From positions 3,200,395 through 3,264,394 of the forward strand of contig OY843748.1 of NCBI GenBank assembly GCA_963693015.1: DNA of 64,000 bases, in the 5' to 3' direction. The notes below the pieces were generated by a model, which saw nothing but the letters and a program-made list of their open reading frames with translations, had not been told where the DNA came from and did not search any database. The DNA is from a bacterium (GTDB taxonomy: Bacteria > JAAXHH01). Below, one piece after another: positions 1-64,000 of this stretch (positions within the stretch are counted from its first letter, which is position 1; each line of letters starts with the position of its first letter). Both the position numbers and the translations under genes were made by a program.

Positions 1-2
1 GC

Positions 3-206
3 CCCATTCACTTCGCCGGCGAGCACGCATCGGGTCATCGGGGCTGGATGCAGGGCGCCTTCGAGTCGGGCCTGCGGGCTGCCAAGGAGATCGATGCGAC
101 GGTGACCGGGGAGCGCGCCTCACGCGCGACCGTGGCCATCCCGCGGCGGCAGATGTTGCGCCGTATTGCGGGCATCCCGAATGTGCCGGAATGGCTGTTG
201 CCCTGA
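3..206 (+). CDS. Flavin-containing amine oxidase, C-terminal fragment (gene enters from upstream of window)
   Basis: Frame 3 translates PIHFAGEHASGHRGWMQGAFESGLRAAKEIDATV... to a TGA at 204-206. This is the typical C-terminal FAD-binding segment of amine oxidases / protoporphyrinogen oxidase-like enzymes. Confidence 0.7.
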   Translation, partial: PIHFAGEHASGHRGWMQGAFESGLRAAKEIDATVTGERASRATVAIPRRQMLRRIAGIPNVPEWLLP

Positions 207-340
207 GCCGTCACCGCTGAGCCGTCTCAAGGTGAGTGTGTGCCGTAAAAAAGGTAAGCGCGAACCGGCCCGCGCCCGAGGCGCCGGCGCCGATCAATAC
301 ATTGCTTCATATCATGAAAACACTTGTTTGACCGATCGGT

Positions 341-544
341 TCATTCTTCTTGGGTGTCCGATCGCTGCAAATCATCGGCCGTAATCACCCGCCGGGCCGG
401 ATAGCGCACGTACTTCCGTCCCGAATCGGCTTGTTGTTCTCTGACTTGCCTGAAGATCTTCTTGAGGTCGTATCCGCACTGAGCGGCAAGTTCGTCCCGT
501 ATGGCACGAACTTCTGCCACGATAGGATCATCTTTCATCGTCAA
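341..544 (-). CDS. Small hypothetical protein (65-67 aa) downstream of the PIN remnant; possible toxin-antitoxin partner
   Basis: ORF MTMKDDPIVAEVRAIRDELAAQCGYDLKKIFRQVREQQ... with a TTG/ATG start. It overlaps the 3' end of the PIN-like ORF. No family recognised. Confidence 0.35.
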   Translation of the reverse strand: MTMKDDPIVAEVRAIRDELAAQCGYDLKKIFRQVREQQADSGRKYVRYPARRVITADDLQRSDTQEE

Positions 545-881
545 TGTCCTCCATCAGTTCTTCAGGGGTACAGATTACAGGAGATTCGAGACCAGCCTGC
601 CGACAGACGGATTCAATGCTCAACCGTGTCGCCGCGTTGGCGATATGTCGGAAATTCCAGGTGACAAGATACTCGATTCCGTTGACCGCGGCGATGGCGA
701 CGTGCAAGGCGTCTCGCGTCGCGACTTCAGGCAGGGCGCCGGCTTCTAACAGGTTTTCGGCCAATTCCAAGGCCTCCTCGGTAGCGCAAGAGACGCAAGT
801 GAAGCCAGCATGACGGTACGGTCGCCGGCCGCGCTGTCAGATAGCTGATGACCGTAGTCTCGACGTACACACGTGGTTTCA
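528..881 (-). pseudogene. PIN-domain (VapC-like) toxin, frameshifted
   Basis: The N-terminal MKPRVYVETTVISYLTARP (ATG at about 881) is in one frame. The C-terminal half (...DALHVAIAAVNGIEYLVTWNFRHIAN..., ORF 528-770) is in another frame, with a stop at 837-839 between them. Both halves match conserved PIN motifs. Confidence 0.55.
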
Positions 882-1202
882 TCTTGTATCCACCCATTCA
901 CCCCCGAAACACCTTCATCCCCTCGTCTCCCAGGTGATTGATTACCTTCACCGCGGTCCGGCAAGGTAATTGATCATAAACGTACGAACGAACATGATCG
1001 GCAAGACAGCCTGTTTCGCGAGGGCGTTCAAAAAGAAGGCGCACCAACCGGTCCAATCGTTATCTCGAGATACCGCCAGCAGCCTTTCATAGTATTCTTC
1101 CCTGTGAGCCTCGAAATACTCGCTTATTTAGAAATCGGGATGATTGATAATCTTGCGTCTAAAGAGGAGGCAATTACATCGAAAGGCAAACAAGATTGGA
1201 TT

Positions 1203-1745
1203 TTATAAATCAAAGTTGGCTTTCAGGTAGTCGGTGAGGGCGTCTTCCACCCGGTCGCGTATGGCATTGCGCACGAAGCCGGTGGACTTTGTGTTGTCTT
1301 TACCGTACGTCCCAATACTGCCGTATCGGTATGGATTATGGTACATCAAAAACCGTTGCGTCTCGCCCGATCGTTCTATCGAAACGTATTCAGCGAATCC
1401 TACGTTTACACAGTATAGAAACGGTGGTTCTTCATCGCGGTCACAAAGCACTTCGACCCTTAACCAAAAGCCGGATTTCGCCGACCTGGCTAAACCAGCC
1501 ACAAAGGCCGTACTCCGCTTCAGGCGCGCCCGCACAAGCAATCCGTCAATCATCTCGTCGATAGACTTCTTCGTAAAAGGACACTTCCCGTACTGTTTGT
1601 AATCAACATGTAACGTGTTGGGGTTTTCCACCTTCAACGGCGACGGGAGGTTCTCAGTCTGCCCAGATATAGTTTCTGAGTAACCCAAGAACGTGGCTAC
1701 CAGTAGCATCATGGATAGAAGTGATAAACCGCTTTTCTGTTTCAT
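1203..1745 (-). CDS. Secreted hypothetical protein (signal peptide) in a low-GC islet
   Basis: 180-aa ORF with an N-terminal hydrophobic signal (MKQKSGLSLLSMMLLVATFLG). AT-rich relative to its surroundings. Lies 47 nt downstream of the 380-aa gene. Confidence 0.5.
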   Translation of the reverse strand: MKQKSGLSLLSMMLLVATFLGYSETISGQTENLPSPLKVENPNTLHVDYKQYGKCPFTKKSIDEMIDGLLVRARLKRSTAFVAGLARSAKSGFWLRVEVLCDRDEEPPFLYCVNVGFAEYVSIERSGETQRFLMYHNPYRYGSIGTYGKDNTKSTGFVRNAIRDRVEDALTDYLKANFDL

Positions 1746-1792
1746 TCACGTTCTCCTTGTACCTTTAGAACGGTTAATTTTGGATTTTCTAC

Positions 1793-2935
1793 TCATTCCA
1801 GGCCTGTGTGCTTCCGGGCCAGATAGCTGGCAAAGGATGCGCAGGCGCCCAGCATGAACACCGCTTCGTCCATACCCACATCGGCGTCGTCTAGGTCCAG
1901 TCGCGCGTGACGAATGCCCTGTTCGTCCGAAGTGTATCCATACAGGTTGCTGAACGCTTTCTTAAGCGCCGGGTGGAGTCTGCCATGCTTCTCAATCGAC
2001 GCGAGGGCTGGTTCTAGTGTTTTCTTGGCGTGTTTTTGGGTGCCATCGGGGTCGAACTGTCGCGCCACGGACTCCACAGCGTGTATGCTTTCCCGGACGC
2101 TATCGGCCCAGTCACCTCGGTTGATGCACTCGGAGGCTGCTCGGAGGTGGGTCGTGCCGGCGTCCAAACCGTTCTGGCGTAGCGTCTGTAACGAACAGAC
2201 GATGGCGTTTCCTTCTTCTTCAGTCACGGCCGGTATGATGGTTGGCGGAGTTTCCATATCTATAGTATAAGCCAATCTACAATCAGCAAACACCTGCTTC
2301 ATCGAGGCAATGACCTCACTCGGGCACTTTGGGTGTCGTAGGATGTATTGAACCATATCAAAGACTTTGTGGAACGGAAGCGTTTCTAAGGAACGTTTTA
2401 GTTCACCGGTAACATGGTTAAATCCACTATTCAACTCATCTAGGGGCTCTTCTCCACGACGGGTATATCTCAGTTGTTGTATGCGGTTATGTATCTGGTT
2501 CTTCCACTTATCCAAAGGACGATTATCGTGATAGATATGCTTGTCTTTTAAAGCTACTTCCCAGTCTCCACCGATTATGTATCCTAAAGTATCACCCAGA
2601 TTAACAACAGGCACTCTGGACTGCTCGATTGAAGCGTAGAGAACATTGTATATCCTCGTCCTCGCATTTTCAGGCAACTCTTTCAGCTTCAGCACCCCGG
2701 GTATGTCTTCGTAACCTCGGGCCTGCGAAAAACTCAAGCTTCTCGGATCACGAACTGCCTCTGCCGTTCCGTTCTCACCAGGTTTCTCACCTGCATGTTC
2801 CTTCGCCGTCGTGGACATGGCAACTTCTACGGCCCGCTGACGTGCGCGCTTAGCAGCTCTGTGCATGGCGGCCTCAGCACCGATGAAATCCGGGTCGCGC
2901 GATGTTTTATCTGGCTTCAGGCTCTCTGAACTCAT
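1793..2935 (-). CDS. Hypothetical 380-aa protein translationally coupled to a zeta-like kinase (disordered N-terminus, helical C-terminal domain; possible Abi/HEPN-like effector or antitoxin)
   Basis: Long ORF whose ATG overlaps the stop of the upstream kinase gene (ATGA, 2932-2935). Lower GC. No canonical Rx4-6H motif was found. Confidence 0.55.
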   Translation of the reverse strand: MSSESLKPDKTSRDPDFIGAEAAMHRAAKRARQRAVEVAMSTTAKEHAGEKPGENGTAEAVRDPRSLSFSQARGYEDIPGVLKLKELPENARTRIYNVLYASIEQSRVPVVNLGDTLGYIIGGDWEVALKDKHIYHDNRPLDKWKNQIHNRIQQLRYTRRGEEPLDELNSGFNHVTGELKRSLETLPFHKVFDMVQYILRHPKCPSEVIASMKQVFADCRLAYTIDMETPPTIIPAVTEEEGNAIVCSLQTLRQNGLDAGTTHLRAASECINRGDWADSVRESIHAVESVARQFDPDGTQKHAKKTLEPALASIEKHGRLHPALKKAFSNLYGYTSDEQGIRHARLDLDDADVGMDEAVFMLGACASFASYLARKHTGLE

Positions 2936-3462
2936 CTCTGACTCATCTCCTCCAGCAGTTTCGGCTCATCACCTGAATTGTCGTATAAAGCCCATTCATC
3001 GACGAGGTCGCGATAAACCTGCACGAAGTTGTTCCATCCGGCATCGAAACGTCTGCGAATCACCGACTCGGGCACGTCGTGCCCTCCTTCGGATACACGC
3101 TGTGCAACGCGGGCGACTGCTGCTTCAGGGTTCGGCAAACGGAGGAAGAACAGCTTGATACGATAACCTTGATCCTGCCAGCGTTTAATCCAACGGGCAT
3201 AGCCGCGTCCACTCAACGTCGTCTCGAAGGCGAAACTGTGGCCTTTATGTACATGGTCGTGAATCTGTCTCAACATCATCCGGCCAGCCTGTACAGTGAT
3301 CGTGTTCGGGCGAAACGGATTCAGTCCTGCCGCGATGAGATCAGCGTTGACGAAGATGGGACAATTCGCCTCGTTGGGCAGAAATTCGGTAGCGAACGTC
3401 GTCTTGCCCGCACCGTTCGGACCGGCAATCACGAATATCTTCTTTTCGGTCGAGTTCGACAA
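2932..3462 (-). CDS. Zeta-toxin-family P-loop kinase (short, 176 aa)
   Basis: Walker A motif IAGPNGAGKTT. C-terminal ...GGHDVPESVIRRRF motif, which I recall as characteristic of zeta/PezT-type kinases. Confidence 0.7.
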   Translation of the reverse strand: MSNSTEKKIFVIAGPNGAGKTTFATEFLPNEANCPIFVNADLIAAGLNPFRPNTITVQAGRMMLRQIHDHVHKGHSFAFETTLSGRGYARWIKRWQDQGYRIKLFFLRLPNPEAAVARVAQRVSEGGHDVPESVIRRRFDAGWNNFVQVYRDLVDEWALYDNSGDEPKLLEEMSQR

Positions 3463-3798
3463 ACGCTGGCCAAATCCTGTCAGGTCTCTACTTACTACCT
3501 CGAGGTTACTGATCCTATAGGCTTGTCGTTAGTTCCTCATGTCGTTCGCCCTGCTGCAGTTCTGAGCGTCCGGTACGAAACCCACGGTTAATTTAAGTTT
3601 TTCACCTGGTTTGTCAATTCTGTCAACCGGTCTCCTTGCAGCGGACCGACCCGCTTTCTGACCTTGGTAAATGCGGATCGCCCCGCTTCCTGATACTGGA
3701 TCTTGCTGAACGAAAGCTGTTCCGCACTATCGTATCATACTCGTCTGTATCGTCGGCTCTAAATGTGATGTTCTTCACGATCAAATCCTCTTCATGAC

Positions 3799-3840
3799 TT
3801 GACTTTACCGCCAGTATGATATATTGTCATACCTGGGAGG
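3799..3840 (+). promoter_or_regulatory. Putative mazEF promoter/operator (TTGACT, AT-rich -10, imperfect palindrome TATGATATATTGTCATA, RBS GGGAGG)
   Basis: A sigma70-like hexamer and a palindrome lie immediately upstream of the mazE ATG at 3850. MazE-type antitoxins autoregulate at such palindromes. Confidence 0.35.
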
Positions 3841-3849
3841 TTCCCCACT

Positions 3850-4089
3850 ATGAAATCCAAGATCGCTATCACATTGGACGAGGAAATCGTCGAGCAACTC
3901 GACTATCTGGTTATGCAGCAGTCATACAAAAACAGAAGCCAGGCGATTGAAGAAGCCGTGTTAGAAAAGCTCCATCGACTCAAGCGGAGCCGTCTGGCAC
4001 GGGAATGCGCTAAACTGGAACCTGTTGTGGAGCAGGAGTTGGCTGAAGAAGGACTCCGGGAGGACATGGATATTTGGCCCGAATATTGA
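3850..4089 (+). CDS. mazE: MazE/CopG-like ribbon-helix-helix antitoxin
   Basis: 79-aa product MKSKIAITLDEEIVEQLDYL... with an RHH-type N-terminus. Overlaps the mazF start. Confidence 0.75.
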   Translation: MKSKIAITLDEEIVEQLDYLVMQQSYKNRSQAIEEAVLEKLHRLKRSRLARECAKLEPVVEQELAEEGLREDMDIWPEY

Positions 4090-4412
4090 GGGGAGAAATC
4101 CGCTGGGCCGACCTGAGTCCCACCCGAGGCCAGGAACAGGCTGGTCGACGCCCCGTACTTATCCTGAGCCATGAAGTCTTCAACCAGCGTTCCGGTACGG
4201 TAATCGCCATGGCGATCACAGGGCAGCCTCAACGAGCGGGTTTCCCGTTGACGCTCCCTCTGGATTCGAAAGATCTGCCCAGGCAATCCTGGGTCAAGAT
4301 CGGACAGATTCGAACCCTTTCGGTAGACCGAATCGGTCAAGTCCTGGGTCATTCAACCCCGGAAGAAATGGAACGGACCATCGAAGGGTTGTACGAAATC
4401 ATTGGACCTTGA
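4074..4412 (+). CDS. mazF: MazF/PemK family endoribonuclease toxin
   Basis: LRGEIRWADLSPTRGQEQAGRRPVLILS matches the MazF/PemK N-terminal signature (RGDIYxxDLxPxxGxEQxxxRPxLVxS). Confidence 0.85.
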   Translation: MARILRGEIRWADLSPTRGQEQAGRRPVLILSHEVFNQRSGTVIAMAITGQPQRAGFPLTLPLDSKDLPRQSWVKIGQIRTLSVDRIGQVLGHSTPEEMERTIEGLYEIIGP

Positions 4413-4461
4413 CGCGTCCGCTTCCCTCTTCTACATTTCCGTGTGACAAATCAAGACGTGA

Positions 4462-5331
4462 TTGGCTGCCAAGCCCGGAGGCCCCATGTTCACCCCGGCT
4501 CAAATCGATCATTACAACCGTGAAGGCTACGTCGTCTATCCGGATTTCATATCCGGGGACGGCCTGGCTTCGCTGAAGGCGGAAATAGATCGGGTATCGG
4601 AAGGCAATACGAAGGCAAGTCACGACGCCGCGCGCATGGAGATGGAGCCGAACCAGGCACCGGACGGCACGCTGGTACGCCGCATCTACGAACCGTGCAC
4701 GTACTACGATGCCTTCAGGGATTTCTCGGAATCGACCGCCCTGCTGGACTGCGTCGAACAGCTGTTCGGTCCGAACCTGCTCTTCCACTACAGCAAGATC
4801 AATATGAAGCCGCAGAACATCGGGTCCGTCGTGGAATGGCACCAGGACCTGTCGTACTACCCTCTGACCAACCGCGATTCGGTGTCCATCCTCTTCTACC
4901 TCGACGACACTTCCGAGGAGAACGGCTGCCTGAAGGTCATTCCGCGGCGCCACACGGAAGCGCTGATGAGCCACAGCACCGAGGGGTTCTTCCGGGGCAA
5001 GGTCACCGAAGAGGTGGACGACTCGGAGGCCGTGCTGCTGGAGGGCACCGGGGGCACGGCGATCTTCATGAGCGCCATGACGCCCCACGCGTCGGCCATC
5101 AACTCGTCGGACCGTCCGCGGAAGACGCTCATCCTGAGCTACCGTGCGGCCGACGCCTTCCCCATCCACTGCGGGGTCATGTCGGACAAGGTCGAGGCGC
5201 ACAGCCGGCTGGTCCGCGGCGAACGGGCGTCCCAGGCCCGCTTCACCATGACGGATTTCCCCGTTCCGCGCTATGAAGACGAGGTCGCGTCGCTGTACGA
5301 TCTGCAGGAGAGGTCGAGGAAATCGGCGTGA
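4462..5331 (+). CDS. Phytanoyl-CoA dioxygenase (PhyH) family Fe(II)/2-oxoglutarate oxygenase
   Basis: HQD...H-containing product with PhyH-like regions (WHQDLSYYP, TPHAS). The start may instead be the internal ATG at 4486. Confidence 0.8.
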   Translation: MAAKPGGPMFTPAQIDHYNREGYVVYPDFISGDGLASLKAEIDRVSEGNTKASHDAARMEMEPNQAPDGTLVRRIYEPCTYYDAFRDFSESTALLDCVEQLFGPNLLFHYSKINMKPQNIGSVVEWHQDLSYYPLTNRDSVSILFYLDDTSEENGCLKVIPRRHTEALMSHSTEGFFRGKVTEEVDDSEAVLLEGTGGTAIFMSAMTPHASAINSSDRPRKTLILSYRAADAFPIHCGVMSDKVEAHSRLVRGERASQARFTMTDFPVPRYEDEVASLYDLQERSRKSA

Positions 5332-5410
5332 CGGAGGCGTGACAAGGGGTGTCGAACGGGTGGGATAGCTCCGGGCGGTCCTGATCCCGCGTAATTTCGC
5401 TAATTAAAGC

Positions 5411-6907
5411 CTACGGCAGATCCGTGCTCCCCATGAGGTAGCGGTCCACTTCCCGCGCGGCGCCCCGGCCTTCGTGGATGGCCCAGACCACCAGGCTCTG
5501 GCCGCGGCGGGCGTCGCCGGCCGCGAAGACGTGCTCCACGTTCGTGGCGTATTTCCCGTATTCGGCCCGGGCGTTTGACCGGGCGTCGCGCTCTACTTCG
5601 AGCTGCTCGATAACCGGATCCTCGGGCCCCGAAAACCCCATCGCCAGGAGGACGAGGTCGGCGGGCCATTCCTGTTCCGTACCCTTTTTGGGGCTGAAGG
5701 GCGCCCCGTTGCCGGGCACCGACCAGTCGAGGTCGATGGTGCGCAGGGCCTTGATCCTGCCGTGTCCGTCGTCGATGAATTCGACGGTGCTGGTGTCGTA
5801 GCGCCTGGGATCGTCGCCGAAGAGGGCCTTGCCTTCTTCCTGGCCGTAGTCGAGCTTGTAGACCACCGGCCACTGGGGCCAGGGGTTGTTCGTCGCGCGT
5901 TCGAGCGGCGGTTTCGGGATCACGTCGAACTGGTTGATGGTCCTGCAGCCGTGGCGGAGGGCCGTGCCCACGCAGTCGGTGCCCGTATCGCCGCCGCCCA
6001 GGACGATCACGTGCCTGTCCTTCGCCGAGATGTAGTTTCCGTCCGCGTGCCCGGTATCCAGCAGGCTTTTCGTGTTCGCGTGGAGGAACTCCATGGCGAA
6101 GTGGACGCCGTCCAGGCCGCGCCCCGGCGCGTTGCGGACGAAGTCGTTGGGCCTGGTGGCGCCGGTGCAGATGACCACCGCGTCGTGCTCGTTCCCCAGG
6201 TCCGCGGCGGGCAGGTCCTTCCCGATCTCCACGCCCGTCACGAACTCCACGCCCTCGGCCGTCATCTGGTCGAGACGGCGCTGGACGACCTTCACCTTGT
6301 CGAGCTTCATGTTCGGGATGCCGTACATCAGCAGGCCGCCGGGCCGGTCGGCCCGTTCGTAGACCGTCACGCTGTGGCCGGCGCGGTTGAGCTGGGCGGC
6401 GCAGGCCAGGCCGGCGGGCCCGGAACCGATGACGGCGACCTTCTTGCCGGTCCGCTGATCGGGCGGCTCGGGCCGGATCCAGCCTTCCTCGAATCCGCGG
6501 TCGACGATGGCGCACTCGATGGTCTTGATGGTCACCGGGTTGGCGTTGATGCCGAGGACGCAGGATCCCTCGCAGGGCGCGGGGCAGACGCGGCCGGTGA
6601 ATTCCGGGAAGTTGTTGGTCTTGTGGAGTTGCTGGAGGGCTTCCTTCCAGTGGTTCCGGTAGACGAGGTCGTTCCAGTCGGGGATGAGGTTGTTCAGGGG
6701 GCAGCCCGAGGCGCCGGGTCCCTTCCCCATCGGCACGCCGGTGTGGCAGAAGGGGATGCCGCAGTCCATGCAACGGGCGCCCTGCTCCCGCAACGAATCC
6801 TCCGCCATGGGGAGGACGAATTCTTCCCAGTCGCCGACGCGTTCGACGGGGTCACGGTAGCCCGCGGTCCCCCGCTCGTATTCCATGAAGCCGGTGGTTT
6901 TGCCCAT
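5411..6907 (-). CDS. gltD: Glutamate synthase (NADPH) small subunit
   Basis: Product contains the FeS cysteine clusters and the FAD/NAD motif [17 protein letters not shown]. The likely start is [10 protein letters not shown] at 6907 (the ORF is open to 6985). Confidence 0.93.
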
Positions 6908-6968
6908 AACTAATTCTGGTTTACTTACCCCTTGCCGCCGTTTACGCCCACGGGGACCGTTTCGCGCC

Positions 6969-11576
<4,608 letters not shown>

Positions 11577-11855
11577 ATGAAAATGGCCCTTCAATCGCAC
11601 CCTTTCGGTTGCGAAAACAGAATAAAGGAACGCGTTTTCCAGGTGCTCGCTTCAAACCGGAGTACTGGAATCCCGTTGATTTGCAATAACAGACACGGTT
11701 ACTTGAAGGAGGAAAAGAGAGGATAGTCCGTTATGCGCACTTTTACCAAATTCCGGTTGAAACCCTGTATATAACCCGCGCGATCAACAAAGTAAAGTAG
11801 AAAATGGCGCCCGGTGCGTGGATTCTCACTATTTACTACCATCAATTCATGAACT

Positions 11856-12809
11856 TCACCAGGCGTAGGCTTCCGGTGCAGGACCTCCAACGCCTACCCC
11901 CGGGAAAACGCCATCCAGTTTGTCGAGTAGCTCCTGGCAAAGGGACAACTCGGCAGCTCTTGCAAGTTGCTGTAACTGTTCAACGGTGCGTGGACCGACA
12001 ATAGGCGCGGTCACAACCGGATTACGTAACAGCCAGGCCAGCGATACCTCTGCCTGTGAATGTCCACGTTCCCGACACAGATGGCCGTAGGCTTCCAGTT
12101 TCTCGCGATATCGCCCGTGCCATTCATGATAAATCAGGTCTGAACGCCGGCCATTTGAAGCAGTGGGCGCATTGCCTGCCAGCAGACCGCTGCAAAGAGG
12201 GCTCCAGGGGAGGATGCCCACCCCATACGAAGCGCACGCGGGGATTACTTCCAGCTCAATGGTACGTTGCAGCAGGTTGTAGACGCTTTGTTCTGATACG
12301 AACCCCTTGAAACCCCGGCGTTTGGCCGCTTCGTTGCCCTGGACGATTCGCCATGCGGCAAAATTGGCGCTCCCCACGTTCAAGACGCTGCCGGACTTCA
12401 CAAGTTGTTCCGACGCCTGCCAGATCTCATCCCACGGTGTATTGCACCAATGATCAAACTGAACAAGATCGATATGGTCGGTCCTGAGGCGTCTCAGACT
12501 GTTTTCACAGGACTGACGAATCTGATCATTGGAATATGGACTTGAATCCGGTTCCGATGTCTCGTTTCGCGCAAACGTGGCCAGCACCACCTGTTCGCGT
12601 CGCCGTTTATCCTGTGACAACCAGTGCCCAATCAGTTCCTGCAGACTCGCTCCGCCTATGTTAAAGAAATTGATACCCAGATCGAGCGCCTCATCCAGAA
12701 TCGAAATCGCATCCTCCTCACCTGTCATCCTATGCACATAGAGGTTTTCAAGTCCTAAACAGAACCGGCTCACCTGCTGTCTGCCATCGCCTAATTGGGT
12801 ATACTGCAT
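11856..12809 (-). CDS. Aldo/keto reductase family oxidoreductase
   Basis: 317-aa product with AKR-type motifs (LGINFFNIGGAS..., IPWSPL). Confidence 0.85.
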   Translation of the reverse strand: MQYTQLGDGRQQVSRFCLGLENLYVHRMTGEEDAISILDEALDLGINFFNIGGASLQELIGHWLSQDKRRREQVVLATFARNETSEPDSSPYSNDQIRQSCENSLRRLRTDHIDLVQFDHWCNTPWDEIWQASEQLVKSGSVLNVGSANFAAWRIVQGNEAAKRRGFKGFVSEQSVYNLLQRTIELEVIPACASYGVGILPWSPLCSGLLAGNAPTASNGRRSDLIYHEWHGRYREKLEAYGHLCRERGHSQAEVSLAWLLRNPVVTAPIVGPRTVEQLQQLARAAELSLCQELLDKLDGVFPGVGVGGPAPEAYAW

Positions 12810-12913
12810 AAGTCTTCCTGTGCGTGTCGGGTTTACGGTGTTGCTTGTTCAAACGAAATCGACGTATAACTTGAATCTATGCTCAATCTATGCTCAATCG
12901 GAGAAGGTTACAA

Positions 12914-14101
12914 GTGACCATCCGTTCCATCACCGACCTTGAACTGCGCGGCCGTCGCGTGCTCGTTCGTGTCGACTACAACGTGCCGCTCGACGAAGCT
13001 GGTCACATCACTGACGACACGCGCATCCGGGCTTCGTTGCCCACGCTCCGGCATATCCTGGACCACGGCGGCCGGGCTATTCTGATGAGCCACCTCGGCC
13101 GGCCGAAGGGGGTGACGGAAGACCTGCGTTTGAAACCGGTGGCGGACCGGCTGGCCGAACTCCTTGAACGACCCGTCGGCTACGTGCGGGAGACGGTAGG
13201 TCCTGTCGTGGAGCGCGCGGTGGAAGCGCTGAAGGACGGCGAATGCCTGCTGCTGGAAAACGTTCGTTTTGACGACGGGGAGACTCGAAACGACGCCGAC
13301 TTCGCGCGCGGCCTGGCTGCCCTGGGAGACGTCTACGTCAACGACGCCTTCGGCACGGCCCACCGTGCCCACGCGTCCACCGAGGGGGTGGTGCGGCTCA
13401 TTCCCGAACGCGCGGCCGGGTTCCTCATGCAGAAGGAACTGGACTATCTTTCGGGTGCGATCGAAAATCCGCAGGGGAAGCTGGTCGTCGTGCTCGGCGG
13501 GGCCAAGGTGTCGGACAAGATCGGGGCGACGCGCCGGTTCATCGAGATCGCCGACGCCCTGATCATCGGGGGTGGCATGGCCTATACCTTTCTTGCGAGC
13601 CGGGGCGAGGCTATCGGGAAGAGCCTGCTGGAGGAAGATCGGCTGGATTTCGCGGCCGAGATCCTCGAAAGGGCTTCGGTGCTGGGCAAACCCCTGCTAC
13701 TGCCGACAGATCATGTCGTGGCCTTATCGCTAGATCCGTCAGCGGAAACGCGGCAGGTCCACCGGATCCCCAACGGATCGATGGGACTCGACATCGGGCC
13801 TGAGTCCCGGAGGCAGTTCGCCGAGGCAATTCGCGGAGCGGGGACCATACTCTGGAACGGCCCCATGGGGGTTTTTGAAATGGAGGCTCTCGCGGAAGGA
13901 ACGGCGGCGGTTGCCGGCGCGATCGCGGAAGCCACCAGCCGGGGCGCCGTATCCATCATCGGCGGCGGCGATACGGCGGCGGCCGTCAATGCCCTGGGGC
14001 TCGCGGACCGCATGAGCCACGTATCCACCGGTGGCGGCGCGTCCCTGGAACTGCTGGAGGGCAAGGTGCTGCCAGGGGTTAGCGTACTGGAAGAGAGTTG
14101 A
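12914..14101 (+). CDS. pgk: Phosphoglycerate kinase
   Basis: TIRSITDLELRGRRVLVRVDYNVPLD is the classic PGK N-terminus; the hinge and ATP-binding motifs follow. The likely start is the GTG at 12914 after GGAGAAGG; the ORF is open from the ATG at 12890. Confidence 0.93.
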   Translation: MTIRSITDLELRGRRVLVRVDYNVPLDEAGHITDDTRIRASLPTLRHILDHGGRAILMSHLGRPKGVTEDLRLKPVADRLAELLERPVGYVRETVGPVVERAVEALKDGECLLLENVRFDDGETRNDADFARGLAALGDVYVNDAFGTAHRAHASTEGVVRLIPERAAGFLMQKELDYLSGAIENPQGKLVVVLGGAKVSDKIGATRRFIEIADALIIGGGMAYTFLASRGEAIGKSLLEEDRLDFAAEILERASVLGKPLLLPTDHVVALSLDPSAETRQVHRIPNGSMGLDIGPESRRQFAEAIRGAGTILWNGPMGVFEMEALAEGTAAVAGAIAEATSRGAVSIIGGGDTAAAVNALGLADRMSHVSTGGGASLELLEGKVLPGVSVLEES

Positions 14102-14219
14102 TGTGCCCGTCGCCAAATCTGGCGGGCATCGGCGTACTGGATGGATGAATCTTGGATGAATTCCGCCGGATCGGAGGCCGAAAGCCGGTGTCCGACGGTC
14201 CGAAGGCTGACAACAAGCA

Positions 14220-14846
14220 TCAGTTCCCAATAAACGTGATCCGGACCAGGTTATCGGGAAACCGGCCGAAATGCTGGGGCATTATCTCGTAAGAACGCCA
14301 CGGACGATCCACGACGCGACGGGGAGTGCCTATCCGGCGGGCAACCGGGCCCGCGATGGGTTCGATCATCGTGATATTGCCGCGAAAATCAGTGACGCGT
14401 ACCTTGATCTCGCCTCTCTTCCTCGGCGTATCGGTGGTCAGAACCAACTGCAGGCGGCGGAACTGATTGAATCGCTGGCCATAGATGGAGCCTTTCAGGT
14501 TAACCTTGATCCCTTCGGGGGTCTCTTTCTGGATGATCTCGATTTCCTCGGGCAGCGCGAGCACCTTGCATCCCTCGAGGTGCGGCGAGATGAATTCCAC
14601 ACTCGTCAGGTATTCGGCGTTTTTGGTTTCGACCGTGTAACGCCAGTTTTTGGGCCCGGCCGGCATGACCGATACCGCTACCAGGTCTTTGGACTCCACA
14701 AGCGCAGGCCTGCGGGCGGCGCAGCCGACGACTGAGACCAGGACGAAGGAAATCATCACGGCAGGGATTGCGATGAGGGACAGGCTGGGCCGCTTCACGA
14801 TACACCTCCTGGCGTGCGCTACGTGCTTCCGGGGATAATCCGGCAT
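14220..14846 (-). CDS. Hypothetical lipoprotein
   Basis: An internal start gives MISFVLVSVVGCAARRP, a lipobox-like signal. No recognisable family. Confidence 0.5.
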   Translation of the reverse strand: MPDYPRKHVAHARRCIVKRPSLSLIAIPAVMISFVLVSVVGCAARRPALVESKDLVAVSVMPAGPKNWRYTVETKNAEYLTSVEFISPHLEGCKVLALPEEIEIIQKETPEGIKVNLKGSIYGQRFNQFRRLQLVLTTDTPRKRGEIKVRVTDFRGNITMIEPIAGPVARRIGTPRRVVDRPWRSYEIMPQHFGRFPDNLVRITFIGN

Positions 14847-15026
14847 CTCTACAGATATACGCCGTATTACAGGATGTGTTCCCTTTCGCCGTCGGACGAC
14901 GACGGCGGTTCGCCACCGGATTACCTCTGGATGACACCCAGGTGAGGTTGCCGGATCAGGCCGCCGAGCCGTGGCGCCGGTTTGGGTCCGGATCAGGCCG
15001 CGGGCTTCAAATCCTCTGGAGCCGGA

Positions 15027-15965
15027 TCAGGCCGCGGGCTTGTCCCTCCTTATCCCGATCTTCCTCCCCGGCCTGAAGTAGGCCTGCAGGGCCTCGAGAA
15101 AACTCCGGGCCGCCCTGGAAAGATACCGCCCCTTCAAATAGATCGCCCCCATTTTCTGTCTGGGCCGGTTCCGGAAATCGCCGATCGTGACCTGGGCGAG
15201 CGTGCCGTTTTCCAGTTCTTCCTGGATAGCGACGGACGGGACGATCGACAGGCCGGCGTCGATACGTACGAAGTGCTTGATGACCTCGATCGAACTCAGT
15301 TCCATGGCCACGTTGAGCGCCACCCGGGACTTTTCGCACAGGTCGTCGATCAATCGGCGCGAGGCGCAATGCCGGTCGAGCAGGATGAGCGGATACTGCT
15401 CCATGTCCTTGAGATGCACCGTCCTTCGTCCCGCGAGGGGGTGGCCCGGCGGCGTGATCAGCACGTCGTGGCGCGAGAAGAGCGGGATCGTCTCGATCTC
15501 CCGGGGCAGGTAGGCCAGCGTAACCACGCCGAGATCGACTTCGCCGTCGACCACCGCCTGGATGGTCCGCAGCGACGTGGCGTTCTTTACGACGATGTCG
15601 ATACCGGGGTAGCGGTCCTGGAAGGATTTGAGTATGGCCGGCAGGCGGTAGCAACCGGTGGTATCGGACGTGCAGAGCACGAGGCGGCCGGCTTCGAGGC
15701 GGTCCAGGTCTTCCAGTTCCTGGACAGCTTCCTTCATCAGCCCTTCCATCTCGCCCACGTACCTGAGCAGCACCTTGCCCGCCTCGGTGAGGGCGAGATG
15801 GCGGGTCGTCCGGTGGAACAGCGGCTGGCCGATTTCGGCCTCGAGCTTGGCCACCTGGATGCTCACCGCAGACTGGGACCGGAAGAGGGCTTTCGCCGCC
15901 AGGGAAAAGCTCCCGTGGCGAGCCACGGCGTGAAAGACGACGGCCTGGTCGTAGGACAGGTTCAT
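15027..15965 (-). CDS. LysR-family transcriptional regulator
   Basis: N-terminal wHTH (FHAVARHGSFSLAAKALFRSQSAVSIQVAKLE) and a C-terminal substrate-binding domain. Confidence 0.9.
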   Translation of the reverse strand: MNLSYDQAVVFHAVARHGSFSLAAKALFRSQSAVSIQVAKLEAEIGQPLFHRTTRHLALTEAGKVLLRYVGEMEGLMKEAVQELEDLDRLEAGRLVLCTSDTTGCYRLPAILKSFQDRYPGIDIVVKNATSLRTIQAVVDGEVDLGVVTLAYLPREIETIPLFSRHDVLITPPGHPLAGRRTVHLKDMEQYPLILLDRHCASRRLIDDLCEKSRVALNVAMELSSIEVIKHFVRIDAGLSIVPSVAIQEELENGTLAQVTIGDFRNRPRQKMGAIYLKGRYLSRAARSFLEALQAYFRPGRKIGIRRDKPAA

Positions 15966-15998
15966 TTATTGATCTTCTTAATGGCGCATATTGAAATT

Positions 15999-16013
15999 AT
16001 TAATTTGACTAAT
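15999..16013. promoter_or_regulatory. Putative LysR box (ATTAATTTGACTAAT, T-N11-A dyad) in the divergent intergenic region
   Basis: Perfect ATTA-N7-TAAT dyad in the AT-rich gap between the LysR gene and the IMPDH-family gene. Confidence 0.4.
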
Positions 16014-16207
16014 ATATCAATCGGCATATTATGTCAAGGCAAAATCGGCGATTTCGTATATATTGACAGACGCGCAGGTTGGCGCGCCGATGGACGCGCG
16101 TTAACCCGCCGATGAACGCGGACAAGGATCAGCGCAACCCTGGAAAACCGCACCGGGAATCCGAAAGAGGAAATGGGTCCTCAGCCGGTTACCCACGGAG
16201 GACATAC

Positions 16208-17695
16208 ATGGCGCAAATAGCCTCGACCGTATCGCACAGTCTCAAGGAATACCGCCTTCTGCCCCGGCTTACGCAGGCCGACGCGAACGCCCAGCTCGTG
16301 TCGTTGGAGACGCGTCTCTGCCGGCAGGGCGACGGCTACCTGACGCTGCGCACGCCCTTTCTCAGCGCGGCCATGCAGGCGGTCACGAGCGTGGAACTGG
16401 CCATCGCCATGGCCCAGCTGGGGGGCATGGGCGTGTTCGCCGTGAGCCAGACCGTCGAGGAGCAGTGCGCCAGGATCGACGCGGTGAAGCGGTTCAAGGC
16501 GGGGTTCCAGACGGATATCGTCACCCTGTCGCCGGAACAGTCCATCGGCGAGGTGATCGGCATCATGAACGATACCGGCTACCACACCTTCCCCGTGACG
16601 GATACCGGCGTCTTCCACGGCAAGCTGGTGGGCGTGATCACGGACAAGGACTTCGACGAGCGGTACGACCATGCGCAACGGGTCGCCGACCGCATGAAGA
16701 CGGACGTGCAGACCGGCGCCGAGGAGGACGACCTGAAGACGGCCAACACGCGGATGATCGAATACGGCCGCGGGTTCCTGCCCATGGTTTCTTCCGAAGG
16801 GACCCTGGTCTCGGTGGTGTTCAAGCGGGATCTCGACAAGCACATCCGTCATCCCCATTCCACGGAGGACGCGCAGAAGCGCCTGGTGGTCGGCGCCGCC
16901 GTATCGACGCACCCCGAGGACCGCGAGCGCGTGGAAGCACTGATCGAGCACCAGGCCGACGTGATCGTCATCGACGCCTCCGACGGCCACACGGAATACC
17001 AGGGCGAAACGCTGAAATGGATCAAGGCCCACTACGACATCCCGGTGATCGCCGGCAACGTGGTGACGCGGGAGGGATTTGACTACCTGGCCGGCTGCGG
17101 TGCGGACGCCGTCAAGATCGGCATGGGCATCGCATCCGGCTGCACGACGCAGATGGTGAAGGCCACCGGCCGCGGGCAGGCCACCGCCATCCAGGAAGTC
17201 GCCGCGGCCCGGGACGAGTGGGCGCGGACCACGGGCGACTACCTTCCTCTCGTGGGCGACGGCAGCATACAGGGACCGGCGGACATGCTCATCGCCCTGT
17301 CGCTCGGGGCCGACACGCTCATGATGGGCAACCTCCTGGCGCGCTTCACCGAAAGCCACGGCGAACTGGTCCGCAACGCCAGCGGCGACCTGGTCAAGGA
17401 ATACTGGATGGAAGGCAGCCGGAAGGCCTTCAACAACCGGCGCTACGCCCAGCTCGCCAGCACCTTCTTCGAGGAAGGCATCGTCGGCCAGGTGCCCCAC
17501 GCGGGGTCGGTCTACGACAAGCTGCCCATCGTCATCCAGATGCTCAAGTCGGGCATGGCCACGGCGGGCTGCGGAAACATCGCGGCGCTGCACCGGGACG
17601 CCGTCCTTGAGCTGCAGTCCGGCGTATCCCTGGAAGACAGCGGCGTGCACGACATGTCCGCCATCCAGTCCATACAGGAATTCGGGATCACGTAA
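16208..17695 (+). CDS. IMP dehydrogenase / GMP reductase family protein with CBS pair (divergent paralogue)
   Basis: CBS region followed by a TIM-barrel with the GMGIASGCTTQ catalytic-loop-like motif. Start MAQIASTV at 16208; the track ORF is open from 16079. Confidence 0.8.
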   Translation: MAQIASTVSHSLKEYRLLPRLTQADANAQLVSLETRLCRQGDGYLTLRTPFLSAAMQAVTSVELAIAMAQLGGMGVFAVSQTVEEQCARIDAVKRFKAGFQTDIVTLSPEQSIGEVIGIMNDTGYHTFPVTDTGVFHGKLVGVITDKDFDERYDHAQRVADRMKTDVQTGAEEDDLKTANTRMIEYGRGFLPMVSSEGTLVSVVFKRDLDKHIRHPHSTEDAQKRLVVGAAVSTHPEDRERVEALIEHQADVIVIDASDGHTEYQGETLKWIKAHYDIPVIAGNVVTREGFDYLAGCGADAVKIGMGIASGCTTQMVKATGRGQATAIQEVAAARDEWARTTGDYLPLVGDGSIQGPADMLIALSLGADTLMMGNLLARFTESHGELVRNASGDLVKEYWMEGSRKAFNNRRYAQLASTFFEEGIVGQVPHAGSVYDKLPIVIQMLKSGMATAGCGNIAALHRDAVLELQSGVSLEDSGVHDMSAIQSIQEFGIT

Positions 17696-17745
17696 TCCGG
17701 GAAATCCTTGGTTCGGGGGTTCATGACAACCTGGTTCGGAGGGTC

Positions 17746-18417
17746 ATGAAGACCGTCTTCTTCGATCTGTTCGAAACGCTGATCACCGAAAAAACAAAGA
17801 GCGCTTACCGGCTACGCATACCGTATTACGAGAAGTTGCGCACCACGCGGGAACAGTATGCGCAATGGTGGCTGGATTTCGGCGATCGCGTGATGACGGG
17901 CAGGTTCACAGGAGCCCTTGACAGATTCTCGCACGTTCGCAATGAGGTCGGTTCGCCGGTCTCGGACCAGGAAATAGCCGAGATAGCCCGGGAATGCGAA
18001 CAGTGGAAAATACGCGTGCTCTCTGAGGTTGATCCCGGTGTATTTGAGATGCTGGATGAAGTCAGGTCGCTCGGACTGAACATCGGCATCATCAGCAACG
18101 CCAGCCGCGAGGAAGTCCAGGCCTGGGAATCCTGCCCGCTTCAGGACCACGTGGGCGACGTGGTGTTCTCCTGCAAAGTCGGCACGATGAAACCGGACAG
18201 GGAGATTTACGAGATTGCCTGCGCTCGTATGAATATCCGGCCGTCCGATGCGTACTTTGTCGGGGACGGAAAGTTCGACGAACTGCGCGGGGCGGCGTCC
18301 GCCGGCATGAAGGCGATCCAGGCGGCCTGGTACCAGCAGCAGGAAGTGGCATGGCCCTGGGACCATCCCCCGCCCCGGGCAGAAGCGATGGAAGACCTTC
18401 CGTCCATGTTGAATTAG
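17746..18417 (+). CDS. HAD-family hydrolase
   Basis: N-terminal FFDLFETLI (HAD motif I, DxD-like) and a C-terminal GDGKFDE motif. Confidence 0.8.
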   Translation: MKTVFFDLFETLITEKTKSAYRLRIPYYEKLRTTREQYAQWWLDFGDRVMTGRFTGALDRFSHVRNEVGSPVSDQEIAEIARECEQWKIRVLSEVDPGVFEMLDEVRSLGLNIGIISNASREEVQAWESCPLQDHVGDVVFSCKVGTMKPDREIYEIACARMNIRPSDAYFVGDGKFDELRGAASAGMKAIQAAWYQQQEVAWPWDHPPPRAEAMEDLPSMLN

Positions 18418-18420
18418 CCC

Positions 18421-18867
18421 ATGACCATTCCCCAGCTGAAGCGCAAACTGCGTCAACTCAAGCAGACCGAGTGCCGCATCCGGTTCAGGACCCGCCCGCA
18501 GGAAGCGCACCAGACGCTGGTCTGGGACACCTTCTTCTGCACCCGGTCAGCGGACAGTGACCGCGTGGCCTACCCCTTGAACCGACTGGTGAAAATGGAC
18601 CACGAGGAGATCAAGAAGGTCTACGAGGCCTTCTTCTACCGCGTCTACTTCCAGTACTTCAAGGAACACGGCCTCTCCATGGCCGACGCGTATGACCCAG
18701 GACTGCTGTCCCTCCTGGGCCTGCCGCCCTACGCGACGCTCCAGGACATCAAGCAGCGGTACCGCGAACTCGCCCAGGTCCACCACCCGGACCACGGCGG
18801 CGACCACGACGCCTTCATCGAGGTCGTGGACGCCTACGAGCGGCTGACGGACAAGGGCCGCCCTTGA
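18421..18867 (+). CDS. J-domain (DnaJ-like) protein
   Basis: C-terminal LGLPPYATLQDIKQRYRELAQVHHPDHGGDHDAFIEVVDAYERL contains the HPD motif. Confidence 0.75.
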   Translation: MTIPQLKRKLRQLKQTECRIRFRTRPQEAHQTLVWDTFFCTRSADSDRVAYPLNRLVKMDHEEIKKVYEAFFYRVYFQYFKEHGLSMADAYDPGLLSLLGLPPYATLQDIKQRYRELAQVHHPDHGGDHDAFIEVVDAYERLTDKGRP

Positions 18868-18954
18868 TCTTCCCGTCGAAACCATTAATTTCCAGTTCGA
18901 GTAGCGGCAGATCCCCGTTGAAACCGATTTCGTGAATCCCGCAGGAGCCCTCCC

Positions 18955-20838
18955 ATGAAACCCGTGCCATGCCCCGTCTTCTTCGTCGGTCTGCTGGTCC
19001 TCTTCCTCCTGCCCGGCCCCGTCTTCGGCCAGGCCAACGTCGACGCGCGGTACATCGTCGAAAACTATGAGAAGATGGAGCGCTACGTGCCCATGCGCGA
19101 CGGAGCCAGGCTGTTCACGTCGATCTACGTGCCGAAGGACGATTCGCGGACCTATCCGATCCTGCTGCAGCGCACGCCCTACAGCGTGGCGCCCTACGGG
19201 GCGGCGTACAAGTCGCGCATCGGGCCGTCCATGCTTTTCGCCCGCGAGGGGTACATCATCGTGTACCAGGACGTGCGCGGCCGCATGATGTCGGAAGGGG
19301 AGTTCGAGGCGGTGCGTCCCCACGATCCGGACAAGGCGTCGGACGCCGACGTCGACGAGAGCACCGATACCTACGATACGGTCGCCTGGCTGCTGGAAAA
19401 CGTGCCGGGCCACAACGGCCGCGTGGGCGTATGGGGCATTTCGGCGCCGGGTTTCTACGCCACCCATGCACTCATCGACGCCCATCCCGCCGTGAAGATC
19501 GTGTCGCCCCAGGCGCCGGTGACCGACTGGTGGATCGGCGACGACCGCCACCACAACGGCGCGTTCCAGCTGCAGGCCAGCTTCAGCTTTCTGTCCTTCT
19601 ACGGCGCGCCGCGTCCCGAGCCCACGACCCGGCGGGCCACGGGCTTCCGCGACTACGGCACGCCGGACGGCTACCGGTGGTACCTCGATCTCGGCCCCCT
19701 GTCGAACGTCAACGAGAAATACCTCCACGGGGAGAACAAGATCTGGAACGCCATGATGGAGCATCCCGATTACGACGAGTTCTGGCAGGCCCGCACGCCG
19801 CTGCCCCACCTGAGGGGGGTCAGGCCGGCGGTGCTCGTGGTCGGCGGATTCTTCGACGCCCAGGACCTGTACGGTCCGCTGAAGACCTACGCCGCCGTGG
19901 AGGACAACAACCCGGGCATCGTGAATCACCTGGTCATGGGGCCGTGGTGGCACGGCGGTTGGGCGCGGGGCAGCGGCCTGCGGTACCAGGACATCTATTT
20001 CGACCAGCCCACGGCGGAGCATTACCGGGAAGCCATCGAGCTGCCCTTCTTCAACCACTACCTGAAGGACGGTCCCGATCCGGAACTGCCTGAAGCCAGC
20101 ATCTTCGTCACGGGGTCGAACCGGTGGCACGCCTTCGACCGCTGGCCGCCCCGGGAGGCGCGCGACGCGTACCTCTACCTGGCGCCCGACGGGGGTCTTT
20201 CCTTCGACCGGCCGGCGGGGGTGGACGATTTCGCCGAATACGTCAGCGATCCCGCCAAGCCGGTGCCCCACACGTCCCAGGTCGTCATCAACCGGGACGA
20301 CCGGTACCTCATCCAGGACCAGCGGTTCGCGGCTTCCCGCACGGATGTGCTGGTGTTCGAGTCGGATGTGCTCGAGGAAGACGTCACCGTAGCGGGCGAC
20401 CTGTTCGCCAACCTGTACGTATCCACGACGGGGGAGGACGCGGACTTCATCGTCAAGCTGATCGACGTGTATCCCGATACGGCGAGCTACGCGGGCGAGA
20501 ACCCCATGAACGTGAAGATGGGCGGGTTCCAGCTCATGGTGCGGGGCGAGGTCATGCGGGCGCGGTACCGGAACAGTTTCACCTATCCCGAGCCCCTGAA
20601 GCCCGGCAGCATCGCGAATATCGTCTTCGACATGCAGGACGTGGCCCACACGTTCAAGGCCGGGCACCGCATGATGGTCCAGGTGCAGAGCACGTGGTTC
20701 CCCATGGTCGACCGCAATCCCCAGACCTGGGTCCCGAGTATCTATGACGCGAAGGAAGAGGACTACCAGGCGGCGACGCACCGGGTGTACTTCTCCCGGA
20801 ACGCGCCTTCCCATCTGAGGATGAAGGTGCTGGAGTGA
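18955..20838 (+). CDS. CocE/NonD family hydrolase (S15 X-Pro dipeptidyl-peptidase-like), secreted
   Basis: Signal peptide, then GISAPG (a GxSxG nucleophile elbow) and an S15-family C-terminal beta-sandwich region. Confidence 0.85.
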   Translation: MKPVPCPVFFVGLLVLFLLPGPVFGQANVDARYIVENYEKMERYVPMRDGARLFTSIYVPKDDSRTYPILLQRTPYSVAPYGAAYKSRIGPSMLFAREGYIIVYQDVRGRMMSEGEFEAVRPHDPDKASDADVDESTDTYDTVAWLLENVPGHNGRVGVWGISAPGFYATHALIDAHPAVKIVSPQAPVTDWWIGDDRHHNGAFQLQASFSFLSFYGAPRPEPTTRRATGFRDYGTPDGYRWYLDLGPLSNVNEKYLHGENKIWNAMMEHPDYDEFWQARTPLPHLRGVRPAVLVVGGFFDAQDLYGPLKTYAAVEDNNPGIVNHLVMGPWWHGGWARGSGLRYQDIYFDQPTAEHYREAIELPFFNHYLKDGPDPELPEASIFVTGSNRWHAFDRWPPREARDAYLYLAPDGGLSFDRPAGVDDFAEYVSDPAKPVPHTSQVVINRDDRYLIQDQRFAASRTDVLVFESDVLEEDVTVAGDLFANLYVSTTGEDADFIVKLIDVYPDTASYAGENPMNVKMGGFQLMVRGEVMRARYRNSFTYPEPLKPGSIANIVFDMQDVAHTFKAGHRMMVQVQSTWFPMVDRNPQTWVPSIYDAKEEDYQAATHRVYFSRNAPSHLRMKVLE

Positions 20839-20952
20839 CAGGCGCGGCGAATCGGACGAAGCGGGCCGCGTAGCGCGGCCCGTCAGACGAGGCCAAGGAA
20901 GCCAAGCAGGAACCGAGTCTGGTCGCGCGTCGTGGGACGCGCACCGCGGCCG

Positions 20953-22083
20953 TCAGACGAAGTTGAACCCGTACCACGGAAGTTGGAGCGGAAAGACGCT
21001 TTCCAGCGCGGTACGGAGCGGCCCGGGCGGCATCGTTTCGACGGGATCCTCGTCGGGCGGCGCCACGCCGAAGACCAGTTGGGCCAGGTCCGCGGCGGCG
21101 ACGGAATGGGACTGGTCCCCGGACCTGAATACCACCTCCGGCTCCGTCACGTCCCAGGTCAGCCCGTCCGTCCCGAGCACATCTCGCACGTACCCCTCGA
21201 AGGTCCGCAGCAGGCGCGCCGGATCCAGCACCAGGACGGTGCCGGTGAATCCCTGGGGTGACGCGGTTATTCCGCGGGATCGAAGGAGGGAAGCCAGTTC
21301 GAGGTCGGCGGCCGTCGTCACGATTTCGAGGGAACCGGCGCCGTATCGATCGAGGAGGACGGGAAGCGCACGGACGAGTGCGGCCCTGGACCCCGCGATC
21401 TCGGCGATCCTCGCGCGTCCGCCTTCTTCGTCGCGGTCGACCCGGGGCTTCTGGATGGCGGCGTAGGCCACCGGACGCCCATCCTCGCGGATCACCATGG
21501 TCTCCCCGTCCCGGTCGCAGATCCACGCCGCCTCCACGGCCCTTCGAAGATCGGCCGTGGACCGGACGTACCGGCTGGATTCCTTCGCGTAAAGCTGCGT
21601 CATGGCGGGCAGATCCGACGCCTTCGCCAACCTGGCGTCCGACCGTGCCGCGGGCAGAACGCCCCGCCGTATGGCGTACGCTGCGTAGCGGCCGGCCCGC
21701 TTCGCACCGAGGCGGCGGTACAGTCCGCGTCCCCCCGAAATGGGCATGAGGGACGCGCCCTGGCCGCGGGCCTTCCGTATCGCCGCTTCCATCAGCTTTG
21801 TCGCCAGCCCCTGTCCCCGGTGCGACTCGTAAGTCGCCACGGCCCCGATGCTCATGGTGGTGAACCGATGGCCAAGCACGGACACGTCCCGCGTCAGGGC
21901 GCCTACGTGGGAGACCACCCGGTCCCCGTCTGCCATGACGAAAAGATGGTCGAAGTTCTCAGGCGCGAACAAGAGGGGATACTGCTCCTCCATGCGTCCC
22001 TTGCCGTCGCTCCTGAATACGGTGTTTACCAGGGCGCAGAGCGAATCGAACTCCAGCGCCTTCAATGCTCTCGGCCCGTCCAC
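20953..22083 (-). CDS. GNAT-family N-acetyltransferase (Eis-like, with C-terminal extension)
   Basis: HRGQGLATKLMEAAI acetyl-CoA-binding motif. 376 aa. Confidence 0.75.
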   Translation of the reverse strand: MDGPRALKALEFDSLCALVNTVFRSDGKGRMEEQYPLLFAPENFDHLFVMADGDRVVSHVGALTRDVSVLGHRFTTMSIGAVATYESHRGQGLATKLMEAAIRKARGQGASLMPISGGRGLYRRLGAKRAGRYAAYAIRRGVLPAARSDARLAKASDLPAMTQLYAKESSRYVRSTADLRRAVEAAWICDRDGETMVIREDGRPVAYAAIQKPRVDRDEEGGRARIAEIAGSRAALVRALPVLLDRYGAGSLEIVTTAADLELASLLRSRGITASPQGFTGTVLVLDPARLLRTFEGYVRDVLGTDGLTWDVTEPEVVFRSGDQSHSVAAADLAQLVFGVAPPDEDPVETMPPGPLRTALESVFPLQLPWYGFNFV

Positions 22084-22159
22084 TGTCTATGCTCCTCCCT
22101 TCGATATTACCTGCGCTCGCACGACCCACGCATCGACGATATGAACGGTCTTGTCGGGC

Positions 22160-23263
22160 TCATCGGGCCCCGATCCACGCGGAACCGTAGTCGTTGTCAA
22201 GCTCACGATACATGCTGTGGGCGTGATCGACGGTGCCTTCGCCGTCTTGAATCGCGTATTCGAGCACCAGGGACGGACCGGTCACGCGGTAATACGCAGC
22301 GCCCAGGACACCCTGCCGTCCCCACCAGCCAAAGTATGTGTCCTCGATCCCGGCCACCACGGTCTTCATTTTTTCGGCATAGTCGTCATCGTTCATGAAA
22401 CCCAGACGGGCCTCGATAACGTCCAGGAGCAGCGTCCTCTGCCTGGCTGTAAGTTCGCTGCCCTTGATGCCTTCCGGCGCAACTGTCGCGCCATACTTCC
22501 CTGGCCCCAGCATGAGGTCGATGGGCCGCTCGGCACGAACGGCTTTTTCTCTCTGCTCGTCCGTAAGCCCATCCATGAACGCTTGCGCCGCTGAAGTTTC
22601 CCTCTGCGGTATGAAGACGTCGTCGCCGTCGAGACGCAAATGCAGCGGTTGGCCGCCGGTCAGCATCGGCGAAAAGGAAACGTGCGGTCCGAATACCGTG
22701 GCGTTTATGGCGAGATGGTGCCCGCCGAACTGAAACATCCAGGGCTCCGTAGTGGACGGTTCACCGAGAAATGCGGCATAAAAGTGCGCACTGCCATATT
22801 TCATAACGCTGCCCACGTCTCCCGAGATCAGCATGTCTTCTGCGGCTAACTGATAATTGACGTTTTTAACACCTTCTTCACTCAGAAGCTCCCCAAGGAG
22901 TCTGTCGAGACGCGCCCGCTGTGATCCGGAGAGCGTACCGAGCTTTACGCCGCCACGCGGAACCATGCCTTCCGGAAAGTTGGACCAGTTCGAACGCTGT
23001 GCGTTATCGGTAAACCGGTATGTCGCCGCCTGTCTCTGGTTGTCGTCCAGCGCGTCCAGAAAGCGCCTGGCGGCCGCCACTATGGCCGCGGTCTTCTCGT
23101 CTGCCGCAGGCACGTCGTGAGCGGGCCTGATATTCATCTCAACTGGTGAGGGCGCCGCGCCAAAAAAGATCCGGGTCGCGACATCGGGGCGAAACAACAG
23201 GAAGACGAAAATCGCGGCAACGACAATCACCGCACCCAGAAGGTAGATCAATACGCGTTTCAC
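22160..23263 (-). CDS. Membrane-anchored hypothetical protein (possibly DUF3500 family)
   Basis: N-terminal TM helix MKRVLIYLLGAVIVVAAIFVFLLF. The DUF3500 assignment is from memory only. Confidence 0.5.
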   Translation of the reverse strand: MKRVLIYLLGAVIVVAAIFVFLLFRPDVATRIFFGAAPSPVEMNIRPAHDVPAADEKTAAIVAAARRFLDALDDNQRQAATYRFTDNAQRSNWSNFPEGMVPRGGVKLGTLSGSQRARLDRLLGELLSEEGVKNVNYQLAAEDMLISGDVGSVMKYGSAHFYAAFLGEPSTTEPWMFQFGGHHLAINATVFGPHVSFSPMLTGGQPLHLRLDGDDVFIPQRETSAAQAFMDGLTDEQREKAVRAERPIDLMLGPGKYGATVAPEGIKGSELTARQRTLLLDVIEARLGFMNDDDYAEKMKTVVAGIEDTYFGWWGRQGVLGAAYYRVTGPSLVLEYAIQDGEGTVDHAHSMYRELDNDYGSAWIGAR

Positions 23264-23455
23264 GGACCCCGTCCTATGGTAATCATCCGTTGCCGTTACA
23301 CGCTACGCGCCGGGCTGGTCCATCGACCGACAGGCGCCTTTGACAAACGGCCTCCGGACTATATATTTCCGATTGAAAGGGGTGTCAAGAACGACGGCGG
23401 ACCCACGACGGCCGCCATCCGGCGCTTATGAACTACCCGACCCGCGATCCGGTCC

Positions 23456-24142
23456 ATGTACATCTCCGAGATCTTCCATTCCATACAGGGCGAAGGCCTG
23501 CTGAGCGGTGTCCCCTCGGTCTTCATCCGCACCTCCGGCTGCAACCTGCGGTGCCGCTGGTGCGATACGCCCTACACGTCCTGGTCGCCCGAGGGCGATG
23601 AGCGGTCCGTGGACGAGATCATGACGGGTATCGCCGGCTTTCCGTCCCGTCACGCCGTGATCACCGGCGGCGAACCGCTCCTCATGAAGGACCTGCCCGA
23701 ACTGACGGAAAAACTCGGCGCCGCGGGTTACCACGTGACCATCGAGACCGCGGGTACGGTGTACGCCGACCTGCGCTGCGACCTGGCCTCCATCAGCCCC
23801 AAGCTGTCCAACTCCACGCCCTGGACCGAAGAAGACGGGAAGTACGCCCGGAACCACGAACGGCTCAGGATCAACCTCCCCGTGCTCAGTAGATTCATGG
23901 CGGAATACCCCTACCAGCTCAAGTTCGTGGTCGACCGGCAGGAGGATCTGGACGAAGTCGAATCGCTCATCGCGGACCTGGGAGACGTCGACCGCACCCG
24001 GGTGCTGCTGATGCCCCAGGGACGGACCGCCGGGGAGCTGAACAACCGGGGCGCGTGGGTCGCCGAGGCCTGCAAATCCCGGGGCTTCCGATACTGCCCC
24101 CGGGTGCACATCGATCTCTACGGGGACGCGCGCGGCACCTGA
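23456..24142 (+). CDS. queE: 7-carboxy-7-deazaguanine synthase (radical SAM)
   Basis: FHSIQGEG...GCNLRCRWCDTPYT matches the QueE CxxxCxxC variant and length. Confidence 0.88.
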   Translation: MYISEIFHSIQGEGLLSGVPSVFIRTSGCNLRCRWCDTPYTSWSPEGDERSVDEIMTGIAGFPSRHAVITGGEPLLMKDLPELTEKLGAAGYHVTIETAGTVYADLRCDLASISPKLSNSTPWTEEDGKYARNHERLRINLPVLSRFMAEYPYQLKFVVDRQEDLDEVESLIADLGDVDRTRVLLMPQGRTAGELNNRGAWVAEACKSRGFRYCPRVHIDLYGDARGT

Positions 24143-24347
24143 CGGAAGCCTATTTCTCACTTGTCTAAAGGCCCCTTCCGGCATATCTTGTGCCTTTGCT
24201 TCGATTCCGGATGGTCCGGCCGGAACGGCATCGTTACAAGAAGGAATCCGGACGATCCGATCCGTGTTACGAGACCGGAACAACGGGTCGAATTGATACC
24301 CTCGCGGCGAATCGGCCGTTGCAGGACGGGTTTTTACAGGAGCACAA

Positions 24348-25316
24348 ATGGAAAGCCGCGGCAGGGACTGGGACCGGGGACTGGTCAGCTATCCCGATCC
24401 CGATGTCGAGATCATCGACCCCAGGTTCAGTCCCTACGTGCTGCACACGGCGGGGATCGAGCGGCTGTTCACCGGGACGCGGTGGTCGGAAGGCCCCGTG
24501 TGGATCGGTGACGCCCGCTGCTTGGTGTGGAGCGACATCCCCAACAACCGCATGCTGCGCTGGACGGAAGAAACCGGCGAGGTGAGCGTCTTCCGGCAGC
24601 CGTCCGACAACACCAACGGCAACACGCGGGACCGGGAGGGCCGGCTGGTCTCCTGCGAGCACGACACCCGCCGGGTTACCCGCACGGAACACGACGGAAC
24701 GATCACCGTGCTGATCGACCGGTTCGGCGGCAAGCGGCTCAACGCGCCGAACGACGTGGTGGTGCATTCCGACGGCTCGGTGTGGTTCACCGACCCGGGG
24801 TACGGCATCCTGATGAATTACGAAGGGCACAAGGCCGAATTCGAGCAGCCCACCCGGGTGTATCGACTGGACCCGGCCACGGGCGATGCGACCGTCATCG
24901 CCGATGACTTCCTGAGGCCCAACGGGCTCTGCTTTTCGCCCGATGAATCACTTCTATACGTTGTAGATACCGGCGCTTCCCATGACCCCGACGGCCCCGC
25001 CCACATCCGCGTGCTGGATATCGACGGCGGCCGGGCGGTGCGGTCGCGGGTGTTCGCCAACATGAAACCGGCCTCCTCCGACGGCGTCCGGACGGACGTG
25101 GACGGCAACCTGTGGGCCGCTTCGGGTTGGGGCGGACCCGAAACGAACGGCGTGGTCTGCTTCTCGCCGGAAGGCGAACGGCTGGGCATGATTCATCTGC
25201 CGGAACCCTGCGCCAACCTGTGCTTCGGCGGCGTGAAGAAGAACCGCCTGTTCATGGCCGCCAGCCAGTCCCTCTACGCCCTCTACGTCGAAGCCCAGGG
25301 GGGCCAGCAACCGTGA
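24348..25316 (+). CDS. SMP-30/gluconolactonase/LRE family protein
   Basis: Beta-propeller lactonase motifs (PNDVVVHSDGSVWFTD, PNGLCFSPDESLLYVVDT). Confidence 0.85.
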   Translation: MESRGRDWDRGLVSYPDPDVEIIDPRFSPYVLHTAGIERLFTGTRWSEGPVWIGDARCLVWSDIPNNRMLRWTEETGEVSVFRQPSDNTNGNTRDREGRLVSCEHDTRRVTRTEHDGTITVLIDRFGGKRLNAPNDVVVHSDGSVWFTDPGYGILMNYEGHKAEFEQPTRVYRLDPATGDATVIADDFLRPNGLCFSPDESLLYVVDTGASHDPDGPAHIRVLDIDGGRAVRSRVFANMKPASSDGVRTDVDGNLWAASGWGGPETNGVVCFSPEGERLGMIHLPEPCANLCFGGVKKNRLFMAASQSLYALYVEAQGGQQP

Positions 25317-26122
25317 GCGGCCTTCACGCTTCCGATAACGGTTCCATGCTCATTTTCGACTTCGACGGGGTCCTGCTGAACTCCGTGGTGGAGATGTCGA
25401 TCACGGCCTATAACACCGTCACCGGCGGCCTGGCGACTTCTCCGGACGATCTGCCCGGCAACGCGGCGGAACTCTTCGTGACCAACCGGTACCACGTCCA
25501 GCCTGCGGGCGACGCGATCAACCTGATGGCCTGGTGCGTGGAGAACGCCCGACTGCCTGGCGGCCACCGGCTCGAGCCCGCGGCCTACCGGGCGATCCGG
25601 GACCGTTCGGACGCCCCTCTGAAGGAACGCACGGGACGATTCTTCGCGGCCCGGAAGCGGTTCGTCGCCCACGATCCCGACCAGTGGGCGTCGCTCAACA
25701 CCGTGTACCAGCCGGTCTGGGACGAGCTGAAAGGGCAGGACGCCGCGGGGATCGTAATCCTGACCAACAAGAACCGGGAGGCCACCGTGACCCTCTGCCA
25801 CCATTTCGGCCTGCCCGTCCTGGAAGAAAACGTGTACTCGGGCGATCACGGAACGACGAAGATCGAGAATCTGCTGGCGATCCAGGCGCGGTTCGGCCGG
25901 GCGCGGTACGGATTCGTGGACGATTCCATCGGCAACCTGGAGGAACTCGACGCCCACTTCAACGCTGATGAGCCGTGCCTTGAACTGATGCTGGCTTCCT
26001 GGGGATATATCGGACCGGAAGACCGCGAAGTCGCCCGCCGCGCCGGATACGCCATCCTCGAGCAGGCGGACCTCATTGCCCGTTTCAAGTCGGACCGGGC
26101 CATCGAGGTGGGCAGTTCATGA
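25313..26122 (+). CDS. HAD-like hydrolase
   Basis: The GTG start overlaps the upstream stop (GTGA). MLIFDFDGVLLNS is HAD motif I. The upstream part of track ORF 25112-26122 is rejected as an extension. Confidence 0.7.
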   Translation: MSGLHASDNGSMLIFDFDGVLLNSVVEMSITAYNTVTGGLATSPDDLPGNAAELFVTNRYHVQPAGDAINLMAWCVENARLPGGHRLEPAAYRAIRDRSDAPLKERTGRFFAARKRFVAHDPDQWASLNTVYQPVWDELKGQDAAGIVILTNKNREATVTLCHHFGLPVLEENVYSGDHGTTKIENLLAIQARFGRARYGFVDDSIGNLEELDAHFNADEPCLELMLASWGYIGPEDREVARRAGYAILEQADLIARFKSDRAIEVGSS

Positions 26123-27153
26123 CCCCGAACCCAATGGATAACCGCCGCAGTGCACTCGAAGTCATCGACCGGTTCCCGGCATTGCGCGCCTTGGTCGTCG
26201 GGGACGTCATGCTCGACGTCTACGAGTTCTGCCGGACCGGGGACAGCAAGCCCATCGATTCGGAGAAGGCGGGCAAGCGGGCCTACAAGGCGCAGGAAAC
26301 GATCAAGGTGCTCGGCGGCGCGGGCAACGTGGCGGCCAACCTCGCGTCCCTGGACGTGCGCACCACCCTCGTGGGCGTGACAGGGAACGACGAACACTAC
26401 TTCAGGATCCGCGATCTCGCCGACGGGTTGTCCATTCGCCACGGCCTGATCCGGGACGCGCACCGGCCCACCACGACCAAGGCCCGGCTGTACCTGGACG
26501 ACGACTATCTGCTCCGCCGCGATACCGAGTGCACCGACGGGTTGGACGACGGGATCTCCGCCGCGCTGGTGAAGGAAGTCCTGCGCGTATTGCCCGAGAC
26601 CGACGTCGTGATCCTGAGTGACTACGACAAGGGCGTGTTTTCCAGGGAGAGCGCCGGACAGATCATCCGCGAATGCCGCCTCCACGAAATCCCCGTCGTG
26701 GTCGATTTCAAGCCAGGCAACCGGGAGGCCTTTGCGGGCGCGGACATCATCGCGCCGAACGCCGCCGAAGCCGCCGAACTCAGCGGCGGGTTTTCTCCGG
26801 ATCGCCTCGAGGATCGTCTCGAGTCCGACTGCCGACGCCTGCACGACGCGCTGGGTTGCCGGAACACGGTCGTCACGCTGGGCGAAGACGGACTCTGCGG
26901 CGTGGGCGCGGGCGGTTTCTTCCACGTGCCGGGCCACCGCGTCGTGCCCGTGGACAAGGTCGGCTGCGGCGACACGGTGCGGGCGGGGCTCGCCATCGGC
27001 GCGGCGCTGGGACTTCCCCTCAGGGAGGCGGGGGAACTCGCCAACGACGCGGCGACCGTCATCGTGCAGAAACCGGCCACGTCCGTCCTGTCGCGGCGGG
27101 AGCTTCAAGATTTCGTGTCCCGCAAGGAGGATTTATGGTCCGCCTCAGTCTGA
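26119..27153 (+). CDS. PfkB-family kinase, HldE domain-I-like (D-glycero-beta-D-manno-heptose-7-phosphate kinase-like)
   Basis: LVVGDVMLDVYEF... N-terminus and a C-terminal GDT.AGD-like anion-hole region (GCGDTVRAGLAIG). Confidence 0.8.
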   Translation: MTPNPMDNRRSALEVIDRFPALRALVVGDVMLDVYEFCRTGDSKPIDSEKAGKRAYKAQETIKVLGGAGNVAANLASLDVRTTLVGVTGNDEHYFRIRDLADGLSIRHGLIRDAHRPTTTKARLYLDDDYLLRRDTECTDGLDDGISAALVKEVLRVLPETDVVILSDYDKGVFSRESAGQIIRECRLHEIPVVVDFKPGNREAFAGADIIAPNAAEAAELSGGFSPDRLEDRLESDCRRLHDALGCRNTVVTLGEDGLCGVGAGGFFHVPGHRVVPVDKVGCGDTVRAGLAIGAALGLPLREAGELANDAATVIVQKPATSVLSRRELQDFVSRKEDLWSASV

Positions 27154-27968
27154 CCATCGTATTTCTCGCACTGGTTTTTACAGCCTGTAAGTCCGGACCC
27201 ACCGTGGACGGAACGGACGCCGAAGCCTTCGATACTTCCATCGCCGCGCTCAGGGCCGCGCTGCCCGAGGAAGACCGGGAAAAACTCGACGAAGTGCTGG
27301 AGGCATTCGAATATCTCTACAGCGACAACGTGATCAGTTCGCTGAACGCCTCCGAGGCCATCCGCAGCCGGCTCCGTAGCCGCCTGGACGGCATGGACGC
27401 GCGGGACATCTTCACGGATTGGACCGACCGGGTGGACAAGGCGATCACGGCCCTCGAAGAAAAGAAGGAGAACACGGATTCCGCCATGAAGAATCTGAGG
27501 AGCGTGCGGGTCAGGGGGGCCGAGTACTACGTGCAGCGGGGCCAGTCGGTCGTGAAGCTGAACATCCACAACCGGACGGAACACACCATCTCCAAGGTGT
27601 ATTTCCGCGGTACCCTCTGGAGGCAGGAGCCCCGCAAGTGGCTTCTGGAGGATGATTTCAACTACAATATCCGGTACACGGAAGGCAGGAACCTGGGGCC
27701 GGGCGACCGGGCCGAGTGGAATTTCGCCCTGCTGTCGCCGGTCTGGAAGCGGGCCCCGGAAGACGTGGACAACCTCTCCCTGAGCGTGATCGTGACGAGA
27801 ATCGACGGCGCGCCCGAGCAACCCATCTACGACGCGTTCACGGATCGATTCACGACCAAGGACCGGAGACGGCTGCGGCGGCTGGTATCCCTCAGGGATT
27901 CCATCGGGACCTTCGAGCCCGAACCCGAAACAGAGCCTGATCCCGAGGAGACCTCCCTCGGGAATTGA
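27136..27968 (+). CDS. Hypothetical lipoprotein
   Basis: ATG at 27136 preceded by AAGGAGG. MVRLSLTIVFLALVFTACKSG lipobox. The upstream part of track ORF 26673-27968 is rejected. Confidence 0.6.
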
Positions 27969-27986
27969 CGCCGAAGGCGTCCGCCG

Positions 27987-28904
27987 TCATCCCTTCCCGC
28001 CACCTCCCCCGTCCGGTTCGATATACTTGTCCACCGTATCGGCGAAGATCAGGAACTGCGGATTGTTACGGTGGGTCTGCCGAAGGGCCTGCACCGTGGC
28101 GCCTTCCCTTCCCTCTTCACGAGTACCCCGGCAGTACGCCTCCATCAAGGCGGGTTCCAGGGGCTGTCGCGCGTCGTGGAAACTGTCGGCGAAGAAGCCG
28201 AAGATCATGCCCACGATACCGATGCCCACCATCATCAGCAGGACGCTGGCCCCCTGTCCCAGGGGGGTGACCGGGTACTTGTCCCCGTACCCCACGGTCG
28301 TGGAGGTCACCACGGCCCACCAGATGCTGTCGCCGTATACGCTGAACACGTCCGGCTGGGCGCGGCGTTCCACCTCGTAGATCACGGTGGAACTGATCAT
28401 CAGGTACATGATGGTGATGAGGAAGATGGGGATGACGCGGATTCGATTGGTGTACATGGACCGGGCGAACTCCGCCAGCTTGGGGCTGTACCGGAACATC
28501 TTGAGGAGCCGAAGCGTCCGGGCGCCCCGGACCAGGCCGAGCTGTTCCTGGGAAAGACCGGGGTAGAACCCGATCCAGAAGGGCAGGATGCTGACCAGGT
28601 CGATCAGGCCGAGGGAACTGACCAGGTACTTGCCCTTCCGCGGCGCCAGACGGATGCGCAGCGCGTATTCCAGGGTGAAGAACCCGGCGATGACCCGCTC
28701 GATCCAGATGAACCCCGTCCACGCGTCGGCGTCCAGGCTGCTGCGCGTCTGGGAGTACTGCAGCTCGATGAAATAGAGGATCATATTGACGGCCAGTACG
28801 TAGGGACCGAAGCGGTGTACGGCCGCAAGGAGGGAGGACAGTATTCCCGGCATGGCGTGCCTCCTTGGCGATTGCGTTGGGTTTACCTTGTTTGTCCAGG
28901 GCAC
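27987..28904 (-). CDS. Voltage-gated-type potassium channel (6TM, Kv-like)
   Basis: S4-like RGARTLRLLKMFR and the selectivity filter TTVGYGD. Confidence 0.85.
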   Translation of the reverse strand: MPWTNKVNPTQSPRRHAMPGILSSLLAAVHRFGPYVLAVNMILYFIELQYSQTRSSLDADAWTGFIWIERVIAGFFTLEYALRIRLAPRKGKYLVSSLGLIDLVSILPFWIGFYPGLSQEQLGLVRGARTLRLLKMFRYSPKLAEFARSMYTNRIRVIPIFLITIMYLMISSTVIYEVERRAQPDVFSVYGDSIWWAVVTSTTVGYGDKYPVTPLGQGASVLLMMVGIGIVGMIFGFFADSFHDARQPLEPALMEAYCRGTREEGREGATVQALRQTHRNNPQFLIFADTVDKYIEPDGGGGGKG

Positions 28905-29039
28905 GAAGGTCGAAGGGCTGGTTTCCCGGCACTGTTTCGTCCGCGGCGCTGCTCCATTCGCAGTATCGTTTCATACGACAAAGGCCCACCTTCAGCCTGC
29001 GCATCGGGTGAGCCTTTGGATTCGCGTCCTTCGGCGGTC

Positions 29040-29810
29040 TCAGGACTTTTTGGAGCGGAGTGCGGCCAGCCGGTCCCGGGTCGAGGAAGCGGACAGCGCG
29101 GGTTTCTCGGCCGCTTCCAGGGCCGCGGCGATGTTGGGATCGTCGGAGATCTCGGTCTGCCCGAATGCGCCGATTTTGAGTTCCGCCGCGCGGGAGGTCG
29201 TTTCCGCTTTCTCCGTCTCCTTGTCCATGGCGTTGAGGGCCGTGTCCAGTCCTCCGAGGGAACTGCTCAGCCCCGCGGCCTGCCGCACGCCTTCGGCGCG
29301 TTCGAGAGCCCGCTCCTTCTTCATCCGGGCCTGCTCCATGCGGCGCTGGGCCTGCTTGAGCTGGGTCTGCGCCTGCTTCAGCTTCTCCGCCGCCGTATCG
29401 TAGGCCTGGCGAAGCTCCGTCGCGAAGGCTTCCGCTTCCTGGTCCTCCTGGCGCTCCCGCTCGATCTCAGGATTAAGGCGCTCCAGTTCCGAAACCAGCT
29501 TTTCCAGGCTTTCCTCCAACGTGGAACGCTGTCCCTCTTCCGCGCCTTCGAGCTGGCCTTCGAGCCGTTCGGCCGCGGCCAGGTACCGGTCGTACTGCGT
29601 CAACAGCGCCTGCGTCTCCTCGTGGTCCTTCTTCACGTCCATCTCGGCTTTGCCTACCCGTTTGCCCAGCTTGTCGAGCTCTTCCTCCATGAGCGAAATC
29701 TGCGCCTCGGACGCCGTTTCCGGGTCGAAGGCCACGACGGCCTGGGTGAAGGACTCCAGGGCATTGCCGGCCTGCTTCTTGCCGACGCGGGAGAGAAACT
29801 TCCAGATCAT
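29040..29810 (-). CDS. PspA/IM30-family coiled-coil protein (YjfJ-like)
   Basis: 256 aa, highly helical with charged heptad-like content. Paired with the downstream DUF2491-like gene. Confidence 0.55.
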   Translation of the reverse strand: MIWKFLSRVGKKQAGNALESFTQAVVAFDPETASEAQISLMEEELDKLGKRVGKAEMDVKKDHEETQALLTQYDRYLAAAERLEGQLEGAEEGQRSTLEESLEKLVSELERLNPEIERERQEDQEAEAFATELRQAYDTAAEKLKQAQTQLKQAQRRMEQARMKKERALERAEGVRQAAGLSSSLGGLDTALNAMDKETEKAETTSRAAELKIGAFGQTEISDDPNIAAALEAAEKPALSASSTRDRLAALRSKKS

Positions 29811-29907
29811 ATCATTATCCTTTCTCGTTTCATTTTCGAAGGTCTTCGGTCGTGGTCGGCGTATTCAGGTTCGATCATATCTGCCATCCGGCTTCCCGGC
29901 GGTCGTT

Positions 29908-30609
29908 TCATATGACCGTGACTTCCCCGGGCATCAGGTCCACGCCCAGGTACAGTTCTATAACGCCCTCGCCGGCGCTGATCAACAGGAATTCGTCCAC
30001 GCGCTCCGGGTCTTCCGGATTGTGGGGATCTCCGCTCGCCACCCGGAAGTAGGACATGGCCTGCTGGGTTTCCTCGAAGATCTGCTCTCCGTGCGGGTCC
30101 CGGACGATCCGTTCGCTGACCTGCACCGGCAGGGTTTGCCCGTCGCCGTCCACCCATTCGCGGAGATAGGTGCGTTCCTCGCCGTCGCCGTGGAGCACTT
30201 GCGCGGATCCTATGATGCCGTCCTCGTCGTTCAACCAGATCTCCCAGATCTCCTCCGAATGGGGATACACGTCCCGGTCCAGCACGTACAGGCGGCATTC
30301 CACCGGCTCCCCGTGCTCCGCCACCACCTGGAGGAAAGCCGAGGTGCCCTGGAGATAGCACCGGTAGGCCATGGCGCCGTCGCCGAGGTCGATCTTGCCA
30401 ATGGCTTCGATGGCCAGCGGGAAGGAAGGGAAACTGAAATCGACGAGGCCTATGAAGGTGGACAGCGCGGCGCCGTCGAGGTCGATCAGCCGATCGATGG
30501 CGACCCCCAGGGGAAGATCCTGGTCCACTCGCACAGGCTTCTTCCGAAAGAAACCCACCGCCTCTTTCGCCTGCTTCTTCGCAACGGAACGAATGATATG
30601 GAAGCTCAT
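29908..30609 (-). CDS. Hypothetical protein (YjfK/DUF2491-like, PspA-associated)
   Basis: Start MSFHIIRSV at 30609. The family assignment is tentative and rests on gene context. Confidence 0.45.
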   Translation of the reverse strand: MSFHIIRSVAKKQAKEAVGFFRKKPVRVDQDLPLGVAIDRLIDLDGAALSTFIGLVDFSFPSFPLAIEAIGKIDLGDGAMAYRCYLQGTSAFLQVVAEHGEPVECRLYVLDRDVYPHSEEIWEIWLNDEDGIIGSAQVLHGDGEERTYLREWVDGDGQTLPVQVSERIVRDPHGEQIFEETQQAMSYFRVASGDPHNPEDPERVDEFLLISAGEGVIELYLGVDLMPGEVTVI

Positions 30610-30620
30610 CGGGTCCTGCG

Positions 30621-32441
30621 CTACTCCTCGCCCACGATGGGCTTGATGTCGTCCATGGACCGCCACAGCGCGTCTTCGAAGAGGGTCATCGGCTTGCTGC
30701 CGTAGGTATCCACCCAGCGCTTGGACAGGATGAGGATGGCGTCCACCGTCAGCGTCTCCACGCTGCTGTCGAAATAGCCGAAGAGCCAGCCTTCCTGCAG
30801 TTCGGGATAGGTCTCGTGGGGGATGGTCGCCACCTCGTAGATCGTGTTGCCGAACTGGTCCACGGCCGTGCTGAAATAGTGCTCGTCCACGGCGACCATG
30901 CTCAACTGGCTTCCGTACTGGCTGTCGGCTTCCTTCAGCAGTTCCGAGTTCAGGCCGGCGACGAACAGCATGGCCGAGTTGACGTCTCCCGCCACCTGGC
31001 GCAGGGCCTCCTCGTAGCTGGCGAACCGCGTGTTGAACTCCCCGTACCGGGGATCCTGGAGGACGAAACCCTCCCAGGCCCTGTGCGTGCCGGAACCGCG
31101 GGGTCCCACGTACACGATATGGGTGCTCGGCACCAGGTCGGAGATGCTCGCGATGCCGCCGTCTTCGTTGACGATCAGCTGTACGTACTCGGTGTACAGA
31201 GTGGACTGCAGGCCGACCAGTTGGTCCTCCGCGCCCGGGTTCTTGCGCAGGTAGGAGTTCAGGATGTCGCTCTGCACGAGGATCGCGTCGGCCTGGTTCC
31301 GGACCAGGTTGTTCAGGTTCTCCTCCGAACCGGCCGTCGTCTCGAGCATCACGTCGAAATCCGGCAGGTGGGACTGGAGGATCTGGCCGAAACGGTGATA
31401 ATTGCCGTTCTCCACCCCCGTGTTGACCGTGATGCGCGGTTGGTTCGGATCGGCGGTGGCCACGACTTCGGCGGCCAGGGCGATCGCGGGAGTCACGCCC
31501 GGCGGCAGGTATTCGGGATCCCTCGGCGTGCCTTCCAGCGTGGCGACCTGCCTGTCCAGTTCATCCAGCTTCGCGCGCAGTTCCGCGTTGTCCTCGGCCA
31601 GGCGCTCGGCCTCGCCGCGCCACTCCTTGTACCCCGGATCATTGGCGTGGTGATGGGCCACGGCGTAATGACGGCGGCTGCTCATCATGTCCAGCATGGA
31701 CCACATGAACAGCGCGTCCCACATGCCGAAGCTCGGATAGGACATGAAGGCGTATCCGGGCGCGCCCCAGCCCATGCCCCCGTAGTACCGGTCCCGGCCG
31801 GCGTAGTAGTTGTCGTAGGAGGTGCGGTTCTGCGAGCCCCGGTTGTAGAGGCCGTTGTCCCGGTAGCTGCTCGTATTGGCCGCCGAGTTGGACGACCGGG
31901 CGAAACCGGCCTGGCGCGACTGGTGCGTGGCGAGGGACCTGCGGGCCGTCTCGCTCTGGACCCGCCTGCCCATGACCGACGAACGGGCCGTTGCCCGCCC
32001 GGTGGAGGCGCCCGAAACTGCGCCGCCGGCTCGTGTCGATCGGGCCGCGGTGGCCGCGGGCTGCCGGGTTGACGTGCTGCGCGCCGGCGCGGCGGATTGC
32101 CCGGTGGTGCGGGCGGGTGTCTGCCGCGTCGCTGTAGTCGAACTCCTCCGGGAGAACGGGCTGCGGCGGCCAAAGGAACTGCGGCGGTTCCAAAGAGACC
32201 GCGAACTCCGGAAACCACCGAAACCGCGGCGGGCGTACGCTTCCTCCGGACCGAACAGGCCGGTGACCTGCCGGATCGTTTTTTCCGCATTTTCCGCGCT
32301 TTCCGTGAGCGGCGCGGCGTGGTCCGCCGAGCGTAAGCGGTCGGTCGTATCGGAACGCTTCCCGTCCGGACTCATCTGCAAAAACCCGCCCGTCAGCACG
32401 AGCAAGCCGGTCATCACGACCAGTTTAAGGTGTCTTGGCAT
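30621..32441 (-). CDS. Membrane-anchored protein with about 200 aa of S/T/R-rich low-complexity sequence and a C-terminal TAXI-like solute-binding domain
   Basis: N-terminal TM helix, extreme RS/ST-rich segment, then ITVNTGVENGNYHRFGQIL...-type substrate-binding-like fold. Confidence 0.6.
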   Translation of the reverse strand: MPRHLKLVVMTGLLVLTGGFLQMSPDGKRSDTTDRLRSADHAAPLTESAENAEKTIRQVTGLFGPEEAYARRGFGGFRSSRSLWNRRSSFGRRSPFSRRSSTTATRQTPARTTGQSAAPARSTSTRQPAATAARSTRAGGAVSGASTGRATARSSVMGRRVQSETARRSLATHQSRQAGFARSSNSAANTSSYRDNGLYNRGSQNRTSYDNYYAGRDRYYGGMGWGAPGYAFMSYPSFGMWDALFMWSMLDMMSSRRHYAVAHHHANDPGYKEWRGEAERLAEDNAELRAKLDELDRQVATLEGTPRDPEYLPPGVTPAIALAAEVVATADPNQPRITVNTGVENGNYHRFGQILQSHLPDFDVMLETTAGSEENLNNLVRNQADAILVQSDILNSYLRKNPGAEDQLVGLQSTLYTEYVQLIVNEDGGIASISDLVPSTHIVYVGPRGSGTHRAWEGFVLQDPRYGEFNTRFASYEEALRQVAGDVNSAMLFVAGLNSELLKEADSQYGSQLSMVAVDEHYFSTAVDQFGNTIYEVATIPHETYPELQEGWLFGYFDSSVETLTVDAILILSKRWVDTYGSKPMTLFEDALWRSMDDIKPIVGEE

Positions 32442-32728
32442 GACGTACTTCCCCTTCGTAGACGATATGAGTGTTCGGATTCTGGCTTCTTAAAGATATA
32501 GACTACCCGTCCCGCAGGCAAGTTGCAAACCTGTATAGAACCGGCGGTCCGGGTGATTTGAGAAGCCGCGGGGCCCGCTTGCAACCCATTTTCAGCCCGA
32601 TGCGGTCGCGTTGCGGTCCGGTCCGGTCGAGCCGCAACCCGCCCGCGGTCGCGTTGCAGCCCGGCCCGGAAAGGAAGATCCCATTGACCCCGGGACACAC
32701 GGATCATACCATATCGGATCGTGTCTCT

Positions 32729-32782
32729 GACCAGACGGAGTGTTCAGACCAAACGGAGTGTCCGGGCCAGGCGGAGTATCCG
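32729..32782. repeat. Three imperfect 18-bp tandem repeats (GACCAGACGGAGTGTTCA-like)
   Basis: gaccagacggagtgttca / gaccaaacggagtgtccg / ggccaggcggagtatccg, about 45 nt upstream of the enolase-superfamily gene. A duplicated cggtcgcgttgcRgYccggYccgg motif also occurs at about 32600-32665. Confidence 0.6.
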
Positions 32783-32826
32783 GGATAACGACACTTTCAT
32801 CGATCCTTCAAATGGAAAGCGGGCAT

Positions 32827-34029
32827 ATGCGCATCACCGAAGTCCGCGTGCGGCAGGTTGCCGTCCCGCGCATCTACGACACCTACTGCGCGGACCCCAA
32901 GCACCTGAAGGCCACCATCAATCACGGCAGGACCACCTACCAGATCATCGAATTGAAGACCCATGGCGGGTTGACCGGGGTCGGCGAGGTATCTGATATC
33001 GCGCCGCGGATGGACGCGCCCTCGTCTGAATCTCTGCAGAGCATATTGGCCGCAGTGCTGGGCAACGGCGACATACGCGCGTGGCGCGCCCTTTATGACG
33101 GGGTGGACGAGGCGCTTCCCAAAGGCTGGTATCCCGAACTCAGGCAGCTGGTGCTATTCGGAGTCGAAATCGCGCTACTCGACCTGGTCGGCAAGGCGCA
33201 CGAACTTCCGCTCTTTGAACTCCTGGGCGGCCGCTGCCGGCCCGGCGCATCCGTTTCCTGGGTCGCCTATCTGCGCGGCGACGCCACCCTCGAGGACGAG
33301 CTGCGGGCCCTTGAGCTGGAAGTGTCCGACCAGGTGGGATCGGGCATGAAGGCCTTCAAACTCAAGGTGGGCGAGGACCACGAACGCGACCTGGCGAGGG
33401 TGAGGCTGGCGCGTAGGATCGCGGGCCCCGCGGCCTACGTCAAGGTGGACGCCAGCGGTTACTGGGAGGAGGACGAGGCCCCGTCCCGGCTGCGAGACAT
33501 GGCGGAGGCCGGCGCCGACGCGTGCGAGACGCCGATTCGCGCGCTCTCGAGGCCCATGTCTCGGGAGGACCCCGACCGGATCGAAGCGGATGCGGTCGGG
33601 ATCGCCGAAGCGCTGGCGAAGGTCCGCGGCCGTTCCCCCATACCGATCATCGAGCACGTCGCGGATCTCGGGGACGTCTTCCTGACGGCCCTCATCCGCC
33701 ACCGCGCCGTGGATATCGTCAACGTCGTGCCCTGCCAGGCCGGCGGGCTTTGCCGCGCGAAGCGGCTGATCCATGCCGCGGAGACCGCGGGCATGCCCGC
33801 GCTGTTGGGAAGTACCATCGAACTGGGACCCGGGACGGCGGCATCGGTGCATCTCGCGGTTTCGTCGGCAAGCGTAAACGTGCCCTCGGACCTGGTGGGT
33901 CCAGGGCTGCTTGAGGGCGACGTGTGCACCAAGCCCTTCTCCCTCGAGGGCGGCGAACTCGCCCCCTTCGAAGGTCCCGGGCTGGGCATTGATCTGGATG
34001 AAGAAAAGATGGAGCGCTGGGTGGGTTAG
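32827..34029 (+). CDS. Enolase-superfamily enzyme (mandelate racemase / muconate lactonizing enzyme family)
   Basis: Start MRITEVRV at 32827. MR/MLE-type barrel motifs (KLKVG, D...E...D metal ligands). Confidence 0.8.
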   Translation: MRITEVRVRQVAVPRIYDTYCADPKHLKATINHGRTTYQIIELKTHGGLTGVGEVSDIAPRMDAPSSESLQSILAAVLGNGDIRAWRALYDGVDEALPKGWYPELRQLVLFGVEIALLDLVGKAHELPLFELLGGRCRPGASVSWVAYLRGDATLEDELRALELEVSDQVGSGMKAFKLKVGEDHERDLARVRLARRIAGPAAYVKVDASGYWEEDEAPSRLRDMAEAGADACETPIRALSRPMSREDPDRIEADAVGIAEALAKVRGRSPIPIIEHVADLGDVFLTALIRHRAVDIVNVVPCQAGGLCRAKRLIHAAETAGMPALLGSTIELGPGTAASVHLAVSSASVNVPSDLVGPGLLEGDVCTKPFSLEGGELAPFEGPGLGIDLDEEKMERWVG

Positions 34030-34134
34030 GTGTATTCTGACGGGTTCACCGGGAACGTACGATCCTGCGACGTCCCCAGGGATCGCTTCGATTCGCCCGT
34101 CATTCAAAATGTCACACACGTATCAGCGCCTGTA

Positions 34135-34581
34135 TCACCGTCTGGATCTGCCGGATCTGCCCGGCGCGATGCGTGATGCTTCCTCCGCGAGTTTCTCGAA
34201 TGCCTTAAACTCGTCTGCAGAGAGCATACCCTTCAGGTTTTCCTTGAACTTTTTCTCGTTTCCCTCCAGTTGTTCACGCAGCCAGTTCCAGTCCCCGGAC
34301 TTTCTGGCCTGTTCCACCAGCGCTTCCTTCTGAGTCGAGGCTTCCTTCACCACGGCACGCAGTTGCAATACCTGTTCGTCTGTCGTATCCATCCGGATGC
34401 TCAGCACGTGCCATATCTGGGTGACGGGAAAGGTGCTCACCGCCTGCATTTGTTCCATCATGGCGCTGTTCTGGCCACGGCCGCCCATTCGGCCGAATCC
34501 GCGTCGCTGGGCATCCGCTTCGCTGGCGGTATAGGCGATCATGACCAATCCGAGCAGGGCCAGGTGAAGACGATATTTCAT
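34135..34581 (-). CDS. Periplasmic Spy/CpxP-like small protein
   Basis: Signal peptide plus helical LTXXQ-like segments. Confidence 0.45.
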   Translation of the reverse strand: MKYRLHLALLGLVMIAYTASEADAQRRGFGRMGGRGQNSAMMEQMQAVSTFPVTQIWHVLSIRMDTTDEQVLQLRAVVKEASTQKEALVEQARKSGDWNWLREQLEGNEKKFKENLKGMLSADEFKAFEKLAEEASRIAPGRSGRSRR

Positions 34582-34720
34582 TTTTTGACTCCTTTCAAAA
34601 TGGTAAAAAGCCGCGGTTTAAAACCCCGGTTGAATGCCGCGGTCGGACTTGGGATCCTTCCGCGGCATGTTCTCGCTCCTTAAAACAATCGGTGCACAGT
34701 AATTCACGGTCGACGCCAAC

Positions 34721-35386
34721 TCAACGCCGGTCGCGGGATTCACGGCCACCCCGCCGCCAGCGCATCCCGGCATCCCGGCGTTCGTCCCGCCGGTCGCGGA
34801 ATGATTCACGCAGCTTTTCCTGCTGCTCCGCGGTCAGCACGTTTCTGAACTCGGCTCGGAAGACGGCGCCTCGCTCGAACACGCTGCCCTGGGCCGCTGA
34901 TACGGCCGCGGCCAGTTCTTTGACCTTGTTAACGTCCGGCCTGGTCTCGCTCATCACTTCGCGCAGTTCGATCCGTGCGAGTCTCGTGTCGGCGCGAAGC
35001 TGAACCATGTCCCGGGCGTAGGCGGAGCGCAGCGTCCTGATCTTTTCCTGCTGCTCGTCAGTGAGTTCGAGTCTGGCCATCGCTCTCCGGGCCAGACGCG
35101 TCCTCCCGACGTCCGCGTCGGCGTAATCAAAATCGAAGTCGTCGACGGCGTCGTCCGCCGATCCGGCCTCTGCGCGTTCGGCTTCATCGGCGTGCCCGGC
35201 GTCCGCCCCATGTTCGGCACCCGCCGCGTGACCGGCGTCCGCGGAGGCGGCATCGTGATGACCTGTTCCCCCAAGCCCGGTCCTGCCCATGGCATCGAAG
35301 GCCCAGAACAGTACGACCAAGCTCAGCGCGCCGGCAAAGATCCCTGGAATTACCTTTTTCATCTTTTTGCTCCCTTCGTTGGACAA
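34721..35386 (-). CDS. Periplasmic LTXXQ-motif (Spy/CpxP family) protein
   Basis: Two LTxEQQEK motifs (LTDEQQEKIRTL, LTAEQQEKLRE). N-terminal signal/TM. Confidence 0.65.
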   Translation of the reverse strand: MSNEGSKKMKKVIPGIFAGALSLVVLFWAFDAMGRTGLGGTGHHDAASADAGHAAGAEHGADAGHADEAERAEAGSADDAVDDFDFDYADADVGRTRLARRAMARLELTDEQQEKIRTLRSAYARDMVQLRADTRLARIELREVMSETRPDVNKVKELAAAVSAAQGSVFERGAVFRAEFRNVLTAEQQEKLRESFRDRRDERRDAGMRWRRGGRESRDRR

Positions 35387-35530
35387 CCCGTGGTTGAAAT
35401 GACCGCGATCTCCGGAGATCGTATTCGTGCTGCTCTACAGGATTGGACAGCGATCGCTCGTGGGTTATTCCAACTTTCTTCGCGATCGCATCGCGGCCCG
35501 ACGCGTCATCAGATCCGGTGGAAGGGCGCG

Positions 35531-36103
35531 CTAGTGGTCGCCCCCGCGCCCCCGCTCATCCGAACTGCCGTTATCCTGGTGGATGCCGCTATGGCGCTCG
35601 CCCAGTCCACTTCCATCACTCGCCCCATTGCGCTCGCCCGGCCCATTGCCCTCACTCGACCTGTTACCTCTGTCCGGCCTGTTGCGGCCGCCCGGCCTGT
35701 TGCGCGGCCGGCGGGACTCGTGATCACCCTGCCTGCGGAATTCCCGCATGCTTTCGCGACGCTCCCGTATCTGCTTGATCCGTTCGCGCTGCTCTTCAGT
35801 GAGTATGGGTTCCAGGTCCCGGTGCAATGAATCGACCAGGGCCTGCATCTCCTGCCGGTGACGCACGTAGTTCTCCCGGAACCCGGGTTCGTGTTCGCCC
35901 ACCACTTCCCTGATCCTGCGTATCTGCTCCTGGTCCGGCCGCACCATTCTGACCCATCTCTCCACGAAACGCTCCCGCGTCATCTGGGGAGGGGGCGGCT
36001 GCAGGCGGTCCCTGGCGAAGGCGCCCAGGATCAATGCGCCGCAGATCATGCCGATGATCAAAGTGACCAGCAGGATGGCCGCGGTCTTCAAGTGGATGTT
36101 CAT
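35531..36103 (-). CDS. Membrane-anchored LTXXQ-like periplasmic protein with RG-rich tail
   Basis: N-terminal TM helix, LTEEQRERIKQIRE motif, C-terminal R/G/N-rich low complexity. 4-nt overlap with the anti-sigma gene. Confidence 0.55.
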   Translation of the reverse strand: MNIHLKTAAILLVTLIIGMICGALILGAFARDRLQPPPPQMTRERFVERWVRMVRPDQEQIRRIREVVGEHEPGFRENYVRHRQEMQALVDSLHRDLEPILTEEQRERIKQIRERRESMREFRRQGDHESRRPRNRPGGRNRPDRGNRSSEGNGPGERNGASDGSGLGERHSGIHQDNGSSDERGRGGDH

Positions 36104-36564
36104 AATGCGCCCTCCGTTTCCAGTGCGATCCGCGCGTCGTAGAGATCCTCAGGATACAGTTCCCCGTTCAGGCCGAAGGACGCCGTGAGGGAGACGCTTC
36201 CGGACGTGGTCAGGTTGTAGGTCAACAGCAGGACCGCGGCGATGGACGCGGCCACCGCCACCCTTCGGAACATCATTGGCAGCGCGTCCTGGAAGTCCGG
36301 CGCTGCCCCGACGGCGGTCTCTGGCGCGGAGTGGACCTCCGATTCCTGGTCCAGTCGATCCATGACCCTGCTGGTGAACCCTGGCCTGAAAGAGGGTGGT
36401 TCCTGACCCTCCATCTGGATGCGAATCCGGACCAGTCGCTCACGTTCTTCCCGCAGGCCGGAATCGCGCCGGAGCGCCGCGTCCAGGCGGTTTTGCTCTT
36501 CGGCCGTCAGGGTCGTATCCAGCGACCGGTACAGCAGATCCAGGTCAGATCGTTTCATGGACAA
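36100..36564 (-). CDS. Putative anti-sigma factor (single TM)
   Basis: Overlaps the ECF sigma gene by 20 nt. Has a C-terminal TM segment (VAVAASIAAVLLL). Confidence 0.55.
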   Translation of the reverse strand: MSMKRSDLDLLYRSLDTTLTAEEQNRLDAALRRDSGLREERERLVRIRIQMEGQEPPSFRPGFTSRVMDRLDQESEVHSAPETAVGAAPDFQDALPMMFRRVAVAASIAAVLLLTYNLTTSGSVSLTASFGLNGELYPEDLYDARIALETEGAL

Positions 36565-37135
36565 GCTCCCTGTTAGAGGATATGAGTATACGCTTCAGTT
36601 TTTCCTGGGATCTCTTCAGGCGGGACAGCACCGTCCCGACGGGCAGACCCAGGATCTCGGCGGTTTCTTTCGAAGTATAGCCTTCCATCAGCCGGAGTAC
36701 GACGACCGAACGGAATTCGGGTTTCAGTTGGTTCAGCGCCTTGTTTATCCTGTTCGGCGTGTCGTCGTATTCGGCGCTGGCCCGCGGATCCTCGAATTCC
36801 TGGTCCGGCGCGTCTTTTTCTTTGCCAACCGGTGTAAATGGAATGAAGATCGAACGGCGGCGGCGTTTCTTGATTTCATTCAGCGACAGGTTGATGGCGA
36901 TGCGCGTCAGGTAAGTGCCGACCGAGGCCTGCCCGCGGAATCCCCGCAACCCTCGATAGAACCGGATGAGGGTCTCCTGCCCCACGTCCTCGGCTTCGGC
37001 CGTGTCCCCGAGCATGCGAATGACCACGGCGGCCACGCGCCCCTCGTACCTTTTCACCAGTTCCCGGAAGGCATCCTCGCTGCCGTCGCGGGCGGCGTCT
37101 ACCAGTGCTTCGTCCGTCAAGGCGTCTACCCTCAT
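36545..37135 (-). CDS. ECF (sigma-70 family, group 4) RNA polymerase sigma factor
   Basis: Region 2 (ETLIRFYRGLRGF) and region 4 HTH (YTSKETAEILGLPVGTVLSRLKRS). Confidence 0.9.
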   Translation of the reverse strand: MRVDALTDEALVDAARDGSEDAFRELVKRYEGRVAAVVIRMLGDTAEAEDVGQETLIRFYRGLRGFRGQASVGTYLTRIAINLSLNEIKKRRRRSIFIPFTPVGKEKDAPDQEFEDPRASAEYDDTPNRINKALNQLKPEFRSVVVLRLMEGYTSKETAEILGLPVGTVLSRLKRSQEKLKRILISSNRELVHETI

Positions 37136-37322
37136 TCCGAGACCCTCGAATCATCGGCGATCGACCCGGGCAGATTCCGCTGCCTATCGTTTAGACTCTG
37201 TCCGCACCGTTTTTATTCCCATAAAATCAAGCCGCCGGAAATGTATTGACTTTGACAGGACGATCCATCACAGTTGGAGACAGTTGCCCGTTCGCGGAAT
37301 ACACCCTTACAAGCGTGGTACA

Positions 37323-37796
37323 ATGGCTTTCGATCATATCGAACAGCGGCGGATCATGGGGCATTTCGCGACCGGCGTGACCGTCGTAACTACCTGGTAC
37401 GAGAATCAGCCGCAAGGCATGACCGCCAACGCGGTGGCTTCGCTCTCCCTGGAGCCTCCACTCATCCTTGTATCCGTGGACGTCAAGGCCCAGATGAACG
37501 CCTGCCTCAGGGCCAGCGACTGCTTTGCCGTCAACATACTGACCGAGGAGCAGGAAGAACTGTCCGTGCGGTTCGCCAAACACGGGCCGAAGGACTTTGC
37601 CGGCATCGATTACCGTACCGAGGCCACGGGCTCTCCCGTTTTCGAGCGGTCACTGGCCTACGTCGACTGCCGGGTCGCCAGCGTTCTGCCGGGCGGGGAT
37701 CACGACATCTTCATCGGCGAGATCGTGGCGGGGGGCACGTGGGAGGGACGGCCGCTCCTCTTTTACGGCGGCAAATACGGCAGCCTGTCCGGCTGA
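37323..37796 (+). CDS. Flavin reductase family protein
   Basis: Start MAFDHIEQ at 37323. FMN-binding split-barrel signatures (GVTVVTT, SLEPPLILVSV). The upstream part of track ORF 36966-37796 is rejected. Confidence 0.8.
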   Translation: MAFDHIEQRRIMGHFATGVTVVTTWYENQPQGMTANAVASLSLEPPLILVSVDVKAQMNACLRASDCFAVNILTEEQEELSVRFAKHGPKDFAGIDYRTEATGSPVFERSLAYVDCRVASVLPGGDHDIFIGEIVAGGTWEGRPLLFYGGKYGSLSG

Positions 37797-37847
37797 ATCC
37801 CGTCCACGGCCGCAGACTACAGGCATCACGGCTGATCCGGAACATCC

Positions 37848-39518
37848 ATGCAATACGGTTTCATCATAGACAACAGGAAGTGTATCGGGTGCCACGCCTG
37901 CACCGTCGCGTGCAAGGCGGAGCACGAGGTGCCCCTCGGCGTCAACCGGACCTGGGTGAAGTACATCGAGAAAGGGACCTATCCGAACACGGCGCGGCAT
38001 TTCTCCGTCATGCGGTGCAACCACTGCGCGGACGCCCCCTGCGTGGAGATCTGCCCGGTGACGGCGCTGTACACCCGGAAGGACGGCATCGTCGATTTCG
38101 ATCCCCGGCGCTGCATCGGATGCAAGGGCTGCATGCAGGCCTGCCCCTACGACGCCCTGTACATCGACCCGGACACCCATACGGCGGCCAAGTGCAACTA
38201 TTGCGCCCACCGGGTGGATATCGGTCTCGAGCCCGCCTGCGTAAACGTCTGCCCCGAGCACGCCATCATCTCCGGTGACATGGACGATGGTGCTACGGAG
38301 ATCGCCCAGCTGCTCGCGAAGGAGCAGGTGACGGTCCGCAAGGTGGAAAAGGACACGAAGCCCCGGCTGTACTATATCGACGGCGACGAGGCCTCTCTGA
38401 CGCCCGGGGAGACCGCGACGTCCGACAACTACATGTGGAGTTCGCAGTCGGACGGCGTGGGCCATTTCGCCCGGTACGTAGAGGAACGCACCGCCCGCTC
38501 GAACCCGGAGGACATGGTCCGGCAGCTTTCCGGGGAAGAAAAAGGACAGGACGGTCGGGACGGGGCGAACGGCCGGGCGGAACAGGGCGGCCAGGATTCC
38601 GCGAATGGTCGAGCCGGACGAGACGGCGGAGATACCGGAGGATCAGGCAAGGATGCCGCGCCGCGCCGGGTCTATGACGCGCCGGACAAGGGCGTGCTGT
38701 GGGGCAACGACGTGGCGGCCTACGTGTGGACCAAGGCCATCTCGGCGGGTGCGTTCCTGATGCTGTTTGCCGCTTCCGTCCTTGGACTTGCTGTGGATCC
38801 CGTCCTCGCCTGGACCGCCGGGACGGTCGCCATGACGTTTCTCCTGGCCACGACGGTCCTGCTGGTCGGCGACCTGACCCAGCCCAGGCGCTTTCTCTAC
38901 GTGCTGCTTCGTCCCCAGTGGAAATCCTGGCTGGTACTCGGCGGCTATGCCCTTACCCTTTACGGCCTGGCGCTCACGTTATGGGCGGCGGCCATGCTCA
39001 CCGGACGGACTGAAGCGGCGGCAATCATCGGCGGGATCACGGCCGTCCTGGCGGTCCTTACCGCGGTGTACACGGCCTTTCTCTTCGCCCAGGCCAAGGG
39101 CCGGGACTTCTGGCAGAGCCCGACGCTGGTCATCCACATGCTGCTCCACGCGGTGCTGGCCGGCGCCGCGGTATTCGCTATTGTCTTCCTGTTCAGTGCG
39201 CCAGGCGAGGCCTGGTTCGCCTTCGTCCGAAACACTCTGGTTATCGCCGTCATCCTGAACCTGCTGGTCATCGCGGCCGAGATGCTGACGCCCCACCCGA
39301 CGGCCGACGCCCGGAAAGCCGTGCAGGCCATCGTCCGGGGCCGGTACCGGGGCTATTTCTGGTTCCTCGGCATCGCCATCGGCAACGTGGTACCCGTCGT
39401 CCTGGTATGGATAGGCGGAGAAGCGATGCTCGCCGCGGCGGGCGCGGGCGTGCTGATCGGCCTCTACGCGACCGAGTACGTCTGGGTCAGGGCGCCGCAG
39501 GATATACCGCTGAGCTGA
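37848..39518 (+). CDS. Fusion of a 4Fe-4S ferredoxin-type subunit (DmsB/PsrB-like) and an NrfD/PsrC-like polytopic membrane anchor
   Basis: N-terminus carries four Cys clusters (CIGCHACTVAC, CNHCADAPC, CIGCKGCMQAC, CNYCAHRVDIG). A Gly/Asp/Arg-rich linker follows, then about 8 predicted TM helices. No twin-arginine signal. Confidence 0.8.
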   Translation: MQYGFIIDNRKCIGCHACTVACKAEHEVPLGVNRTWVKYIEKGTYPNTARHFSVMRCNHCADAPCVEICPVTALYTRKDGIVDFDPRRCIGCKGCMQACPYDALYIDPDTHTAAKCNYCAHRVDIGLEPACVNVCPEHAIISGDMDDGATEIAQLLAKEQVTVRKVEKDTKPRLYYIDGDEASLTPGETATSDNYMWSSQSDGVGHFARYVEERTARSNPEDMVRQLSGEEKGQDGRDGANGRAEQGGQDSANGRAGRDGGDTGGSGKDAAPRRVYDAPDKGVLWGNDVAAYVWTKAISAGAFLMLFAASVLGLAVDPVLAWTAGTVAMTFLLATTVLLVGDLTQPRRFLYVLLRPQWKSWLVLGGYALTLYGLALTLWAAAMLTGRTEAAAIIGGITAVLAVLTAVYTAFLFAQAKGRDFWQSPTLVIHMLLHAVLAGAAVFAIVFLFSAPGEAWFAFVRNTLVIAVILNLLVIAAEMLTPHPTADARKAVQAIVRGRYRGYFWFLGIAIGNVVPVVLVWIGGEAMLAAAGAGVLIGLYATEYVWVRAPQDIPLS

Positions 39519-39587
39519 ATAGACACCGATAAACGCGCACTACGCGGAACAACCCTATGATCATGTGCACTGAATGGAACCATCCGC

Positions 39588-42452
39588 ATGTCCACGCGCC
39601 ATAAACCGGGGCTGATCGAATCGCTGGCCGAGAAAATCGGCCTGATTCCGAACCTGCACGCGGAAGACGGGCCGGATCTTCCCAGTCTGACCGACGGCGG
39701 CGCGCTCACCGACTACCCGCCGCCGGACCAGTGGGACGACTGGGTGGAGTACGAGGCGCAGGACTGGCCGCGGCAGCAGGCGAAACACTACATGGTGGTG
39801 CCCACGGCCTGCTTCAACTGCGAGGCCGGGTGCGGACTCCTGAGCTACGTGGACAAGGAAACGATGGAGGTCCGCAAGTTCGAGGGCAATCCCTACCACC
39901 CGGCCAGCCGGGGACGCAACTGCGCCAAGGGACCGGCCACGATCAACCAGATCCGCGACACGGACCGCATCCTCCATCCCATGCGCCGGTCGGGCGCCCG
40001 CGGAAGCGGCGAGTGGGAACGGGTGTCCTGGGACGACGCGCTGGACGACATCGCCGCCCGGATCCGGGACCGCCTGAAGCAGGGCGCCAACAACGAGATC
40101 GCCTACCACGTGGGCCGGCCCGGGCACGAAGGCTACATCGACCGCGTGCTCAAGGCCTGGGGCGTCGACGGACACAACAGCCATACCAACATCTGTTCAT
40201 CGGGAGCACGCTTCGGCTACGCCCTCTGGCACTTCTTCGACCGGCCTTCGCCCGACCACGCCAACGCGCAGTTCATCCTCCTGATCAGCGCCCACCTGGA
40301 ATCGGGGCACTACTTCAATCCCCATGCGCAGCGCATCATCGAGGGCATGATGAAGGGCGCGAAGCTCGCGGTCATGGACCCGCGGCTCTCCAACACGGCC
40401 AGCATGGCCGATCACTGGCTGCCCACCTATCCGGGCAGCGAGGCCGCGGTGCTGCTGGCCATGGCCAACGTCATCCTGCAGGACGGCCTCTACGACGCCG
40501 GGTTCATGAAGACGTGGGTCAACTGGCAGACCTACCTGGAGAAGGAACACCCGGACGCCCCGCGCACCTTCGAACGGTTCATCGAAGCGCTCAAAGCGGT
40601 CTACAGCGAATACACCCCCGAGTTCGCCGAGCAGGAAAGCGGGGTGCCGGCGGCGCAGGTCGTGGAGATCGCCCGCCAGATCGGCCGGGCGGGATCGCGT
40701 TTCGCCACCCACAACTGGCGCAGCGCGGGCAGCGGCAACGCCGGCGGCTGGGCCGTGGCGCGCTGCCTCCACTTCCTGAACGTGCTCACCGGCAGCGTCG
40801 GCACGGAGGGCGGCACCTCGCCGAGCGGGTGGAACAAGTTCAAGCCCAACGTCTTCGACCACCCCCCGGACCAGAAGTTCTGGAACGAACTGCATTTCCC
40901 GAAGGAATACCCCCTTTCCCATTACGAAATGAGCTTTCTCCTGCCCCATTTCCTGAAAGAGGGGCGGGGGAAGCTGGCCGTGTACTTCACCCGGGTCTTC
41001 AATCCCGTGTGGACGTATCCGGACGGATTTACCTGGGTCGAGGCGCTGCGCGACGAGGAGAAGGTCGGACTGCACGCGGCCCTGACGCCCACGTGGAACG
41101 AGACCGCCTATTTCGCCGACTACGTGCTGCCCATGGGCCACGCCAGCGAACGCCACGACATCATCAGCTACGAGACCCATTCCGGTACCTGGATCGGGTT
41201 CCGCCAGCCCGTCCTGCGCGAGGCGCGGCGGCGCATGGGCGACCCGGTGGACTTCACCTACGAGGCCAACCCGGGCGAGGTCTGGGAAGAGGACGAGTTC
41301 TGGATCGAACTGTCCTGGCGCATCGATCCCGACGGCAGCCTGGGCGTGCGGGATCACTTCATTTCTCCCTACCGGCCGGGCGAGAAGATCACCATCGACG
41401 AATACTACCGGTACATCTTCGATCACGTGGACGGGCTGCCCGAGGCCGCCGGTAAGGAAGGACTTTCCACCCTGGATTACATGCGCAAGTACGGGGCCTT
41501 CGAGGTGGAGAAGACGGCCTACGCGAAACACCTCAAGACGCTGGACGACGAGGCGGTCGCGGGCGCCGAAGTCGATCCGGAGACGAACACCCTGGTCGCC
41601 GATGGCAAGACCGTAGGCGTCATGGTGGACGGTTCGCCGCGGGCGGGCTTTCCCACGCCGTCGCTGAAGCAGGAATTCTATTCCCAGACCATGGTGGACT
41701 GGGGCTGGCCGGAATACGCCATCCCCACCTACATCAAGAGCCACGTGCACCCCGACGAACTCGACCGCGAGAACGGGGAATTCCCGTTGTTGCCCACCTT
41801 CCGGCTGCCCACGCTGATCCACTCCCGGTCCGGCAATGCCAAGTGGCTCAACGAGATCTCGAACCGCAATCCCGTGTGGATGCACCAGCAGGACGCCGAC
41901 CGGATGGGCATAGGTACCGGCGACCTGGTCCGGGTGACCACCGAAATCGGCTATTTCGTGGACCGCGTCTGGGTCACCGAGGCCATGAAACCCGGCGTGG
42001 TCGCCTGTTCCCACCACCTGGGGCGCTGGCGGCGGCGGCAGGACGCGAAAGGCAACCGCTGGTCGGTGAATCTCGTCGATATCCAGGAAGAGGCCGGCGG
42101 GAAGTGGCGCATGAAGGTGATGGACGGGATCCGGCCCTACGAGAGCGCCGACCGCGACTCCGCCCGCATCTTCTGGCGGGACGGCGGCGTGCACCAGAAC
42201 ATCACCTTCCCCGTGCATCCCGATCCGATCAGCGGCATGCACTGCTGGCACCAGAAGGTCCGCGTCGAAAAGGCCCGTGAAGAGGACGCCTACGGAGACG
42301 TGATGGTCGATACGGAGAAGTCCTTCGAGGTATACCGCGCGTGGCTGGACCAGACGCGGCCCGCACCGGGTCCGGGCGGCCTGCGCCGTCCCCTCTGGCT
42401 CAACCGGCCCGTTCGGCCCGCCGAAGAGACGTTCTACCTGCCCGAAGAATAG
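39588..42452 (+). CDS. Molybdopterin (bis-MGD) oxidoreductase catalytic subunit, DMSO-reductase family, no Tat signal
   Basis: N-terminal FeS motif CFNCEAGCG...C and about 950 aa of MopB-like domains. The N-terminus MSTRHKPGLIESL lacks an RR motif. Confidence 0.85.
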   Translation: MSTRHKPGLIESLAEKIGLIPNLHAEDGPDLPSLTDGGALTDYPPPDQWDDWVEYEAQDWPRQQAKHYMVVPTACFNCEAGCGLLSYVDKETMEVRKFEGNPYHPASRGRNCAKGPATINQIRDTDRILHPMRRSGARGSGEWERVSWDDALDDIAARIRDRLKQGANNEIAYHVGRPGHEGYIDRVLKAWGVDGHNSHTNICSSGARFGYALWHFFDRPSPDHANAQFILLISAHLESGHYFNPHAQRIIEGMMKGAKLAVMDPRLSNTASMADHWLPTYPGSEAAVLLAMANVILQDGLYDAGFMKTWVNWQTYLEKEHPDAPRTFERFIEALKAVYSEYTPEFAEQESGVPAAQVVEIARQIGRAGSRFATHNWRSAGSGNAGGWAVARCLHFLNVLTGSVGTEGGTSPSGWNKFKPNVFDHPPDQKFWNELHFPKEYPLSHYEMSFLLPHFLKEGRGKLAVYFTRVFNPVWTYPDGFTWVEALRDEEKVGLHAALTPTWNETAYFADYVLPMGHASERHDIISYETHSGTWIGFRQPVLREARRRMGDPVDFTYEANPGEVWEEDEFWIELSWRIDPDGSLGVRDHFISPYRPGEKITIDEYYRYIFDHVDGLPEAAGKEGLSTLDYMRKYGAFEVEKTAYAKHLKTLDDEAVAGAEVDPETNTLVADGKTVGVMVDGSPRAGFPTPSLKQEFYSQTMVDWGWPEYAIPTYIKSHVHPDELDRENGEFPLLPTFRLPTLIHSRSGNAKWLNEISNRNPVWMHQQDADRMGIGTGDLVRVTTEIGYFVDRVWVTEAMKPGVVACSHHLGRWRRRQDAKGNRWSVNLVDIQEEAGGKWRMKVMDGIRPYESADRDSARIFWRDGGVHQNITFPVHPDPISGMHCWHQKVRVEKAREEDAYGDVMVDTEKSFEVYRAWLDQTRPAPGPGGLRRPLWLNRPVRPAEETFYLPEE

Positions 42453-42517
42453 TCAGTAACTGCGCGTAAAAACCTGCGCTTCCCTTACGCTTCCCCTGCG
42501 TTTCCACTTCGCTTGCC

Positions 42518-43432
42518 TTACGCTTCCCGCAGAATTTCCCGGACGGCGGAGCACACCGCCTCGTCGCCCGCCGGCATGGCGCCGGTTCGAGACGCCACCC
42601 ACGCGCCGAGCCGGTTGGCGGCCTCGCTGATCCGATCGAGCGTCGAGCGGCGCAGATACCCGCTGGCCAGGGCCGCGGTGAAGGCGTCGCCGGCTCCGAT
42701 GGTATCCGCCACGTCAACCGACACACCCGGGTGCGCCACGGTCTCCGAGGACGTAACCAGCAGGCTGCCTTCCGCGCCGCGGGTGACGCAGACCAGTTTC
42801 AGGTTGTAGGAATCCCGCAGCCGCCGCGCCATGGACGCGAGATCACCATCTCCCAGGTCCAGCAGGGGACAGACCGTGCGCAGTTCTCCGTCGTTCAGCT
42901 TGACGATATGGACACGCTGGAAGGAATCGTGCAGCAGGCAGGCTGAGTACCGGTCCTGCCGCAGATTCACGTCGAAGATTCGCAAGGCGGAGGGGCGAAG
43001 AGAGTCGAGGAAGGCCGTTACGGCGTGGGCTGAACCGTCCGCCTGGTGCCGGGACACCGTTCCAAAGCACACGGCGTCCGCCCGGGCGGACAGCGCCGCC
43101 CAGCCGGGCGTCCACTCCATATGTTCCCAGGCGACGCCGCCGTTTATGATGAAGTCGGGCTGTCCGTCCGGTCCGATGCTCACGTCGACCGTCCCGGTGG
43201 GATGGACGTCGTCCCGCTGGATTGCGTCTGTGGGCAGGCCCTTGTCGGCAATGCGATCCACGGCTTCGTTGCCGAGGGCGTCCCGCCCGACCCGGCTCGC
43301 GACGATCCCTTCTTCACCCAGGAGAGACGCGAAGTAGGCGAAGTTCGCCGTGGCGCCGCCGAGCTGGGGGCCCGAGGGCAGCAGGTCCCAGAGTAATTCG
43401 CCCAGGCCGACGATGACGTAGCGGTCTTTTAT
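42518..43432 (-). CDS. PfkB-family sugar kinase (start codon unclear)
   Basis: GAGDAFTAAL anion-hole motif. The reading frame continues upstream of the track ORF (…KDRYVIVGLGELLWDL…) to about 43432 with no clean ATG/GTG. It abuts the upstream gene stop. Confidence 0.65.
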   Translation of the reverse strand: MKDRYVIVGLGELLWDLLPSGPQLGGATANFAYFASLLGEEGIVASRVGRDALGNEAVDRIADKGLPTDAIQRDDVHPTGTVDVSIGPDGQPDFIINGGVAWEHMEWTPGWAALSARADAVCFGTVSRHQADGSAHAVTAFLDSLRPSALRIFDVNLRQDRYSACLLHDSFQRVHIVKLNDGELRTVCPLLDLGDGDLASMARRLRDSYNLKLVCVTRGAEGSLLVTSSETVAHPGVSVDVADTIGAGDAFTAALASGYLRRSTLDRISEAANRLGAWVASRTGAMPAGDEAVCSAVREILREA

Positions 43433-44364
43433 TTCAGTTCCACCTCTATCGTACCGAGCGTCGTGTAGCTCATCACGGCCTTGCTGCCCGCGCCCATGCG
43501 GGGCGGAGGAAAGACCGTGCCCGTGATCACCACGTCTCCGGCCCGAAGGTATTCGTCGCTGTAGGTGGTCAGCTCGTTGGCCAGCCAGGTCAGCGCTTCC
43601 AGGGGATCGACGCCCATGTTCATCGTGGCCAGCGCGGAGGCCCTTTCCTCGCCGTCGATCTCCACCGTCGCGGTTTCATTCGTGAAGTCCATCTCCGCCA
43701 GCGGCACGCGCGTCTCGCCCAGGATGATGCCCACGTGGAACACGTTGCCCGTGACGTCATGGTCACGGGTGGATGGAGTTTCCTCCGTGCCGCTGGTCCA
43801 GGAGGAAAGCAGTTCGATCACGCCGCCCACCGCGGTGACCGCATCGCCCACCTGCTCGCGGGTCAAATCGGGACCGGGGAGATCCTCGCCGATCCAGAAG
43901 ACGAACTCGCCCTCGACGACCGCCGTGTCCGCCACGAAGGAGGCTGCCTCCACGGGCGTTCCGGGCTCGAACACGTTCGACGCCATGATGTGGCCGTAAA
44001 TGGGATCCAGCGTGGCCGGATCCTCGGGCATGCGGGAGAAGCCGATCTTCCACCCGATGCGTTCTTCGGACTTGAGCTTCTCGGCCAGGATGTCCGCCTG
44101 GATGTCGTAGGCGGTCTGGCGGTCCAGATCGGGGAAATTGACCGCCATGGCCTCGGTGTTGATCTTCTTCCCTTCGGCTTCCAGCAGATGGGCGACGATG
44201 GCGGTCCGGTCGGAGTCGGGCGTGAGGGTGGTGGTGAGGAATTCGGCATCGCCTGCCGTTTCGGCGTCGGATGCCATGTCTGTCGATTGCTCTTCGGTGG
44301 TGCCGCAGGCGACCGACGCCGCCAGGCATAGACCTGCCAGAAGTTTCCACGGACTACCTTGCAT
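43429..44364 (-). CDS. 2-keto-4-pentenoate hydratase / FAH-like hydratase-decarboxylase family protein with lipoprotein-type signal
   Basis: MhpD/HpaH-like C-terminal region. N-terminal LAGLCLAASVACG lipobox. Confidence 0.6.
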   Translation of the reverse strand: MQGSPWKLLAGLCLAASVACGTTEEQSTDMASDAETAGDAEFLTTTLTPDSDRTAIVAHLLEAEGKKINTEAMAVNFPDLDRQTAYDIQADILAEKLKSEERIGWKIGFSRMPEDPATLDPIYGHIMASNVFEPGTPVEAASFVADTAVVEGEFVFWIGEDLPGPDLTREQVGDAVTAVGGVIELLSSWTSGTEETPSTRDHDVTGNVFHVGIILGETRVPLAEMDFTNETATVEIDGEERASALATMNMGVDPLEALTWLANELTTYSDEYLRAGDVVITGTVFPPPRMGAGSKAVMSYTTLGTIEVELK

Positions 44365-44569
44365 GCTGTTGATCCTCCGGATATGTCAAACTGTATGGAA
44401 TTGGGGCTGATCGCTGATTCGAGGTTCACGGGTAGTTTATACATAACATACCGCCTGTCAAGTCTTTACCCTTGATTCACGGACTGTCAAAAGGTACTAT
44501 TCCACTCATGCTTTCTCGGTGACCGCACCACGACCGCGACCCGTCAATACAACCCGCAAGGAGCGATCC

Positions 44570-45637
44570 ATGTCCCCCGATGATCACCTCGTTTCGCTGC
44601 TCCAGGAACTCGTTTACGCACGGGGGCCGTCAGGCCAGGAAGACGAGGTGCGGGCGGTCTGCGAACGGGAACTCCGATCCCTTTGCGACGAGACTTGGGT
44701 AGACGCCGCGGGCAACGTCATCGGCCTGTTGAAGGGGACCTCGCCGGACGCCCCGGTGATCCGCGTCATGGCCCATCTGGACGAACTGGCCCTGGTCGTC
44801 AAGCGCGTCAACGAGGACGGCACGCTCCGGGTGAATCCCCTCGGGGGCATCTATCCGGCGAATTACGGGCAGGGGCCCGTCGAGATCCTGGCGGACAGTG
44901 GCATCATGCCCGGCGTCCTGTCCGTCGGGCCGCAGCACACGACGGCCGATTCCGCGCGGATATGGGAGACCAAGATCAGGGGCGGCAACGTGGCCATGGA
45001 CTGGAATCACGTGTACGTGTTCACGCGTATGACGGCTGCGCAGCTGCAGGCGGCGGGTGTGCATGCAGGCACCCGCGTGGTCATTGCCCGTTCGCGGCGC
45101 GCCTTCTGGGAAATCGAAGACTGCATCGGCGGGTACTTCATGGACAACCGGGCGGCCATCGCCATCGCCGTCGGGGCGGCCGCGCGCATGAAGGACCAGG
45201 GCGTCCGGCCCGCGGGCGACGCCTACCTGGTGATGACCACCTGCGAGGAGATCGGCGGCCACGGCGCCGCGTACGCCGCGCGGACCCTGCCCGGCGACGT
45301 ATCCCTGGCCGTGGACTCCGGGCCGGCCTGCGAGGAGTACGGCGTGGAACTCAACGACCAGCCCGTCGTCGTCTACGGCGACGTCCAGGGACTCTACGAC
45401 AAGTCCATCGCCGACCGCCTGCTGGCGTGCGGCAGGGAACTGGGCATGGAACCCCAGTGCGCGTACTGGCAGAGCTACGCTTCGGACGCGTCCATGGCCA
45501 AGGCCGTGGGACAGACCCCCCGGGCCGGGCTGCTGTGCATCCCCACGGAGAACACCCACGGTTACGAGATCATACCCCGCAACGGGCTGTACCGCTGCGT
45601 CGAACTGCTGGCGGCCTACCTTGAAAAACCGGAGTAA
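44570..45637 (+). CDS. M42-family metallopeptidase (glutamyl aminopeptidase / endoglucanase-like)
   Basis: Start MSPDDH after AAGGAG. M42-type motifs (MAHLDELALVV, CEEIGGHGA). Confidence 0.8.
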   Translation: MSPDDHLVSLLQELVYARGPSGQEDEVRAVCERELRSLCDETWVDAAGNVIGLLKGTSPDAPVIRVMAHLDELALVVKRVNEDGTLRVNPLGGIYPANYGQGPVEILADSGIMPGVLSVGPQHTTADSARIWETKIRGGNVAMDWNHVYVFTRMTAAQLQAAGVHAGTRVVIARSRRAFWEIEDCIGGYFMDNRAAIAIAVGAAARMKDQGVRPAGDAYLVMTTCEEIGGHGAAYAARTLPGDVSLAVDSGPACEEYGVELNDQPVVVYGDVQGLYDKSIADRLLACGRELGMEPQCAYWQSYASDASMAKAVGQTPRAGLLCIPTENTHGYEIIPRNGLYRCVELLAAYLEKPE

Positions 45638-45695
45638 CTGAGCAGAGCGGAGTTATTTGGCAGACCGGAGTAACTGAGCAGAGCGGAGGAACTTC

Positions 45696-46961
45696 ATGCC
45701 CCTGAAAGTCACCAATGTGGAACGATTCACCGTCAATGTGCCGTTCACGCAGGGACAGCGGCCCATGGCGGAGCGGACGGTATACAACTGGTCCGTCTTC
45801 GAGCTGTGCAAGGTCACCACCGACGCCGGCCTCGTGGGCTGGGGCGAGACCATCGTCCACTACATCCACGCGCGGGTGACCGACCGGAGCGTCGAGCGCG
45901 TCATGGGAAGGAGCCCGGCGGACTTCATGCAGGACGATACGATCGGCGCCGGGTTGCAGATGGCCCTGTACGACGTGGTGGGCAAGGCGCTCGAGGTCCC
46001 GTGCCACAAGCTCCTGGGCAACAAGGTGCGCGACTGGGTGCCGATTTCGTGGTGGTCGAACGAGGGGCCGCCGGACGACTGGGTTCGCCAGGTCCGGGAC
46101 GCCGTGGAAAACGGATACACGACCATCAAATTGAAGCAGCGGCCCTGGCATGATATCCACGAACAGATGACGGCGATAGACGCGAGCGTGCCGCGCCACT
46201 TCCGGGTGGACCTCGACGCCAACGGTTCCATGCACAACGCGGCGGCGGCCATGCCCGTCATGCGACGCCTGGAGCGGTTCGACGTCGTGGCCATGTTCGA
46301 GACGCCCATACCGCAACCCGACATCCTGGGGAACCGGCAGTTGCGGCAGGTCGTCAGCCGCCCCATCGCCATGCATTTCGGCTCGCCGCCTTATACCACC
46401 GCGATCCGCGAAGGGGTCTGCGACGGTTTCGTCGTCAGCGGCGGCGCCACGCGGGTGATGTACCAGGGCATCCTCAGCGCGGAAGCCAACATGCCCTTCT
46501 GGCTCCAGATGGTGGGCAACGGGCTCACCACCACCTGGGCCGCCCATCTCGGCGCCGTGCTGACCCACGCCACATGGCCCGCCATCACCTGCATCAACCT
46601 GTACCGCAACCACCTGCTGAAGCACCCTATCGAGGTCGTGGGCGGCTTCCACCGCGTGCCCGACGGACCGGGCTTGGGCGTCGAAGTGGATGAGGAGGCC
46701 ATGCACGGCTTCCTCGTGCCCGACGACGTGATGAGGCCCTTCCGCGACCGGGACGAGCCGTACGACTTCCCGAAACCCCGCTTCATCCGCACGGCAGTCT
46801 ATCCCGACGGCCGCCGCGTCCACTTCTCGAACATCCGCCACGGGTGGCAGTTGGAGGCCTACACGCCCGGGGTCCGCACGGAGTACTGGCGGGAGGACGG
46901 CACCGATGGTTTCGAAGACCTGTGGAACCGTACGCAGGACCGGCCCGTATCCGAGGGTTGA
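45696..46961 (+). CDS. Enolase-superfamily (MR/MLE) dehydratase-like enzyme
   Basis: 421 aa. Capping domain then barrel with metal-ligand D/E/D spacing. Confidence 0.75.
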   Translation: MPLKVTNVERFTVNVPFTQGQRPMAERTVYNWSVFELCKVTTDAGLVGWGETIVHYIHARVTDRSVERVMGRSPADFMQDDTIGAGLQMALYDVVGKALEVPCHKLLGNKVRDWVPISWWSNEGPPDDWVRQVRDAVENGYTTIKLKQRPWHDIHEQMTAIDASVPRHFRVDLDANGSMHNAAAAMPVMRRLERFDVVAMFETPIPQPDILGNRQLRQVVSRPIAMHFGSPPYTTAIREGVCDGFVVSGGATRVMYQGILSAEANMPFWLQMVGNGLTTTWAAHLGAVLTHATWPAITCINLYRNHLLKHPIEVVGGFHRVPDGPGLGVEVDEEAMHGFLVPDDVMRPFRDRDEPYDFPKPRFIRTAVYPDGRRVHFSNIRHGWQLEAYTPGVRTEYWREDGTDGFEDLWNRTQDRPVSEG

Positions 46962-47117
46962 GGGAGGGGAACGCCGGACACGGAACGAGCGGTGAGGACC
47001 GGAGGACGTAAACGCGAATCAGGCAACGATGACCCGGCGAGAATCCGAGCATTCCGAAGACATCCGGGCATCCCGCAGACAGTTGAAGAAGGAAAACCAG
47101 AAAACCGGAGCAGAACC

Positions 47118-47867
47118 ATGAGACTGGCAGACAAGACGGCGATCGTAACCGGCGCGGCCTCGGGCATAGGGCGCGGCACCGCGGAGAAGATGGCGCGGGA
47201 AGGCGCCCGGGTCGTGGCCGTGGACATCAACGAAGTGGGGCTGGAGCAGACGGTCGAATCGATCCGCCGGGAAGGATGGGCGGCGACGGCGTGCGTCGCC
47301 GACGTGGGCCGGGACGAACAGGTCCAGCGCATGGTCCAGTGCGCCGTCGACACGTACGGCGGACTCGACGTCCTGCACAACAACGCCTACTGGCACGCGC
47401 CCGGGCCGATCTGCGACCTGGCGGAGGCCGACTGGGACCGGACGCTGGACGTCTGCCTGAAGGCGCTTTACCTGGGCTGCAGGCACGCCATCCCGGTCAT
47501 GAAGGAATCGGGCGGCGGGGCCATCGTCAATACGGCGTCGGTGCACAGCCTGGTGGGGTTTCGGGATTACGCCGCCTACGACGCGGCAAAGGGCGGTGTC
47601 ATCGGGATCACCCGGTCCGTCGCGGTGGACTACGGACCGGAAATCCGCAGCAACGCGGTGCTGCCCGGCGCCATACTGACGCACGCCTGGGACGGCCTCG
47701 ACGAGTCGATACGCAAGCCCTATACCGACCGGCCGCCCATGAAGCGGCTCGGGCTGCCGGAAGACATCGCCGCGGCCGTGGTGTTTCTCGCGTCCGACGA
47801 AGCGTCCTTCATTACCGGCGCCAGTCTGGTGGTCGACGGCGGACTGACCATCGTCGGGGACGCGTAG
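47118..47867 (+). CDS. SDR-family oxidoreductase
   Basis: TGAASGIGRG (a TGxxxGIG motif) and YAAYDAAK catalytic Y-x3-K. Confidence 0.9.
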   Translation: MRLADKTAIVTGAASGIGRGTAEKMAREGARVVAVDINEVGLEQTVESIRREGWAATACVADVGRDEQVQRMVQCAVDTYGGLDVLHNNAYWHAPGPICDLAEADWDRTLDVCLKALYLGCRHAIPVMKESGGGAIVNTASVHSLVGFRDYAAYDAAKGGVIGITRSVAVDYGPEIRSNAVLPGAILTHAWDGLDESIRKPYTDRPPMKRLGLPEDIAAAVVFLASDEASFITGASLVVDGGLTIVGDA

Positions 47868-48081
47868 CGACATGGGAACCGCGACAGCATAAAGTACACG
47901 TATCAGGCGTGCCCGTTTCGACTGTAATTAGGTAGTAACGATAATCCGAGACCATTTCCACGAAGCCGGATGGGTCCGGACCGAACGCCGCCGCCAGGCC
48001 GATGATAACCGCGCACCGCTTGAACCGGCCAGGCCGGTCATAACCGCGCACCGCGTGAGCCGGCCAACCCACTTGAACGCG

Positions 48082-49464
48082 ATGAGTGTTTCCGATACAT
48101 CGAAACAATCGGTCCGTGGTCCGGAACCCGTCATCCATCCTTCCTCGGGAAGCGTGAACCGCGTATGGCTGCTGGCCTATCCCATCATCCTGGCCAACAT
48201 GTCCGAGACCCTGCTCGGCGTGGTCGACACCTACATGGTCGGCCAACTCGGCGTGGCCGAGATCGGCGCGGTGGGCCTCGGGTCCATGCTCGCCTGGCTC
48301 TTCTACCTGCCCGTGCTGGGTCTGGCGATGGGGTTGAACACCTTCGTGGCCCAGAGCTATGGCGCCGGCAACAGGAAGGACTGCGGGTACATGACCTGGC
48401 AGGGGCTGTACCTGGCTCTGGCCAGCGGCGCTCTGATCCTGCTCGTCATCCCTTTCGTTCCCGTCCTCTTCGACCTTGCGGGGCCCTCGGCCGAAGTGCG
48501 CCGCCTCGGCGTCACCTACCTGCAGTGGCGCCTGATCGACGGGCCGGCCTTCATGATCGCCATGACCGCGGCCAGCTTCTTCCGCGGGATCGGGGATACG
48601 AAGACGCCGATGAAGATCGGCATCGCCATCAACGTCATCAACGTCATCCTGAACTACGGGTTGATATACGGCCATTTCGGCCTCCCGCGCCTGGAGGTGC
48701 AGGGCTCGGCGCTGGGCTCGGCGCTGTCCGGCATCATCGGCGGCGGGATCTACCTGGCCCTGTTCCTGTCGAAACGCCTGCGGCCCTATGCCAACCGGAC
48801 GATCGCGAAACCCAGGTGGCTCGACTTCGTGCGCCTCTTCAGGGTCGGTGCGCCCATCGGCCTGCAGCGGTTTCTCGACATCGGCAGCTTCGTCATATTC
48901 GCGGCCATCATAGGCCGGCTGGGCAACGCCCAGCTTGCCGCCAACCAGATCGCCATCCAGCTGATGTCCATCTCCTACATGATCGGCCTGGGCATCGGCA
49001 TGGCCGCTTCCACCCTCGTGGGCCAGTACATCGGTGCGAGGCGCCTCGAACTGGCGGAACGCAGCGCCTACAGCGCGCTGAAGCTGGCGATGGGGATCAT
49101 GGTTTTCGTCGGCCTGGCGTTCCTGCTGTTTCCCGAACCGCTGATCACCCTGTTCAACGACGACCCCGCCGTCGTCCGCTTCGGCAGGCAGGGACTCCTG
49201 TACGCGGCGTTCTTCCAGGCCTTCGACGCCCTCGCGGTCATCTTCATCGGCGCCCTGCGCGGCGCCGGCGACACCCGGTGGTCCGCCGTGGCCGCCTTCA
49301 TCGGGGCGTGGATCATCTTCCTTCCGCTGACCTACCTGCTCGCCTTCACGATGGGCCTCGATTTCTGGGGCGCCTGGCTGAGCGCGACCATCTACATCTG
49401 CCTCCTCGGCATCGCCTGCGTCTACCGGTTCCGGCAGGGCGCCTGGAAGAAGATGATCATCTGA
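48082..49464 (+). CDS. MATE-family efflux transporter
   Basis: 12-TM product with MATE N-terminal motif (PIILANMSETLLGVVDTYMVGQLG). The start is one of several candidates; the ORF is open from 48055. Confidence 0.85.
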   Translation: MSVSDTSKQSVRGPEPVIHPSSGSVNRVWLLAYPIILANMSETLLGVVDTYMVGQLGVAEIGAVGLGSMLAWLFYLPVLGLAMGLNTFVAQSYGAGNRKDCGYMTWQGLYLALASGALILLVIPFVPVLFDLAGPSAEVRRLGVTYLQWRLIDGPAFMIAMTAASFFRGIGDTKTPMKIGIAINVINVILNYGLIYGHFGLPRLEVQGSALGSALSGIIGGGIYLALFLSKRLRPYANRTIAKPRWLDFVRLFRVGAPIGLQRFLDIGSFVIFAAIIGRLGNAQLAANQIAIQLMSISYMIGLGIGMAASTLVGQYIGARRLELAERSAYSALKLAMGIMVFVGLAFLLFPEPLITLFNDDPAVVRFGRQGLLYAAFFQAFDALAVIFIGALRGAGDTRWSAVAAFIGAWIIFLPLTYLLAFTMGLDFWGAWLSATIYICLLGIACVYRFRQGAWKKMII

Positions 49465-49523
49465 CCGTTCGTTTTCGAGCAAGGGACGGTGATTAAACAG
49501 GAACGCGGTTTTCCAACAAGGAA

Positions 49524-50594
49524 ATGGAGTATTTCGTGTCCAATAAGAAGAGATGCCTGATGATCGGCGGAGGCGGGATGGCCGGCGCATGGATACGCCG
49601 TTTCTATCCCCCGTTCCATGACCGCCACGAGATCGTCGCCCTGGTGGACATCAACGCGGAGACACTCCGCGACGCGGGGGACTTTCTCGGCCTGCCCCGC
49701 AGCCGGAGGTATACGGACATGGAGACCGCCTTCGGGGAGGTGGAAGCGGACTACTGCACGGTCGTCATTCCCCCCGCCGTGCACCGGGACGCCGTTTTGC
49801 TGGCGGTGGAGAGGAAACTGGACATATTGAGCGAAAAACCGATTGCCGACACGTGGCCCGCGTGCGTAGATATATACAGGGCGGTCACGGAGGCCGGCCT
49901 GAAGATGCACGTGATACAGAACTACCGCTATTCCAGCCGCATGCTGACCATGCGGAAGGTGTTGCGGGACGGAGAACTCGGGCGAATCAACTACATCCAG
50001 GGGCGTTTTGCCGCGGACTACCGCGAATACGGCGCCTGGGGCGCTTTCCGCCATGAAATACCGCATACCCTGCTCGTGGAAGGCGCCGTGCATCACTTTG
50101 ACATGATGCGGAATCTGTCGGGGGGAGACTGCAGGACGATCGCCGGATGGGAGTGGAACCGGCCGTGGAGCAGTTTCCAGGGGGACTGTTGCGCCATGTA
50201 CGTGATGGACATGACCAACGGGGTGAAGGCGGCCTACGAGGGCTCCTGCCTGGGCGCCGCCGAGCAGAACAGCTGGCACGGGGAATCCTACCGGGCGGAA
50301 TGCGAGGATGGAGCCGTCGCCATTGGAAACGACAACGTGACGCGTATTTACCGGCACGCGCCGGGCAACGGGGTTCGGACCGAAGAAGTACGACCCGTCG
50401 TACCGGAATACGACGGTCATCAGTGGCAGATCAACGAATTTTTGGAATGGCTCGATGGGGGGCCAGCGCCCGATACCTGCCTGGAACGCAACATCCGGAG
50501 CGTGGCCATGGTCTTCGCCGCCATCGAAGCTTCGAGAACGGGGACCGCCGTCGACGTGGAGAATATGGTTGAACCAGTCGTAAACGCCGCCTGA
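49524..50594 (+). CDS. Gfo/Idh/MocA-family oxidoreductase
   Basis: N-terminal Rossmann LMIGGGGMAGAW and a C-terminal alpha/beta domain. Confidence 0.8.
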   Translation: MEYFVSNKKRCLMIGGGGMAGAWIRRFYPPFHDRHEIVALVDINAETLRDAGDFLGLPRSRRYTDMETAFGEVEADYCTVVIPPAVHRDAVLLAVERKLDILSEKPIADTWPACVDIYRAVTEAGLKMHVIQNYRYSSRMLTMRKVLRDGELGRINYIQGRFAADYREYGAWGAFRHEIPHTLLVEGAVHHFDMMRNLSGGDCRTIAGWEWNRPWSSFQGDCCAMYVMDMTNGVKAAYEGSCLGAAEQNSWHGESYRAECEDGAVAIGNDNVTRIYRHAPGNGVRTEEVRPVVPEYDGHQWQINEFLEWLDGGPAPDTCLERNIRSVAMVFAAIEASRTGTAVDVENMVEPVVNAA

Positions 50595-50670
50595 GAATCA
50601 GGTGGCCGGCGACGCCTGGAAGGTACCGATGGCCGGCGCCGCCTGAGAGAGGAGTAGGTTACCAGGACTT

Positions 50671-51897
50671 ATGCCGAATCTGAAAATCCCATTTATCGAC
50701 GCTTTCCTGAGGTTGCAATCCTCCAGCGGCATCCTGCTGATGCTGGCCACCGCACTGGCGATGGTATTCGCGAACTCCTTTCTCGAACCACTCTACCACT
50801 ACTTGCTGGAAATCCCCATCCAGATCCACATCGCCGCGCTGGACATCAACAAACCGCTGCTGCTCTGGATCAACGACGGCCTGATGACCATCTTCTTCTT
50901 CCTCGTGGGCCTTGAGTTGAAGCGCGAGTTCCTCGAGGGAGAGCTTTCCAACCGCCGGAACATCATCCTGCCCGGTGTCGGCGCCATCGGCGGCATGGTG
51001 ATCCCCGCGCTGATCTATCTGGTCTTAAACAGCGACGACCCCTCCACCTGGCGGGGCTGGGCCGTTCCGGTCGCAACGGACATCGCCTTCACCCTGGGCG
51101 TGCTGACCCTCCTCGGTACGCGCGTGCCCATCTCGATCAAGGTCTTTCTGACCTCGCTGGCCATCCTGGACGACATCGGGGCGATCGTGATCATCGCGGT
51201 GTTCTACACGGCGGAAATATCGGTGACGGCCCTGCTGGTGGCCGCGGGCTGCGTGCTTGTGCTGGTCTTTCTCAACAACCGGAACTGGGTCTCCCACAGT
51301 TCCTACATGATGGTCGGCGTAGTCCTGTGGATCGCCCTGTTGAAATCCGGAGTGCACGCGACGCTGGCCGGCGTGATCCTGGCCGCATTCATCCCCATGC
51401 GGTCCAGGACCGATCCCGACGTCTCGCCGCTCAAGGTCCTGGAGCACGATCTGCATACCGTCGTGGCCTTCGTCATCCTCCCGGTGTTCGCTTTCGCCAA
51501 CGCCGGGATCAATTTCGAGGGCATTACGGCCGAACAGGTATTTCACGGTGTCCCGGTCGGGGTGGCGCTGGGGTTGTTTCTGGGTAAGCAGATCGGCATT
51601 TTCGGCCTCTGCTGGCTCTCTATCAGATTCAAGCTGGCCAGCCTGCCCACCGGCATGTCCTGGTCTGGTCTCTACGGCGCCAGCGCCTTGTGCGGCATCG
51701 GGTTTACCATGAGCCTCTTCATCGGTTCGCTCGCTTTTGGCGACACCGATATGCACGGGATGTTCGACGAACGGCTGGGCATCATCGTGGGATCGCTGCT
51801 GTCGGGCGTGCTGGGCTACGTCGTCCTGCGATACAGCCTGCCGCCTGCGGAGGAAAAGGTCGAGCCTGTCGAGGCCGAAGTGGAGCGGGTGGTTTGA
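50671..51897 (+). CDS. nhaA: Na+/H+ antiporter NhaA
   Basis: NhaA-type sequence throughout (WINDGLMTIFFFLVGLELKRE, DIGAIVII). Confidence 0.92.
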   Translation: MPNLKIPFIDAFLRLQSSSGILLMLATALAMVFANSFLEPLYHYLLEIPIQIHIAALDINKPLLLWINDGLMTIFFFLVGLELKREFLEGELSNRRNIILPGVGAIGGMVIPALIYLVLNSDDPSTWRGWAVPVATDIAFTLGVLTLLGTRVPISIKVFLTSLAILDDIGAIVIIAVFYTAEISVTALLVAAGCVLVLVFLNNRNWVSHSSYMMVGVVLWIALLKSGVHATLAGVILAAFIPMRSRTDPDVSPLKVLEHDLHTVVAFVILPVFAFANAGINFEGITAEQVFHGVPVGVALGLFLGKQIGIFGLCWLSIRFKLASLPTGMSWSGLYGASALCGIGFTMSLFIGSLAFGDTDMHGMFDERLGIIVGSLLSGVLGYVVLRYSLPPAEEKVEPVEAEVERVV

Positions 51898-52025
51898 GGT
51901 GCTAGATAGATCCAGAGGTTACATACTGTTTCAAGTATAGTGCACAACATAGAGAAGCCGGCGGCGTCTACATGTTTTGACTTCAAAGTTGATATCCGTC
52001 GCACAACAGATCGATATCGTGTGAA

Positions 52026-54233
52026 ATGATAGAAAAACAATTCGATGTGCCCTTTATTGCGAACTTGGCACTAAGAGAAAAACAGATTCAGCAGAACTAC
52101 CGCCCCGTCATCGCCGTCCACAAGTGGTTTGCTCGCCGTCCTGGTACGCTCTTCCGAGGACTTTTGCTATCCGAATTCGTAGACAAGCCTCTAAAAGAAG
52201 CTTTTTACAAAGCAAACGATCTTGCAGGTCGTAATGTCGCCGATCCATTCATGGGTGGCGGTACGCCTATCCTGGAAGCCAATCGTATCGGTTGCAATGT
52301 CACAGGATTCGACATTAACCCAATGTCGTACTGGATCGTTAAGCAGGAAATCGAACCTCTGGATCTTTCGTCCTATGCAGAAGCAACGGAGTCCCTTCGT
52401 GCCAAATTGGAAAAAGAAATCGGACCGCTATACAGAACGCGATGTACTCTTTGTGGGTCAGATTCTGCCCATTTAAAATATGCTCTCTGGGTGAAAGTTA
52501 TACCCTGTAACAAGTGTGGAGAAGATGTGGAATTGTATCCCGGTTACCTGCTTTCCACAAACTCCAGGCATCCCCAAAACGTCTTTATATGTTCCTCTTG
52601 CGGGGAACTTACTGAGACCAGCGATCGAAGAGCACCCGGTCGCTGTAGCAGTTGTGCTGAGCAACTGACATCGATTGGTCGCGCAAAACGTAACCGATGT
52701 AGATGTTCGTCCTGTGGTTTCGAAAATCGTTATCCCGACAGTCGTCACGGTCCACCAAAACACAATCTTTTTGCTATTGAGTATCATTGTCCAAGGTGCA
52801 AACCATCCCACGTTGGCAGGTTCTTCAAGAAACCTGACAATGAAGATTTAGAACGGATTAAGACAGCTCAAGCACGTTGGTCAAATACACAGTCCAGATT
52901 TGTTCCTGACGATAAGATTCCAAGTGGAGACGAGTCGAGTCGCCTACACCGATGGGGTTACACTCATTATCGTGATATGTTTAATAGCCGACAACTACTG
53001 GGCTTGGAGTTATCCGCCACCATAATCTCAAATACGCCCGACGAACGAATACGCGACGCACTGGCAACAAATCTATCCGACTTGCTCAGATACCAGAATA
53101 TGTTGTGCCGTTACGATACGATGGCGTTGAAATCATTGGACATTTTCTCCGTACACGGTTTTCCAGTTGGTCTTATTCAATGCGAATCGAATTTTCTGGG
53201 GATCATGCCCCCGGGACGTAATACCTGTTTGGGCAGTGGAGGTTGGGCCAACATCATCGAGAAGTTCAAGAAAGCGAAATCTTACTGCGACCATCCATTT
53301 GAAGTCAGATACGAGGGCCGATCAAAGAAGATCGTTCCGGTAAACGGCGAATGGATCGGAGGTCGTTCCGATGTAGGCGACGACCAATCCTCACGTAGAA
53401 TCGATATTTCGTGCAAAGATGCGTCATCGTCCAAACTGCCCAACGCTTCATTGGATGCGGTAGTCACCGATCCTCCCTATTTTGACAATGTCCAGTACGC
53501 CGAACTTATGGATTTTTGTTATGTCTGGTTAAGGAAACTAGTGGGAGAAACCTCAAAAGCATTCAACGCCGCTTCGACACGCTCACCAGATGAGTTGACC
53601 GGCAATGTAGACATGGGACGTGGGATCGACCATTTCACTGAAGGGCTGTCTGCCGTTTTCCAGCATATGGGGAAGGCACTGAAACCCGAGTCTCCCATGG
53701 CGTTTACTTACCACCATAATGAGATCGAAGCATACTATCCCGTAGCCGTGGCTATCCTTGATGCCGGACTGACCTGTTCGGCTTCACTTCCTTGTCCGGC
53801 CGAAATGGGTGCTTCCATACATATTAACGCCACCGGCTCCTCAGTTGTCGATACGATATTTGTGTGCCGAAAAAAGGGGTCCATGCAACGGAGGTGGCTG
53901 GCGGACTCGCCTGATGAATTAGCACGCATTGTGAAGGAAGACTTGAACCAACTAACCCTTGGAAACTTCAATCCGACAAATGGCGATATAAAATGTATCG
54001 CGTACGGGCACTTGATCCGATTGGCTATCTGGAATCTGCGCAACGAGTGGAACAAACACGATTCAACGGTAAAGCGGATTGCAAAAGTAGCGGATTGGTT
54101 TCATAGTTTTGGTGGCGGGGCGGTTATTGAAAAATGCATAGAAAACATAGGAACCACTGAAGAACTTACTTTGTTTTCAGTGCATGAAACCACAACGGAG
54201 TATGGAAGCGAGATGGTCGATGTACCCTTTTGA
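52026..54233 (+). CDS. DUF1156-type DNA methyltransferase (N6A/N4C class with DPPY motif and Cys-rich Zn-ribbon insertions)
   Basis: N-terminal ADPFMGGGTPILEA (an FxGxG-like SAM motif), multiple CxxC pairs, then VVTDPPYFDNVQYAELMDF (motif IV). Low GC (roughly 40-45%). Confidence 0.75.
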   Translation: MIEKQFDVPFIANLALREKQIQQNYRPVIAVHKWFARRPGTLFRGLLLSEFVDKPLKEAFYKANDLAGRNVADPFMGGGTPILEANRIGCNVTGFDINPMSYWIVKQEIEPLDLSSYAEATESLRAKLEKEIGPLYRTRCTLCGSDSAHLKYALWVKVIPCNKCGEDVELYPGYLLSTNSRHPQNVFICSSCGELTETSDRRAPGRCSSCAEQLTSIGRAKRNRCRCSSCGFENRYPDSRHGPPKHNLFAIEYHCPRCKPSHVGRFFKKPDNEDLERIKTAQARWSNTQSRFVPDDKIPSGDESSRLHRWGYTHYRDMFNSRQLLGLELSATIISNTPDERIRDALATNLSDLLRYQNMLCRYDTMALKSLDIFSVHGFPVGLIQCESNFLGIMPPGRNTCLGSGGWANIIEKFKKAKSYCDHPFEVRYEGRSKKIVPVNGEWIGGRSDVGDDQSSRRIDISCKDASSSKLPNASLDAVVTDPPYFDNVQYAELMDFCYVWLRKLVGETSKAFNAASTRSPDELTGNVDMGRGIDHFTEGLSAVFQHMGKALKPESPMAFTYHHNEIEAYYPVAVAILDAGLTCSASLPCPAEMGASIHINATGSSVVDTIFVCRKKGSMQRRWLADSPDELARIVKEDLNQLTLGNFNPTNGDIKCIAYGHLIRLAIWNLRNEWNKHDSTVKRIAKVADWFHSFGGGAVIEKCIENIGTTEELTLFSVHETTTEYGSEMVDVPF

Positions 54234-55245
54234 AGTCGAATACGATGAAATCCACGAGAATCCCGATCGCTATGTAGATGCTGTATTCTCCTGCCTGGGA
54301 TCGGAATTCCTCGTGTTACCCAAAGGCGATGGTTTCGTCGAGTATCCTGTGTTCGAGCGCGGATACGAAGCGTTGAAAATCGCCACAGATGGCTTTACAG
54401 AAATCGAGCCAGACAGGATACTTCCCGTCATCATTTCTAAACCAATTGCAATTGTAGTTCTGAGGGCTATGCTTGGTTTCACACCCCCTGAATGGGGCTA
54501 TGTGACGACGCAAAGCACCGGAATCGATGTATCGCAACAGTTTATCCGATCGCTTGACAGAAAAGTCCGGCTGAATCCGGAATCCGAACTCAACCCGAAT
54601 GGTGTTACAGTAGATCGACTCAATGCCATGGTTCAAACAGCATGTCAATTACTGAAGTCAAAGACTCCCAATACACGAGAAGACCAATTGCATAGATTGG
54701 ATAAGGCTGATACGAGGCAAGGGGGCGAGGGCATTCAGCACCTATCCATGATGGGTGTCCCCTATGCCATGCTTCTATATGAACGATTTCTTGGAAGGCC
54801 CTTTGCTGGACACCGAGATTCCGTAAGTGAACTCATTGGCGATAGTCTTGAGTCGGCCATTGAGGATGTTCTTGTACAGGCTGGGATCAGCTACCGTAAA
54901 ACAGGACGCGCAGAGAAAATCGAGGGATTTGATCAGGCTCCTGACTTTATTATCCCGAGCGAATACAATCCTGTGGTCATCATCGAGGCGAAGATAACCG
55001 AGGACGACGGAACAGCCCGAGACAAGGTAACACGGATTCAACATCTTGGTGAACTGAGCGTCGCTGGTATTTCGACACGTGAACCGAGATTTCAGGTGAT
55101 AGCCTGTATTGGCGGTCGTGGTTTCGGAGTACGCCGTGAGGATATGAAGAAGTTGATAACCGCGACGAGGGGAAAGGTGTTTACAGCCAATACATTGAAC
55201 CAACTTGTCGATTGTACCCTACTTCGAGAATTCAGGAGTCGATAG
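54184..55245 (+). CDS. PD-(D/E)xK nuclease-like protein (candidate restriction endonuclease partner of the DUF1156 methyltransferase)
   Basis: ...QAPDFIIPSEYNPVVIIEAKITEDDG... fits the PD...(D/E)xK core. Three alternative ATG starts (54184, 54202, 54220) all overlap the methyltransferase stop at 54231-54233. Low GC. Confidence 0.55.
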   Translation: MKPQRSMEARWSMYPFEVEYDEIHENPDRYVDAVFSCLGSEFLVLPKGDGFVEYPVFERGYEALKIATDGFTEIEPDRILPVIISKPIAIVVLRAMLGFTPPEWGYVTTQSTGIDVSQQFIRSLDRKVRLNPESELNPNGVTVDRLNAMVQTACQLLKSKTPNTREDQLHRLDKADTRQGGEGIQHLSMMGVPYAMLLYERFLGRPFAGHRDSVSELIGDSLESAIEDVLVQAGISYRKTGRAEKIEGFDQAPDFIIPSEYNPVVIIEAKITEDDGTARDKVTRIQHLGELSVAGISTREPRFQVIACIGGRGFGVRREDMKKLITATRGKVFTANTLNQLVDCTLLREFRSR

Positions 55246-55276
55246 TTACACCGATATAGCCACCTATTACCGTAGA

Positions 55277-56266
55277 GATTCCTCAATGACTCAGCCTCGC
55301 AAACATCACTATCTGCCTCGATTCTATCTTGGAGGATTCTCAGCCAACAGTCGATCATTAAGCCAGATCGAAAAGTCAACCGGTCGAAGTTTTGTTTGTT
55401 CACTAAGAGATGTTGCAAGCATTAAAGATTATCACCGTCTCGACAAAGGCAGCACGGAAGATTCATTTGAACTAGAAAAGCACCTTGGCTCAATAGAAGG
55501 CAGGCTAGCTCGTGCCCTACGCGAAGTTTTCCAGCACGGATTAACCAATACAACTTTAACTGTTCGGTTGGTAGAACTGGTTTCATTGTTACGATTGCGT
55601 GTGCCGGCAGTTAAAACACAGATCGAAAACACCATTCGCCAAATCGCTAGAAGTTCCTCACTGCTCTTACATAGTACACGGCAGATAAAATCTACAAGCC
55701 CCGAGTGGCTGGAATCTTTACGGAAAGATGAAATCCCCATTAAGGTCTCCAACTCGTTTTGTCTAAGAATAATGTTTTCTCTGGCATACGATGTTGAAAT
55801 CCTTGAACTACTATACTCCATGAGACCGATTATAATCAAAACTCCAGACAACAGCAGCTTCATAACATGCGATCAACCAGTAGCAATCTATAACCCATCA
55901 GCAACATTTAGCCAAGCTGCTGGCGTGGCAATCGAAGATAGCGATACTGAAATAACACTTCCTTTGTCAAGCAATACGCTTTTGAAACTTGATTGGACAG
56001 AAGGAGATCCTATTCAAACAATCGCATCACCTGAAGAAGTTGACGAATACAATCGTAGATCTGTAATCATGGCTTCGTCATACGTTTTTTCGCCGACACC
56101 ATTTTCAACGAAAGCCGGTCAAATAGTTCACAACTACCGTCAGTACTCGGCCGGTATACAACCATCGCAATCAGTTGATTTTGGCCAATCGGTACTCTTT
56201 CGCCAGTTTTTTAGACCAGTACTGCAACAAACTCAATATAAGTCTTTTGAACATTCAGACGCTTAA
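55277..56266 (+). CDS. DUF4238 domain protein
   Basis: N-terminal HHYLPRFYLGGFS matches the DUF4238 hallmark as I recall it. Start MTQPRK at 55277; the track ORF is open from 55205. Confidence 0.7.
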   Translation, partial: DSSMTQPRKHHYLPRFYLGGFSANSRSLSQIEKSTGRSFVCSLRDVASIKDYHRLDKGSTEDSFELEKHLGSIEGRLARALREVFQHGLTNTTLTVRLVELVSLLRLRVPAVKTQIENTIRQIARSSSLLLHSTRQIKSTSPEWLESLRKDEIPIKVSNSFCLRIMFSLAYDVEILELLYSMRPIIIKTPDNSSFITCDQPVAIYNPSATFSQAAGVAIEDSDTEITLPLSSNTLLKLDWTEGDPIQTIASPEEVDEYNRRSVIMASSYVFSPTPFSTKAGQIVHNYRQYSAGIQPSQSVDFGQSVLFRQFFRPVLQQTQYKSFEHSDA

Positions 56267-56474
56267 ATAATGATGCGTCTACCACTAATGCTGGAGGCTG
56301 TTTGGGCACAGAGTTGATATTAACACACTATAGTTGATTTCGAGATTGTAGGAGATATCTCGAATGTAAAACAATTGCCGAGGGCCGGGGATTAGAGAAC
56401 TCGCACGACTCAGCAGGATGCATGGCTGCACGACTGGCGCAAGTTAAAGGGAGAAGGGGCCATTCGACTCCGAA

Positions 56475-56804
56475 ATGGCATTCTGCGTAGAGTGGAATTG
56501 CACTGGTACGAAGGTCATGGCATCGGTAAGTTGGAGATCAAACGCAAACGCTACCTGGACCCAGACCATGAATAACGGAAGCAACAGAAAGCCGGATTCT
56601 TACGTTGTCTGCATTGACAACGCGGACTACACGGCATCGTTGGAGAAACACAAAATCTACCGGGTTGTCCGCGACGATGCGGCAAGGGATGATGGAGATA
56701 TCCGGGTTGTTGACGAGAGTGGAGAGCACTACCTCTATCCCACGGCGAGGTTTGTCCCCATATCAGTACCGGCCGAGGTGGAGAAGTCGCTCGCTCATGA
56801 CTGA
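56475..56804 (+). CDS. Small hypothetical protein (alternative start at 56568)
   Basis: ORF with lower GC at the island edge. No family recognised. Confidence 0.35.
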   Translation: MAFCVEWNCTGTKVMASVSWRSNANATWTQTMNNGSNRKPDSYVVCIDNADYTASLEKHKIYRVVRDDAARDDGDIRVVDESGEHYLYPTARFVPISVPAEVEKSLAHD

Positions 56805-56884
56805 TGCCCGGGGATTGACCGATCACGTATGAGAAGCCGCGCGGTCACCATACCATCTTTCATTACCGAAAACAACCGAAGGAC

Positions 56885-58039
56885 CTACGCCGCATCCAGC
56901 GCCTGACCCAGGTCGGCGATGATGTCGCCGGGATCTTCGAGTCCCACCGAAACACGCGCCCCAAAGCCCTTGTCCGCATCCTCGCCCGAGGGCAGGATCA
57001 GCGTCTCCACGTCGCCCAGGCTGTACCAAGGCTTACACATCTTTAGATTTCCAATAAAACGGTCGAGCGAAACGCCGGGACGGGCGTAAAAGCGCATCAT
57101 TCCGCCATAGCCTCGAAGGTATCCGCTCGCGACCTCGTGTTGGGGATGGGATTGCAATCCGAGATAGTGCACGCGGCCAACTTTTTCGTGTTGTTCCAGG
57201 TATTCGGCCACCTGCTGAGCGCTGGCGCAGTGCCGTTCCATCCGGAATGCCAGGGTCTTGAGGCCCCTGTGCACGAGGAAGGCGTTCATGGGCGCCAGGA
57301 CGCCGCCCATGAGAATCCGCATGTGGTGGATCTGTTTCCGAATCTCTTCGTCGCGGCCGCAGACGATACCGGCCAGCGCGTCGCCGTGTCCGGCCATGTA
57401 CTTGGTCATGGCGTGCAGAACGATGTCGGCGCCGTAGTGAAGGGGCCGAAGCAGGTAGGGAGACAGAAAGGTGTTGTCGACCACGACCAGGGCGCCGGCT
57501 TCATGGGCCATCTCGGTAGCGCGGGCCAGGTCGATGAACTCCATGGAATGGGCGTATGGTTCGAAATAGACCATCCGGGTGGGTTTCTCCAGCGCTTTCT
57601 CCAGGGCGTCCAGGTCGCACAGGTTGACCAGTTCGACGTCCACGCCCCATTTCACCGGCAGCACGTCCTGGAACAGCATGTGGGTACCGGCGTAAACGGT
57701 CTCGTGGCAGACCACCCGGTCGCCGCTCCGAAGCAACCCGAACAACGTCTGGCTGACCGCCGACATGCCGCACGAGGTCGCCTGCGCCCACTCCGCACCT
57801 TCCAGGATCCTCACCTGTTCTTCGAGCGCTCCGCTGGTGGGGCCGCCCGCCCTGTCCAGGCCCCGGCCGTAGGAGTTCGTCCCTTCGTATCCCTCACGGT
57901 AGTTGGTATTCCCCTGGTAGATCGGCACCGCGGATGAGGTGCCGTGGTACCCACCGTGGATCGCGTCGGTGGTAAAGTCCCTGTTTTCGGCCGACTGGTA
58001 GTCATCGGCTGCGAAACGGAGGTCGTGGTCGTTGGACAT
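56885..58039 (-). CDS. PLP-dependent Cys/Met-metabolism enzyme (cystathionine gamma-synthase/beta-lyase / methionine gamma-lyase family)
   Basis: Conserved PLP-lysine region (HAMTKYMAGHGD) and family-wide similarity. Confidence 0.88.
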   Translation of the reverse strand: MSNDHDLRFAADDYQSAENRDFTTDAIHGGYHGTSSAVPIYQGNTNYREGYEGTNSYGRGLDRAGGPTSGALEEQVRILEGAEWAQATSCGMSAVSQTLFGLLRSGDRVVCHETVYAGTHMLFQDVLPVKWGVDVELVNLCDLDALEKALEKPTRMVYFEPYAHSMEFIDLARATEMAHEAGALVVVDNTFLSPYLLRPLHYGADIVLHAMTKYMAGHGDALAGIVCGRDEEIRKQIHHMRILMGGVLAPMNAFLVHRGLKTLAFRMERHCASAQQVAEYLEQHEKVGRVHYLGLQSHPQHEVASGYLRGYGGMMRFYARPGVSLDRFIGNLKMCKPWYSLGDVETLILPSGEDADKGFGARVSVGLEDPGDIIADLGQALDAA

Positions 58040-58301
58040 GGGATGGTATCCTCAGATATACAATACGGAATTATGGTGCTGGGGTCTGGGTCGATGCTGA
58101 ACCAATGGCAAACAGAACGAGAAAGGTCCTGGATTCTTGACTGGTTTAAGGTAAATGGGGATTAAACGGGGTCAAGTCGTATCAGCCTGATTTCACAGGA
58201 TCTCGACCCCCTAGTTCCTCACGTCACTATACAGGTCCACAGGCTGCCGTTCAGCATTAACGCTTGACGTTAATAACACGTAACGTTATTATAGGATTGG
58301 C

Positions 58302-58391
58302 GTGATCATTTCGTTCAAAGACTGGTCAACGACCAATGGCGCTTATGCTTTGTGTGGAAAAATGGCTGTGCCTTCGAAGTCGAACTTGTAG
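58302..58391 (+). pseudogene. Possible HigB/RelE-family toxin remnant (30 codons)
   Basis: GTG-initiated VIISFKDWSTTNGAY... resembles a HigB N-terminus (MIKSFKHK...) but stops after 30 codons. It lies immediately upstream of higA with an AAGGAGG RBS in the gap. Confidence 0.25.
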
Positions 58392-58412
58392 ACTATCATT
58401 AAGGAGGTAAAA

Positions 58413-58718
58413 ATGCCTTATGCCGTAGTCCCCCCGATTCATCCCGGTGAGATCCTCAAGGAAGAGTTTCTCGAACCACTGGGTCTGAGCCAGTATCGTG
58501 TTGCGGTGGATATTTCAGTTCCCCCGCGCCGTATAAACGAAATTGTACACGGCAAACGCTCCATTTCGACCGACACGGCTTTACGGCTGGCCCGTTATTT
58601 TGGAACCACGGATCGTTTCTGGCTGAATCTGCAGACACATTATGACCTGGAGTTGCAGAGGGACAGATTAGGGAAACGTCTGGAGACAGAGGTGCGTATT
58701 CTGGATCGATCGAACTGA
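58413..58718 (+). CDS. higA: HigA-family antitoxin (XRE-type HTH)
   Basis: IHPGEILKEEFLEPLGLSQYRVAVDISVPPRRINEIVHGKRSISTDTALRLARYFGTT is the canonical HigA sequence. Confidence 0.88.
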   Translation: MPYAVVPPIHPGEILKEEFLEPLGLSQYRVAVDISVPPRRINEIVHGKRSISTDTALRLARYFGTTDRFWLNLQTHYDLELQRDRLGKRLETEVRILDRSN

Positions 58719-58732
58719 AACCGGGAATATCC

Positions 58733-59737
58733 ATGTCCCAGCATCCCGCATACCTTCCCAGTCTGGCGTCCGAAGCCGGGATAGGTCTCAATTCCATCCG
58801 ATGCGTAGAATCGCTCAATACCGGCGTAACCAACCGGACATCCCTCGTCGTTCTGCGGGACGATACACGCTTCATCCTTCGCGAGTACGAGTGGCCTTAC
58901 GCTTCAGGCGACAACCTTCGCAGGCTCGAAAAAGAGCTCTATCTGCACGATCTGCTTCTTAAATACGGCGTACCGGTGCCTGCCATCGTCGCGAAGCACG
59001 AGGACGGAAGTACGGGTGCCGTGCTGATGGAGTATAAACCGGGGCAACTCCTTGGAACCGTCGTAGATACCCTGCCTGAAACCCCACGCGCCGAGGCCTG
59101 GCGGGCTGTCGGTGCAGCTTTACGAAAGGTGCATTCCATCCAGCTGCCAGATGGCTGTTCGGGCGTGATCGTCGGAGAAGGCGTACAACCCTTTGAAGAA
59201 GGATCCTGGGGCGACTTTCATTACCACCAGGCTATACAGCATGCGGAAAACCTGCTGAAAAGGGATATGGGATTCAGTTTCGACCTGGCGTCGATGAAGC
59301 GCGTGTTGAAGCAGGCGATACCTGTTCTGAATGAAAGGCCCCTGGTCCTGTTGCACAACGATCCCCACCCCTGGAACGTGCTTGTTCGCGAGGTGGCCGG
59401 CCAATGGACTTGTTCGGCGTGGCTCGACTGGGAATATGCGTGGGCTGGCGATCCGACCTGGGACCTCGCCAGGCTGGATCTTTTCCGGTTGAAGCCGATC
59501 GGCCCCACGCCGGCAGCTTTCTTTGAAGGATACGGCAAAGCTCCGAAAGATCCTGAACGGACGATCTACGAACTGTCCATTTACCTTTGGATGGCAAACC
59601 AGTACCTGGATGGAGAGGTGGACGAGGAGCGCGTGCTGATGCCTACCTACGAGGCGGCGATGCAGTACCTGGGCCGGATCGACGAAGCGGTGGAGCGGAT
59701 CGATAGAGCGCTTCAAAGGGCCGAGCGACTGTCTTGA
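58733..59737 (+). CDS. Phosphotransferase (APH / aminoglycoside phosphotransferase-like kinase) family protein
   Basis: Brenner-type catalytic loop LLHNDPHPWNVLV and a downstream D-W-E motif (LDWEYA). Confidence 0.8.
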   Translation: MSQHPAYLPSLASEAGIGLNSIRCVESLNTGVTNRTSLVVLRDDTRFILREYEWPYASGDNLRRLEKELYLHDLLLKYGVPVPAIVAKHEDGSTGAVLMEYKPGQLLGTVVDTLPETPRAEAWRAVGAALRKVHSIQLPDGCSGVIVGEGVQPFEEGSWGDFHYHQAIQHAENLLKRDMGFSFDLASMKRVLKQAIPVLNERPLVLLHNDPHPWNVLVREVAGQWTCSAWLDWEYAWAGDPTWDLARLDLFRLKPIGPTPAAFFEGYGKAPKDPERTIYELSIYLWMANQYLDGEVDEERVLMPTYEAAMQYLGRIDEAVERIDRALQRAERLS

Positions 59738-59777
59738 AAATACCTGTGAGGAGTTGGTCTGCTTGCAGTAGAAGGAG

Positions 59778-60215
59778 GTGATCATGGATTCGGTTTTCAC
59801 CAGGATAAACCGAGGGGAGTTGCCCGCATACTTCGTATGGAGCGACGACCACGTGGTCGCGTTCCTCTCCAAGTCGCCTTACAACACGGGACATACGCTG
59901 GTGGTTCCACGATTGGAGGTCGATCACTGGATAGACCTTGAACCGGCGTTGCTACAACGGATTATGATGGTTTCGCACGAAGTTGGAAAGGCCATCCAAC
60001 AGGCGTTCAGTCCGGTCAAAGTGGGCATGCTGATCGGGGGTCTGGAGGTCCGTCACGTACACGTGCACCTGTCCCCTGTGAATACCGTGCACGACTTTGA
60101 CTATGATCGCCAGGAGTTGAACCCGGAACCGGAGGAACTTGAGCAGGCCGCGGAGAAGATCCGCTCCGCGCTTCGAGAAATGGGCCACACTGCGGTTGTT
60201 CCTGGGGATGAATGA
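59778..60215 (+). CDS. HIT-family (histidine triad) hydrolase
   Basis: VRHVHVHL histidine triad. Confidence 0.85.
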   Translation: MIMDSVFTRINRGELPAYFVWSDDHVVAFLSKSPYNTGHTLVVPRLEVDHWIDLEPALLQRIMMVSHEVGKAIQQAFSPVKVGMLIGGLEVRHVHVHLSPVNTVHDFDYDRQELNPEPEELEQAAEKIRSALREMGHTAVVPGDE

Positions 60216-60220
60216 ACATA

Positions 60221-60280
60221 CCGGATCAGATGTCCCCGGATCAGATGTCCCCGGATCAGATGTCCCCGGATCAGAGTTCC
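60221..60280. repeat. 15-bp direct tandem repeat x4 (CCGGATCAGATGTCC; last copy degenerate)
   Basis: Three exact copies, then ccggatcagagttcc. Starts 6 nt after the HIT stop codon. Confidence 0.9.
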
Positions 60281-60460
60281 GCGCCCTTGTCGATAATGCT
60301 CTGGTCATCTTGTTTTTGAGAAAAACTGAACGTTTTCCCTCTCGTATTCCTTGACGTATACTAAACATAAATTTAGTATATGAAATTATGCGAATGGATT
60401 CCGGAACGGAGAAACGGGATTCCGCCAGCCATAGCGACACCGCTACGAGAGGAGCATCGA

Positions 60461-61387
60461 ATGTTCACCGCTTACACGGGGAACAGCCACTATTGCTATA
60501 GCAACAGCCTTCACATGTGTCTGAAGCAGGCCGGTATGGTGAATCTACCGGATGCCGGTCTGCTGGAATGCATGACGGGTCAGCCGTTCGGTACCCTTTT
60601 CCTGCAGTTTGAAACGCCTCTGTTCTTCTCAAGCCACGCCAACCTCAATCCACACAGCGGGCTGTCCCGCGCTCTGAGCATCCTGGGCTGGAACTGTACC
60701 TTATGGCAGGGTGACGATGCCCAATCTGCCCTTGATGCATTGAAGGAATCCCTGAAGAAGGGTCCCGTACTGCTTGGCCCCCTGGATCTGGGTTTCCTTC
60801 CCTATGATCCGAATCACGCGCTGAAACGCGGGGGAGACCATTTCATTGTGGTCCTGAAATTCGACGGCGAACGCGTACAAGTACATGACCCGCAGTTCTA
60901 TCCTTTCGCGGTACTGCCGGTCGATGATCTCATGCGCGCATGGTGTGCCACTGACCTCGGCTATGCGACTTGCGCATACACGCTACGTGGTGATTTCCGA
61001 GAAGAGCGGCAAGTGTCGACCGATGACATGCTGAAGGATACCCTGGAAAACGCACGGGAACTGATCCATGCGACGCCTACCGGTCCGGTCTTTTTTGGAG
61101 GATCGAAGGCGTTCCGTCTGGCCGCCGAGGTGATCCACAATCGCCCGTCGCAAGCTTTCGCGGGGATGCTGGTCCATTTCGTCCTTCCGATAGGCGCACG
61201 GCGCTGCCTGGATGCGGCTGACTTCATGAAGTCGGTAGGCCAAACGCAAGCTGCGGAGTGGATGGTGAAGAAAGCCGAATCGTATGGCTTGGCGCAGTAC
61301 TTTGCCACGCAGGAAGATTGGAAAGGTACGGAGGCGTTATTCAAGGAACTGGCGGAGATTGAAGAGAGGATCGTGGAGTGTGTGTAG
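60461..61387 (+). CDS. BtrH_N/DUF4872-like protein (papain/C39-like fold)
   Basis: Start MFTAYTGNSHYCYSNSLHMCLKQAGM resembles the BtrH N-terminal domain with a candidate catalytic Cys. The track ORF is open from 60380. Confidence 0.55.
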   Translation: MFTAYTGNSHYCYSNSLHMCLKQAGMVNLPDAGLLECMTGQPFGTLFLQFETPLFFSSHANLNPHSGLSRALSILGWNCTLWQGDDAQSALDALKESLKKGPVLLGPLDLGFLPYDPNHALKRGGDHFIVVLKFDGERVQVHDPQFYPFAVLPVDDLMRAWCATDLGYATCAYTLRGDFREERQVSTDDMLKDTLENARELIHATPTGPVFFGGSKAFRLAAEVIHNRPSQAFAGMLVHFVLPIGARRCLDAADFMKSVGQTQAAEWMVKKAESYGLAQYFATQEDWKGTEALFKELAEIEERIVECV

Positions 61388-61451
61388 CTGAGGCGTTACT
61401 GGAATCGTCTAAATCCGGTAAGCACCCATTTATACTAATCAGGATCGGAAC

Positions 61452-61871
61452 ATGAAGATCAACCATCTTTCCATTACGACGAAAAACCCGGAACGGGTCG
61501 CCACCATTTTGGCCGAGTTGACCGACGGTACTACGAGCCCCTTTCCATCCAAGACCATGGAAGGGGCATGGATGTGCGTGTGGGATAAGCAGGCTGGTGA
61601 ATTGATCGAGGTGATTCCAGACCGGTATCTGCTCTGTCCCGGCAAGTACGCCGCGGAATACCGGTTGCTCGACGTCGAGCAGAACTTCAACTCAACGCAT
61701 TTCCAACTTGAAACAGAGCAAAGCCTCGACCACCTGAAAGCAGTGGCGGAAAAACACGAACTCTACCACCGCTTTCGGCCGAGGCTAGGCGGACCGCTCT
61801 ATGAAGTATGGATTGAACCCCAGATCCTGGTCGAATTCGTCTCCGACGAGATCAGAAACCTCGAGCCCTGA
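61452..61871 (+). CDS. VOC/glyoxalase-like small protein (tentative)
   Basis: 139 aa. MKINHLSITTKNPERVATILAEL resembles the first beta-alpha-beta-beta-beta module of VOC proteins. Confidence 0.4.
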   Translation: MKINHLSITTKNPERVATILAELTDGTTSPFPSKTMEGAWMCVWDKQAGELIEVIPDRYLLCPGKYAAEYRLLDVEQNFNSTHFQLETEQSLDHLKAVAEKHELYHRFRPRLGGPLYEVWIEPQILVEFVSDEIRNLEP

Positions 61872-61904
61872 TTACAACGTCAAGCCCGGCTGGTCAAGCC
61901 CCGA

Positions 61905-62480
61905 TCACCCCCCAATCATCCCCAGGATCTCTACCAGGTGGTCGGTCGACGGTCGGTCGAAGGGATCCGAACCCACGTACTTGAACCGAAGCACGCCTTC
62001 CTTGTCGATGATGAAGGCGGTGGGGATGACTTCGGTCCCCTTGTCGGTCGTTTTCTCGATCTTGAACTTCGTGGGTATGGCTCGATCCGGGTCGGCGAGT
62101 ACGGGGAAGGAAAGCGCCTCCCGCGTGACTTTCGACTTGGCGACGAAATCCTGGGTCTGTTCCAGATCTTCAGGATTGATGAAGAGGAGTTCCGTGTCGA
62201 GTGCCGCTATACGTTCGTAGTCGGATTGCAACTGCCCCAGTTGCCGTAAGCAAAGGGGTCACCAGTAGCCGATCCAGCCGCGGTCGACGACCACCAGCAG
62301 GTTCTTGCTGCCCTTGTAATCGGCGAAGTTGACGGTCTCGCCGTTCACGTCCTGCAGGCTGTACTCCGGTGCGGGCTGACCTACCCTCGGAGCCAGGTTT
62401 CGGGGTTGCGCATCGGCGGTTTCCGCCACCAGGCCGACCAGCGCCAGGGCGAAGCACCACCGCGCCAGTACGCGTACCAT
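61905..62480 (-). CDS. TlpA/ResA-like periplasmic thiol-disulfide oxidoreductase (redoxin family), putative selenoprotein with in-frame UGA (minus-strand codon at 62261-62259) replacing the first Cys of WCxxC
   Basis: Two track ORFs (62259-62480 and 61905-62231) are in the same frame, separated only by a TGA: ...LLVVVDRGWIGYW-[UGA]-PLCLRQLGQLQSDYERIAALD... The combined 191-aa product has a signal peptide and a full redoxin fold (PVLADPD..., FIIDKEGVL...). Confidence 0.6.
62228..62244 (-). promoter_or_regulatory. SECIS-like hairpin 14 nt downstream of the in-frame UGA (GCAACUG-GGG-CAGUUGC)
   Basis: Perfect 7-bp inverted repeat on the mRNA strand starting 14 nt after the UGA. This is the position expected for a bacterial SECIS element. 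Confidence 0.4.
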
Positions 62481-62647
62481 AGTCTCCCTCCTCGTTTTGG
62501 AAGTCGTCCTTCCCGTTTCATGGCAATTCGCTTGCGTTTTGTCCCTTTTAATATAACCTACCCCGGTACGCCTGTTAACTTCATTTTTAATGTCTTGTTT
62601 CTGTCATACTTTGATCACGTAACGAGATTCCAAGGAGCCGCCTCCCC

Positions 62648-63439
62648 ATGAAACCGGGCATTACGCAACTCTGTCTCAGCCGCCGCGATCTAGAAGATGA
62701 TCTTTCGAAGGCTCGGAGCCTGGGTTACGAGGCGATTGAGCTGGTTTTCTCCGATGAGGGATCACCGAGTATAGACGCCTCGACGTCGGAGATCGCCGCG
62801 GTCGGGGACGCCTGCCGGGATCACGAACTCGAACTGTGTTCCATGATCGCCATCCGCCGGGACGCCGGTTCCCTGCTATCGCCCTCCGCGGAAGAACGGG
62901 CGAAGCGTGTGGCCATTCTGCAACGGGGATTTGAAATAGCCGAGATCCTGGGCGTGGACGCCCTCCTCCTGCATCCCGGAGCGCTCAATCCGTCGAGTTC
63001 CTACGGGACGACCTGGGACAACTTCCGCGACGCCCTATGCAACCTCGCGCCCGAAGCGGAACGCCGTGGAACCCGCATTGGCATCGAGAACGTGTGGAAC
63101 CAGTTCATGCTGAGTCCCCGGGAAGCCCGGCAACTCGTGGACGAGGTCGGATCGCCCGCCGTCGGGATATACCTGGATACGGCCAACATGATCCTCTACG
63201 GCTACCCGGATATGTGGATCAGGGAACTCGGCAGCCGGATCGTCAAGGTGCACGTGAAGGATTTCCGCCGCGGGGAAGGCGCCTGGGTCCAGTTGATGGA
63301 CGGCGACACGGACTGGCCGGCGGTCATGGCCGAACTGCGCGGCATCGGTTTCGGCGGCGCCCTGGTGAGCGAGGTCGGCGGCGACGATGACACCATGCGG
63401 GAGACCGCCGAGCGCATCGGGCGGATCATCGCGCTGTAG
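62648..63439 (+). CDS. Sugar phosphate isomerase/epimerase (xylose-isomerase-like TIM barrel)
   Basis: AP-endonuclease-2 / TIM-barrel family motifs (RIGIENVW, YLDTANM). Confidence 0.75.
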   Translation: MKPGITQLCLSRRDLEDDLSKARSLGYEAIELVFSDEGSPSIDASTSEIAAVGDACRDHELELCSMIAIRRDAGSLLSPSAEERAKRVAILQRGFEIAEILGVDALLLHPGALNPSSSYGTTWDNFRDALCNLAPEAERRGTRIGIENVWNQFMLSPREARQLVDEVGSPAVGIYLDTANMILYGYPDMWIRELGSRIVKVHVKDFRRGEGAWVQLMDGDTDWPAVMAELRGIGFGGALVSEVGGDDDTMRETAERIGRIIAL

Positions 63440-63448
63440 GATCCTGGC

Positions 63449-64000
63449 TTAGCGCGCCTTCGAGATGGCTTCGGCGTACTTGATCACGCCGTTGACGTAG
63501 GAGTCGATGGGGTTGTAGCTGAAGAGAGCCTTGCGACGGGCGGCGTCGGTGCTACTGTACTTGCCTCGTTCGTTGAGGTACTTCGCCACACTCATGATGG
63601 CGTCCGGCCACGAATGCAGGTCGATATTGCCGTCCCCGTCGCCGTCGGCGGCATGGGGCATGCTGGCCGGCATAAACTGAGGATAACCGATCGCCCCGGC
63701 CCACGAACCGTGGAGCGAAAGCGGGTCGACGCCGGTTGCCTTGCTATGGCGCAGGAGGGCCACCAGGTTGCCGACGCACCGCCGACGTATCTTGGCGAAG
63801 CGTTCTTCCTGTCTTTTCGCTACCTCAGCCGAGATGAGCGGATCGGCTTCGCCTCCGGCCGTAATCTGACGCACCGCTTCCCGTTGCGCCTCCTCAAGAT
63901 ACAACAACTGGGCGACCAGGACGTTGAACACGCGGTAGGTCCCCGTGAACTCGCCCAGGCCCGATTCCCACATCAGGATGGACACGATATCCTTCTGTGC
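63449..64000 (-). CDS. Lytic murein transglycosylase (MltB/Slt35-like), C-terminal part; gene continues beyond window end
   Basis: GAIGYPQFMPAS and LFSYNPIDSYVNGVIKYA are MltB-family motifs. The ORF is open towards the window edge. Confidence 0.75.
   Translation of the reverse strand, partial: AQKDIVSILMWESGLGEFTGTYRVFNVLVAQLLYLEEAQREAVRQITAGGEADPLISAEVAKRQEERFAKIRRRCVGNLVALLRHSKATGVDPLSLHGSWAGAIGYPQFMPASMPHAADGDGDGNIDLHSWPDAIMSVAKYLNERGKYSSTDAARRKALFSYNPIDSYVNGVIKYAEAISKAR

Follow-up and report, generated by a model that had tools for sequence, protein, structure and literature searches.

The epsilon/zeta, PezAT and AvrRxo1 systems share one logic, the neutralisation of a kinase toxin by a small helical protein, and in AvrRxo1 the toxin gene comes first and that of its partner, ORF2, second. 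The zeta, PezT and AvrRxo1 chains have 240–332 residues, with a UNAG-binding region in zeta and PezT and an NAD-binding region in AvrRxo1. Shorter AAA_33-type toxins have been characterised in mycobacteria: over-expression of Rv0366c, from the Rv0366c-Rv0367c pair "PezAT-Mtb", is bacteriostatic and is rescued by the cognate antitoxin (PMC6362051), and a second such toxin, from Mycobacterium sp. MHSD3, has been shown to be toxic (PMC5728571). Both of these toxicity-tested proteins use an upstream ParD-like RHH antitoxin of 119–129 aa. Among defence proteins, Lactococcus AbiJ and S. aureus SadR have an AbiJ_NTD4-type N-terminal domain followed by a helical HEPN-like C-terminal domain, an architecture that Anantharaman 2013 describes as "variable NTD + HEPN" (PMC3710099), and SadR needs an R-Phi-x3-5-H motif for its RNase and defence activities (PMC13590631).

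Here we describe a bacterial locus in which a 176-aa kinase of the shorter type is coupled to a 380-aa protein of the AbiJ-like type. It occupies positions 1203-3462 of a stretch of 64,000 nt (GCA_963693015.1 OY843748.1:3200395-3264394; hereafter the window). With moderate confidence, and on the strength of sequence comparisons, we read the kinase as a toxin that would be restrained by an antitoxin helix forming part of an Abi-type fusion protein, and such a wiring of a toxin–antitoxin pair into a phage-defence protein looks to be previously undescribed.

Layout of the locus

The kinase and partner genes (Table 1) overlap such that the kinase stop codon (TGA, 2934..2932) lies on the partner start codon (ATG, 2935..2933), which bears out the translational coupling proposed by the first-pass annotation. 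A GGAGGAG Shine-Dalgarno-like run lies 8–14 nt 5' of the partner ATG. The same annotation had placed the block in an AT-rich islet among toxin–antitoxin genes, and this holds: GC content is 51.8% in 1203-3462 against 61.7% in 4462-64000, and the adjoining mazE/mazF pair is recognised by Pfam (RHH_1, 1.4e-5; PemK_toxin, 1.1e-26). The kinase/partner block is part of a low-GC defence and toxin–antitoxin islet. On its 5' side the kinase is followed by a 387-nt intergenic region and then the divergent mazE, with no same-strand ORF upstream. One sigma-70-like match sits ~130 nt 5' of the kinase start; the consensus scan found six such sites in the region where 2.9 are expected, a number that gives no evidence of function.

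Table 1. Features of the kinase/partner locus, in window coordinates.
Feature	Coordinates	Strand	Basis
Kinase ORF, 176 aa, TTG start	2932..3462	-	ORF calling
Walker A / P-loop GPNGAGKT, kinase aa 14-21	3400..3423	-	sequence; invariant in kinase alignment A3
GGHDVPESVIRRRF lid motif, kinase aa 126-139	3046..3087	-	sequence
ATGA stop/start overlap, kinase/partner, translational coupling	2932..2935	-	sequence
Partner ORF, 380 aa	1793..2935	-	ORF calling
N-terminal extension, partner aa 1-49, motif RDPDxxGAEAAMxRAAxRARxRA; proposed kinase-binding (antitoxin-type) helix	2789..2935	-	
Variable low-complexity linker, partner aa 50-67	2735..2788	-	low pLDDT, block means 49-58
AbiJ_NTD4-type alpha+beta domain, partner aa 68-246	2198..2734	-	Pfam 28.6 bits, below cut-off 34
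Helical C-terminal domain, partner aa 247-380, putative HEPN-like fold	1796..2197	-	Foldseek
SDEQGIRH loop, partner aa 336-343, at Abi_C/HEPN R-Phi-x3-5-H position	1907..1930	-	hand comparison
Third ORF, 180 aa, signal peptide	1203..1745	-	ORF calling
Sigma-70-like promoter match TTGACA-16-TAAATT	3590..3617	-	consensus scan, 10/12 matches

The signal-peptide ORF that had been counted as the third gene of the module does lie 47 nt downstream of the partner on the same strand, and a scan of the minus strand between the block genes found nothing terminator-like, as would suit a three-gene module with the secreted protein as a functional component. Its membership is nonetheless highly improbable. 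Homologues of the 180-aa protein occur in 0 of 80 related loci, and the two closest relatives lack the ORF; at the related locus L002, homology to window positions 3-214 starts ~330 bp past the end of the partner gene, against a separation of ~1.6 kb in the window. The ORF also has its own ribosome-binding site, a AAGGAGAA run, and the lowest GC content of the block (49%), and searches of its product against Pfam, NCBIfam, PADLOC and PHROGs gave no match. The operon comprises two genes rather than three, and the 180-aa ORF lies outside it.

The kinase and its usual small partner

The description of the 176-aa product as a minimal zeta-like kinase is upheld by profile and fold comparisons. It exceeds the Pfam cut-offs both for Zeta_toxin (37.5 bits, cut-off 22.3, aa 5-149) and, with a slightly higher score, for AAA_33 (40.7 bits, cut-off 27). 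Its AF2 model (mean pLDDT 88; the models of kinase and partner are both of single chains) has zeta and PezT at Foldseek ranks 1-5 (E 6e-8 to 1e-7, TMq 0.70-0.78), and its top matches among solved folds are zeta (3q8x_B/1gvn_B), PezT (2p5t) and AvrRxo1-ORF1 (4z8q), with TMq 0.73-0.78 at 14-20% identity to these chains, which are all longer than the 176 aa of the window kinase.

Both motifs that had been pointed out in this protein are present, the P-loop with its next residue (GPNGAGKTT, aa 14-22) and the lid motif GGHDVPESVIRRRF, but the GGH within the latter departs from the canonical zeta/PezT signature: its spacing would make His128 the counterpart of His122 of Rv0366c, which has been aligned to zeta Arg171 (PMC6362051). 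Residues G126, G127, H128 and R138 of the lid motif are invariant in kinase alignment A3, as is D41, the presumed catalytic base and, judging from the spacing in Rv0366c, probably the equivalent of zeta D67, the Asp that deprotonates the substrate. The two proteins are laid out almost alike, with 9-GPNGAGKS-16, D36, E75, R116 and H122 in Rv0366c and the P-loop at 14-21, D41, E80, R122 and H128 in the window kinase, giving offsets from the P-loop start of 27, 66, 107 and 113 in the former and 27, 66, 108 and 114 in the latter. Inspection by analogy with Rv0366c further shows that the UNAG-binding GTXR motif is missing (E80-T-T-L-S-G, against E116-G-T-x-R in zeta) and that zeta Arg171 is not kept, since His128 stands at the equivalent position. 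The Rv0366c-like toxins lack GTXR as well, belong to the same Pfam families (Zeta_toxin/AAA_33) and are of a like size class (195–197 aa). The window kinase is thus best regarded as a probable short ATP-dependent phosphotransferase of the zeta/PezT type, non-canonical and Rv0366c-like. The family of short zeta-like kinases of which it is a member is very large, with at least 8000 homologues; some of these are annotated as "AAA family ATPase", others as "zeta toxin family protein". Identity exceeds 70% among the top 120 matches, an unusual degree of conservation that is untypical of fast-evolving toxins and therefore counts against the toxin reading.

In nearly all members of this family the kinase gene is followed by that of a very small protein. 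Among 79 metagenomic loci with enough downstream sequence, 76 have a small downstream ORF (one of the 76 being an AbiJ fusion), and the encoded partner has 50-81 aa, with an Ala/Arg-rich helix at its N-terminus and a "GxGVVVxKDGxIVEE" hairpin at its C-terminus. The 4-nt kinase/partner overlap is found in 43 of 68 metagenomic loci and also at the related locus L001, at least 1529 small partners were counted, and a conjugative plasmid of Legionella carries the pair too, adjoining Tn3. The kinase-first gene order, previously taken for an oddity of this locus, is the rule in the kinase subfamily. No Pfam or NCBIfam model matched the small partner or its helix, and no resemblance of the helix to epsilon, PezA or ORF2 could be detected. 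At the window kinase there is no upstream RHH antitoxin and no antitoxin of the epsilon/PezA type; its partner lies downstream and is unrelated to the RHH proteins of the mycobacterial systems.

The fold comparisons also bring up a polynucleotide kinase, that of Clostridium thermocellum (4mde, E 1.2e-6, TMq 0.67), which ranks directly behind the zeta family and is only ~20-fold weaker than the zeta and PezT matches; Pnkp1 is the sole full-length sequence-profile match among solved structures (E = 0.028), and there is a weak PHROGs match to "polynucleotide kinase" (3.6e-5). The window protein could on these grounds be a polynucleotide 5'-kinase or RNA-end modifier that acts on 5'-OH ends left by the HEPN-like RNase, for example blocking or permitting repair, and not a metabolic toxin. 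We consider this decidedly unlikely, given that the zeta, PezT and AvrRxo1 structures come first and Pfam Zeta_toxin is above its cut-off, that in ~96% of cases the kinase has a tiny protein as its partner, and not an RNase, a ligase or a phosphatase, and that the residue pattern agrees with that of toxic Rv0366c.

The AbiJ-like partner and its N-terminal helix

The 380-aa protein, for which no known family had been recognised, is not an orphan: it combines an AbiJ_NTD4-type domain with a C-terminal domain of probable HEPN-like fold. The PADLOC models of PDC-S32, a bioinformatic candidate for a single-gene defence system for which a literature search found no papers, match it strongly (PDLC04997, 163.2 bits, E 2.6e-48, aa 66-376; PDLC04996, 131.5 bits). 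AbiJ_NTD4 scores below its Pfam cut-off in the window protein because of a lineage-specific ~25-aa insertion (alignment A1), but reaches 37-103 bits in each homologue scanned, so that the cut-off is passed at the family level. There are 2421 homologues of the partner, and its AF2 model has a mean pLDDT of 81.

For the C-terminal domain the sole compact Foldseek matches are HEPN domains, all with E > 1: 2hsb (prob 0.95, TMt 0.70), 1ufb (TMt 0.68), sacsin 3o10 and HepT 7ae8. Pfam Abi_C stayed below its cut-off of 24 on the isolated domain (E = 0.11, 13.1 bits) and gave no match in the scanned homologues either. A regex search of the whole partner found no Rx4-6H motif, in agreement with the first-pass annotation. 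At the corresponding position the partner has SDEQGIRH, of which all 120 sequences of the partner family keep R342 and H343, and the same motif recurs in a 24%-identical AbiJ-NTD4 protein of Leptospira. Hand comparison with "RNEYGDAH", as given for SadR in PMC13590631, places Ser at the position of Arg. The predicted HEPN-like domain does not have the canonical catalytic Arg, and its activity is therefore uncertain.

What the earlier reading overlooked is the N-terminus of this protein, which it had called disordered and basic. A conserved helix spans residues ~13-40 (residues 15-49 in the model; mean pLDDT 71-85 per 10-residue block over residues 11-40), and low confidence is confined to residues ~50-66. 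The first ~45 residues are, by sequence, homologous to the N-terminal helix of the kinase's small partner, whose HMM matches them with 46.8 bits (aa 1-~45); the partner thus starts with the fused N-terminal half of the protein that normally accompanies the kinase. In the fused loci this HMM match ends at model positions 37-48 of 62, and in the homologue alignments of the 80-loci set the small partner's C-terminal hairpin is missing from fused proteins. The linker that follows varies in sequence and in length among homologues, from ~15 to >80 residues. The conserved helix positions include no Ser, Thr or Tyr, which makes a role as phospho-acceptor unlikely. A public cluster representative that is 100% identical to the window partner has its start called at Met24, which halves the conserved helix, so automated pipelines will miss the fused architecture.

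The helix and the kinase occur strictly together. Across 80 genomes, all 26 loci that have a kinase upstream carry the extension, against 3 of the 54 without one (p = 4.8e-18), which agrees with the co-conservation and coupling of the two genes proposed earlier, and the recurrence of the kinase with an extended partner in 26 of 80 independent genomes puts the arrangement beyond chance. At five loci (L011, L021, L022, L035 and L051) the kinase is fragmented or frameshifted and the helix and AbiJ body are intact; where the kinase is full-length, at 21 loci, the helix is always present. Decay of the kinase with the helix kept, and never the reverse, is the pattern expected of a toxin–antitoxin pair. 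The module is rare in viral contigs. Downstream of the module, L001 has what reads as a type III restriction-like helicase.

These observations bear on a reading in which the kinase is a regulator in the logic of type VII toxin–antitoxin systems, docking on the helix and phosphorylating the AbiJ-like protein so as to keep the HEPN-like RNase off. MntA-HepT, in which MntA AMPylates a HepT Tyr near the active site, is a HEPN toxin controlled by covalent modification and the model for this possibility. HepT/MntA complexes (6m6w, 7bxo) are among the HEPN fold matches, invariant hydroxyl residues are plentiful in the loop YGYTSDEQGIRH, with Tyr332, Tyr334, Thr335 or Ser336 beside the R342/H343 dyad as possible targets, and in one locus, L174, the helix is joined straight to the C-terminal domain alone. 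We nevertheless judge it improbable. The ancestral partner of the kinase has 50-81 aa and no effector domain, so the relation of kinase and helix is older than any HEPN domain; conservation of the YGYTSD loop is just as strong in the kinase-less two-thirds of homologues, including the Leptospira protein; the five loci that retain an intact AbiJ-like gene beside a decayed kinase would be lethal were the kinase the antidote; and the substrates of the characterised zeta-family kinases are small molecules (UNAG, NAD) rather than proteins.

Two loci carry what by sequence are unfused intermediates: in L013 a 73-aa small partner overlaps an extension-less AbiJ-like gene, and L021 has separate genes for a small partner and an AbiJ-like protein beside a decayed kinase. 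Such neighbours would also be expected if a deletion had simply joined a zeta-like toxin–antitoxin pair to an adjacent PDC-S32/AbiJ-like gene, with the two parts working independently, the pair merely stabilising the islet and the fusion having no functional meaning. The AbiJ-like protein acts alone in most genomes (54 of 80 loci), and the extension shows ~19 state changes on the tree of 120 sequences, some of them from mis-called starts, which would fit such an accident. We assign this a small probability, because the fused build is kept at 47-80% protein identity across several phyla (Vicinamibacterales, Binatia and Gammaproteobacteria among them), the helix motif shows strict conservation, the C-terminal hairpin is absent from the fused proteins, the 4-nt coupling is retained, and a second fusion, which looks independent, leads straight to the C-terminal domain. 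In the locus with this second fusion, L174, the kinase is followed by the helix joined directly to the C-terminal domain without NTD4, and in P0382 the same helix is fused to a Cys-rich C-terminal domain; both would hint at reuse of the toxin-leash principle considered below.

Proposed wiring and comparison with known systems

The reading that we favour, a kinase toxin held by a helix borrowed from its small partner, would work as follows. The small partner's helix (aa ~13-40) would have replaced the start of a stand-alone AbiJ-like protein, composed of AbiJ_NTD4 as a putative sensor and the HEPN-like C-terminal domain, with a flexible linker between. The helix would dock on the kinase and hold it inactive, as epsilon, PezA or AvrRxo1-ORF2 do with their toxins, and the kinase would thereby be tethered 1:1 to the defence protein. 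If the AbiJ-like protein were triggered, inactivated or degraded during infection, the kinase would be set free and could deliver a second, metabolic hit on top of the action of the HEPN-like domain, so that the infection is aborted. Gene structure, homologies, the joint occurrence of kinase and helix and the unfused intermediates are observed; helix–kinase binding, the toxicity of the kinase, the direction of control and the role in phage defence are all parts that we infer.

If the helix does tether and silence the kinase, an antitoxin element has been transplanted naturally onto an unrelated immune protein, a simple way for evolution to link a toxin with a phage sensor, and the family of kinases and mini-proteins (at least 8000 and at least 1529 members, respectively) would be a toxin-first toxin–antitoxin system. 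There would also be a way into the function of the AbiJ_NTD4/PDC-S32 proteins, in which the canonical catalytic motif is missing from the HEPN-like domain. A more tentative extension, possible though doubtful, is that the helix is a portable "toxin leash" whose fusion to an Abi-type sensor or effector makes a dead-man's switch guarding the defence protein: a phage that triggers, sequesters or degrades the AbiJ-like protein would free the kinase, and the cell would be killed or arrested. This, if true, would be a wiring of toxin–antitoxin systems to immunity by domain fusion, distinct from both the classical toxin–antitoxin pair and the single-protein Abi system.

One close counterpart lacking the fusion is on plasmid pSYSG of Synechocystis, in a defence island, where a kinase 63.5% identical to that of the window has the same 4-nt overlap with its partner. 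Five pSYSG genes are listed as "related to TA modules", and the kinase and 59-aa ORF match two of them by gene order (PMC4963859), probably sll8004/ssl8003. The pSYSG partner starts with EDPDxxGSEKALRRAAQRARERA, the same helix as in the window partner, and the window locus shares both the ATGA overlap and a downstream protein starting (R/E)DPDxxxAExAxxRAAxxARxxA. The 59-aa pSYSG protein stands alone and carries a C-terminal GIGVIILKDGEIVEE hairpin, whereas the window partner has no such hairpin and has its helix joined to an AbiJ-like body of ~315 aa.

That body agrees with AbiJ and SadR in its predicted order of domains and differs in having SDEQGIRH in place of the R-Phi-x3-5-H of SadR. The HEPN survey (PMC3710099), in its passages with kinase or zeta terms, and the SadR paper (PMC13590631), in those on AbiJ and the motif, describe neither a zeta-like kinase partner nor an N-terminal partner helix. 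Inclusion of a zeta-type antitoxin element within a larger polypeptide, instead of a free protein, has a precedent in EzeT of E. coli, a zeta toxin fused to its own antitoxin domain, as summarised in PMC4963859. In EzeT, according to that summary, the antitoxin domain is on the toxin itself and inhibits it in cis, whereas in the window the kinase is a separate protein and the helix sits on a third, unrelated defence protein.

The islet and the extent of its operon

The operon opens with a kinase gene whose product reads GPNGAGKTT and GGHDVPESVIRRRF, and whose TGA stop shares the four bases ATGA with the start of the partner gene. The partner ATG is preceded, at 8-14 nt, by a GGAGGAG run, and 47 nt after the partner stop begins an ORF for a signal-peptide protein (the secreted ORF), which has its own AAGGAGAA site. 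The GC content of the block is 51.8% vs 61.7% in 4462-64000. ORF calling and a GC count thus reproduce the three minus-strand ORFs, the ATGA overlap and the low-GC block of the first-pass annotation, and Pfam (RHH_1 for mazE, PemK_toxin for mazF) bears out its mazEF neighbour; PhyH and gltBD-type genes also adjoin the block. In the close relative L001, mazEF is not found at the equivalent position, and in L002 it sits at another place, so the cargo of the islet is variable.

Features of the islet, of the modelled partner protein and of a second islet (window positions, or residues where marked aa)
Feature	Position	Strand	Remarks
Kinase gene	3462..2932	-	176 aa; TTG start; ORF call
Partner gene	2935..1793	-	380 aa; ORF call
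Secreted ORF	1745..1203	-	180 aa; Sec-type signal peptide; ORF call
mazE (RHH_1) / mazF (PemK_toxin, 1.1e-26)	3850-4412	+	intact pair, divergent from the kinase operon
56-aa ORF	727-897	-	overlaps the 80-aa ORF
80-aa ORF	528-770	-	overlaps the 56-aa ORF
67-aa ORF	341-544	-	next after the 80-aa ORF
Second low-GC islet	~52000-56300	+	47% GC
Partner, long N-terminal helix	aa 15-49		AF2 model
Partner, low-confidence linker	aa ~50-66		AF2 model
Partner, alpha+beta domain	between linker and C-terminal bundle		AF2 model
Partner, C-terminal helical bundle	aa ~239-378		AF2 model

L001 and L002, the closest relatives, have partners 77-80% identical to that of the window and carry the kinase-partner pair at the same chromosomal place beside PhyH. 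Downstream of the pair, L001 has a 1071-aa ORF whose sequence suggests a type III restriction-type helicase, and in L002 sequence homologous to window 3-214 starts ~330 bp past the end of the partner gene. The secreted protein was considered as a third component, as the first-pass annotation had proposed, but tblastn found a homologue in none of 80 genome loci with partner homologues, and it is missing in L001 and L002, making a three-gene module extremely improbable. With no match in Pfam, NCBIfam, PADLOC or PHROGs, and with the lowest GC of the block (49%), the secreted ORF looks like an unrelated orphan insertion.

Within 341-897, the overlapping 56-aa and 80-aa ORFs look, by their residues, like halves of one frameshifted PIN-like toxin ('VYVETTVISYL...' / '...DALHVAIAAVNGIEYLVTWNFRHIAN'); a Pfam scan of the 80-aa ORF and of the 67-aa ORF beyond it gave no match. 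These PIN-like remnants are missing in L001 and L002. Within the second low-GC islet lie a 735-aa ORF, which contains a DPPY motif and matches DNA-methylase/DUF1156 models below threshold, and two ORFs of 353 aa each, one faintly matching EcoRII-C and the other encoding a DUF4238 protein (3.2e-30). The islet is probably another restriction/defence cassette.

A short zeta-like kinase and its small partner

The kinase matches Pfam AAA_33 (40.7 bits) and Zeta_toxin (37.5 bits), each above its cut-off. Its AF2 model (mean pLDDT 88) has as best fold matches zeta (3q8x_B, 1gvn_B), PezT (2p5t) and AvrRxo1-ORF1 (4z8q), with E 6e-8 to 3e-7 and TMq 0.73-0.78. Zeta membership was judged by Pfam and the fold search because sequence searches against solved structures were uninformative, giving no significant similarity beyond the P-loop with either the single sequence or a profile. 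The next fold match is the Clostridium thermocellum polynucleotide kinase, and the best full-length match by sequence is Pnkp1, at a marginal E = 0.028; we regard a polynucleotide-kinase role as very unlikely. PADLOC returned P-loop-level matches only, and PHROGs only weak, heterogeneous kinase/ATPase matches. A housekeeping identity was rejected, as the NCBIfam guanylate/nucleoside kinase matches (E ~0.007) are far below cut-offs and amount to P-loop noise.

A close parallel is Rv0366c, a short, non-canonical toxin with functional residues 9-GPNGAGKS-16, Asp36, Glu75, Arg116 and His122 and without the UNAG-binding GTXR (PMC6362051). The window kinase has the same pattern and spacing (14-21, D41, E80, R122, H128), and likewise lacks GTXR. 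The action of Rv0366c is bacteriostatic, and its own antitoxin relieves it (PMC6362051); a related toxin of the AAA_33 type, from Mycobacterium sp. MHSD3, shows the same behaviour (PMC5728571). Together with Pfam and the fold matches, this residue pattern upholds the earlier reading of a zeta-like kinase, with one correction: the GGH motif, taken then as diagnostic of zeta/PezT-type kinases, marks the short non-canonical subgroup and not the classical zeta/PezT kinases. At least 8000 homologues were scored, of which the best 120 are 166-206 aa long and at least 71% identical; some bear the NCBI names 'zeta toxin family protein' or 'AAA family ATPase'. Among database kinases the nearest, P0122 (92% identical), has the sequence IADPNGAGKT, with the first Gly of Walker A changed to Asp, carries W157G and D161G at other conserved positions, and may be an inactivated copy.

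The usual neighbour of this kinase is a small protein. Scanning metagenome contigs with the kinase gave 80 loci, 79 of them with enough downstream sequence, and a partner-type ORF lies directly downstream in 76 of the 79, overlapping the kinase gene by 4 nt in 43/68 loci. This partner is free and small in 75 of the 76 loci ('MTIKTHELATSKQKRDPDLINAEIALKRAAQKAREFARKAGTLVVILKDGEITEE...' is an example); an AbiJ-type fusion occurs once, at L081. Complete free ORFs, found by motif, encode 50-81 aa. Neither the small partner nor its helix, the N-terminal part, belongs to a family in Pfam or NCBIfam, and at least 1529 members came up in a profile search, of which the 120 listed are 56-81 aa long, with no Pfam domain and no informative name. 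The pair also occurs on a Legionella conjugative plasmid, beside Tn3, and on Synechocystis pSYSG, where the kinase is 63.5% identical and its gene overlaps by 4 nt that of a 59-aa 'hypothetical protein' downstream; a nucleotidyltransferase/type I R-M gene flanks the two on one side and a DUF4433/macro pair on the other. Kopfmann et al. (2016) list sll8001-ssl8005, five genes of pSYSG, as 'related to TA modules' although these fell short of their criteria (PMC4963859); from gene order, we infer that sll8004/ssl8003 are this kinase and small partner.

Fusion of the helix to an AbiJ-like protein

The first-pass annotation could match the 380-aa partner to no known family, but PADLOC PDC-S32, a candidate single-gene defence system, covers aa 66-376 (E 2.6e-48), and its homologues carry AbiJ_NTD4. 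A search of the literature for 'PDC-S32' gave no match. The partner's own AbiJ_NTD4 match (aa 68-246) scores 28.6 bits, below the cut-off of 34, because of a ~25-aa lineage-specific insertion; homologues score 37-103 bits. In its four-part AF2 model (mean pLDDT 81), the C-terminal bundle has compact Foldseek matches to HEPN proteins only (2hsb, prob 0.95, TMt 0.70; 1ufb; sacsin 3o10; HepT 7ae8), all with E > 1, an effect of the multi-domain query. The match to Abi_C, the HEPN family of AbiJ and SadR, is marginal (E = 0.11). The Rx4-6H motif is absent from the whole protein, as had been noted. Opposite 'RNEYGDAH', the essential motif of SadR (PMC13590631), the window family reads 'SDEQGIRH', with Ser at the canonical Arg, in a hand comparison for which the marginal Abi_C match is the sole support; both R342 and H343 are invariant in the partner family. 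An AbiJ-NTD4 protein of 24% identity, encoded on a Leptospira plasmid, has this loop too.

The partner's homologues fall into two length classes: ~350 aa, with a conserved N-terminal 'RDPDxxGAEAAMHRAAxRARxRA' motif and a variable linker, and ~295 aa, with neither. An HMM built from free small partners only matches the N terminus of the window partner at 46.8 bits (E 9e-11 for a nominal database of 1e6), part of this score being built in because the small ORFs were chosen by motif regex; the match reaches the RDPD cap and its flanks. In fused proteins, it ends at model positions 37-48 of 62, and by this alignment the C-terminal hairpin of the small partner is lost. The conserved helix positions (D14, P15, D16, A20, E21, A23, R26, A27, A28, A31, R32, A35) include no Ser, Thr or Tyr, which speaks for a role in binding and against one as phospho-acceptor.

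The helix and the kinase occur together strictly. Among the 80 genome loci fetched by partner alignment, mostly uncultured MAGs of Vicinamibacterales, Dehalococcoidia, Gammaproteobacteria, Binatia and other groups, an upstream kinase is present in 26 (21 full-length, 5 fragmentary), all of which have the helix; it is absent from 54, of which three have the helix (Fisher p = 4.8e-18). The two genes are thus co-conserved in 26/80 loci. A functionally neutral fusion seems unlikely to us. No locus with a full-length kinase lacks the helix (0/21), and in five loci (L011, L021, L022, L035, L051) the kinase is frameshifted or fragmentary and the helix and AbiJ body are intact. Since the kinase decays and the helix stays, the asymmetry is as expected of a toxin, which is dispensable, and an antitoxin element, which is needed for as long as the toxin persists. 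In a type VII-like scheme, phosphorylation by the kinase would silence the HEPN-like domain; these decayed kinases and the ancestral kinase partner, which has no effector, speak against such a scheme, and we consider it improbable.

Unfused arrangements also exist. At L013 (4772-5864), a complete 73-aa small partner overlaps an extension-less AbiJ-like gene, with no kinase; at L021 (4580-6646), a decayed kinase (truncated, Walker A GAEKT) and a complete small partner are followed by a retropepsin-like ORF and an AbiJ-like gene. Both loci are from Dehalococcoidia MAGs, with small partners of 73-91 aa as called, are flanked on one side by a ~1200-aa helicase and on the other by a large ORF whose sequence suggests a DUF1156-type DNA methylase, and look like the unfused precursor state. 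On a neighbour-joining tree built to test for a single fusion origin, fusion state needs 19 changes vs 31.7 expected by chance and is thus more clustered than chance, but mis-called starts confound this test. One such start is that of P0001, the cluster representative 100% identical to the window partner, called from Met24 at 357 aa so that the helix is cut in half (window 2867-2935). The second member of this cluster has the full 380 aa, and P0003 also starts at the equivalent internal Met. Such starts will hide the helix-AbiJ architecture in databases.

The helix has been joined to other proteins too. At L174 (1980-3058), a Zeta_toxin/AAA_33 gene overlaps by 4 nt the gene of P0379, a 185-aa protein in which the helix runs straight into the HEPN-like C-terminal domain and NTD4 is absent; DUF1156/DUF433 and DUF5615 genes are neighbours. 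In P0382 (L172 78-512, on a contig too short to show a kinase), a full small partner is fused to a C-terminal Cys-rich (CxxC...CxxC) domain that reads as a YgiT/MqsA-type zinc ribbon, and P0364 and P0384 have the helix motif twice, in tandem. These are the few variants in an exhaustive phmmer search with aa 1-49, whose 27 matches are mostly fragments of the same family; a word-indexed search showed no other helix fusion among its best 120 matches, all 56-81 aa.

An ORF of ~125 aa for a retropepsin-like aspartyl protease (Pfam gag-asp_proteas, 28.7 bits) lies near AbiJ-like genes in 11/80 loci (L021 5217-5594, L043 4629-4988, L059 4577-4918 and eight further loci). At two or three of these an AbiJ-like copy without the extension follows it directly, and the protease may be an alternative partner. 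Few viral contigs carry either module family (6 and 2 loci in 2.9 million contigs). Nearly all genomes with the AbiJ-like gene are uncultured MAGs; several, going by isolate names such as APA_bin, RHO bins, SB06xx bins and Candidatus Porisulfidus, may be marine-sponge symbionts.

Proposed mechanism and relation to known systems

The helix probably mediates a physical interaction between kinase and partner. In the scheme that we favour by a small measure, the kinase would be a toxin of the Rv0366c type, and the helix would neutralise it in the manner of epsilon, PezA and AvrRxo1-ORF2. The fusion would then tether the toxin to an Abi-type sensor or effector, and triggering or destruction of the AbiJ-like protein could release the kinase.

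The partner resembles AbiJ in architecture, which Anantharaman et al. (2013) give as NTD4 plus a HEPN-like domain (PMC3710099), but it lacks two of the features that define AbiJ/Abi_C members, which leaves its enzymatic activity uncertain. Keyword searches of PMC3710099, by kinase and zeta terms, and of the SadR paper, by AbiJ and motif terms, yielded neither a kinase link nor the fusion. The pair of kinase and mini-protein has already been noticed in the literature, uncharacterised (PMC4963859), and every part of the system is of a known kind: a short zeta-like kinase, an AbiJ_NTD4/HEPN-like protein and toxin-antitoxin logic.

Follow-up and report, generated by a model that had tools for sequence, protein, structure and literature searches.

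A Tat-less molybdoenzyme locus with a fused iron-sulfur/membrane-anchor subunit, most likely a sulfite:quinone oxidoreductase of the SoeABC/PSRLC3 kind

The region 37323-42452 of the window (the whole 64-kb stretch of DNA that was analyzed) contains three genes on the forward strand, encoding a flavin reductase, a fused FeS-NrfD subunit (BC), and a molybdenum-dependent catalytic subunit (A). We assign the BC-A pair to the SoeABC/green-sulfur PSRLC3 kind of system and regard it as probably a sulfite:quinone oxidoreductase, for which we infer the substrate, the electron direction, and the quinone acceptor. The locus itself is an ordinary, routine copy of a very widespread, poorly annotated conserved operon. 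No sulfur-metabolism or Moco-biosynthesis genes were found within the 64-kb window, so the function in this genome is read through orthology only.

Organization of the Locus

The gene order (ferredoxin-type subunit, membrane anchor, catalytic subunit) that an earlier note on this DNA had likened to ttrBCA was reproduced from the ORF coordinates (Table 1), and the identity as a complex iron-sulfur molybdoenzyme is borne out by the cofactor motifs and Pfam domains of both BC and A. A flavin reductase gene had also been placed directly upstream. It is indeed present, its stop codon lying 51 bp before the BC start, and both genes are probably co-transcribed, but it does not belong to the system as such. 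Its product reaches no NCBIfam equivalog cut-off, and among the 88 loci surveyed a flavin reductase neighbor occurs only in five Gemmatimonadota-type loci, with homologs of 84-87% identity in L001 and L010-L012. The gene is thus a lineage-specific accessory outside the core of the BC-A system.

Table 1. Coordinates of the genes, domains, and motifs of the locus, numbered along the window.
Feature	Position	Strand	Basis
Flavin reductase, HpaC/DszD-type, 157 aa	37323..37796	+	Pfam PF01613 Flavin_Reduct, E 2e-41
Fused FeS + membrane-anchor subunit (SoeB/PsrB-like + linker + NrfD/PsrC-like), 556 aa	37848..39518	+	Pfam Fer4_11 (residues 53-144), NrfD (282-545)
Four-cluster ferredoxin domain, residues 1-186	37848..38405	+	16 Cys, four motifs, no signal peptide
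Gly/Asp/Arg/Ala-rich linker, residues 187-282	38406..38693	+	Composition; pLDDT <50 over most
NrfD/PsrC-type anchor domain, 8 TM helices, no Cys, predicted N-in/C-in	38694..39518	+	Pfam NrfD; AlphaFold2; Foldseek
Mo/W-bisPGD catalytic subunit, SoeA/PSRLC3-A-like, 954 aa, 108.4 kDa	39588..42452	+	Pfam Molybdop_Fe4S4 (69-121), Molybdopterin, Molydop_binding
FS0 [4Fe-4S] binding motif, Cys75, Cys78, Cys82, Cys112	39810..39923	+	Codons verified
Codon of Cys203, predicted Mo ligand, motif GHNSHTN(I/V)CS	40194..40196	+	Alignment with PsrA, ArrA

Catalytic Subunit

Three of the four FS0 cysteines (C75, C78, and C112) are invariant in the family alignment and the fourth (C82) is conserved in at least 90%. 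In PsrA (2vpw_A) and ArrA (6cz7_A), the cysteine that aligns with Cys203 lies in the corresponding motif, and we take it to be the Mo ligand of both structures. Among 37 aligned sequences, all core-family members keep the Cys203 motif. PsrA and ArrA are also the best solved-structure matches of the protein, and its closest solved or curated relatives are PsrA, PhsA, and ArrA. Nevertheless, no NCBIfam equivalog cut-off is reached, the scores being 189 vs 694 for PhsA, 118 vs 1750 for TtrA, and 123 vs 1600 for ArrA. For SoeA, the searches gave neither an NCBIfam model nor a PDB entry nor a named match in the protein database. In the neighbor-joining tree, the catalytic subunit nests within a Tat-less clade with its Tat-bearing relatives outside, and not in a periplasmic clade, the placement that the earlier note had named as a refutation.

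The absence of a Tat signal is firmly established for both proteins. The BC and A ORFs start at the most upstream position possible, with in-frame stops 5 codons (BC) and 10 codons (A) upstream, which rules out a hidden signal that a reassigned start codon might recover. The 74-residue segment preceding the first cysteine of A has neither a twin-arginine nor a hydrophobic stretch, and the N-termini of the fused proteins and of 88 A proteins of the family are likewise free of Tat motifs. The proposal that the FeS domain and the catalytic subunit are both Tat-less is therefore upheld.

Fused Iron-Sulfur and Anchor Subunit

The fused protein contains exactly 16 cysteines, all within residues 12-135 and arranged in four ferredoxin-type motifs (positions 12, 15, 18, 22, 57, 60, 65, 69, 89, 92, 95, 99, 116, 119, 131, and 135). 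Its N-terminus opens straight into the ferredoxin fold (MQYGFIIDNRKCIGC), with the alignment beginning at position 43 of the TtrB model. TtrB, NrfC, and DsrO are the best NCBIfam matches of this domain; none reaches its cut-off, and their alignments begin at model position ~40. The top Foldseek match is PsrB (2vpw_B, 42% identity), which rests mainly on sequence because the ferredoxin part of the model is of low confidence. The linker (G18, D11, A10, and R10 in 96 residues) is predicted to be disordered in the AlphaFold2 model save for two short helices (206-217 and 220-228), and its length varies between 40 and 118 residues across the family (median 78, n = 75 proteins). Pfam domains and composition thus reproduce the fusion of B and C into one 556-aa polypeptide via a Gly/Asp/Arg-rich linker, as it had been described from the sequence before.

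The anchor is modeled with high confidence (pLDDT ~90) as eight helices (286-311, 318-342, 361-384, 388-417, 427-446, 454-480, 501-522, and 525-551), with Foldseek matches to ActC and to PsrC (2vpw_C, TMt 0.78). A quinone-site signature is formed by Y292, D342, S360, and Y408-T409, residues that are invariant in the alignment. These residue types (Y, D, S, Y-T) are those tabulated for TtrC, MccD, and FqoC and differ from those of Aquifex SoeC (PMC8076601 Table 2), hence the anchor may not be a close ortholog of SoeC.

In the 75 fused homologs, loops 2-3, 4-5, and 6-7, on the N-terminal side of the anchor, carry a mean K+R of 9.7, vs 0.5 on the opposite face. The N-terminal side has the excess in all 75 proteins and holds ~95% of the loop Lys/Arg. 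In an Azoarcus relative with a visible Tat signal, the bias is reversed (2 vs 7). According to PMC8076601, the termini of PsrC lie at the P-side and an inverted orientation is expected for SoeC. The charge bias predicts an N-in anchor, and a cytoplasmic location of the catalytic and FeS modules is strongly supported. The extreme, conserved positive-inside bias and the lack of Tat signals together back the cytoplasm-facing, SoeABC-like topology put forward in the earlier note. The family is also a clear-cut natural case of an NrfD-type anchor that works in inverted orientation.

Distribution of the Family

Of the 88 related loci, 75 have a fused B-C gene beside the gene for the catalytic subunit, usually with BC preceding A. 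The hosts of these fused loci come from Gemmatimonadota, Bacteroidota, Chlorobium, Calditrichota, Planctomycetota, Acidobacteriota, Chloroflexota, Actinomycetota, and haloarchaea. Among the matches listed, more than 120 protein-database clusters contain fused proteins of 530-580 aa with the same architecture. A genome scan that retained relatives of ≥62% identity found the catalytic subunit at 62-96% identity in at least 80 species genomes, and at least 596 relatives were confirmed among species-representative genomes. Over the range of hosts from Gemmatimonadota to haloarchaea, catalytic subunits are 56-96% identical. The fused FeS/membrane subunit is the normal form of the family. The view that the fusion with inverted topology is uncommon must consequently be abandoned: the search for this arrangement in other genomes showed it to be widespread, and PSRLC3 had already been described as "2 genes" (PMC5473276). 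Public names of the homologs are generic or contradictory (“molybdopterin-dependent oxidoreductase,” “formate dehydrogenase,” “polysulfide reductase”), and we found no biochemically characterized member of the fused clade in the literature.

Gene Neighborhoods of the Orthologs

Genes within 6 kb were surveyed at 83 loci. A persulfide dioxygenase-rhodanese fusion is the most frequent neighbor (29 loci), followed by SulP (20 loci). YeeE-type sulfur transporters were found beside 7 and 6 loci, TusA, an SQR-like flavoprotein, and TauE beside 6 each, and DsrE beside 5. Moco genes are represented by MobA, MoaE, and MoaD (8 loci each) and MoeB (5 loci). No sulfur gene was found within 6 kb at 42 of the 83 loci. 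Sulfur-gene neighborhoods were also seen singly at L002 and in SAR324, pRHL3 of Rhodococcus jostii RHA1 shows the order DsrE-TusA-BC-A, and in Thermomicrobium a CsoR-type regulator is located directly upstream. The earlier statement that the substrate cannot be read from the sequence is true of the window sequence alone, but the neighbors of the orthologs clearly point to sulfite and persulfide metabolism.

Relation to Known Systems

The Chlorobium/Chlorobiaceae loci L035, L037, L040, and L061 encode a fused BC protein (517-535 aa) and then an A protein (953-955 aa) with 69% identity to the catalytic subunit of the window. In Chlorobium, BC-A is followed by TauE, DsrE2 (equivalog cut-off reached), rhodanese, TusA, a CobB-like DsrN candidate, DsrC, and DsrA. 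By their description (Tat-less, two genes, dsr-linked) these genes would correspond to PSRLC3, which is an inferred sulfite oxidase (PMC9324843, PMC6338057) long presumed to be cytoplasmic, and they share the two-gene layout, the lack of Tat, and the Mo-Cys motif with the window. The dsr linkage belongs to the Chlorobium members and not to the window, whose host is Gemmatimonadota-type and which contains a flavin reductase upstream instead of dsr or other sulfur genes.

SoeABC genes are universal in purple and green sulfur bacteria, according to a passage of PMC8232776 that paraphrases Dahl 2013. The 69% identity to the Chlorobium genes, which are counted as SoeABC/PSRLC3, lends indirect support to a putative orthology of the catalytic subunit to characterized SoeA (A. 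vinosum D3RNN8, Aquifex aq_1234). By published description, SoeABC (Allochromatium vinosum Alvin_2489-2491; Aquifex aeolicus aq_1231/1232/1234) likewise combines a Mo-bisPGD subunit that carries FS0 with a four-cluster ferredoxin and an NrfD anchor of eight helices without haem. The catalytic subunits are also similar in size, with ~108 kDa here and reportedly ~109 kDa for AvSoeA. A link to Dsr, TusA, and DsrE sulfur oxidation is shared as well, in our family at the ortholog loci. In both systems A and B lack Tat signals, and an inverted anchor is predicted to hold the redox modules on the cytoplasmic side (PMC8076601). SoeABC differs in having three separate polypeptides in the order A-B-C, whereas B and C are fused here and the order is BC-A, and in the quinone-site residue types of its Aquifex anchor.

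The PsrABC, PhsABC, TtrABC, and ArrABC complexes belong to the same superfamily and have a Cys Mo ligand and a ttrBCA-like module order, with PsrB and PsrC matching the fused protein. In contrast, they have Tat signals, separate B and C subunits, often a gene for a TorD-type chaperone, and anchor termini in the periplasm. A Tat-dependent reductase of this type was rejected based on the lack of a Tat signal, the reverse orientation, and equivalog scores that all fall far short. NarGHI is a cytoplasm-facing, quinone-linked complex iron-sulfur molybdoenzyme without Tat export, but its NarI anchor is a dihaem cytochrome b with an unrelated fold. NarG has an Asp Mo ligand and matches the window catalytic subunit only weakly (E ~1e-5 to 1e-9).

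Proposed Mechanism

In the proposed mechanism, the 954-aa subunit would use its Mo-bisPGD site, with Cys203 as Mo ligand, to convert cytoplasmic sulfite, which is toxic, into sulfate. This sulfite would likely come from persulfide dioxygenase, from the breakdown of organosulfur compounds, or, in sulfur oxidizers, from reverse Dsr. Two electrons would pass through the FS0 cluster and then through the four [4Fe-4S] clusters that the ferredoxin domain contains. The flexible linker of the B-C fusion would tether this domain to the anchor on its N-terminal, cytoplasmic side. The anchor would sit upside-down in the membrane compared to PsrC, TtrC, and NrfD, so that neither redox module would need Tat export.

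Alternative Explanations

The same cytoplasm-facing architecture might serve another cytoplasmic sulfur substrate (thiosulfate, a TusA/DsrE-delivered protein persulfide/thiosulfonate, or polysulfide) or a quinol-dependent reductase, which we consider rather improbable. Such an enzyme would suit the PsrA, PhsA, and ArrA relatives of the catalytic subunit, the recurrence of the sulfur carriers TusA, DsrE, and rhodanese as neighbors, a quinone-site signature nearer to the TtrC/MccD types than to Aquifex SoeC, and a fused clade for which the literature search gave no biochemically characterized member. Against it stand the most common neighbors, a sulfite producer (the persulfide dioxygenase) and the sulfate/sulfite exporters SulP and TauE, a pattern expected if the substrate is sulfite and the product sulfate. 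Moreover, the Chlorobium genes are located next to dsr, which yields sulfite when running in the oxidative direction (PMC8232776), and the equivalog scores for PhsA, PsrA, and TtrA fall far short of cut-off.

A membrane-bound formate:quinone oxidoreductase appears very improbable. Some homologs are named “formate dehydrogenase” in NCBI and UniRef, and the label “FqoABC” has been proposed for an uncharacterized NrfD-containing complex of Chlorobi, Actinobacteria, and Chloroflexi (Calisto & Pereira), the FqoC group of which has a similar taxonomic profile. The residue numbering of FqoC (CT0494: Y16, D65, S81, Y147, T148) does not fit the anchors of the Chlorobium orthologs (16, 67, 85, 133, 134), indicating that FqoC is a different protein, and the neighbors are sulfur genes instead of formate genes. 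Formate dehydrogenases have a Sec/Cys Mo ligand accompanied by His. The core family has a Ser and not a His after the Mo-ligand Cys (motif TNICSSG), and the catalytic subunit scores 151 bits with TIGR01591 and 110 bits with TIGR01553, against FDH-alpha cut-offs of 666 and 814; a formate dehydrogenase of the FdnG/FdhF type was rejected for both reasons.

Slightly less probable still is a periplasmic complex exported without a Tat signal of its own (by hitch-hiking on a Tat-bearing partner, or with a mis-called start), which would accord with the Tat export of most relatives in the wider superfamily and with the Tat-bearing sister proteins P0246, P0296, and P0260, but which is opposed by the upstream stops and motif-free N-termini described above, by a ferredoxin domain covalently held on the Lys/Arg-rich anchor face in every fused protein, and by the absence of a conserved Tat-bearing partner or TorD-type chaperone gene among the neighbors of related loci, TorD being present at the Tat-type loci of Azoarcus and Sulfurovum.

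Implications for the Family

A further reading, which we offer tentatively and regard as doubtful when its parts are taken jointly, is that the fused Tat-less clade may form an orthologous group of its own, apart from the characterized three-subunit SoeABC of proteobacteria and Aquifex, that in aerobic heterotrophs and haloarchaea it may represent the main, so far unrecognized, cytoplasmic quinone reductase that oxidizes sulfite or acts on a related sulfur oxyanion, and that it may have originated from Tat-exported ancestors by signal loss and a membrane flip of the whole complex. If true, the enzyme would complete the SQR - persulfide dioxygenase pathway. As a side observation, the clade, with its TtrC/MccD-like quinone-site signature in the anchor, is absent from curated family libraries and, as SoeC, from published NrfD surveys.

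For the preferred assignment to a sulfite:quinone oxidoreductase of the SoeABC/PSRLC3 kind, the neighborhoods place the enzyme after persulfide dioxygenase or reverse Dsr, as the sulfite-to-sulfate step. The importance is little for the window itself and somewhat greater for annotation, as a widespread enzyme carries generic or wrong names. If the sulfite-to-sulfate role is confirmed, metagenomic surveys using proteobacterial soeABC models may undercount sulfite oxidation in Bacteroidota, Gemmatimonadota, Acidobacteriota, Chloroflexota, Actinomycetota, and Halobacteria.

Organization of the Molybdoenzyme Operon

The operon belongs to a broad family of Tat-less, cytoplasm-facing molybdoenzymes with a fused FeS-NrfD subunit. 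It comprises genes for a flavin reductase, the fused FeS-NrfD protein (BC) and the catalytic subunit (A), all three present as the earlier note had given them. All 16 cysteines of BC lie in residues 12-135, which contain four ferredoxin motifs, and its linker is 96 residues long and rich in Gly, Asp, Ala, and Arg. The starts of BC and A are the furthest upstream possible, with in-frame stops 5 and 10 codons before them, respectively, which excludes a cryptic Tat motif exposed by re-assigning the start codon. None of the three proteins reaches an NCBIfam equivalog cut-off; the solved structures nearest to A are Thermus PsrA and Shewanella ArrA. The flavin reductase gene is located 51 bp upstream of BC, a synteny limited to five Gemmatimonadota-type loci, and is an accessory neighbor. 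Searches around the operon revealed no Rfam family (e.g., a Moco riboswitch), no sigma-70-like promoter, and no convincing terminator.

An ECF sigma factor cluster lies divergent from the operon, with synteny kept in the Gemmatimonadota-type relatives L001 and L010-L012; it may control the operon or merely adjoin it. An apparent sugar-acid catabolic cluster on both sides of the operon is syntenic in L001 and has no relation to sulfur metabolism.

Features of the molybdoenzyme operon and of other gene clusters in the window
Feature	Position	Strand	Content
Candidate defense gene	1793-2935	-	380-aa protein
Apparent sugar-acid catabolic cluster (both parts)	32740-34029, 42518-47867		two MR_MLE (enolase-superfamily) genes, PfkB kinase, FAA-hydrolase-family protein, M42 peptidase, SDR
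ECF sigma factor cluster	34135-37135	-	ECF sigma factor, probable anti-sigma protein, three small secreted LTXXQ/Spy-like proteins
Flavin reductase	37323-37796	+	157 aa; Flavin_Reduct domain
Fused protein BC	37848-39518	+	556 aa; four-cluster ferredoxin domain (Fer4_11), then NrfD domain
Anchor domain of BC	38694-39518		NrfD domain
Catalytic subunit A	39588-42452	+	954 aa, 108.4 kDa; Mo-bisPGD subunit, N-terminal Fe4S4 domain
Low-GC island	52026-56804		three genes: DNA-methyltransferase-like, ORF without family match, DUF4238

Candidate Defense Genes

The low-GC island has a GC content of 0.46-0.48, against about 0.63-0.66 in its flanks, and its methyltransferase-like gene matches PADLOC HmaB/PglX/MTase_II (E 3e-28). 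The Na+/H+ antiporter and Cys/Met-PLP genes that flank it are only 16 bp apart in L001, a 95%-identical relative; the island is therefore a recent insertion and a candidate defense island. In a lower-GC stretch at the window start, a further protein matches the PADLOC candidate defense family PDC-S32 (E 2.6e-48) and, weakly, an AbiJ N-terminal domain.

Membrane Orientation

An N-terminal twin-arginine signal is absent from all 88 catalytic subunits and from the fused proteins; the RR matches seen are either a conserved RRY.(I/V)PT just ahead of the motif of FS0, the [4Fe-4S] site of A, or artefacts of longest-ORF starts. In an AlphaFold2 model of BC, the NrfD domain forms eight helices (pLDDT about 90); the ferredoxin domain is poorly modeled (pLDDT about 30) and its docking was not read from the model. 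With Foldseek, the NrfD domain matches ActC and PsrC (TMt 0.78 to 2vpw_C) and the N-terminal domain of BC matches PsrB (42% identity), while phmmer of the NrfD domain against the PDB gave no match.

For 75 aligned fused proteins, we summed Lys and Arg over the loops of each face. The mean per protein is 9.7 in loops 2-3, 4-5, and 6-7 on the N-terminal face and 0.5 in loops 1-2, 3-4, 5-6, and 7-8, each just 5-7 residues long, and the sign of this bias is identical in all 75. By the positive-inside rule, the anchor N-terminus and the ferredoxin domain fused to it are therefore predicted to be cytoplasmic. The bias is reversed (2 vs. 7 Lys+Arg) in the anchor of a Tat-dependent Azoarcus relative, whose catalytic subunit has the N-terminus MEFPKITRRTFLKASAG. 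Since a naive hydropathy predictor gave wrong helix numbers for Chlorobium and Sulfurovum, the orientation rests on the alignment-based count and the Azoarcus comparison. PsrC has its termini on the P-side and SoeC is expected to be inverted (PMC8076601). The missing Tat signals and the uniform charge bias thus bear out the cytoplasm-facing topology proposed earlier, and the SoeABC-like reading of the operon is well supported.

In alignment A2 of the anchor domain, Y292, D342, S360, and Y408-T409 are invariant. These residue types match the quinone-site types tabulated for TtrC, MccD, and FqoC, whereas those tabulated for Aquifex SoeC (Ser6, His65, Glu87, among others) differ, which raises the question of whether the two anchors were inverted independently. 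The FqoC of Calisto & Pereira (CT0494) was considered as the anchor domain of this family and rejected because the residue spacing does not fit.

Distribution of the Fused Architecture

Protein-database searches returned more than 120 clusters for A (72-95% identity) and more than 120 for BC, the latter 530-580 aa long with the same two domains and labeled Gemmatimonadetes at 84-94% identity, a label that points to the probable origin of the window. Scanning a single genome for each species, we confirmed at least 596 relatives of A, of which the best 80 (62-96% identity; Allochromatium and Aquifex fall outside this set) were taken further. These 80 comprise Gemmatimonadota-like MAGs, many Bacteroidota (including the cultured Flavilitoribacter nigricans, Lutibacter aestuarii, and Gaetbulibacter), Chlorobium, Calditrichota, Planctomycetota, Spirochaetia, Marinimicrobia, Acidobacteriota, Chloroflexota, Binatia, and one euryarchaeote. 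Plasmid orthologues of A were found by tblastn in Thermomicrobium roseum (63%), Rhodococcus jostii RHA1 (59%), and several haloarchaea (56-60%); the same search of plasmid records gave no proteobacterial soeABC, and its Azoarcus and Sulfurovum matches are Tat/TorD-type B-C-A loci that served as outgroups only.

A fused B+C open reading frame (485-627 aa) adjoins the catalytic gene in 75 of 88 related loci, in almost every case immediately upstream; a single locus has the genes in the order A-BC. Fusion is therefore the rule in this family, and the architecture, contrary to the earlier note, is not rare. Of the remaining loci, most run into a contig end and two are possibly split. In these two, B and C occupy separate overlapping or adjacent reading frames (L085, a deltaproteobacterial MAG, 5395-6928; L079, a Chloroflexia MAG, 5189-6858), representing either real unfused variants or frameshift errors. 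In the literature, we found no described SoeB-SoeC fusion beyond a “2 genes” remark on polysulfide-reductase-like complex 3 (PSRLC3).

Family Placement and Relation to SoeABC

In a neighbor-joining tree, A nests inside the Tat-less clade and the Tat-bearing P0246, P0296, and P0260 branch outside it together with Psr/Phs-like proteins; the periplasmic-clade placement considered earlier as an alternative is therefore not seen. At 50% identity, the family is essentially one cluster (representative P0241, 59% identity), next to representatives of a Tat-less outlier and of Tat-bearing relatives. The outgroups nearest to the family fall into two groups. P0246 and P0296 (1115-1123 aa) have clear Tat signals and share the pre-FeS YPP..W and SHTNICS Mo-Cys motifs. 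The outlying Tat-less clade of P0245 and P0394 (43% identity) lacks Cys at the Mo-ligand position, and may thus use another ligand or be non-catalytic.

Cys203 of A sits in the family-wide motif GHNSHTN(I/V)CS, and its counterpart in the alignment is the Cys of the corresponding motif in PsrA and ArrA. The next residue is Ser, whereas His typically follows the ligand position in formate dehydrogenases. Public names of database matches and cluster members are all generic, “formate dehydrogenase” or “polysulfide reductase,” and no match named SoeA was found in protein-database searches with A, BC or the outlier P0245.

Four Chlorobium/Chlorobiaceae orthologues of A (69% identity) are encoded in the same fused BC-A pair, followed on the 3′ side by genes for TauE, DsrE2 (which reaches the NCBIfam equivalog cut-off), rhodanese, TusA, a CobB-like protein in the DsrN position, DsrC, and DsrA. 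This Tat-less, two-gene, dsr-linked pair appears to be the PSRLC3 of the literature, being matched by description: green sulfur bacteria have “2 genes encoding PSRLC3” (PMC5473276), an alternative sulfite-oxidizing system (PMC6338057, PMC9324843). In a published tree, CISM subunits from a candidate phylum of the FCB group cluster with Allochromatium vinosum SoeA, and a review passage that paraphrases Dahl et al. (2013) calls SoeABC genes universal in purple and green sulfur bacteria (PMC8232776). The locus is a member of the SoeABC/PSRLC3 type, and its catalytic subunit may be orthologous to characterized SoeA.

Neighboring Genes and Proposed Function

The 64-kb window contains no further sulfur or Moco genes. 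Among 829 clustered neighboring ORFs from 83 loci, at least one sulfur gene was found in 41 loci. A persulfide dioxygenase-rhodanese fusion (PDO-Rhd) lies beside the operon in 29 loci and a SulP sulfate permease in 20; next by number of loci come MobA, MoaE, and MoaD (eight each), two YeeE-type transporter families (seven and six), TusA, an SQR-like flavoprotein, and TauE (six each), and DsrE and MoeB (five each). In locus L002, genes for PDO-Rhd, SulP, and two YeeE proteins lie ahead of BC and A; in SAR324, A is followed by Rrf2 and TusA; a CsoR-type regulator is directly upstream in Thermomicrobium; and Rhodococcus pRHL3 has DsrE, TusA, BC, A, and Mrp/NBP35 grouped with MBL-fold hydrolases, thioredoxin, and ArsR regulators. 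The Mrp/NBP35 ATPase gene, of the Fe-S cluster carrier type, overlaps A and lies directly 3′ of it in the actinobacterium Rhodococcus jostii RHA1 pRHL3 (L007, 11832-13001) and the haloarchaeon Natrinema halophilum (L090, 10032-11192), and could encode a dedicated maturation factor of the cytoplasmic enzyme.

A sulfite producer upstream with sulfate/sulfite exporters alongside is what would be expected for a cytoplasmic sulfite-to-sulfate step, and a route from PDO to SoeABC is discussed in the literature for sulfur oxidizers. Architecture, topology, and family placement are results of the analysis; which substrate is used (sulfite), which acceptor, and in which direction electrons flow is inferred as follows. 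Sulfite would be oxidized at the cytoplasmic Mo site of A, and electrons would pass via FS0 and four [4Fe-4S] clusters to a putative quinone site within the first four helices of the inverted anchor, close to the cytoplasmic face. The invariant anchor residues belong to the types tabulated for quinone sites of other NrfD proteins. No biochemical characterization of the fused clade was found in the literature, and the remaining interest lies in a biochemically uncharacterized, poorly annotated family of such breadth.

Follow-up and report, generated by a model that had tools for sequence, protein, structure and literature searches.

We found that two overlapping genes, here called A and B, in a 64,000-nt stretch of bacterial DNA (the window) probably form a self-contained Type II-style restriction-modification (R-M) cassette of ~3.3 kb, most likely of the orthodox Type II style and drawn from two uncurated families. 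The three open reading frames (ORFs) given in the preliminary description were all found at its coordinates, and the features that we consider are as follows.

51900..56447, plus strand: low-GC insert of 4548 bp, defined against the empty site in L091, a close relative
51900..52025, plus strand: leader 5' of A, within the insert, aligning with the corresponding stretch of a sister genome (L081)
52026..54233, plus strand: gene A, a 735-aa SAM-dependent DNA methyltransferase by motifs and profile matches
54184..54233, plus strand: A/B junction, with B-frame ATGs at 54184, 54202 and 54220 within the last codons of A
54220..55245, plus strand: gene B, a restriction-endonuclease-like protein of ~341 aa (347 aa from 54202; the longest ORF runs from 54184)
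55242..56447, plus strand: variable cargo slot 3' of B, whose content differs among sister genomes
55286..56266, plus strand: gene C, a 326-aa DUF4238 protein with start ATG 55286
about 56517..56804, plus strand: ORF D, a small backbone gene (~95 aa) that marks the right flank, outside the island

The neighbours of A in the window are nhaA, B, the DUF4238 gene, ORF D and a gene for a Cys/Met PLP enzyme. In L091, whose flanking genes share 86-89% protein identity with those of the window, nhaA, ORF D and the Cys/Met gene occur in this order with nothing in between, and blastn places the breakpoints at 51899/51900 and 56447/56448 of the window, equivalent to 10252/10256 of L091. The insert starts 2 nt past the nhaA stop codon (TGA 51895-51897). 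The sharp drop in GC after nhaA that had been noticed earlier is confirmed in 500-nt windows, with GC of 0.41-0.49 from 52000 to 56500 and 0.58-0.69 on both sides; GC is 0.471 for positions 51898-56840 and 0.623 for the remaining window. GC3 deviates as well, being 0.47 in A and B and 0.36 in C, compared with 0.78-0.90 in the flanking genes. However, the island had been thought to end near 56850, whereas the insert ends at 56447, and ORF D belongs to the backbone, since it lies at the L091 empty site between nhaA and the Cys/Met gene (80% identity); it had no match in a Pfam search. Across hosts the A-B cassette has a GC of 0.43-0.58 irrespective of a host GC of 0.38-0.72. Since cassette GC is independent of host GC and a close relative carries an empty site, the evidence supports A-B as a horizontally acquired unit of foreign DNA, as had been suspected for the island. 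The leader probably carries the cassette's own predicted promoter and ribosome-binding site; conservation 5' of A across phyla covers only ~45 nt and is seen only within subclades, and a sigma-70 scan returned a number of sites not above chance.

In A, motif I (DPFMGGG, residues 73-79) precedes motif IV (TDPPY, residues 481-485), the pair of motifs expected of the DNA methyltransferase of a Type II system, and these motifs and 12 cysteines are invariant in a set of 17 homologues and also in one of 27. The motifs are separated by an insert of ~400 residues, in which six CxxC pairs (residues 140-258) make up three Cys4 zinc ribbons (C140/143/161/164, C189/192/207/210 and C227/230/255/258), so that A has the nested insert with Cys4 zinc finger that is typical of DUF1156 methylases between motifs I and IV. 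Thus, the order of the SAM motif and DPPY and the CxxC zinc ribbons were read correctly at first sight, but not the gamma type, because ~400 residues between motifs I and IV correspond to an alpha-class-like layout with a nested TRD. The N-terminus forms a DUF1156-like helical segment. All matches to the Pfam profiles N6_N4_Mtase, DUF1156, UPF0020 and MethyltransfD12 were below cut-off, that to DUF1156 (PF06634) reaching 21.7 bits against a cut-off of 24, and the NCBIfam model DUF1156_antiphage (NF042963), whose cut-off is 1000 bits, scored only 104. Among PADLOC models, A matched HmaB (2.9e-28), PglXI (1.6e-24) and DUF1156_MTase (2.7e-24), and the classic Type II methylase models scored lower than HmaB and PglXI; some close homologues are named 'DUF1156 domain-containing protein' by NCBI. 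Judging from these matches, A is a distant, shorter relative of the DUF1156/HmaB/BrxXI methylases that lies under every curated cut-off, and the DUF1156 architecture previously ascribed to it holds as a relationship but only at a sub-threshold level. The predicted structure of A is of low confidence (pLDDT 49.5). The predicted target of methylation by A is most likely adenine N6.

B does overlap the stop codon of A, as had been described, but its start is more likely ATG 54220 or 54202 than 54184, which gives an overlap of 14-32 nt. Its N-terminal part (residues ~14-205) is all-helical with HTH-like features, with matches to POU domains, controller-protein folds and a sigma region-4-like segment. 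A PD-(D/E)xK domain makes up the C-terminal part; it contains E223, P253-D254 and E268-x-K270 as well as a DDGTARDK helix that is conserved, and the motif APD254F...VIIE268AK270 is invariant among homologues down to 27% identity. A confident model places E223 on a helix (208-232), D254 at a strand (255-257), and E268 and K270 on a further strand (265-271), followed by a helix (275-293) and a strand (304-310), in agreement with the alpha-beta-beta-beta-alpha-beta core of the PD-(D/E)xK superfamily. The solved folds nearest to B are all Type II restriction endonucleases. The preliminary description had read a PD...(V/I)IEAK nuclease core in this gene, a reading that would fail if the product lacked a nuclease fold or conserved catalytic residues; the model supports a restriction-endonuclease fold with invariant predicted catalytic residues, as would be expected of the separate endonuclease of a Type II system. 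On the other hand, no curated restriction-enzyme family matched B above threshold, a sequence search against solved structures gave no match, and the Pfam gathering cut-offs of EcoRII-C (PF09019) and TPD/C15orf41 (PF14811) were not reached.

We then considered 80 A-B loci, of which 77 had room for testing adjacency and 73 were scored for premature stops. In each of the 77 testable loci, which represent more than 12 phyla, A lies directly 5' of B and the junction overlaps; this bears out the earlier view that methylase and nuclease form a unit. In 63 of the 77 loci, the ATG of B is located 20 nt ahead of the A stop codon and is preceded by GGAG inside the conserved EYG codons of A, while the overlap is 14-47 nt in the others; this arrangement suggests translational coupling. 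No other gene cluster in the flanks exceeds 9 of the 80 loci, so the two genes are inherited together without an ATPase, a helicase or a specificity subunit, as in Type II systems. The pairwise identities of A and those of B are correlated (r=0.845, Mantel p<=0.001), a co-evolution that speaks for the Type II reading, as do the intactness of both genes in nearly all loci and the pairing of distant B relatives with other methyltransferases, both described below. Cassette identity across phyla is 60-97%. Restriction enzymes normally diverge quickly, and such cross-phylum conservation is unusual. The dN/dS values of A (0.083, against L081) and B (0.12) resemble those of housekeeping neighbours, indicating purifying selection. 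A search for avoided palindromes in 0.73 Mb of carrier DNA revealed no site that stood out. Thousands of copies of the pair are already present in public data, as a 'DNA methylase' or 'DUF1156 domain-containing protein' beside a 'hypothetical protein', and therefore the pair is not rare; likewise, 'atypical' was too strong a word for a plain orthodox Type II gene layout.

From these features we infer the following mode of action. A would mark host DNA as self by methylating one particular sequence, most likely on the N6 of adenine, and would read this target via the zinc-ribbon insert nested between the SAM-binding and catalytic motifs. B would be a metal-dependent PD-(D/E)xK endonuclease with E223, D254, E268 and K270 as catalytic residues, which may bind DNA through its own N-terminal helical, HTH-like domain and would cut the sequence recognised by A when it is unmethylated, for example in incoming phage or plasmid DNA, giving the putative defence phenotype. 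Because its start codon and the GGAG ribosome-binding site are inside the last codons of A, translation of B may be coupled to that of A, so that B would be made later than the methylase and in amounts that follow it. As one unit, the cassette spreads horizontally among many phyla, and in the window it has landed just behind nhaA.

Several points count against the Type II reading: B matches no curated restriction-enzyme family above threshold and no solved structure by sequence, the conservation across phyla is unusual for restriction enzymes, B is more conserved than A (median pairwise identity 0.76 and 0.68, respectively), the nearest profiles of A (HmaB and PglXI) are methylases of ATPase/helicase-dependent systems, and the predicted structure of A is of low confidence. 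In an alternative that we consider unlikely, the two proteins would work as a single complex, the insert of A lending sequence specificity to methylation and cleavage alike and B being a nuclease module that was recruited. The logic would then resemble that of Type I/III or IIB systems but lack an ATPase, or the pair would represent a minimal ancestor or offshoot of BREX-related systems. Such a complex would fit the best profiles of A, since HmaB, PglXI and the DUF1156 methylases work inside multi-protein systems, as well as the greater conservation of B, the universal overlap, the invariant C-terminal tail of A (G727, F735) and the tight co-evolution of the two proteins. However, simple co-inheritance would equally produce this co-variation, B possesses a helical HTH-like domain of ~200 residues of its own, and it aligns with the stand-alone enzyme BstEII over 223 residues. 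Furthermore, distant relatives of B are paired with unrelated small methyltransferases, in one case a beta-class enzyme of 308 aa encoded on a plasmid of Microbacterium and in another (L083) a convergent 441-aa methyltransferase, which argues that B recognises DNA by itself.

A second alternative, to which we assign a very low probability, is that a DUF1156/DUF499/helicase (Hma, BREX-related) or type-3 BREX system once stood at the locus and decayed by loss of the ATPase and helicase genes. Although the models nearest to A in PADLOC and NCBIfam are HmaB, PglXI and DUF1156_antiphage, and its C-terminus is ~200 residues short of those profiles, no DUF499-like or helicase cluster recurs in the flanks of the 80 loci, and the eight largest flanking proteins had no match among PADLOC defence models. 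In addition, both genes are strongly conserved, evolve under purifying selection and are intact in at least ~97% of loci (premature stops in 2 of 73 for B and 1 of 73 for A), and the length of A is constant at 735 aa across thousands of homologues. The preliminary description had allowed that DUF499 and helicase genes might always accompany such methylases and that this locus had decayed; since neither travels with A-B, the locus is not a decayed Hma/BREX-related system. For the A clade, this candidate was rejected by the adjacency, flank and neighbour searches.

The third ORF, in which a DUF4238 signature had been noted, indeed matches Pfam DUF4238 (PF14022) with E=3.2e-30 and 105.9 bits (cut-off 27); the match is full-length, positions 1-277 of the 281 in the profile being aligned with residues 33-296 of the long ORF; the PADLOC model DUF4238-Pers matches only the N-terminal 120 residues (1.6e-14). 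The least probable of the readings we weighed is that A, B and this gene form one three-gene defence system, as their adjacency on the same strand in the same low-GC island might suggest, together with the longest ORF of C (from TTG 55205), which would overlap the end of B. However, a record exists for precisely this 326-aa product with start ATG 55286, 41 nt past the B stop, so C does not overlap B, and its GC3 is different from that shared by A and B. Homology between the window and L081 stops at position 55241, beyond which L081 carries two minus-strand ORFs and another sister genome (L171) one 565-aa ORF, none of them with a match in Pfam or PADLOC. As DUF4238 is found at 0 of 80 A-B loci and other genes hold its position in sister genomes, the membership of DUF4238 in the unit, which had been left open, is not upheld: C is not part of the A-B unit, and the slot beside the cassette turns over. 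In E. coli, a DUF4238 protein gives protection from T7 as a single-gene system (PMC9122126), in line with the preliminary description, and by analogy C is a candidate independent single-gene anti-phage defence.

It is similarly very improbable that the pair serves a purpose other than defence, as an epigenetic methylase with a CDIN1/C15orf41-type repair or recombination nuclease, or as a purely selfish addiction module. Some homologues of B carry the NCBI name 'C15orf41 family protein', 13 of 26 B family members have weak Pfam TPD matches, and the flanks of A-B loci contain mainly housekeeping genes rather than defence islands, with no mobility genes. However, every TPD match is below the 27-bit cut-off (best E=2.9e-4), the solved folds nearest to B are restriction enzymes and not resolvases, B relatives have independently been joined to different methyltransferases, which is the signature of R-M systems, and in this lineage the cassette adjoins a slot of changing content in which a known defence gene resides. 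Selfish addiction behaviour can go together with the R-M reading and does not compete with it.

Among known systems, C resembles Rst_DUF4238, a single-gene defence from an E. coli P2 hotspot (Rousset et al. 2022; PMC9122126), in scoring above the Pfam cut-off and in standing alone in a variable, hotspot-like slot, but its host is an uncultured marine bacterium rather than an E. coli prophage. B resembles CDIN1/C15orf41 (Pfam TPD, PF14811) in that this profile weakly matches its nuclease core at residues 211-258, and a mimivirus CDIN1 model gave E=0.21 against B; CDIN1 is a eukaryotic predicted PD-(D/E)xK nuclease with a Codanin-1 context, for which nuclease activity has not been published (PMC13370696), whereas the context of B is a methylase partner.

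A is similar to the DUF1156/HmaB/BrxXI (PglXI) methylases in its N-terminal DUF1156-like helices, in motif I preceding motif IV and in its nested Cys4 insert. BrxXI and BREX-related methylases have a large nested recognition insert with a Cys4 zinc finger, and DUF1156 methylases are normally accompanied by DUF499 and a helicase as the Hma/BREX-related tripartite core (PMC12839542), which agrees with the context given in the preliminary description. However, the description of these methylases includes one Cys4 finger, against three zinc ribbons in A, and A is ~200 residues shorter than their profiles, most of the C-terminal region with three HTH-like domains being missing by profile coverage (A 465-647 aligns with HmaB 559-755 of 967). 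In none of the 80 loci does A occur beside a DUF499 ATPase, a helicase, PglZ or BrxC, its partner always being a PD-(D/E)xK gene, and the type-3 BREX set around the methylase (BrxA, BrxB, BrxC, PglZ, BrxHII) is seen neither in the window nor recurrently elsewhere.

By the fold of B, the near kin are orthodox Type II R-M systems with EcoRII/NgoMIV/Cfr10I/PspGI/BsoBI/BstEII-like PD-(D/E)xK enzymes. The cassette differs from these in that B belongs to none of the curated restriction-enzyme families at the sequence level, has a canonical contiguous PD-x13-ExK with a nearly invariant E223 on the preceding helix, and carries a large HTH-like N-terminal domain; in that A, with its nested zinc-ribbon insert, is over twice as large as the beta-class methylase of 308 aa beside a distant B relative; and in the unusual conservation of both proteins across phyla.

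The three open reading frames (ORFs) proposed in the preliminary description were recovered at the same coordinates, in a low-GC island lying just 3' of nhaA. We refer to the first two as A and B, or together as the cassette, and to the third as C.

52026-54233, A, methyltransferase gene, 735 aa
54184-55245, B, PD-(D/E)xK nuclease-like gene, 353 aa
55205-56266, C, DUF4238 gene, 353 aa with a TTG start (start on record, ATG 55286)

The compositional deviation claimed for this island proved on calculation to be a large and real break: in 500-nt windows the GC content is 0.41-0.49 at 52000-56500 versus 0.58-0.69 on either side, the island as a whole has a GC of 0.471 versus 0.623 for the remaining window, and third-codon GC is 0.47 in A and B and 0.36 in C, versus 0.78-0.90 in the genes for MatE, GFO, NhaA and the Cys/Met PLP enzyme. 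Using NhaA as the query in a metagenome scan, we obtained a relative with an empty site (L091, MKWU01000794.1), where the gene order is nhaA, the small gene ORF D (80% identical) and the Cys/Met enzyme, and where the flanking genes share 86-89% protein identity with their counterparts in the window. Nucleotide alignment with this relative places the left breakpoint at 51899|51900, 2 nt past the nhaA stop codon, and the right one at 56447|56448, so that the insert is 4548 bp long and contains A, B and C. Thus, the drop in GC after nhaA does mark one limit of the island, but its recovery near 56850, initially taken as the other, lies beyond the end of the insert, and ORF D (about 56517-56804) is part of the backbone. 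A search for direct or inverted repeats at the island ends gave no convincing result, and the junctions show no clear target duplication, with at most a weak 8-9 nt similarity (GGTTTGAGG / AGTTAAAGG) for which we claim no target-site duplication. No integrase was found for the insert and no tRNA gene in the whole window, and a scan of the island for promoters and terminators gave counts no higher than the shuffled expectation.

The A protein carries motif I (DPFMGGG, residues 73-79) and motif IV (TDPPY, 481-485) separated by about 400 residues with six CxxC pairs, and both the motifs and the CxxC pairs are invariant among homologues. Judged by this order of motif I, long insert and motif IV, A is of an alpha-class-like type with a nested recognition domain, and not of the gamma class to which it was first assigned. 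Such a layout has been described for the type-3 BREX methylase BrxXI and for the DUF1156 methylases of Hma and BREX-related systems (PMC12839542). The scores of A against the curated models all fall below the cut-offs (Pfam DUF1156, 21.7 bits versus 24; Pfam N6_N4_Mtase, 24 bits versus 26.7; NCBIfam DUF1156_antiphage, 104 versus 1000), and the nearest PADLOC models are HmaB (2.9e-28), DUF1156_MTase (2.7e-24) and PglXI (1.6e-24), whose matches cover just parts of the 919-973-position profiles. The DUF1156 architecture suggested earlier therefore holds at the level of a related lineage but not of membership in the curated families, and we consider A to be a shorter, distant relative of the BrxXI/DUF1156/Hma lineage, from which it differs, by profile coverage, in being without most of the C-terminal HTH region. 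In the AlphaFold model of A (pLDDT 49.5) the zinc-ribbon insert is the sole moderately confident part, and a PDB sequence search returned nothing but short motif-I matches to small methylases. The DPPY motif and the relatives of A point to N6-adenine as the most likely target, with N4-cytosine as the alternative.

B belongs to no curated family: in Pfam it is matched only by EcoRII-C (E=0.032) and TPD (E=0.037), no usable match came from PADLOC, NCBIfam or PDB sequence searches, and a PDB search with the profile of the B family returned matches at chance level, the best being a sigma-factor HTH segment (E=0.088). The family itself is large: a word-indexed search gave over 5,900 clusters at 90% identity, and a 50%-identity library contains 903 representatives at E<=0.001. 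In its alignment, which reaches down to 27% identity, D254, E268, K270 and D274 do not vary and E223 hardly does, and the AlphaFold model built on it (pLDDT 91.4) has an N-terminal half made up of helices alone and, towards the C-terminus, an alpha-beta-beta-beta-alpha-beta core, in which the second predicted strand starts at D254 and the third holds E268 and K270. Both the predicted PD-(D/E)xK-type core and the catalytic residues thus support the proposed nuclease nature of B. A fold search of viral models in BFVD returned weak generic PD-(D/E)xK matches only. Residues 211-258 show a weak, sub-threshold likeness to the eukaryotic CDIN1/C15orf41 (TPD) nuclease family, and a mimivirus CDIN1 model matches B at E=0.21; if this link is real, a human disease protein would have relatives among restriction enzymes.

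Scanning a genome collection with B, we analyzed the best 80 of 115 loci, which, being selected by B similarity (66-76% identity), represent a close clade. They come from Desulfobacterota, Ignavibacteria, Planctomycetota, Thermotogae, Anaerolineae, Fibrobacter, Latescibacterota, Gemmatimonadota, Nitrospirota, Nitrospinota, Spirochaetes, Firmicutes, Aminicenantia, Fermentibacteria and one Micrarchaeota bin, and the cultured carriers include Desulfocicer vacuolatum DSM 3385 (L030, NZ_FWXY01000021.1) and Desulfacinum hydrothermale DSM 13146 (L034, NZ_FWXF01000030.1). In all 77 of these loci with room for it, a full-length A (60-74% identical) lies directly 5' of B. The two genes overlap in every testable locus, and in 63 of the 77 an ATG of B is located 20 nt before the stop codon of A, with GGAG ahead of it. 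For the copy in the window, the candidate ATGs of B overlap A by 14 and 32 nt, so the overlap noted before is confirmed, but not a start at 54184. Across 73 loci, the pairwise identities of A and B are correlated (r=0.845, Mantel p<=0.001), with a median of 0.76 for B and 0.68 for A. Premature stops were seen in just two copies of B and a single one of A, and the GC of the cassette stays within 0.43-0.58 while that of the host flanks spans 0.38-0.72. The methylase and the nuclease are therefore conserved as a unit, as had been proposed. Clustering of the flanking ORFs of the 80 loci turned up no further gene that recurs, the most frequent cluster after A and B being a sensor kinase in 9 loci, and none of the eight largest neighbouring proteins has a PADLOC match. 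Since neither DUF499 nor a helicase occurs among the recurrent flanks of this close clade, we reject for it the reading of the cassette as a decayed remnant of a locus that lost its ATPase and helicase.

Several side observations concern these loci. The Micrarchaeota copy, 68-71% identical to bacterial ones, sits on a 4.7-kb contig (CAZLMI010000089.1) and reflects either cross-domain transfer or a binning artefact. Many other cassette-bearing contigs are just 3-5 kb long; small circles were rejected as the reason, as 0 of 27 contigs under 8 kb had a terminal overlap, and it is possible that assemblies break at the edges of sequence common to co-existing genomes. Searching 0.73 Mb of carrier flanks for palindrome avoidance that would give the recognition site, we saw no more than the universal depletion of CTAG and a mild, generic depletion. 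Inside the cassettes of 78 loci, six-base palindromes (GGGCCC, CAGCTG, CTCGAG, GGATCC and others) are depleted to observed/expected ratios of 0.17-0.45, which would fit an element passing through many restricting hosts, the copies being related and the statistic thus not independent.

More distant relatives of B occur beside other methyltransferases. A B-like gene with 28% identity on the Microbacterium plasmid NZ_CP120713 begins on the final base of the gene for a beta-class N6_N4 methylase of 308 aa; in L083, a relative with 29% identity is placed tail-to-tail with the gene for a 441-aa methylase; and in two loci (L087 and L088) an A-like 741-aa methylase is followed by a 44%-identical relative. 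Restriction-enzyme families typically exchange their methylase partners, and these arrangements lend independent support, at the level of gene context, to B being a restriction enzyme. The plasmid pair (L082, record 686-3469) is two genes away from an annotated Shedu immune nuclease, in a small plasmid defence cluster. At L089:1363-6071, a 38%-identical relative has no methylase partner and is divergent to a gene for a protein of 1170 aa, which combines a ResIII/helicase core with a weakly matching Mrr-like nuclease domain. The nuclease family may be employed differently here, without a methylase.

Two sister genomes document the history of the locus. From MatE to the final codons of B, a TARA scaffold (L081) is collinear with the window and 85% identical in nucleotide sequence, the proteins being 88% (A), 84% (B) and 88-93% (neighbours) identical, and its left junction is the same. 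The dN/dS values of A (0.083) and B (0.116) in this comparison are similar to those of the neighbours. Collinearity, shared left junction and low dN/dS indicate that the cassette entered the lineage once and was retained under selection. The homology stops at 55241 and restarts near 56840, and L081:9029-10947 replaces C and ORF D with two minus-strand ORFs of no assigned family (248 and 317 aa), the longer of which looks membrane-spanning from its sequence. In the other sister (L171:6424-8121), the equivalent of 55242-56447 holds one 565-aa ORF of no assigned family; this genome also has two additional small ORFs upstream of A. The position adjoining B thus turns over. None of these replacing ORFs has a Pfam or PADLOC match, and by position they are candidate new defence genes. 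C is a genuine DUF4238 protein, as expected from its start (Pfam, E=3.2e-30), and one family member, acting as a single gene, protects E. coli from T7 (PMC9122126). Since C is present in 0 of the best 80 loci and the content of its position varies, we reject a three-gene system, and the best reading of C is that of a neighbour independent of the cassette. Taken together, the three-gene, remnant and non-defence readings are very improbable. The variable slot, with DUF4238 here and other genes in two sisters, amounts to a natural, small-scale screen for new defence genes.

Elsewhere in the window, a second low-GC patch (500-3500 and 4074-4412, GC 0.50-0.52) contains a 176-aa ORF with the P-loop GPNGAGKTT that by eye is zeta-toxin/AAA-like, a 380-aa ORF of no assigned family and a 180-aa ORF of secreted look, near which lies a 112-aa ORF that by eye is MazF/PemK-like. 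A short patch at 58000-58750 (GC 0.48) harbors a 101-aa HTH_3 (XRE/HigA-like) ORF at 58413-58718, and this feature is 88-89% conserved in L081 and L091. The small conserved protein of ORF D has no Pfam match. An 83-aa relative of it (46% identical; L067:1124-1620) abuts a preceding 81-aa ORF immediately 5' of a cassette, and this may be a small toxin-antitoxin-like pair, or the adjacency may be due to chance.

In our view, A and B probably constitute an orthodox-style Type II restriction-modification cassette, whose enzymatic steps we infer throughout: A would methylate a fixed DNA site, B would cut this site if unmethylated, and the translation of B would be coupled to that of A. In the main rival, which we regard as quite unlikely, A and B act as a complex with specificity supplied by A. 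It is also conceivable, if rather unlikely, that the cassette represents an uncharacterised pan-phylum restriction-modification lineage combining a BREX-3/Hma-type methylase with a simple nuclease, as either a minimal ancestor or a stripped-down offshoot of BREX-related systems. The zinc-ribbon insert of A might then guide both activities in a complex, which would account for B being more conserved than A and for a specificity seemingly frozen across more than 12 phyla.

Two-gene restriction-modification is a well-known kind of system. Less ordinary are the methylase lineage of A, otherwise seen just with ATPases and helicases, the uncurated endonuclease family of B, and the strong cross-phylum conservation, in which the nuclease exceeds the methylase. 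In public annotation, A appears as 'DNA methylase' or 'DUF1156 domain-containing protein' and B as 'hypothetical protein', rarely 'C15orf41 family protein'; since the B family is without a Pfam or PADLOC model, defence-annotation pipelines would report only an orphan 'DUF1156/HmaB-like' methylase at these loci and would overlook a complete restriction-modification system. Because the cassette is common among anoxic-sediment and marine bacteria and its sequence appears frozen, a recognition site and a function established by experiment in a single cultured carrier would carry over to thousands of genes, and such an experiment might yield a new restriction specificity. As compared with type-3 BREX and Hma, the nested-insert zinc-finger methylase lineage occurs here in a plain two-gene form, which bears on the origin of those larger systems.

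Follow-up and report, generated by a model that had tools for sequence, protein, structure and literature searches.

Selenoproteins of the UxxC redoxin and Prx-like kinds have been on record since 2005-2008, and published lists already include UxxC Prx-like, redoxin, DsbA-like, DsbG-like and thiol:disulfide-interchange families (PMC13188914, Table 1; PMC2398784, Table 2). The Sargasso Sea and GOS selenoproteomes, like a 2026 review, contain UxxC entries with the Pfam domains PF00578 and PF08534, under the names 'Prx-like thiol:disulfide oxidoreductase', 'Prx-like 1/3', 'Redoxin family protein' and 'thiol-disulfide isomerase-like' (PMC13188914; PMC2398784). Selenocysteine (Sec) families that are typically periplasmic are listed as well: DsbA-like, DsbG-like and thiol:disulfide interchange protein (PMC13188914; PMC2398784). 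An initial annotation of the gene described here, which lies in a 64-kb window (the whole stretch of bacterial DNA that we analysed), held that a secreted, Sec-containing redoxin would be notable. That assessment was overstated, given that UxxC families, including typically periplasmic ones, were already on these lists (PMC13188914, PMC2398784). An exported Sec redoxin is not surprising in itself, because the kind is already known.

We compared the locus with the closest of these systems. It shares its Pfam domains with the UxxC selenoproteins 'Prx-like 1' (PF00578, WP_010940744.1) and 'Redoxin family'/'Prx-like 3' (PF08534). As in those proteins, U takes the place of the catalytic Cys in UxxC and a hairpin follows just after the UGA; mis-annotation as fragments, to which the present gene is also subject, is typical of the class. 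What distinguishes the present clade, in a comparison with the published representatives by domain and motif only, is a motif of its own, RGW[IV]GYW-U-P[LH]C...DRP, and the nearest database relatives that are not orthologues share no more than ~50% identity with it. The ResA/TlpA/StoA proteins (B. subtilis ResA, PDB 1st9, 3c71) carry a W-C-x-x-C motif and a cis-Pro 'PT' that align with the redoxin, and an N-terminal export or anchor signal is found in all of them. The likeness to ResA is confined to fold and motif; sequence identity is low (E about 1e-7 to 1e-10), and the redoxin would carry Sec where ResA has Cys. Similarly, the NCBIfam ResA model (NF002854) gives the redoxin 49.4 bits, against a cut-off of 170. 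The best NCBIfam model, NF040769 (SelL-related redox protein), matches the N-terminal two thirds of the protein, active site included, with 63.1 bits, about half its cut-off of 120; since the score is below the cut-off, the redoxin is not a member of NF040769 by the NCBI criterion. The related proteins encoded at loci L032, L033, L035 and L048 also fall below this cut-off, and no NCBIfam model reaches its cut-off for the redoxin.

The gene appears in the window as two minus-strand ORFs in one frame, a 73-aa ORF with an ATG start (62259..62480) and a 108-aa ORF called from TTG (61905..62231). The TGA at the end of the first ORF is the sole stop between that ATG and the terminal TGA (Table 1). 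Translation through it yields a product of 191 aa that contains ...VVVDRGWIGYW*PLCLRQLGQLQ..., with the full order MVRVLARWCFALALVGLVAETADA↓QPRNLAPRVGQPAPEYSLQDVNGETVNFADYKGSKNLLVVVDRGWIGYW-U-PLCLRQLGQLQ... (the arrow marks the predicted cleavage site). This bears out the initial annotation, in which the two ORFs were described as in-frame and parted by a TGA alone. The same annotation anticipated that gene calling would split the gene, and this is what we found throughout a search of 5.8 billion predicted proteins: each of 28 close homologues (68-93% identity) is recorded as a C-terminal fragment of 108-109 aa, and no source gives these fragments a name.

Table 1. Features of the redoxin gene, in window coordinates.
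Feature	Position	Strand	Basis or detail
Complete selenoprotein gene (proposed)	61905..62480	-	191 codons + terminal TGA stop 61905-61907; translation, Pfam, full-length conservation in 22 loci
Shine-Dalgarno-like GAGGAGGG, 5' of ATG start 62478-62480	62486..62493	-	Sequence; AGGAGG core invariant in alignment A1
Predicted Sec-type signal peptide MVRVLARWCFALALVGLVAETADA↓Q	62409..62480	-	Read from sequence; predicted
In-frame TGA, proposed selenocysteine codon (codon 74)	62259..62261	-	TGA in 28/28 distinct orthologous sequences
Redox motif U-P-L-C (UxxC), GYW directly before	62250..62261	-	Aligned with ResA WC(E/P)PC
bSECIS-like hairpin GCAACUG-GGG-CAGUUGC	62228..62244	-	14-nt spacer after UGA, 7-bp stem, G-rich triloop
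Block invariant in nucleotides save one variable site	62226..62267	-	Gene nt 214-255; covers UGA, spacer, hairpin
Pro153 codon (I-P-T), thioredoxin-fold cis-proline position	62022..62024	-	Aligned to ResA/3kcm (L/I)PT; invariant in alignment A2

With Cys substituted for U, the read-through protein matches the Pfam families AhpC-TSA (8.6e-25, 87.5 bits; cut-off 26) and Redoxin (4.5e-20, 72.4 bits; cut-off 26.6). Among solved structures it is closest to 3kcm, from the thioredoxin family, then to ResA and StoA, and then to BCP-type peroxiredoxins. The U at codon 74 aligns with the first Cys of W-C-x-x-C in 3kcm and ResA (3c71, 2h1b, 4nmu); in the printed alignments, its I-P-T lines up with the cis-Pro motif of 3kcm/ResA, and Pro153 is presumably in the cis conformation. 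Relatives with Cys at the U position include YICPLC (P0237) and DWCPFC (P0203), as well as the WATWCGPC/WCEPC forms at loci L036, L038 and L040. The placement of U at the catalytic Cys, as first proposed, therefore holds against both ResA and the Cys-containing relatives, in which it aligns with the N-terminal Cys of WCxxC.

Peroxiredoxins carry a Thr or Ser three residues ahead of the peroxidatic Cys (PxxxTxxC/U). In the redoxin, that position is occupied by Gly (G-Y-W-U), and because Gly stands where the peroxiredoxin-type Thr/Ser would be, we interpret the protein as a thiol-disulfide oxidoreductase of the CxxC type and not as a peroxidase. Peroxiredoxin genes with an in-frame TGA at the peroxidatic position (AFYVLAFTGG-U-TKE) came to light on unrelated metagenome contigs (L049, L081, L085, L090 and L105); these are classic Sec-Prx genes.

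The N-terminus resembles a signal peptide, with a basic N-region, a hydrophobic core and an AxA-like site (xDA↓Q) before a conserved Gln. The pattern is kept among the orthologues (xDA↓Q, ANA↓Q, VFA↓Q, AEA↓Q), and dN/dS is higher in the signal region. These features suggest that the redoxin is exported to the periplasm. Inspection of the neighbourhood revealed neither cytochrome-c maturation genes nor others with an obvious link to it.

We found that the pair of 73-aa and 108-aa ORFs recurs in every locus examined, and that in the homologues' loci the pair adjoins the same divergently transcribed AP_endonuc_2 gene. The 22 species-representative loci come from MAGs titled Candidatus Latescibacterota, Gemmatimonadetes/Gemmatimonadota or 'bacterium', many of them chromosomes of 3.5-4.0 Mb. 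In a scan with one genome per species, codon 74 was a stop in 22/22 loci, and across 28 distinct DNA sequences (the 22 loci plus other assemblies) that stop was always TGA. None of these sequences has TGC or TGT at this codon, which in close relatives, together with other disabling mutations in this copy, would have counted against the initial annotation; no Cys-form orthologue turned up at identities of 48% or more. One MAG carries the redoxin locus on two contigs, with an identical protein (L028 and L029; CBDEKM010000011.1 and CBDEKM010000021.1), reflecting either a real duplication or assembly redundancy.

Coding constraint extends to both sides of the TGA. By pairwise Nei-Gojobori estimates, the mature N-terminal part has dN/dS values of 0.05-0.26 and the C-terminal part 0.13-0.24; dS reaches >1 in comparisons with L005, the orthologue that has diverged furthest. 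Both halves of the gene are under purifying selection. Since dN/dS is low on either side of the stop, both 'fragments' are maintained as parts of a single coding sequence; the proposed test of dN/dS across the UGA (about 0.05-0.26 overall) thus has both halves evolving as coding sequence.

A TGA at the same position is also found in distant homologues at loci L032-L035, L048, L050, L065, L078, L096 and L102. In a metagenome scan, L032-L034 (48-52% identity) carried the clade motif in the form RGW[IV]GYW-U-P[LH]C, while L035 and the remaining loci have related xW-U-[PT]YC or V-U-GLC motifs. The variants include FYRGxW-U-PYC in L048, L050, L096 and L102, YW-U-TYC in L065 and YV-U-GLC in L078. 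An exhaustive search with the 117 residues after the UGA returned 313 relatives, and many of the top ones are ~100-110 aa long and start ~9-12 residues into the query. By length and starting point, such relatives look like the signature of further Sec-split genes.

A further line of evidence is the hairpin downstream of the UGA, which lies inside the coding sequence and encodes Q-L-G-Q-L. Its apical loop starts 21 nt after the UGA. The bSECISearch model reportedly expects the apical loop 16-37 nt after the UGA, and with a loop start at 21 nt the hairpin lies within that range. Eight open-frame TGAs in the 64-kb window are followed by such a hairpin, and the redoxin TGA alone among them stands in a coding, redox-motif context; coding-score and hairpin scans of the window revealed no second convincing selenoprotein candidate. 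A scan for SECIS-like structures also returned a perfect-looking 9-bp hairpin, GCCGCCTGA-GAA-TCAGGTGGC, at ~50586-50606 on the plus strand, at the end of the ORF 49524-50594 and before an antiporter gene. It has no plausible Sec context and is probably a transcription terminator or regulatory hairpin.

Synonymous variation in the 28 sequences is strongly depressed over the element. Outside it, 87.5% of degenerate codons vary synonymously, compared with 1/11 among codons 75-85 (binomial ~9e-9, phylogeny not corrected for). Codons 76-85 show no nucleotide variation at all and form the longest fully invariant run in the gene (permutation p < 1e-5), with invariant runs at gene nt 214-224 and 226-255. 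In all, a stretch of ~33 nt after the UGA is depleted of synonymous change.

With no variation in the element among the orthologues, covariation was sought in more distant relatives. Among six distinct, divergent sequences sharing the codon register, the helix was paired in 100% of cells, with compensatory double changes at 3/7 pairs: two went from G-C to C-G and one from A-U to G-C. Sliding the 3' partners by 1-3 columns left only 12-52% of cells paired, and RNAalifold predicted the same helix independently. The TGA homologues at ~30-52% identity keep the hairpin with the same 14-nt spacing and a G-containing triloop (GGG, GGA, GGC or AGU); in the xW-U-PYC group, the corresponding helix is longer, displaced by one nucleotide and capped by GGC or GGA. 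A compact SECIS-like element with a 14-nt spacer, a 7-bp stem and a GGN triloop, encoding xQL-G-(Q/E)L, may be common to several related UxxC subfamilies. The 7-bp stem noticed at the outset 14 nt past the UGA is conserved as that exact hairpin, with compensatory changes, in distant TGA homologues; far from being lost in the orthologues, it is invariant there and covaries further out.

In the structural check suggested by the initial annotation, the hairpin alone folds at -8.8 kcal/mol (z = -2.2), with 2/200 shuffles folding as well. In longer stretches, the minimum-free-energy fold differs from the hairpin and overall z-scores are unremarkable. An alternative structure at 62213-62260 on the minus strand (ACCCC.UUGCU-UAC-GGCAA..GGGG), which includes the UGA and competes with the SECIS hairpin, is favoured in silico. 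We rejected this fold, with its CCCC/GGGG stem around the UGA, as it is not conserved in the distant homologues: 63% of cells paired, no better than shuffles. Rfam gave no match at the gathering threshold, and none over 62150-62300 at E <= 10; this negative carries little weight, in our judgement, because short bacterial SECIS elements are poorly covered.

The fdhF-type bacterial SECIS of E. coli is a SelB-binding element. The present hairpin is like it in being a stem-loop in the coding sequence shortly 3' of the UGA, with G in the apical loop. It is shorter and simpler than the fdhF element, having a perfect 7-bp stem, a 3-nt GGN loop and no evident bulged U. By analogy, we propose that it too may bind SelB.

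Taken together, these results indicate that the UGA very probably encodes Sec in a 191-aa exported AhpC-TSA/Redoxin thioredoxin-fold oxidoreductase, presumably through a SelA/SelB/SelD/tRNA-Sec system. The UGA would be read by Sec-tRNA(Sec), delivered by SelB, which the hairpin would recruit; Sec would thereby replace the N-terminal nucleophilic Cys of W-C-x-x-C, giving GYW-U-PLC. The product would be exported by the Sec secretion pathway, with cleavage of the signal peptide. Its U/C pair would then cycle between a selenenylsulfide and a reduced selenol/thiol, and may serve to reduce disulfides or other oxidised periplasmic substrates.

By tblastn and ARAGORN, none of the decoding genes selA, selB, selD and tRNA-Sec was found in the 64-kb window or, for the first 30 loci, in the ~20 kb surrounding the gene, a search that covered ~84 kb of a ~3.8-Mb genome (<3%) and is uninformative on absence. 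The tblastn queries were E. coli SelA, SelB and SelD sequences, of which SelA is identical to PDB 8uzw; in a protein-database search with E. coli SelA, the best 120 matches were all enterobacterial.

A global reassignment of TGA was considered and rejected. TGA ends Pfam-verified APH and Na+/H+ antiporter genes as well as the redoxin gene itself, and seven verified genes contain 0 in-frame TGA codons. With TGA an ordinary stop in the neighbours and none in-frame in the verified genes, it follows that the codon is not globally reassigned.

Several features of the neighbourhood were noted in passing. Between the Na+/H+ antiporter gene (50671-51897) and a Cys_Met_Meta_PP gene (56885-58039), the segment 52026-56266 holds three ORFs, of 735 aa (weak DNA-methylase and DUF1156 matches), 353 aa (no Pfam match) and 353 aa (DUF4238). 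It looks like a ~5-kb insertion, since the flanking genes are adjacent in L001, L002 and L004, and may be a restriction-modification or defence islet. Gene content immediately downstream of the redoxin gene also varies between genomes (60380-61871 in the window, 10799-11521 in L001, 2401-3953 in L007). A methyltransferase gene lies there in L001-L004 and L006; the window has a 139-aa ORF without a family match and a 335-aa protein that resembles BtrH_N, and L007 is similar, with two of 117 and 308 aa.

The alternative that survives best, although we consider it improbable, is that the UGA is recoded, but not as Sec: near-cognate read-through by a Trp or Cys tRNA, stimulated by the hairpin, or some other recoding in a lineage without Sec machinery. 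This reading draws on the lack of Sec genes in the ~84 kb that could be read, and on one distant homologue, P0197, that is recorded with W at the U position (GFW-W-PLC). The W in that protein (TYRGWVGFW-W-PLC) could stem from TGG, or from a TGA that the gene caller of the source read with genetic code 4. Trp is hard to reconcile with the position, which is that of the catalytic Cys of CxxC, where Trp would abolish function. Moreover, the same arrangement occurs in several related TGA subfamilies from unrelated metagenomes.

Less credible again, and in our view very unlikely, is a locus with two products, a secreted 73-aa peptide that ends at the UGA and a cytoplasmic 108-aa protein that begins at the TTG. 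Gene callers do consistently give both ORFs, but the division would run through a single thioredoxin-fold domain, exactly at its active site, and the TTG sits in the 3' arm of the hairpin without a properly spaced Shine-Dalgarno sequence. The nine codons from the TGA to the TTG (PLCLRQLGQ) include the one for the resolving Cys and show coding conservation, and in distant homologues the called fragments start at differing residues. As for a pseudogene, in which a nonsense mutation or sequencing error fell by chance on the active-site codon, the stop codon itself is all that speaks for it, and it can be set aside: the TGA is invariant in 28 sequences and 22 loci, several on long chromosome-scale contigs, no other disabling mutations are present, dN/dS is far below 1 on either side, and divergence (dS 0.3 to >1) excludes assembly duplicates of one genome. 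We conclude that what is called as two ORFs is almost certainly a single, intact gene whose product is an exported thiol-disulfide redox enzyme with Sec in place of the catalytic Cys.

This conclusion leaves the general knowledge of selenoproteins unchanged, because UxxC redoxins are among the commonest predicted classes of bacterial selenoprotein. The redoxin would be an ordinary bacterial selenoprotein, a further UxxC Prx-like/redoxin, whose subfamily status is possibly new. More tentatively, and with some doubt, the clade might represent an undescribed, exclusively Sec-containing subfamily of exported redoxins, fixed in uncultured MAGs with Latescibacterota/Gemmatimonadota labels and using a compact SECIS common to related UxxC subfamilies. 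If so, the shared compact hairpin would help to recognise further genes of this kind by sequence. The hairpin also offers a clean case of an RNA element that constrains synonymous sites within a coding region, and the reading corrects a systematic mis-annotation, as the gene stands as two unnamed fragments in every related assembly on record. Literature searches on selenocysteine use by Latescibacterota, Gemmatimonadota or sponge symbionts brought up no relevant work. For the organisms themselves, our results imply, short of proof, that an uncultured lineage with genomes of ~3.5-4 Mb and Latescibacterota/Gemmatimonadota labels decodes Sec and possesses a periplasmic selenoenzyme.
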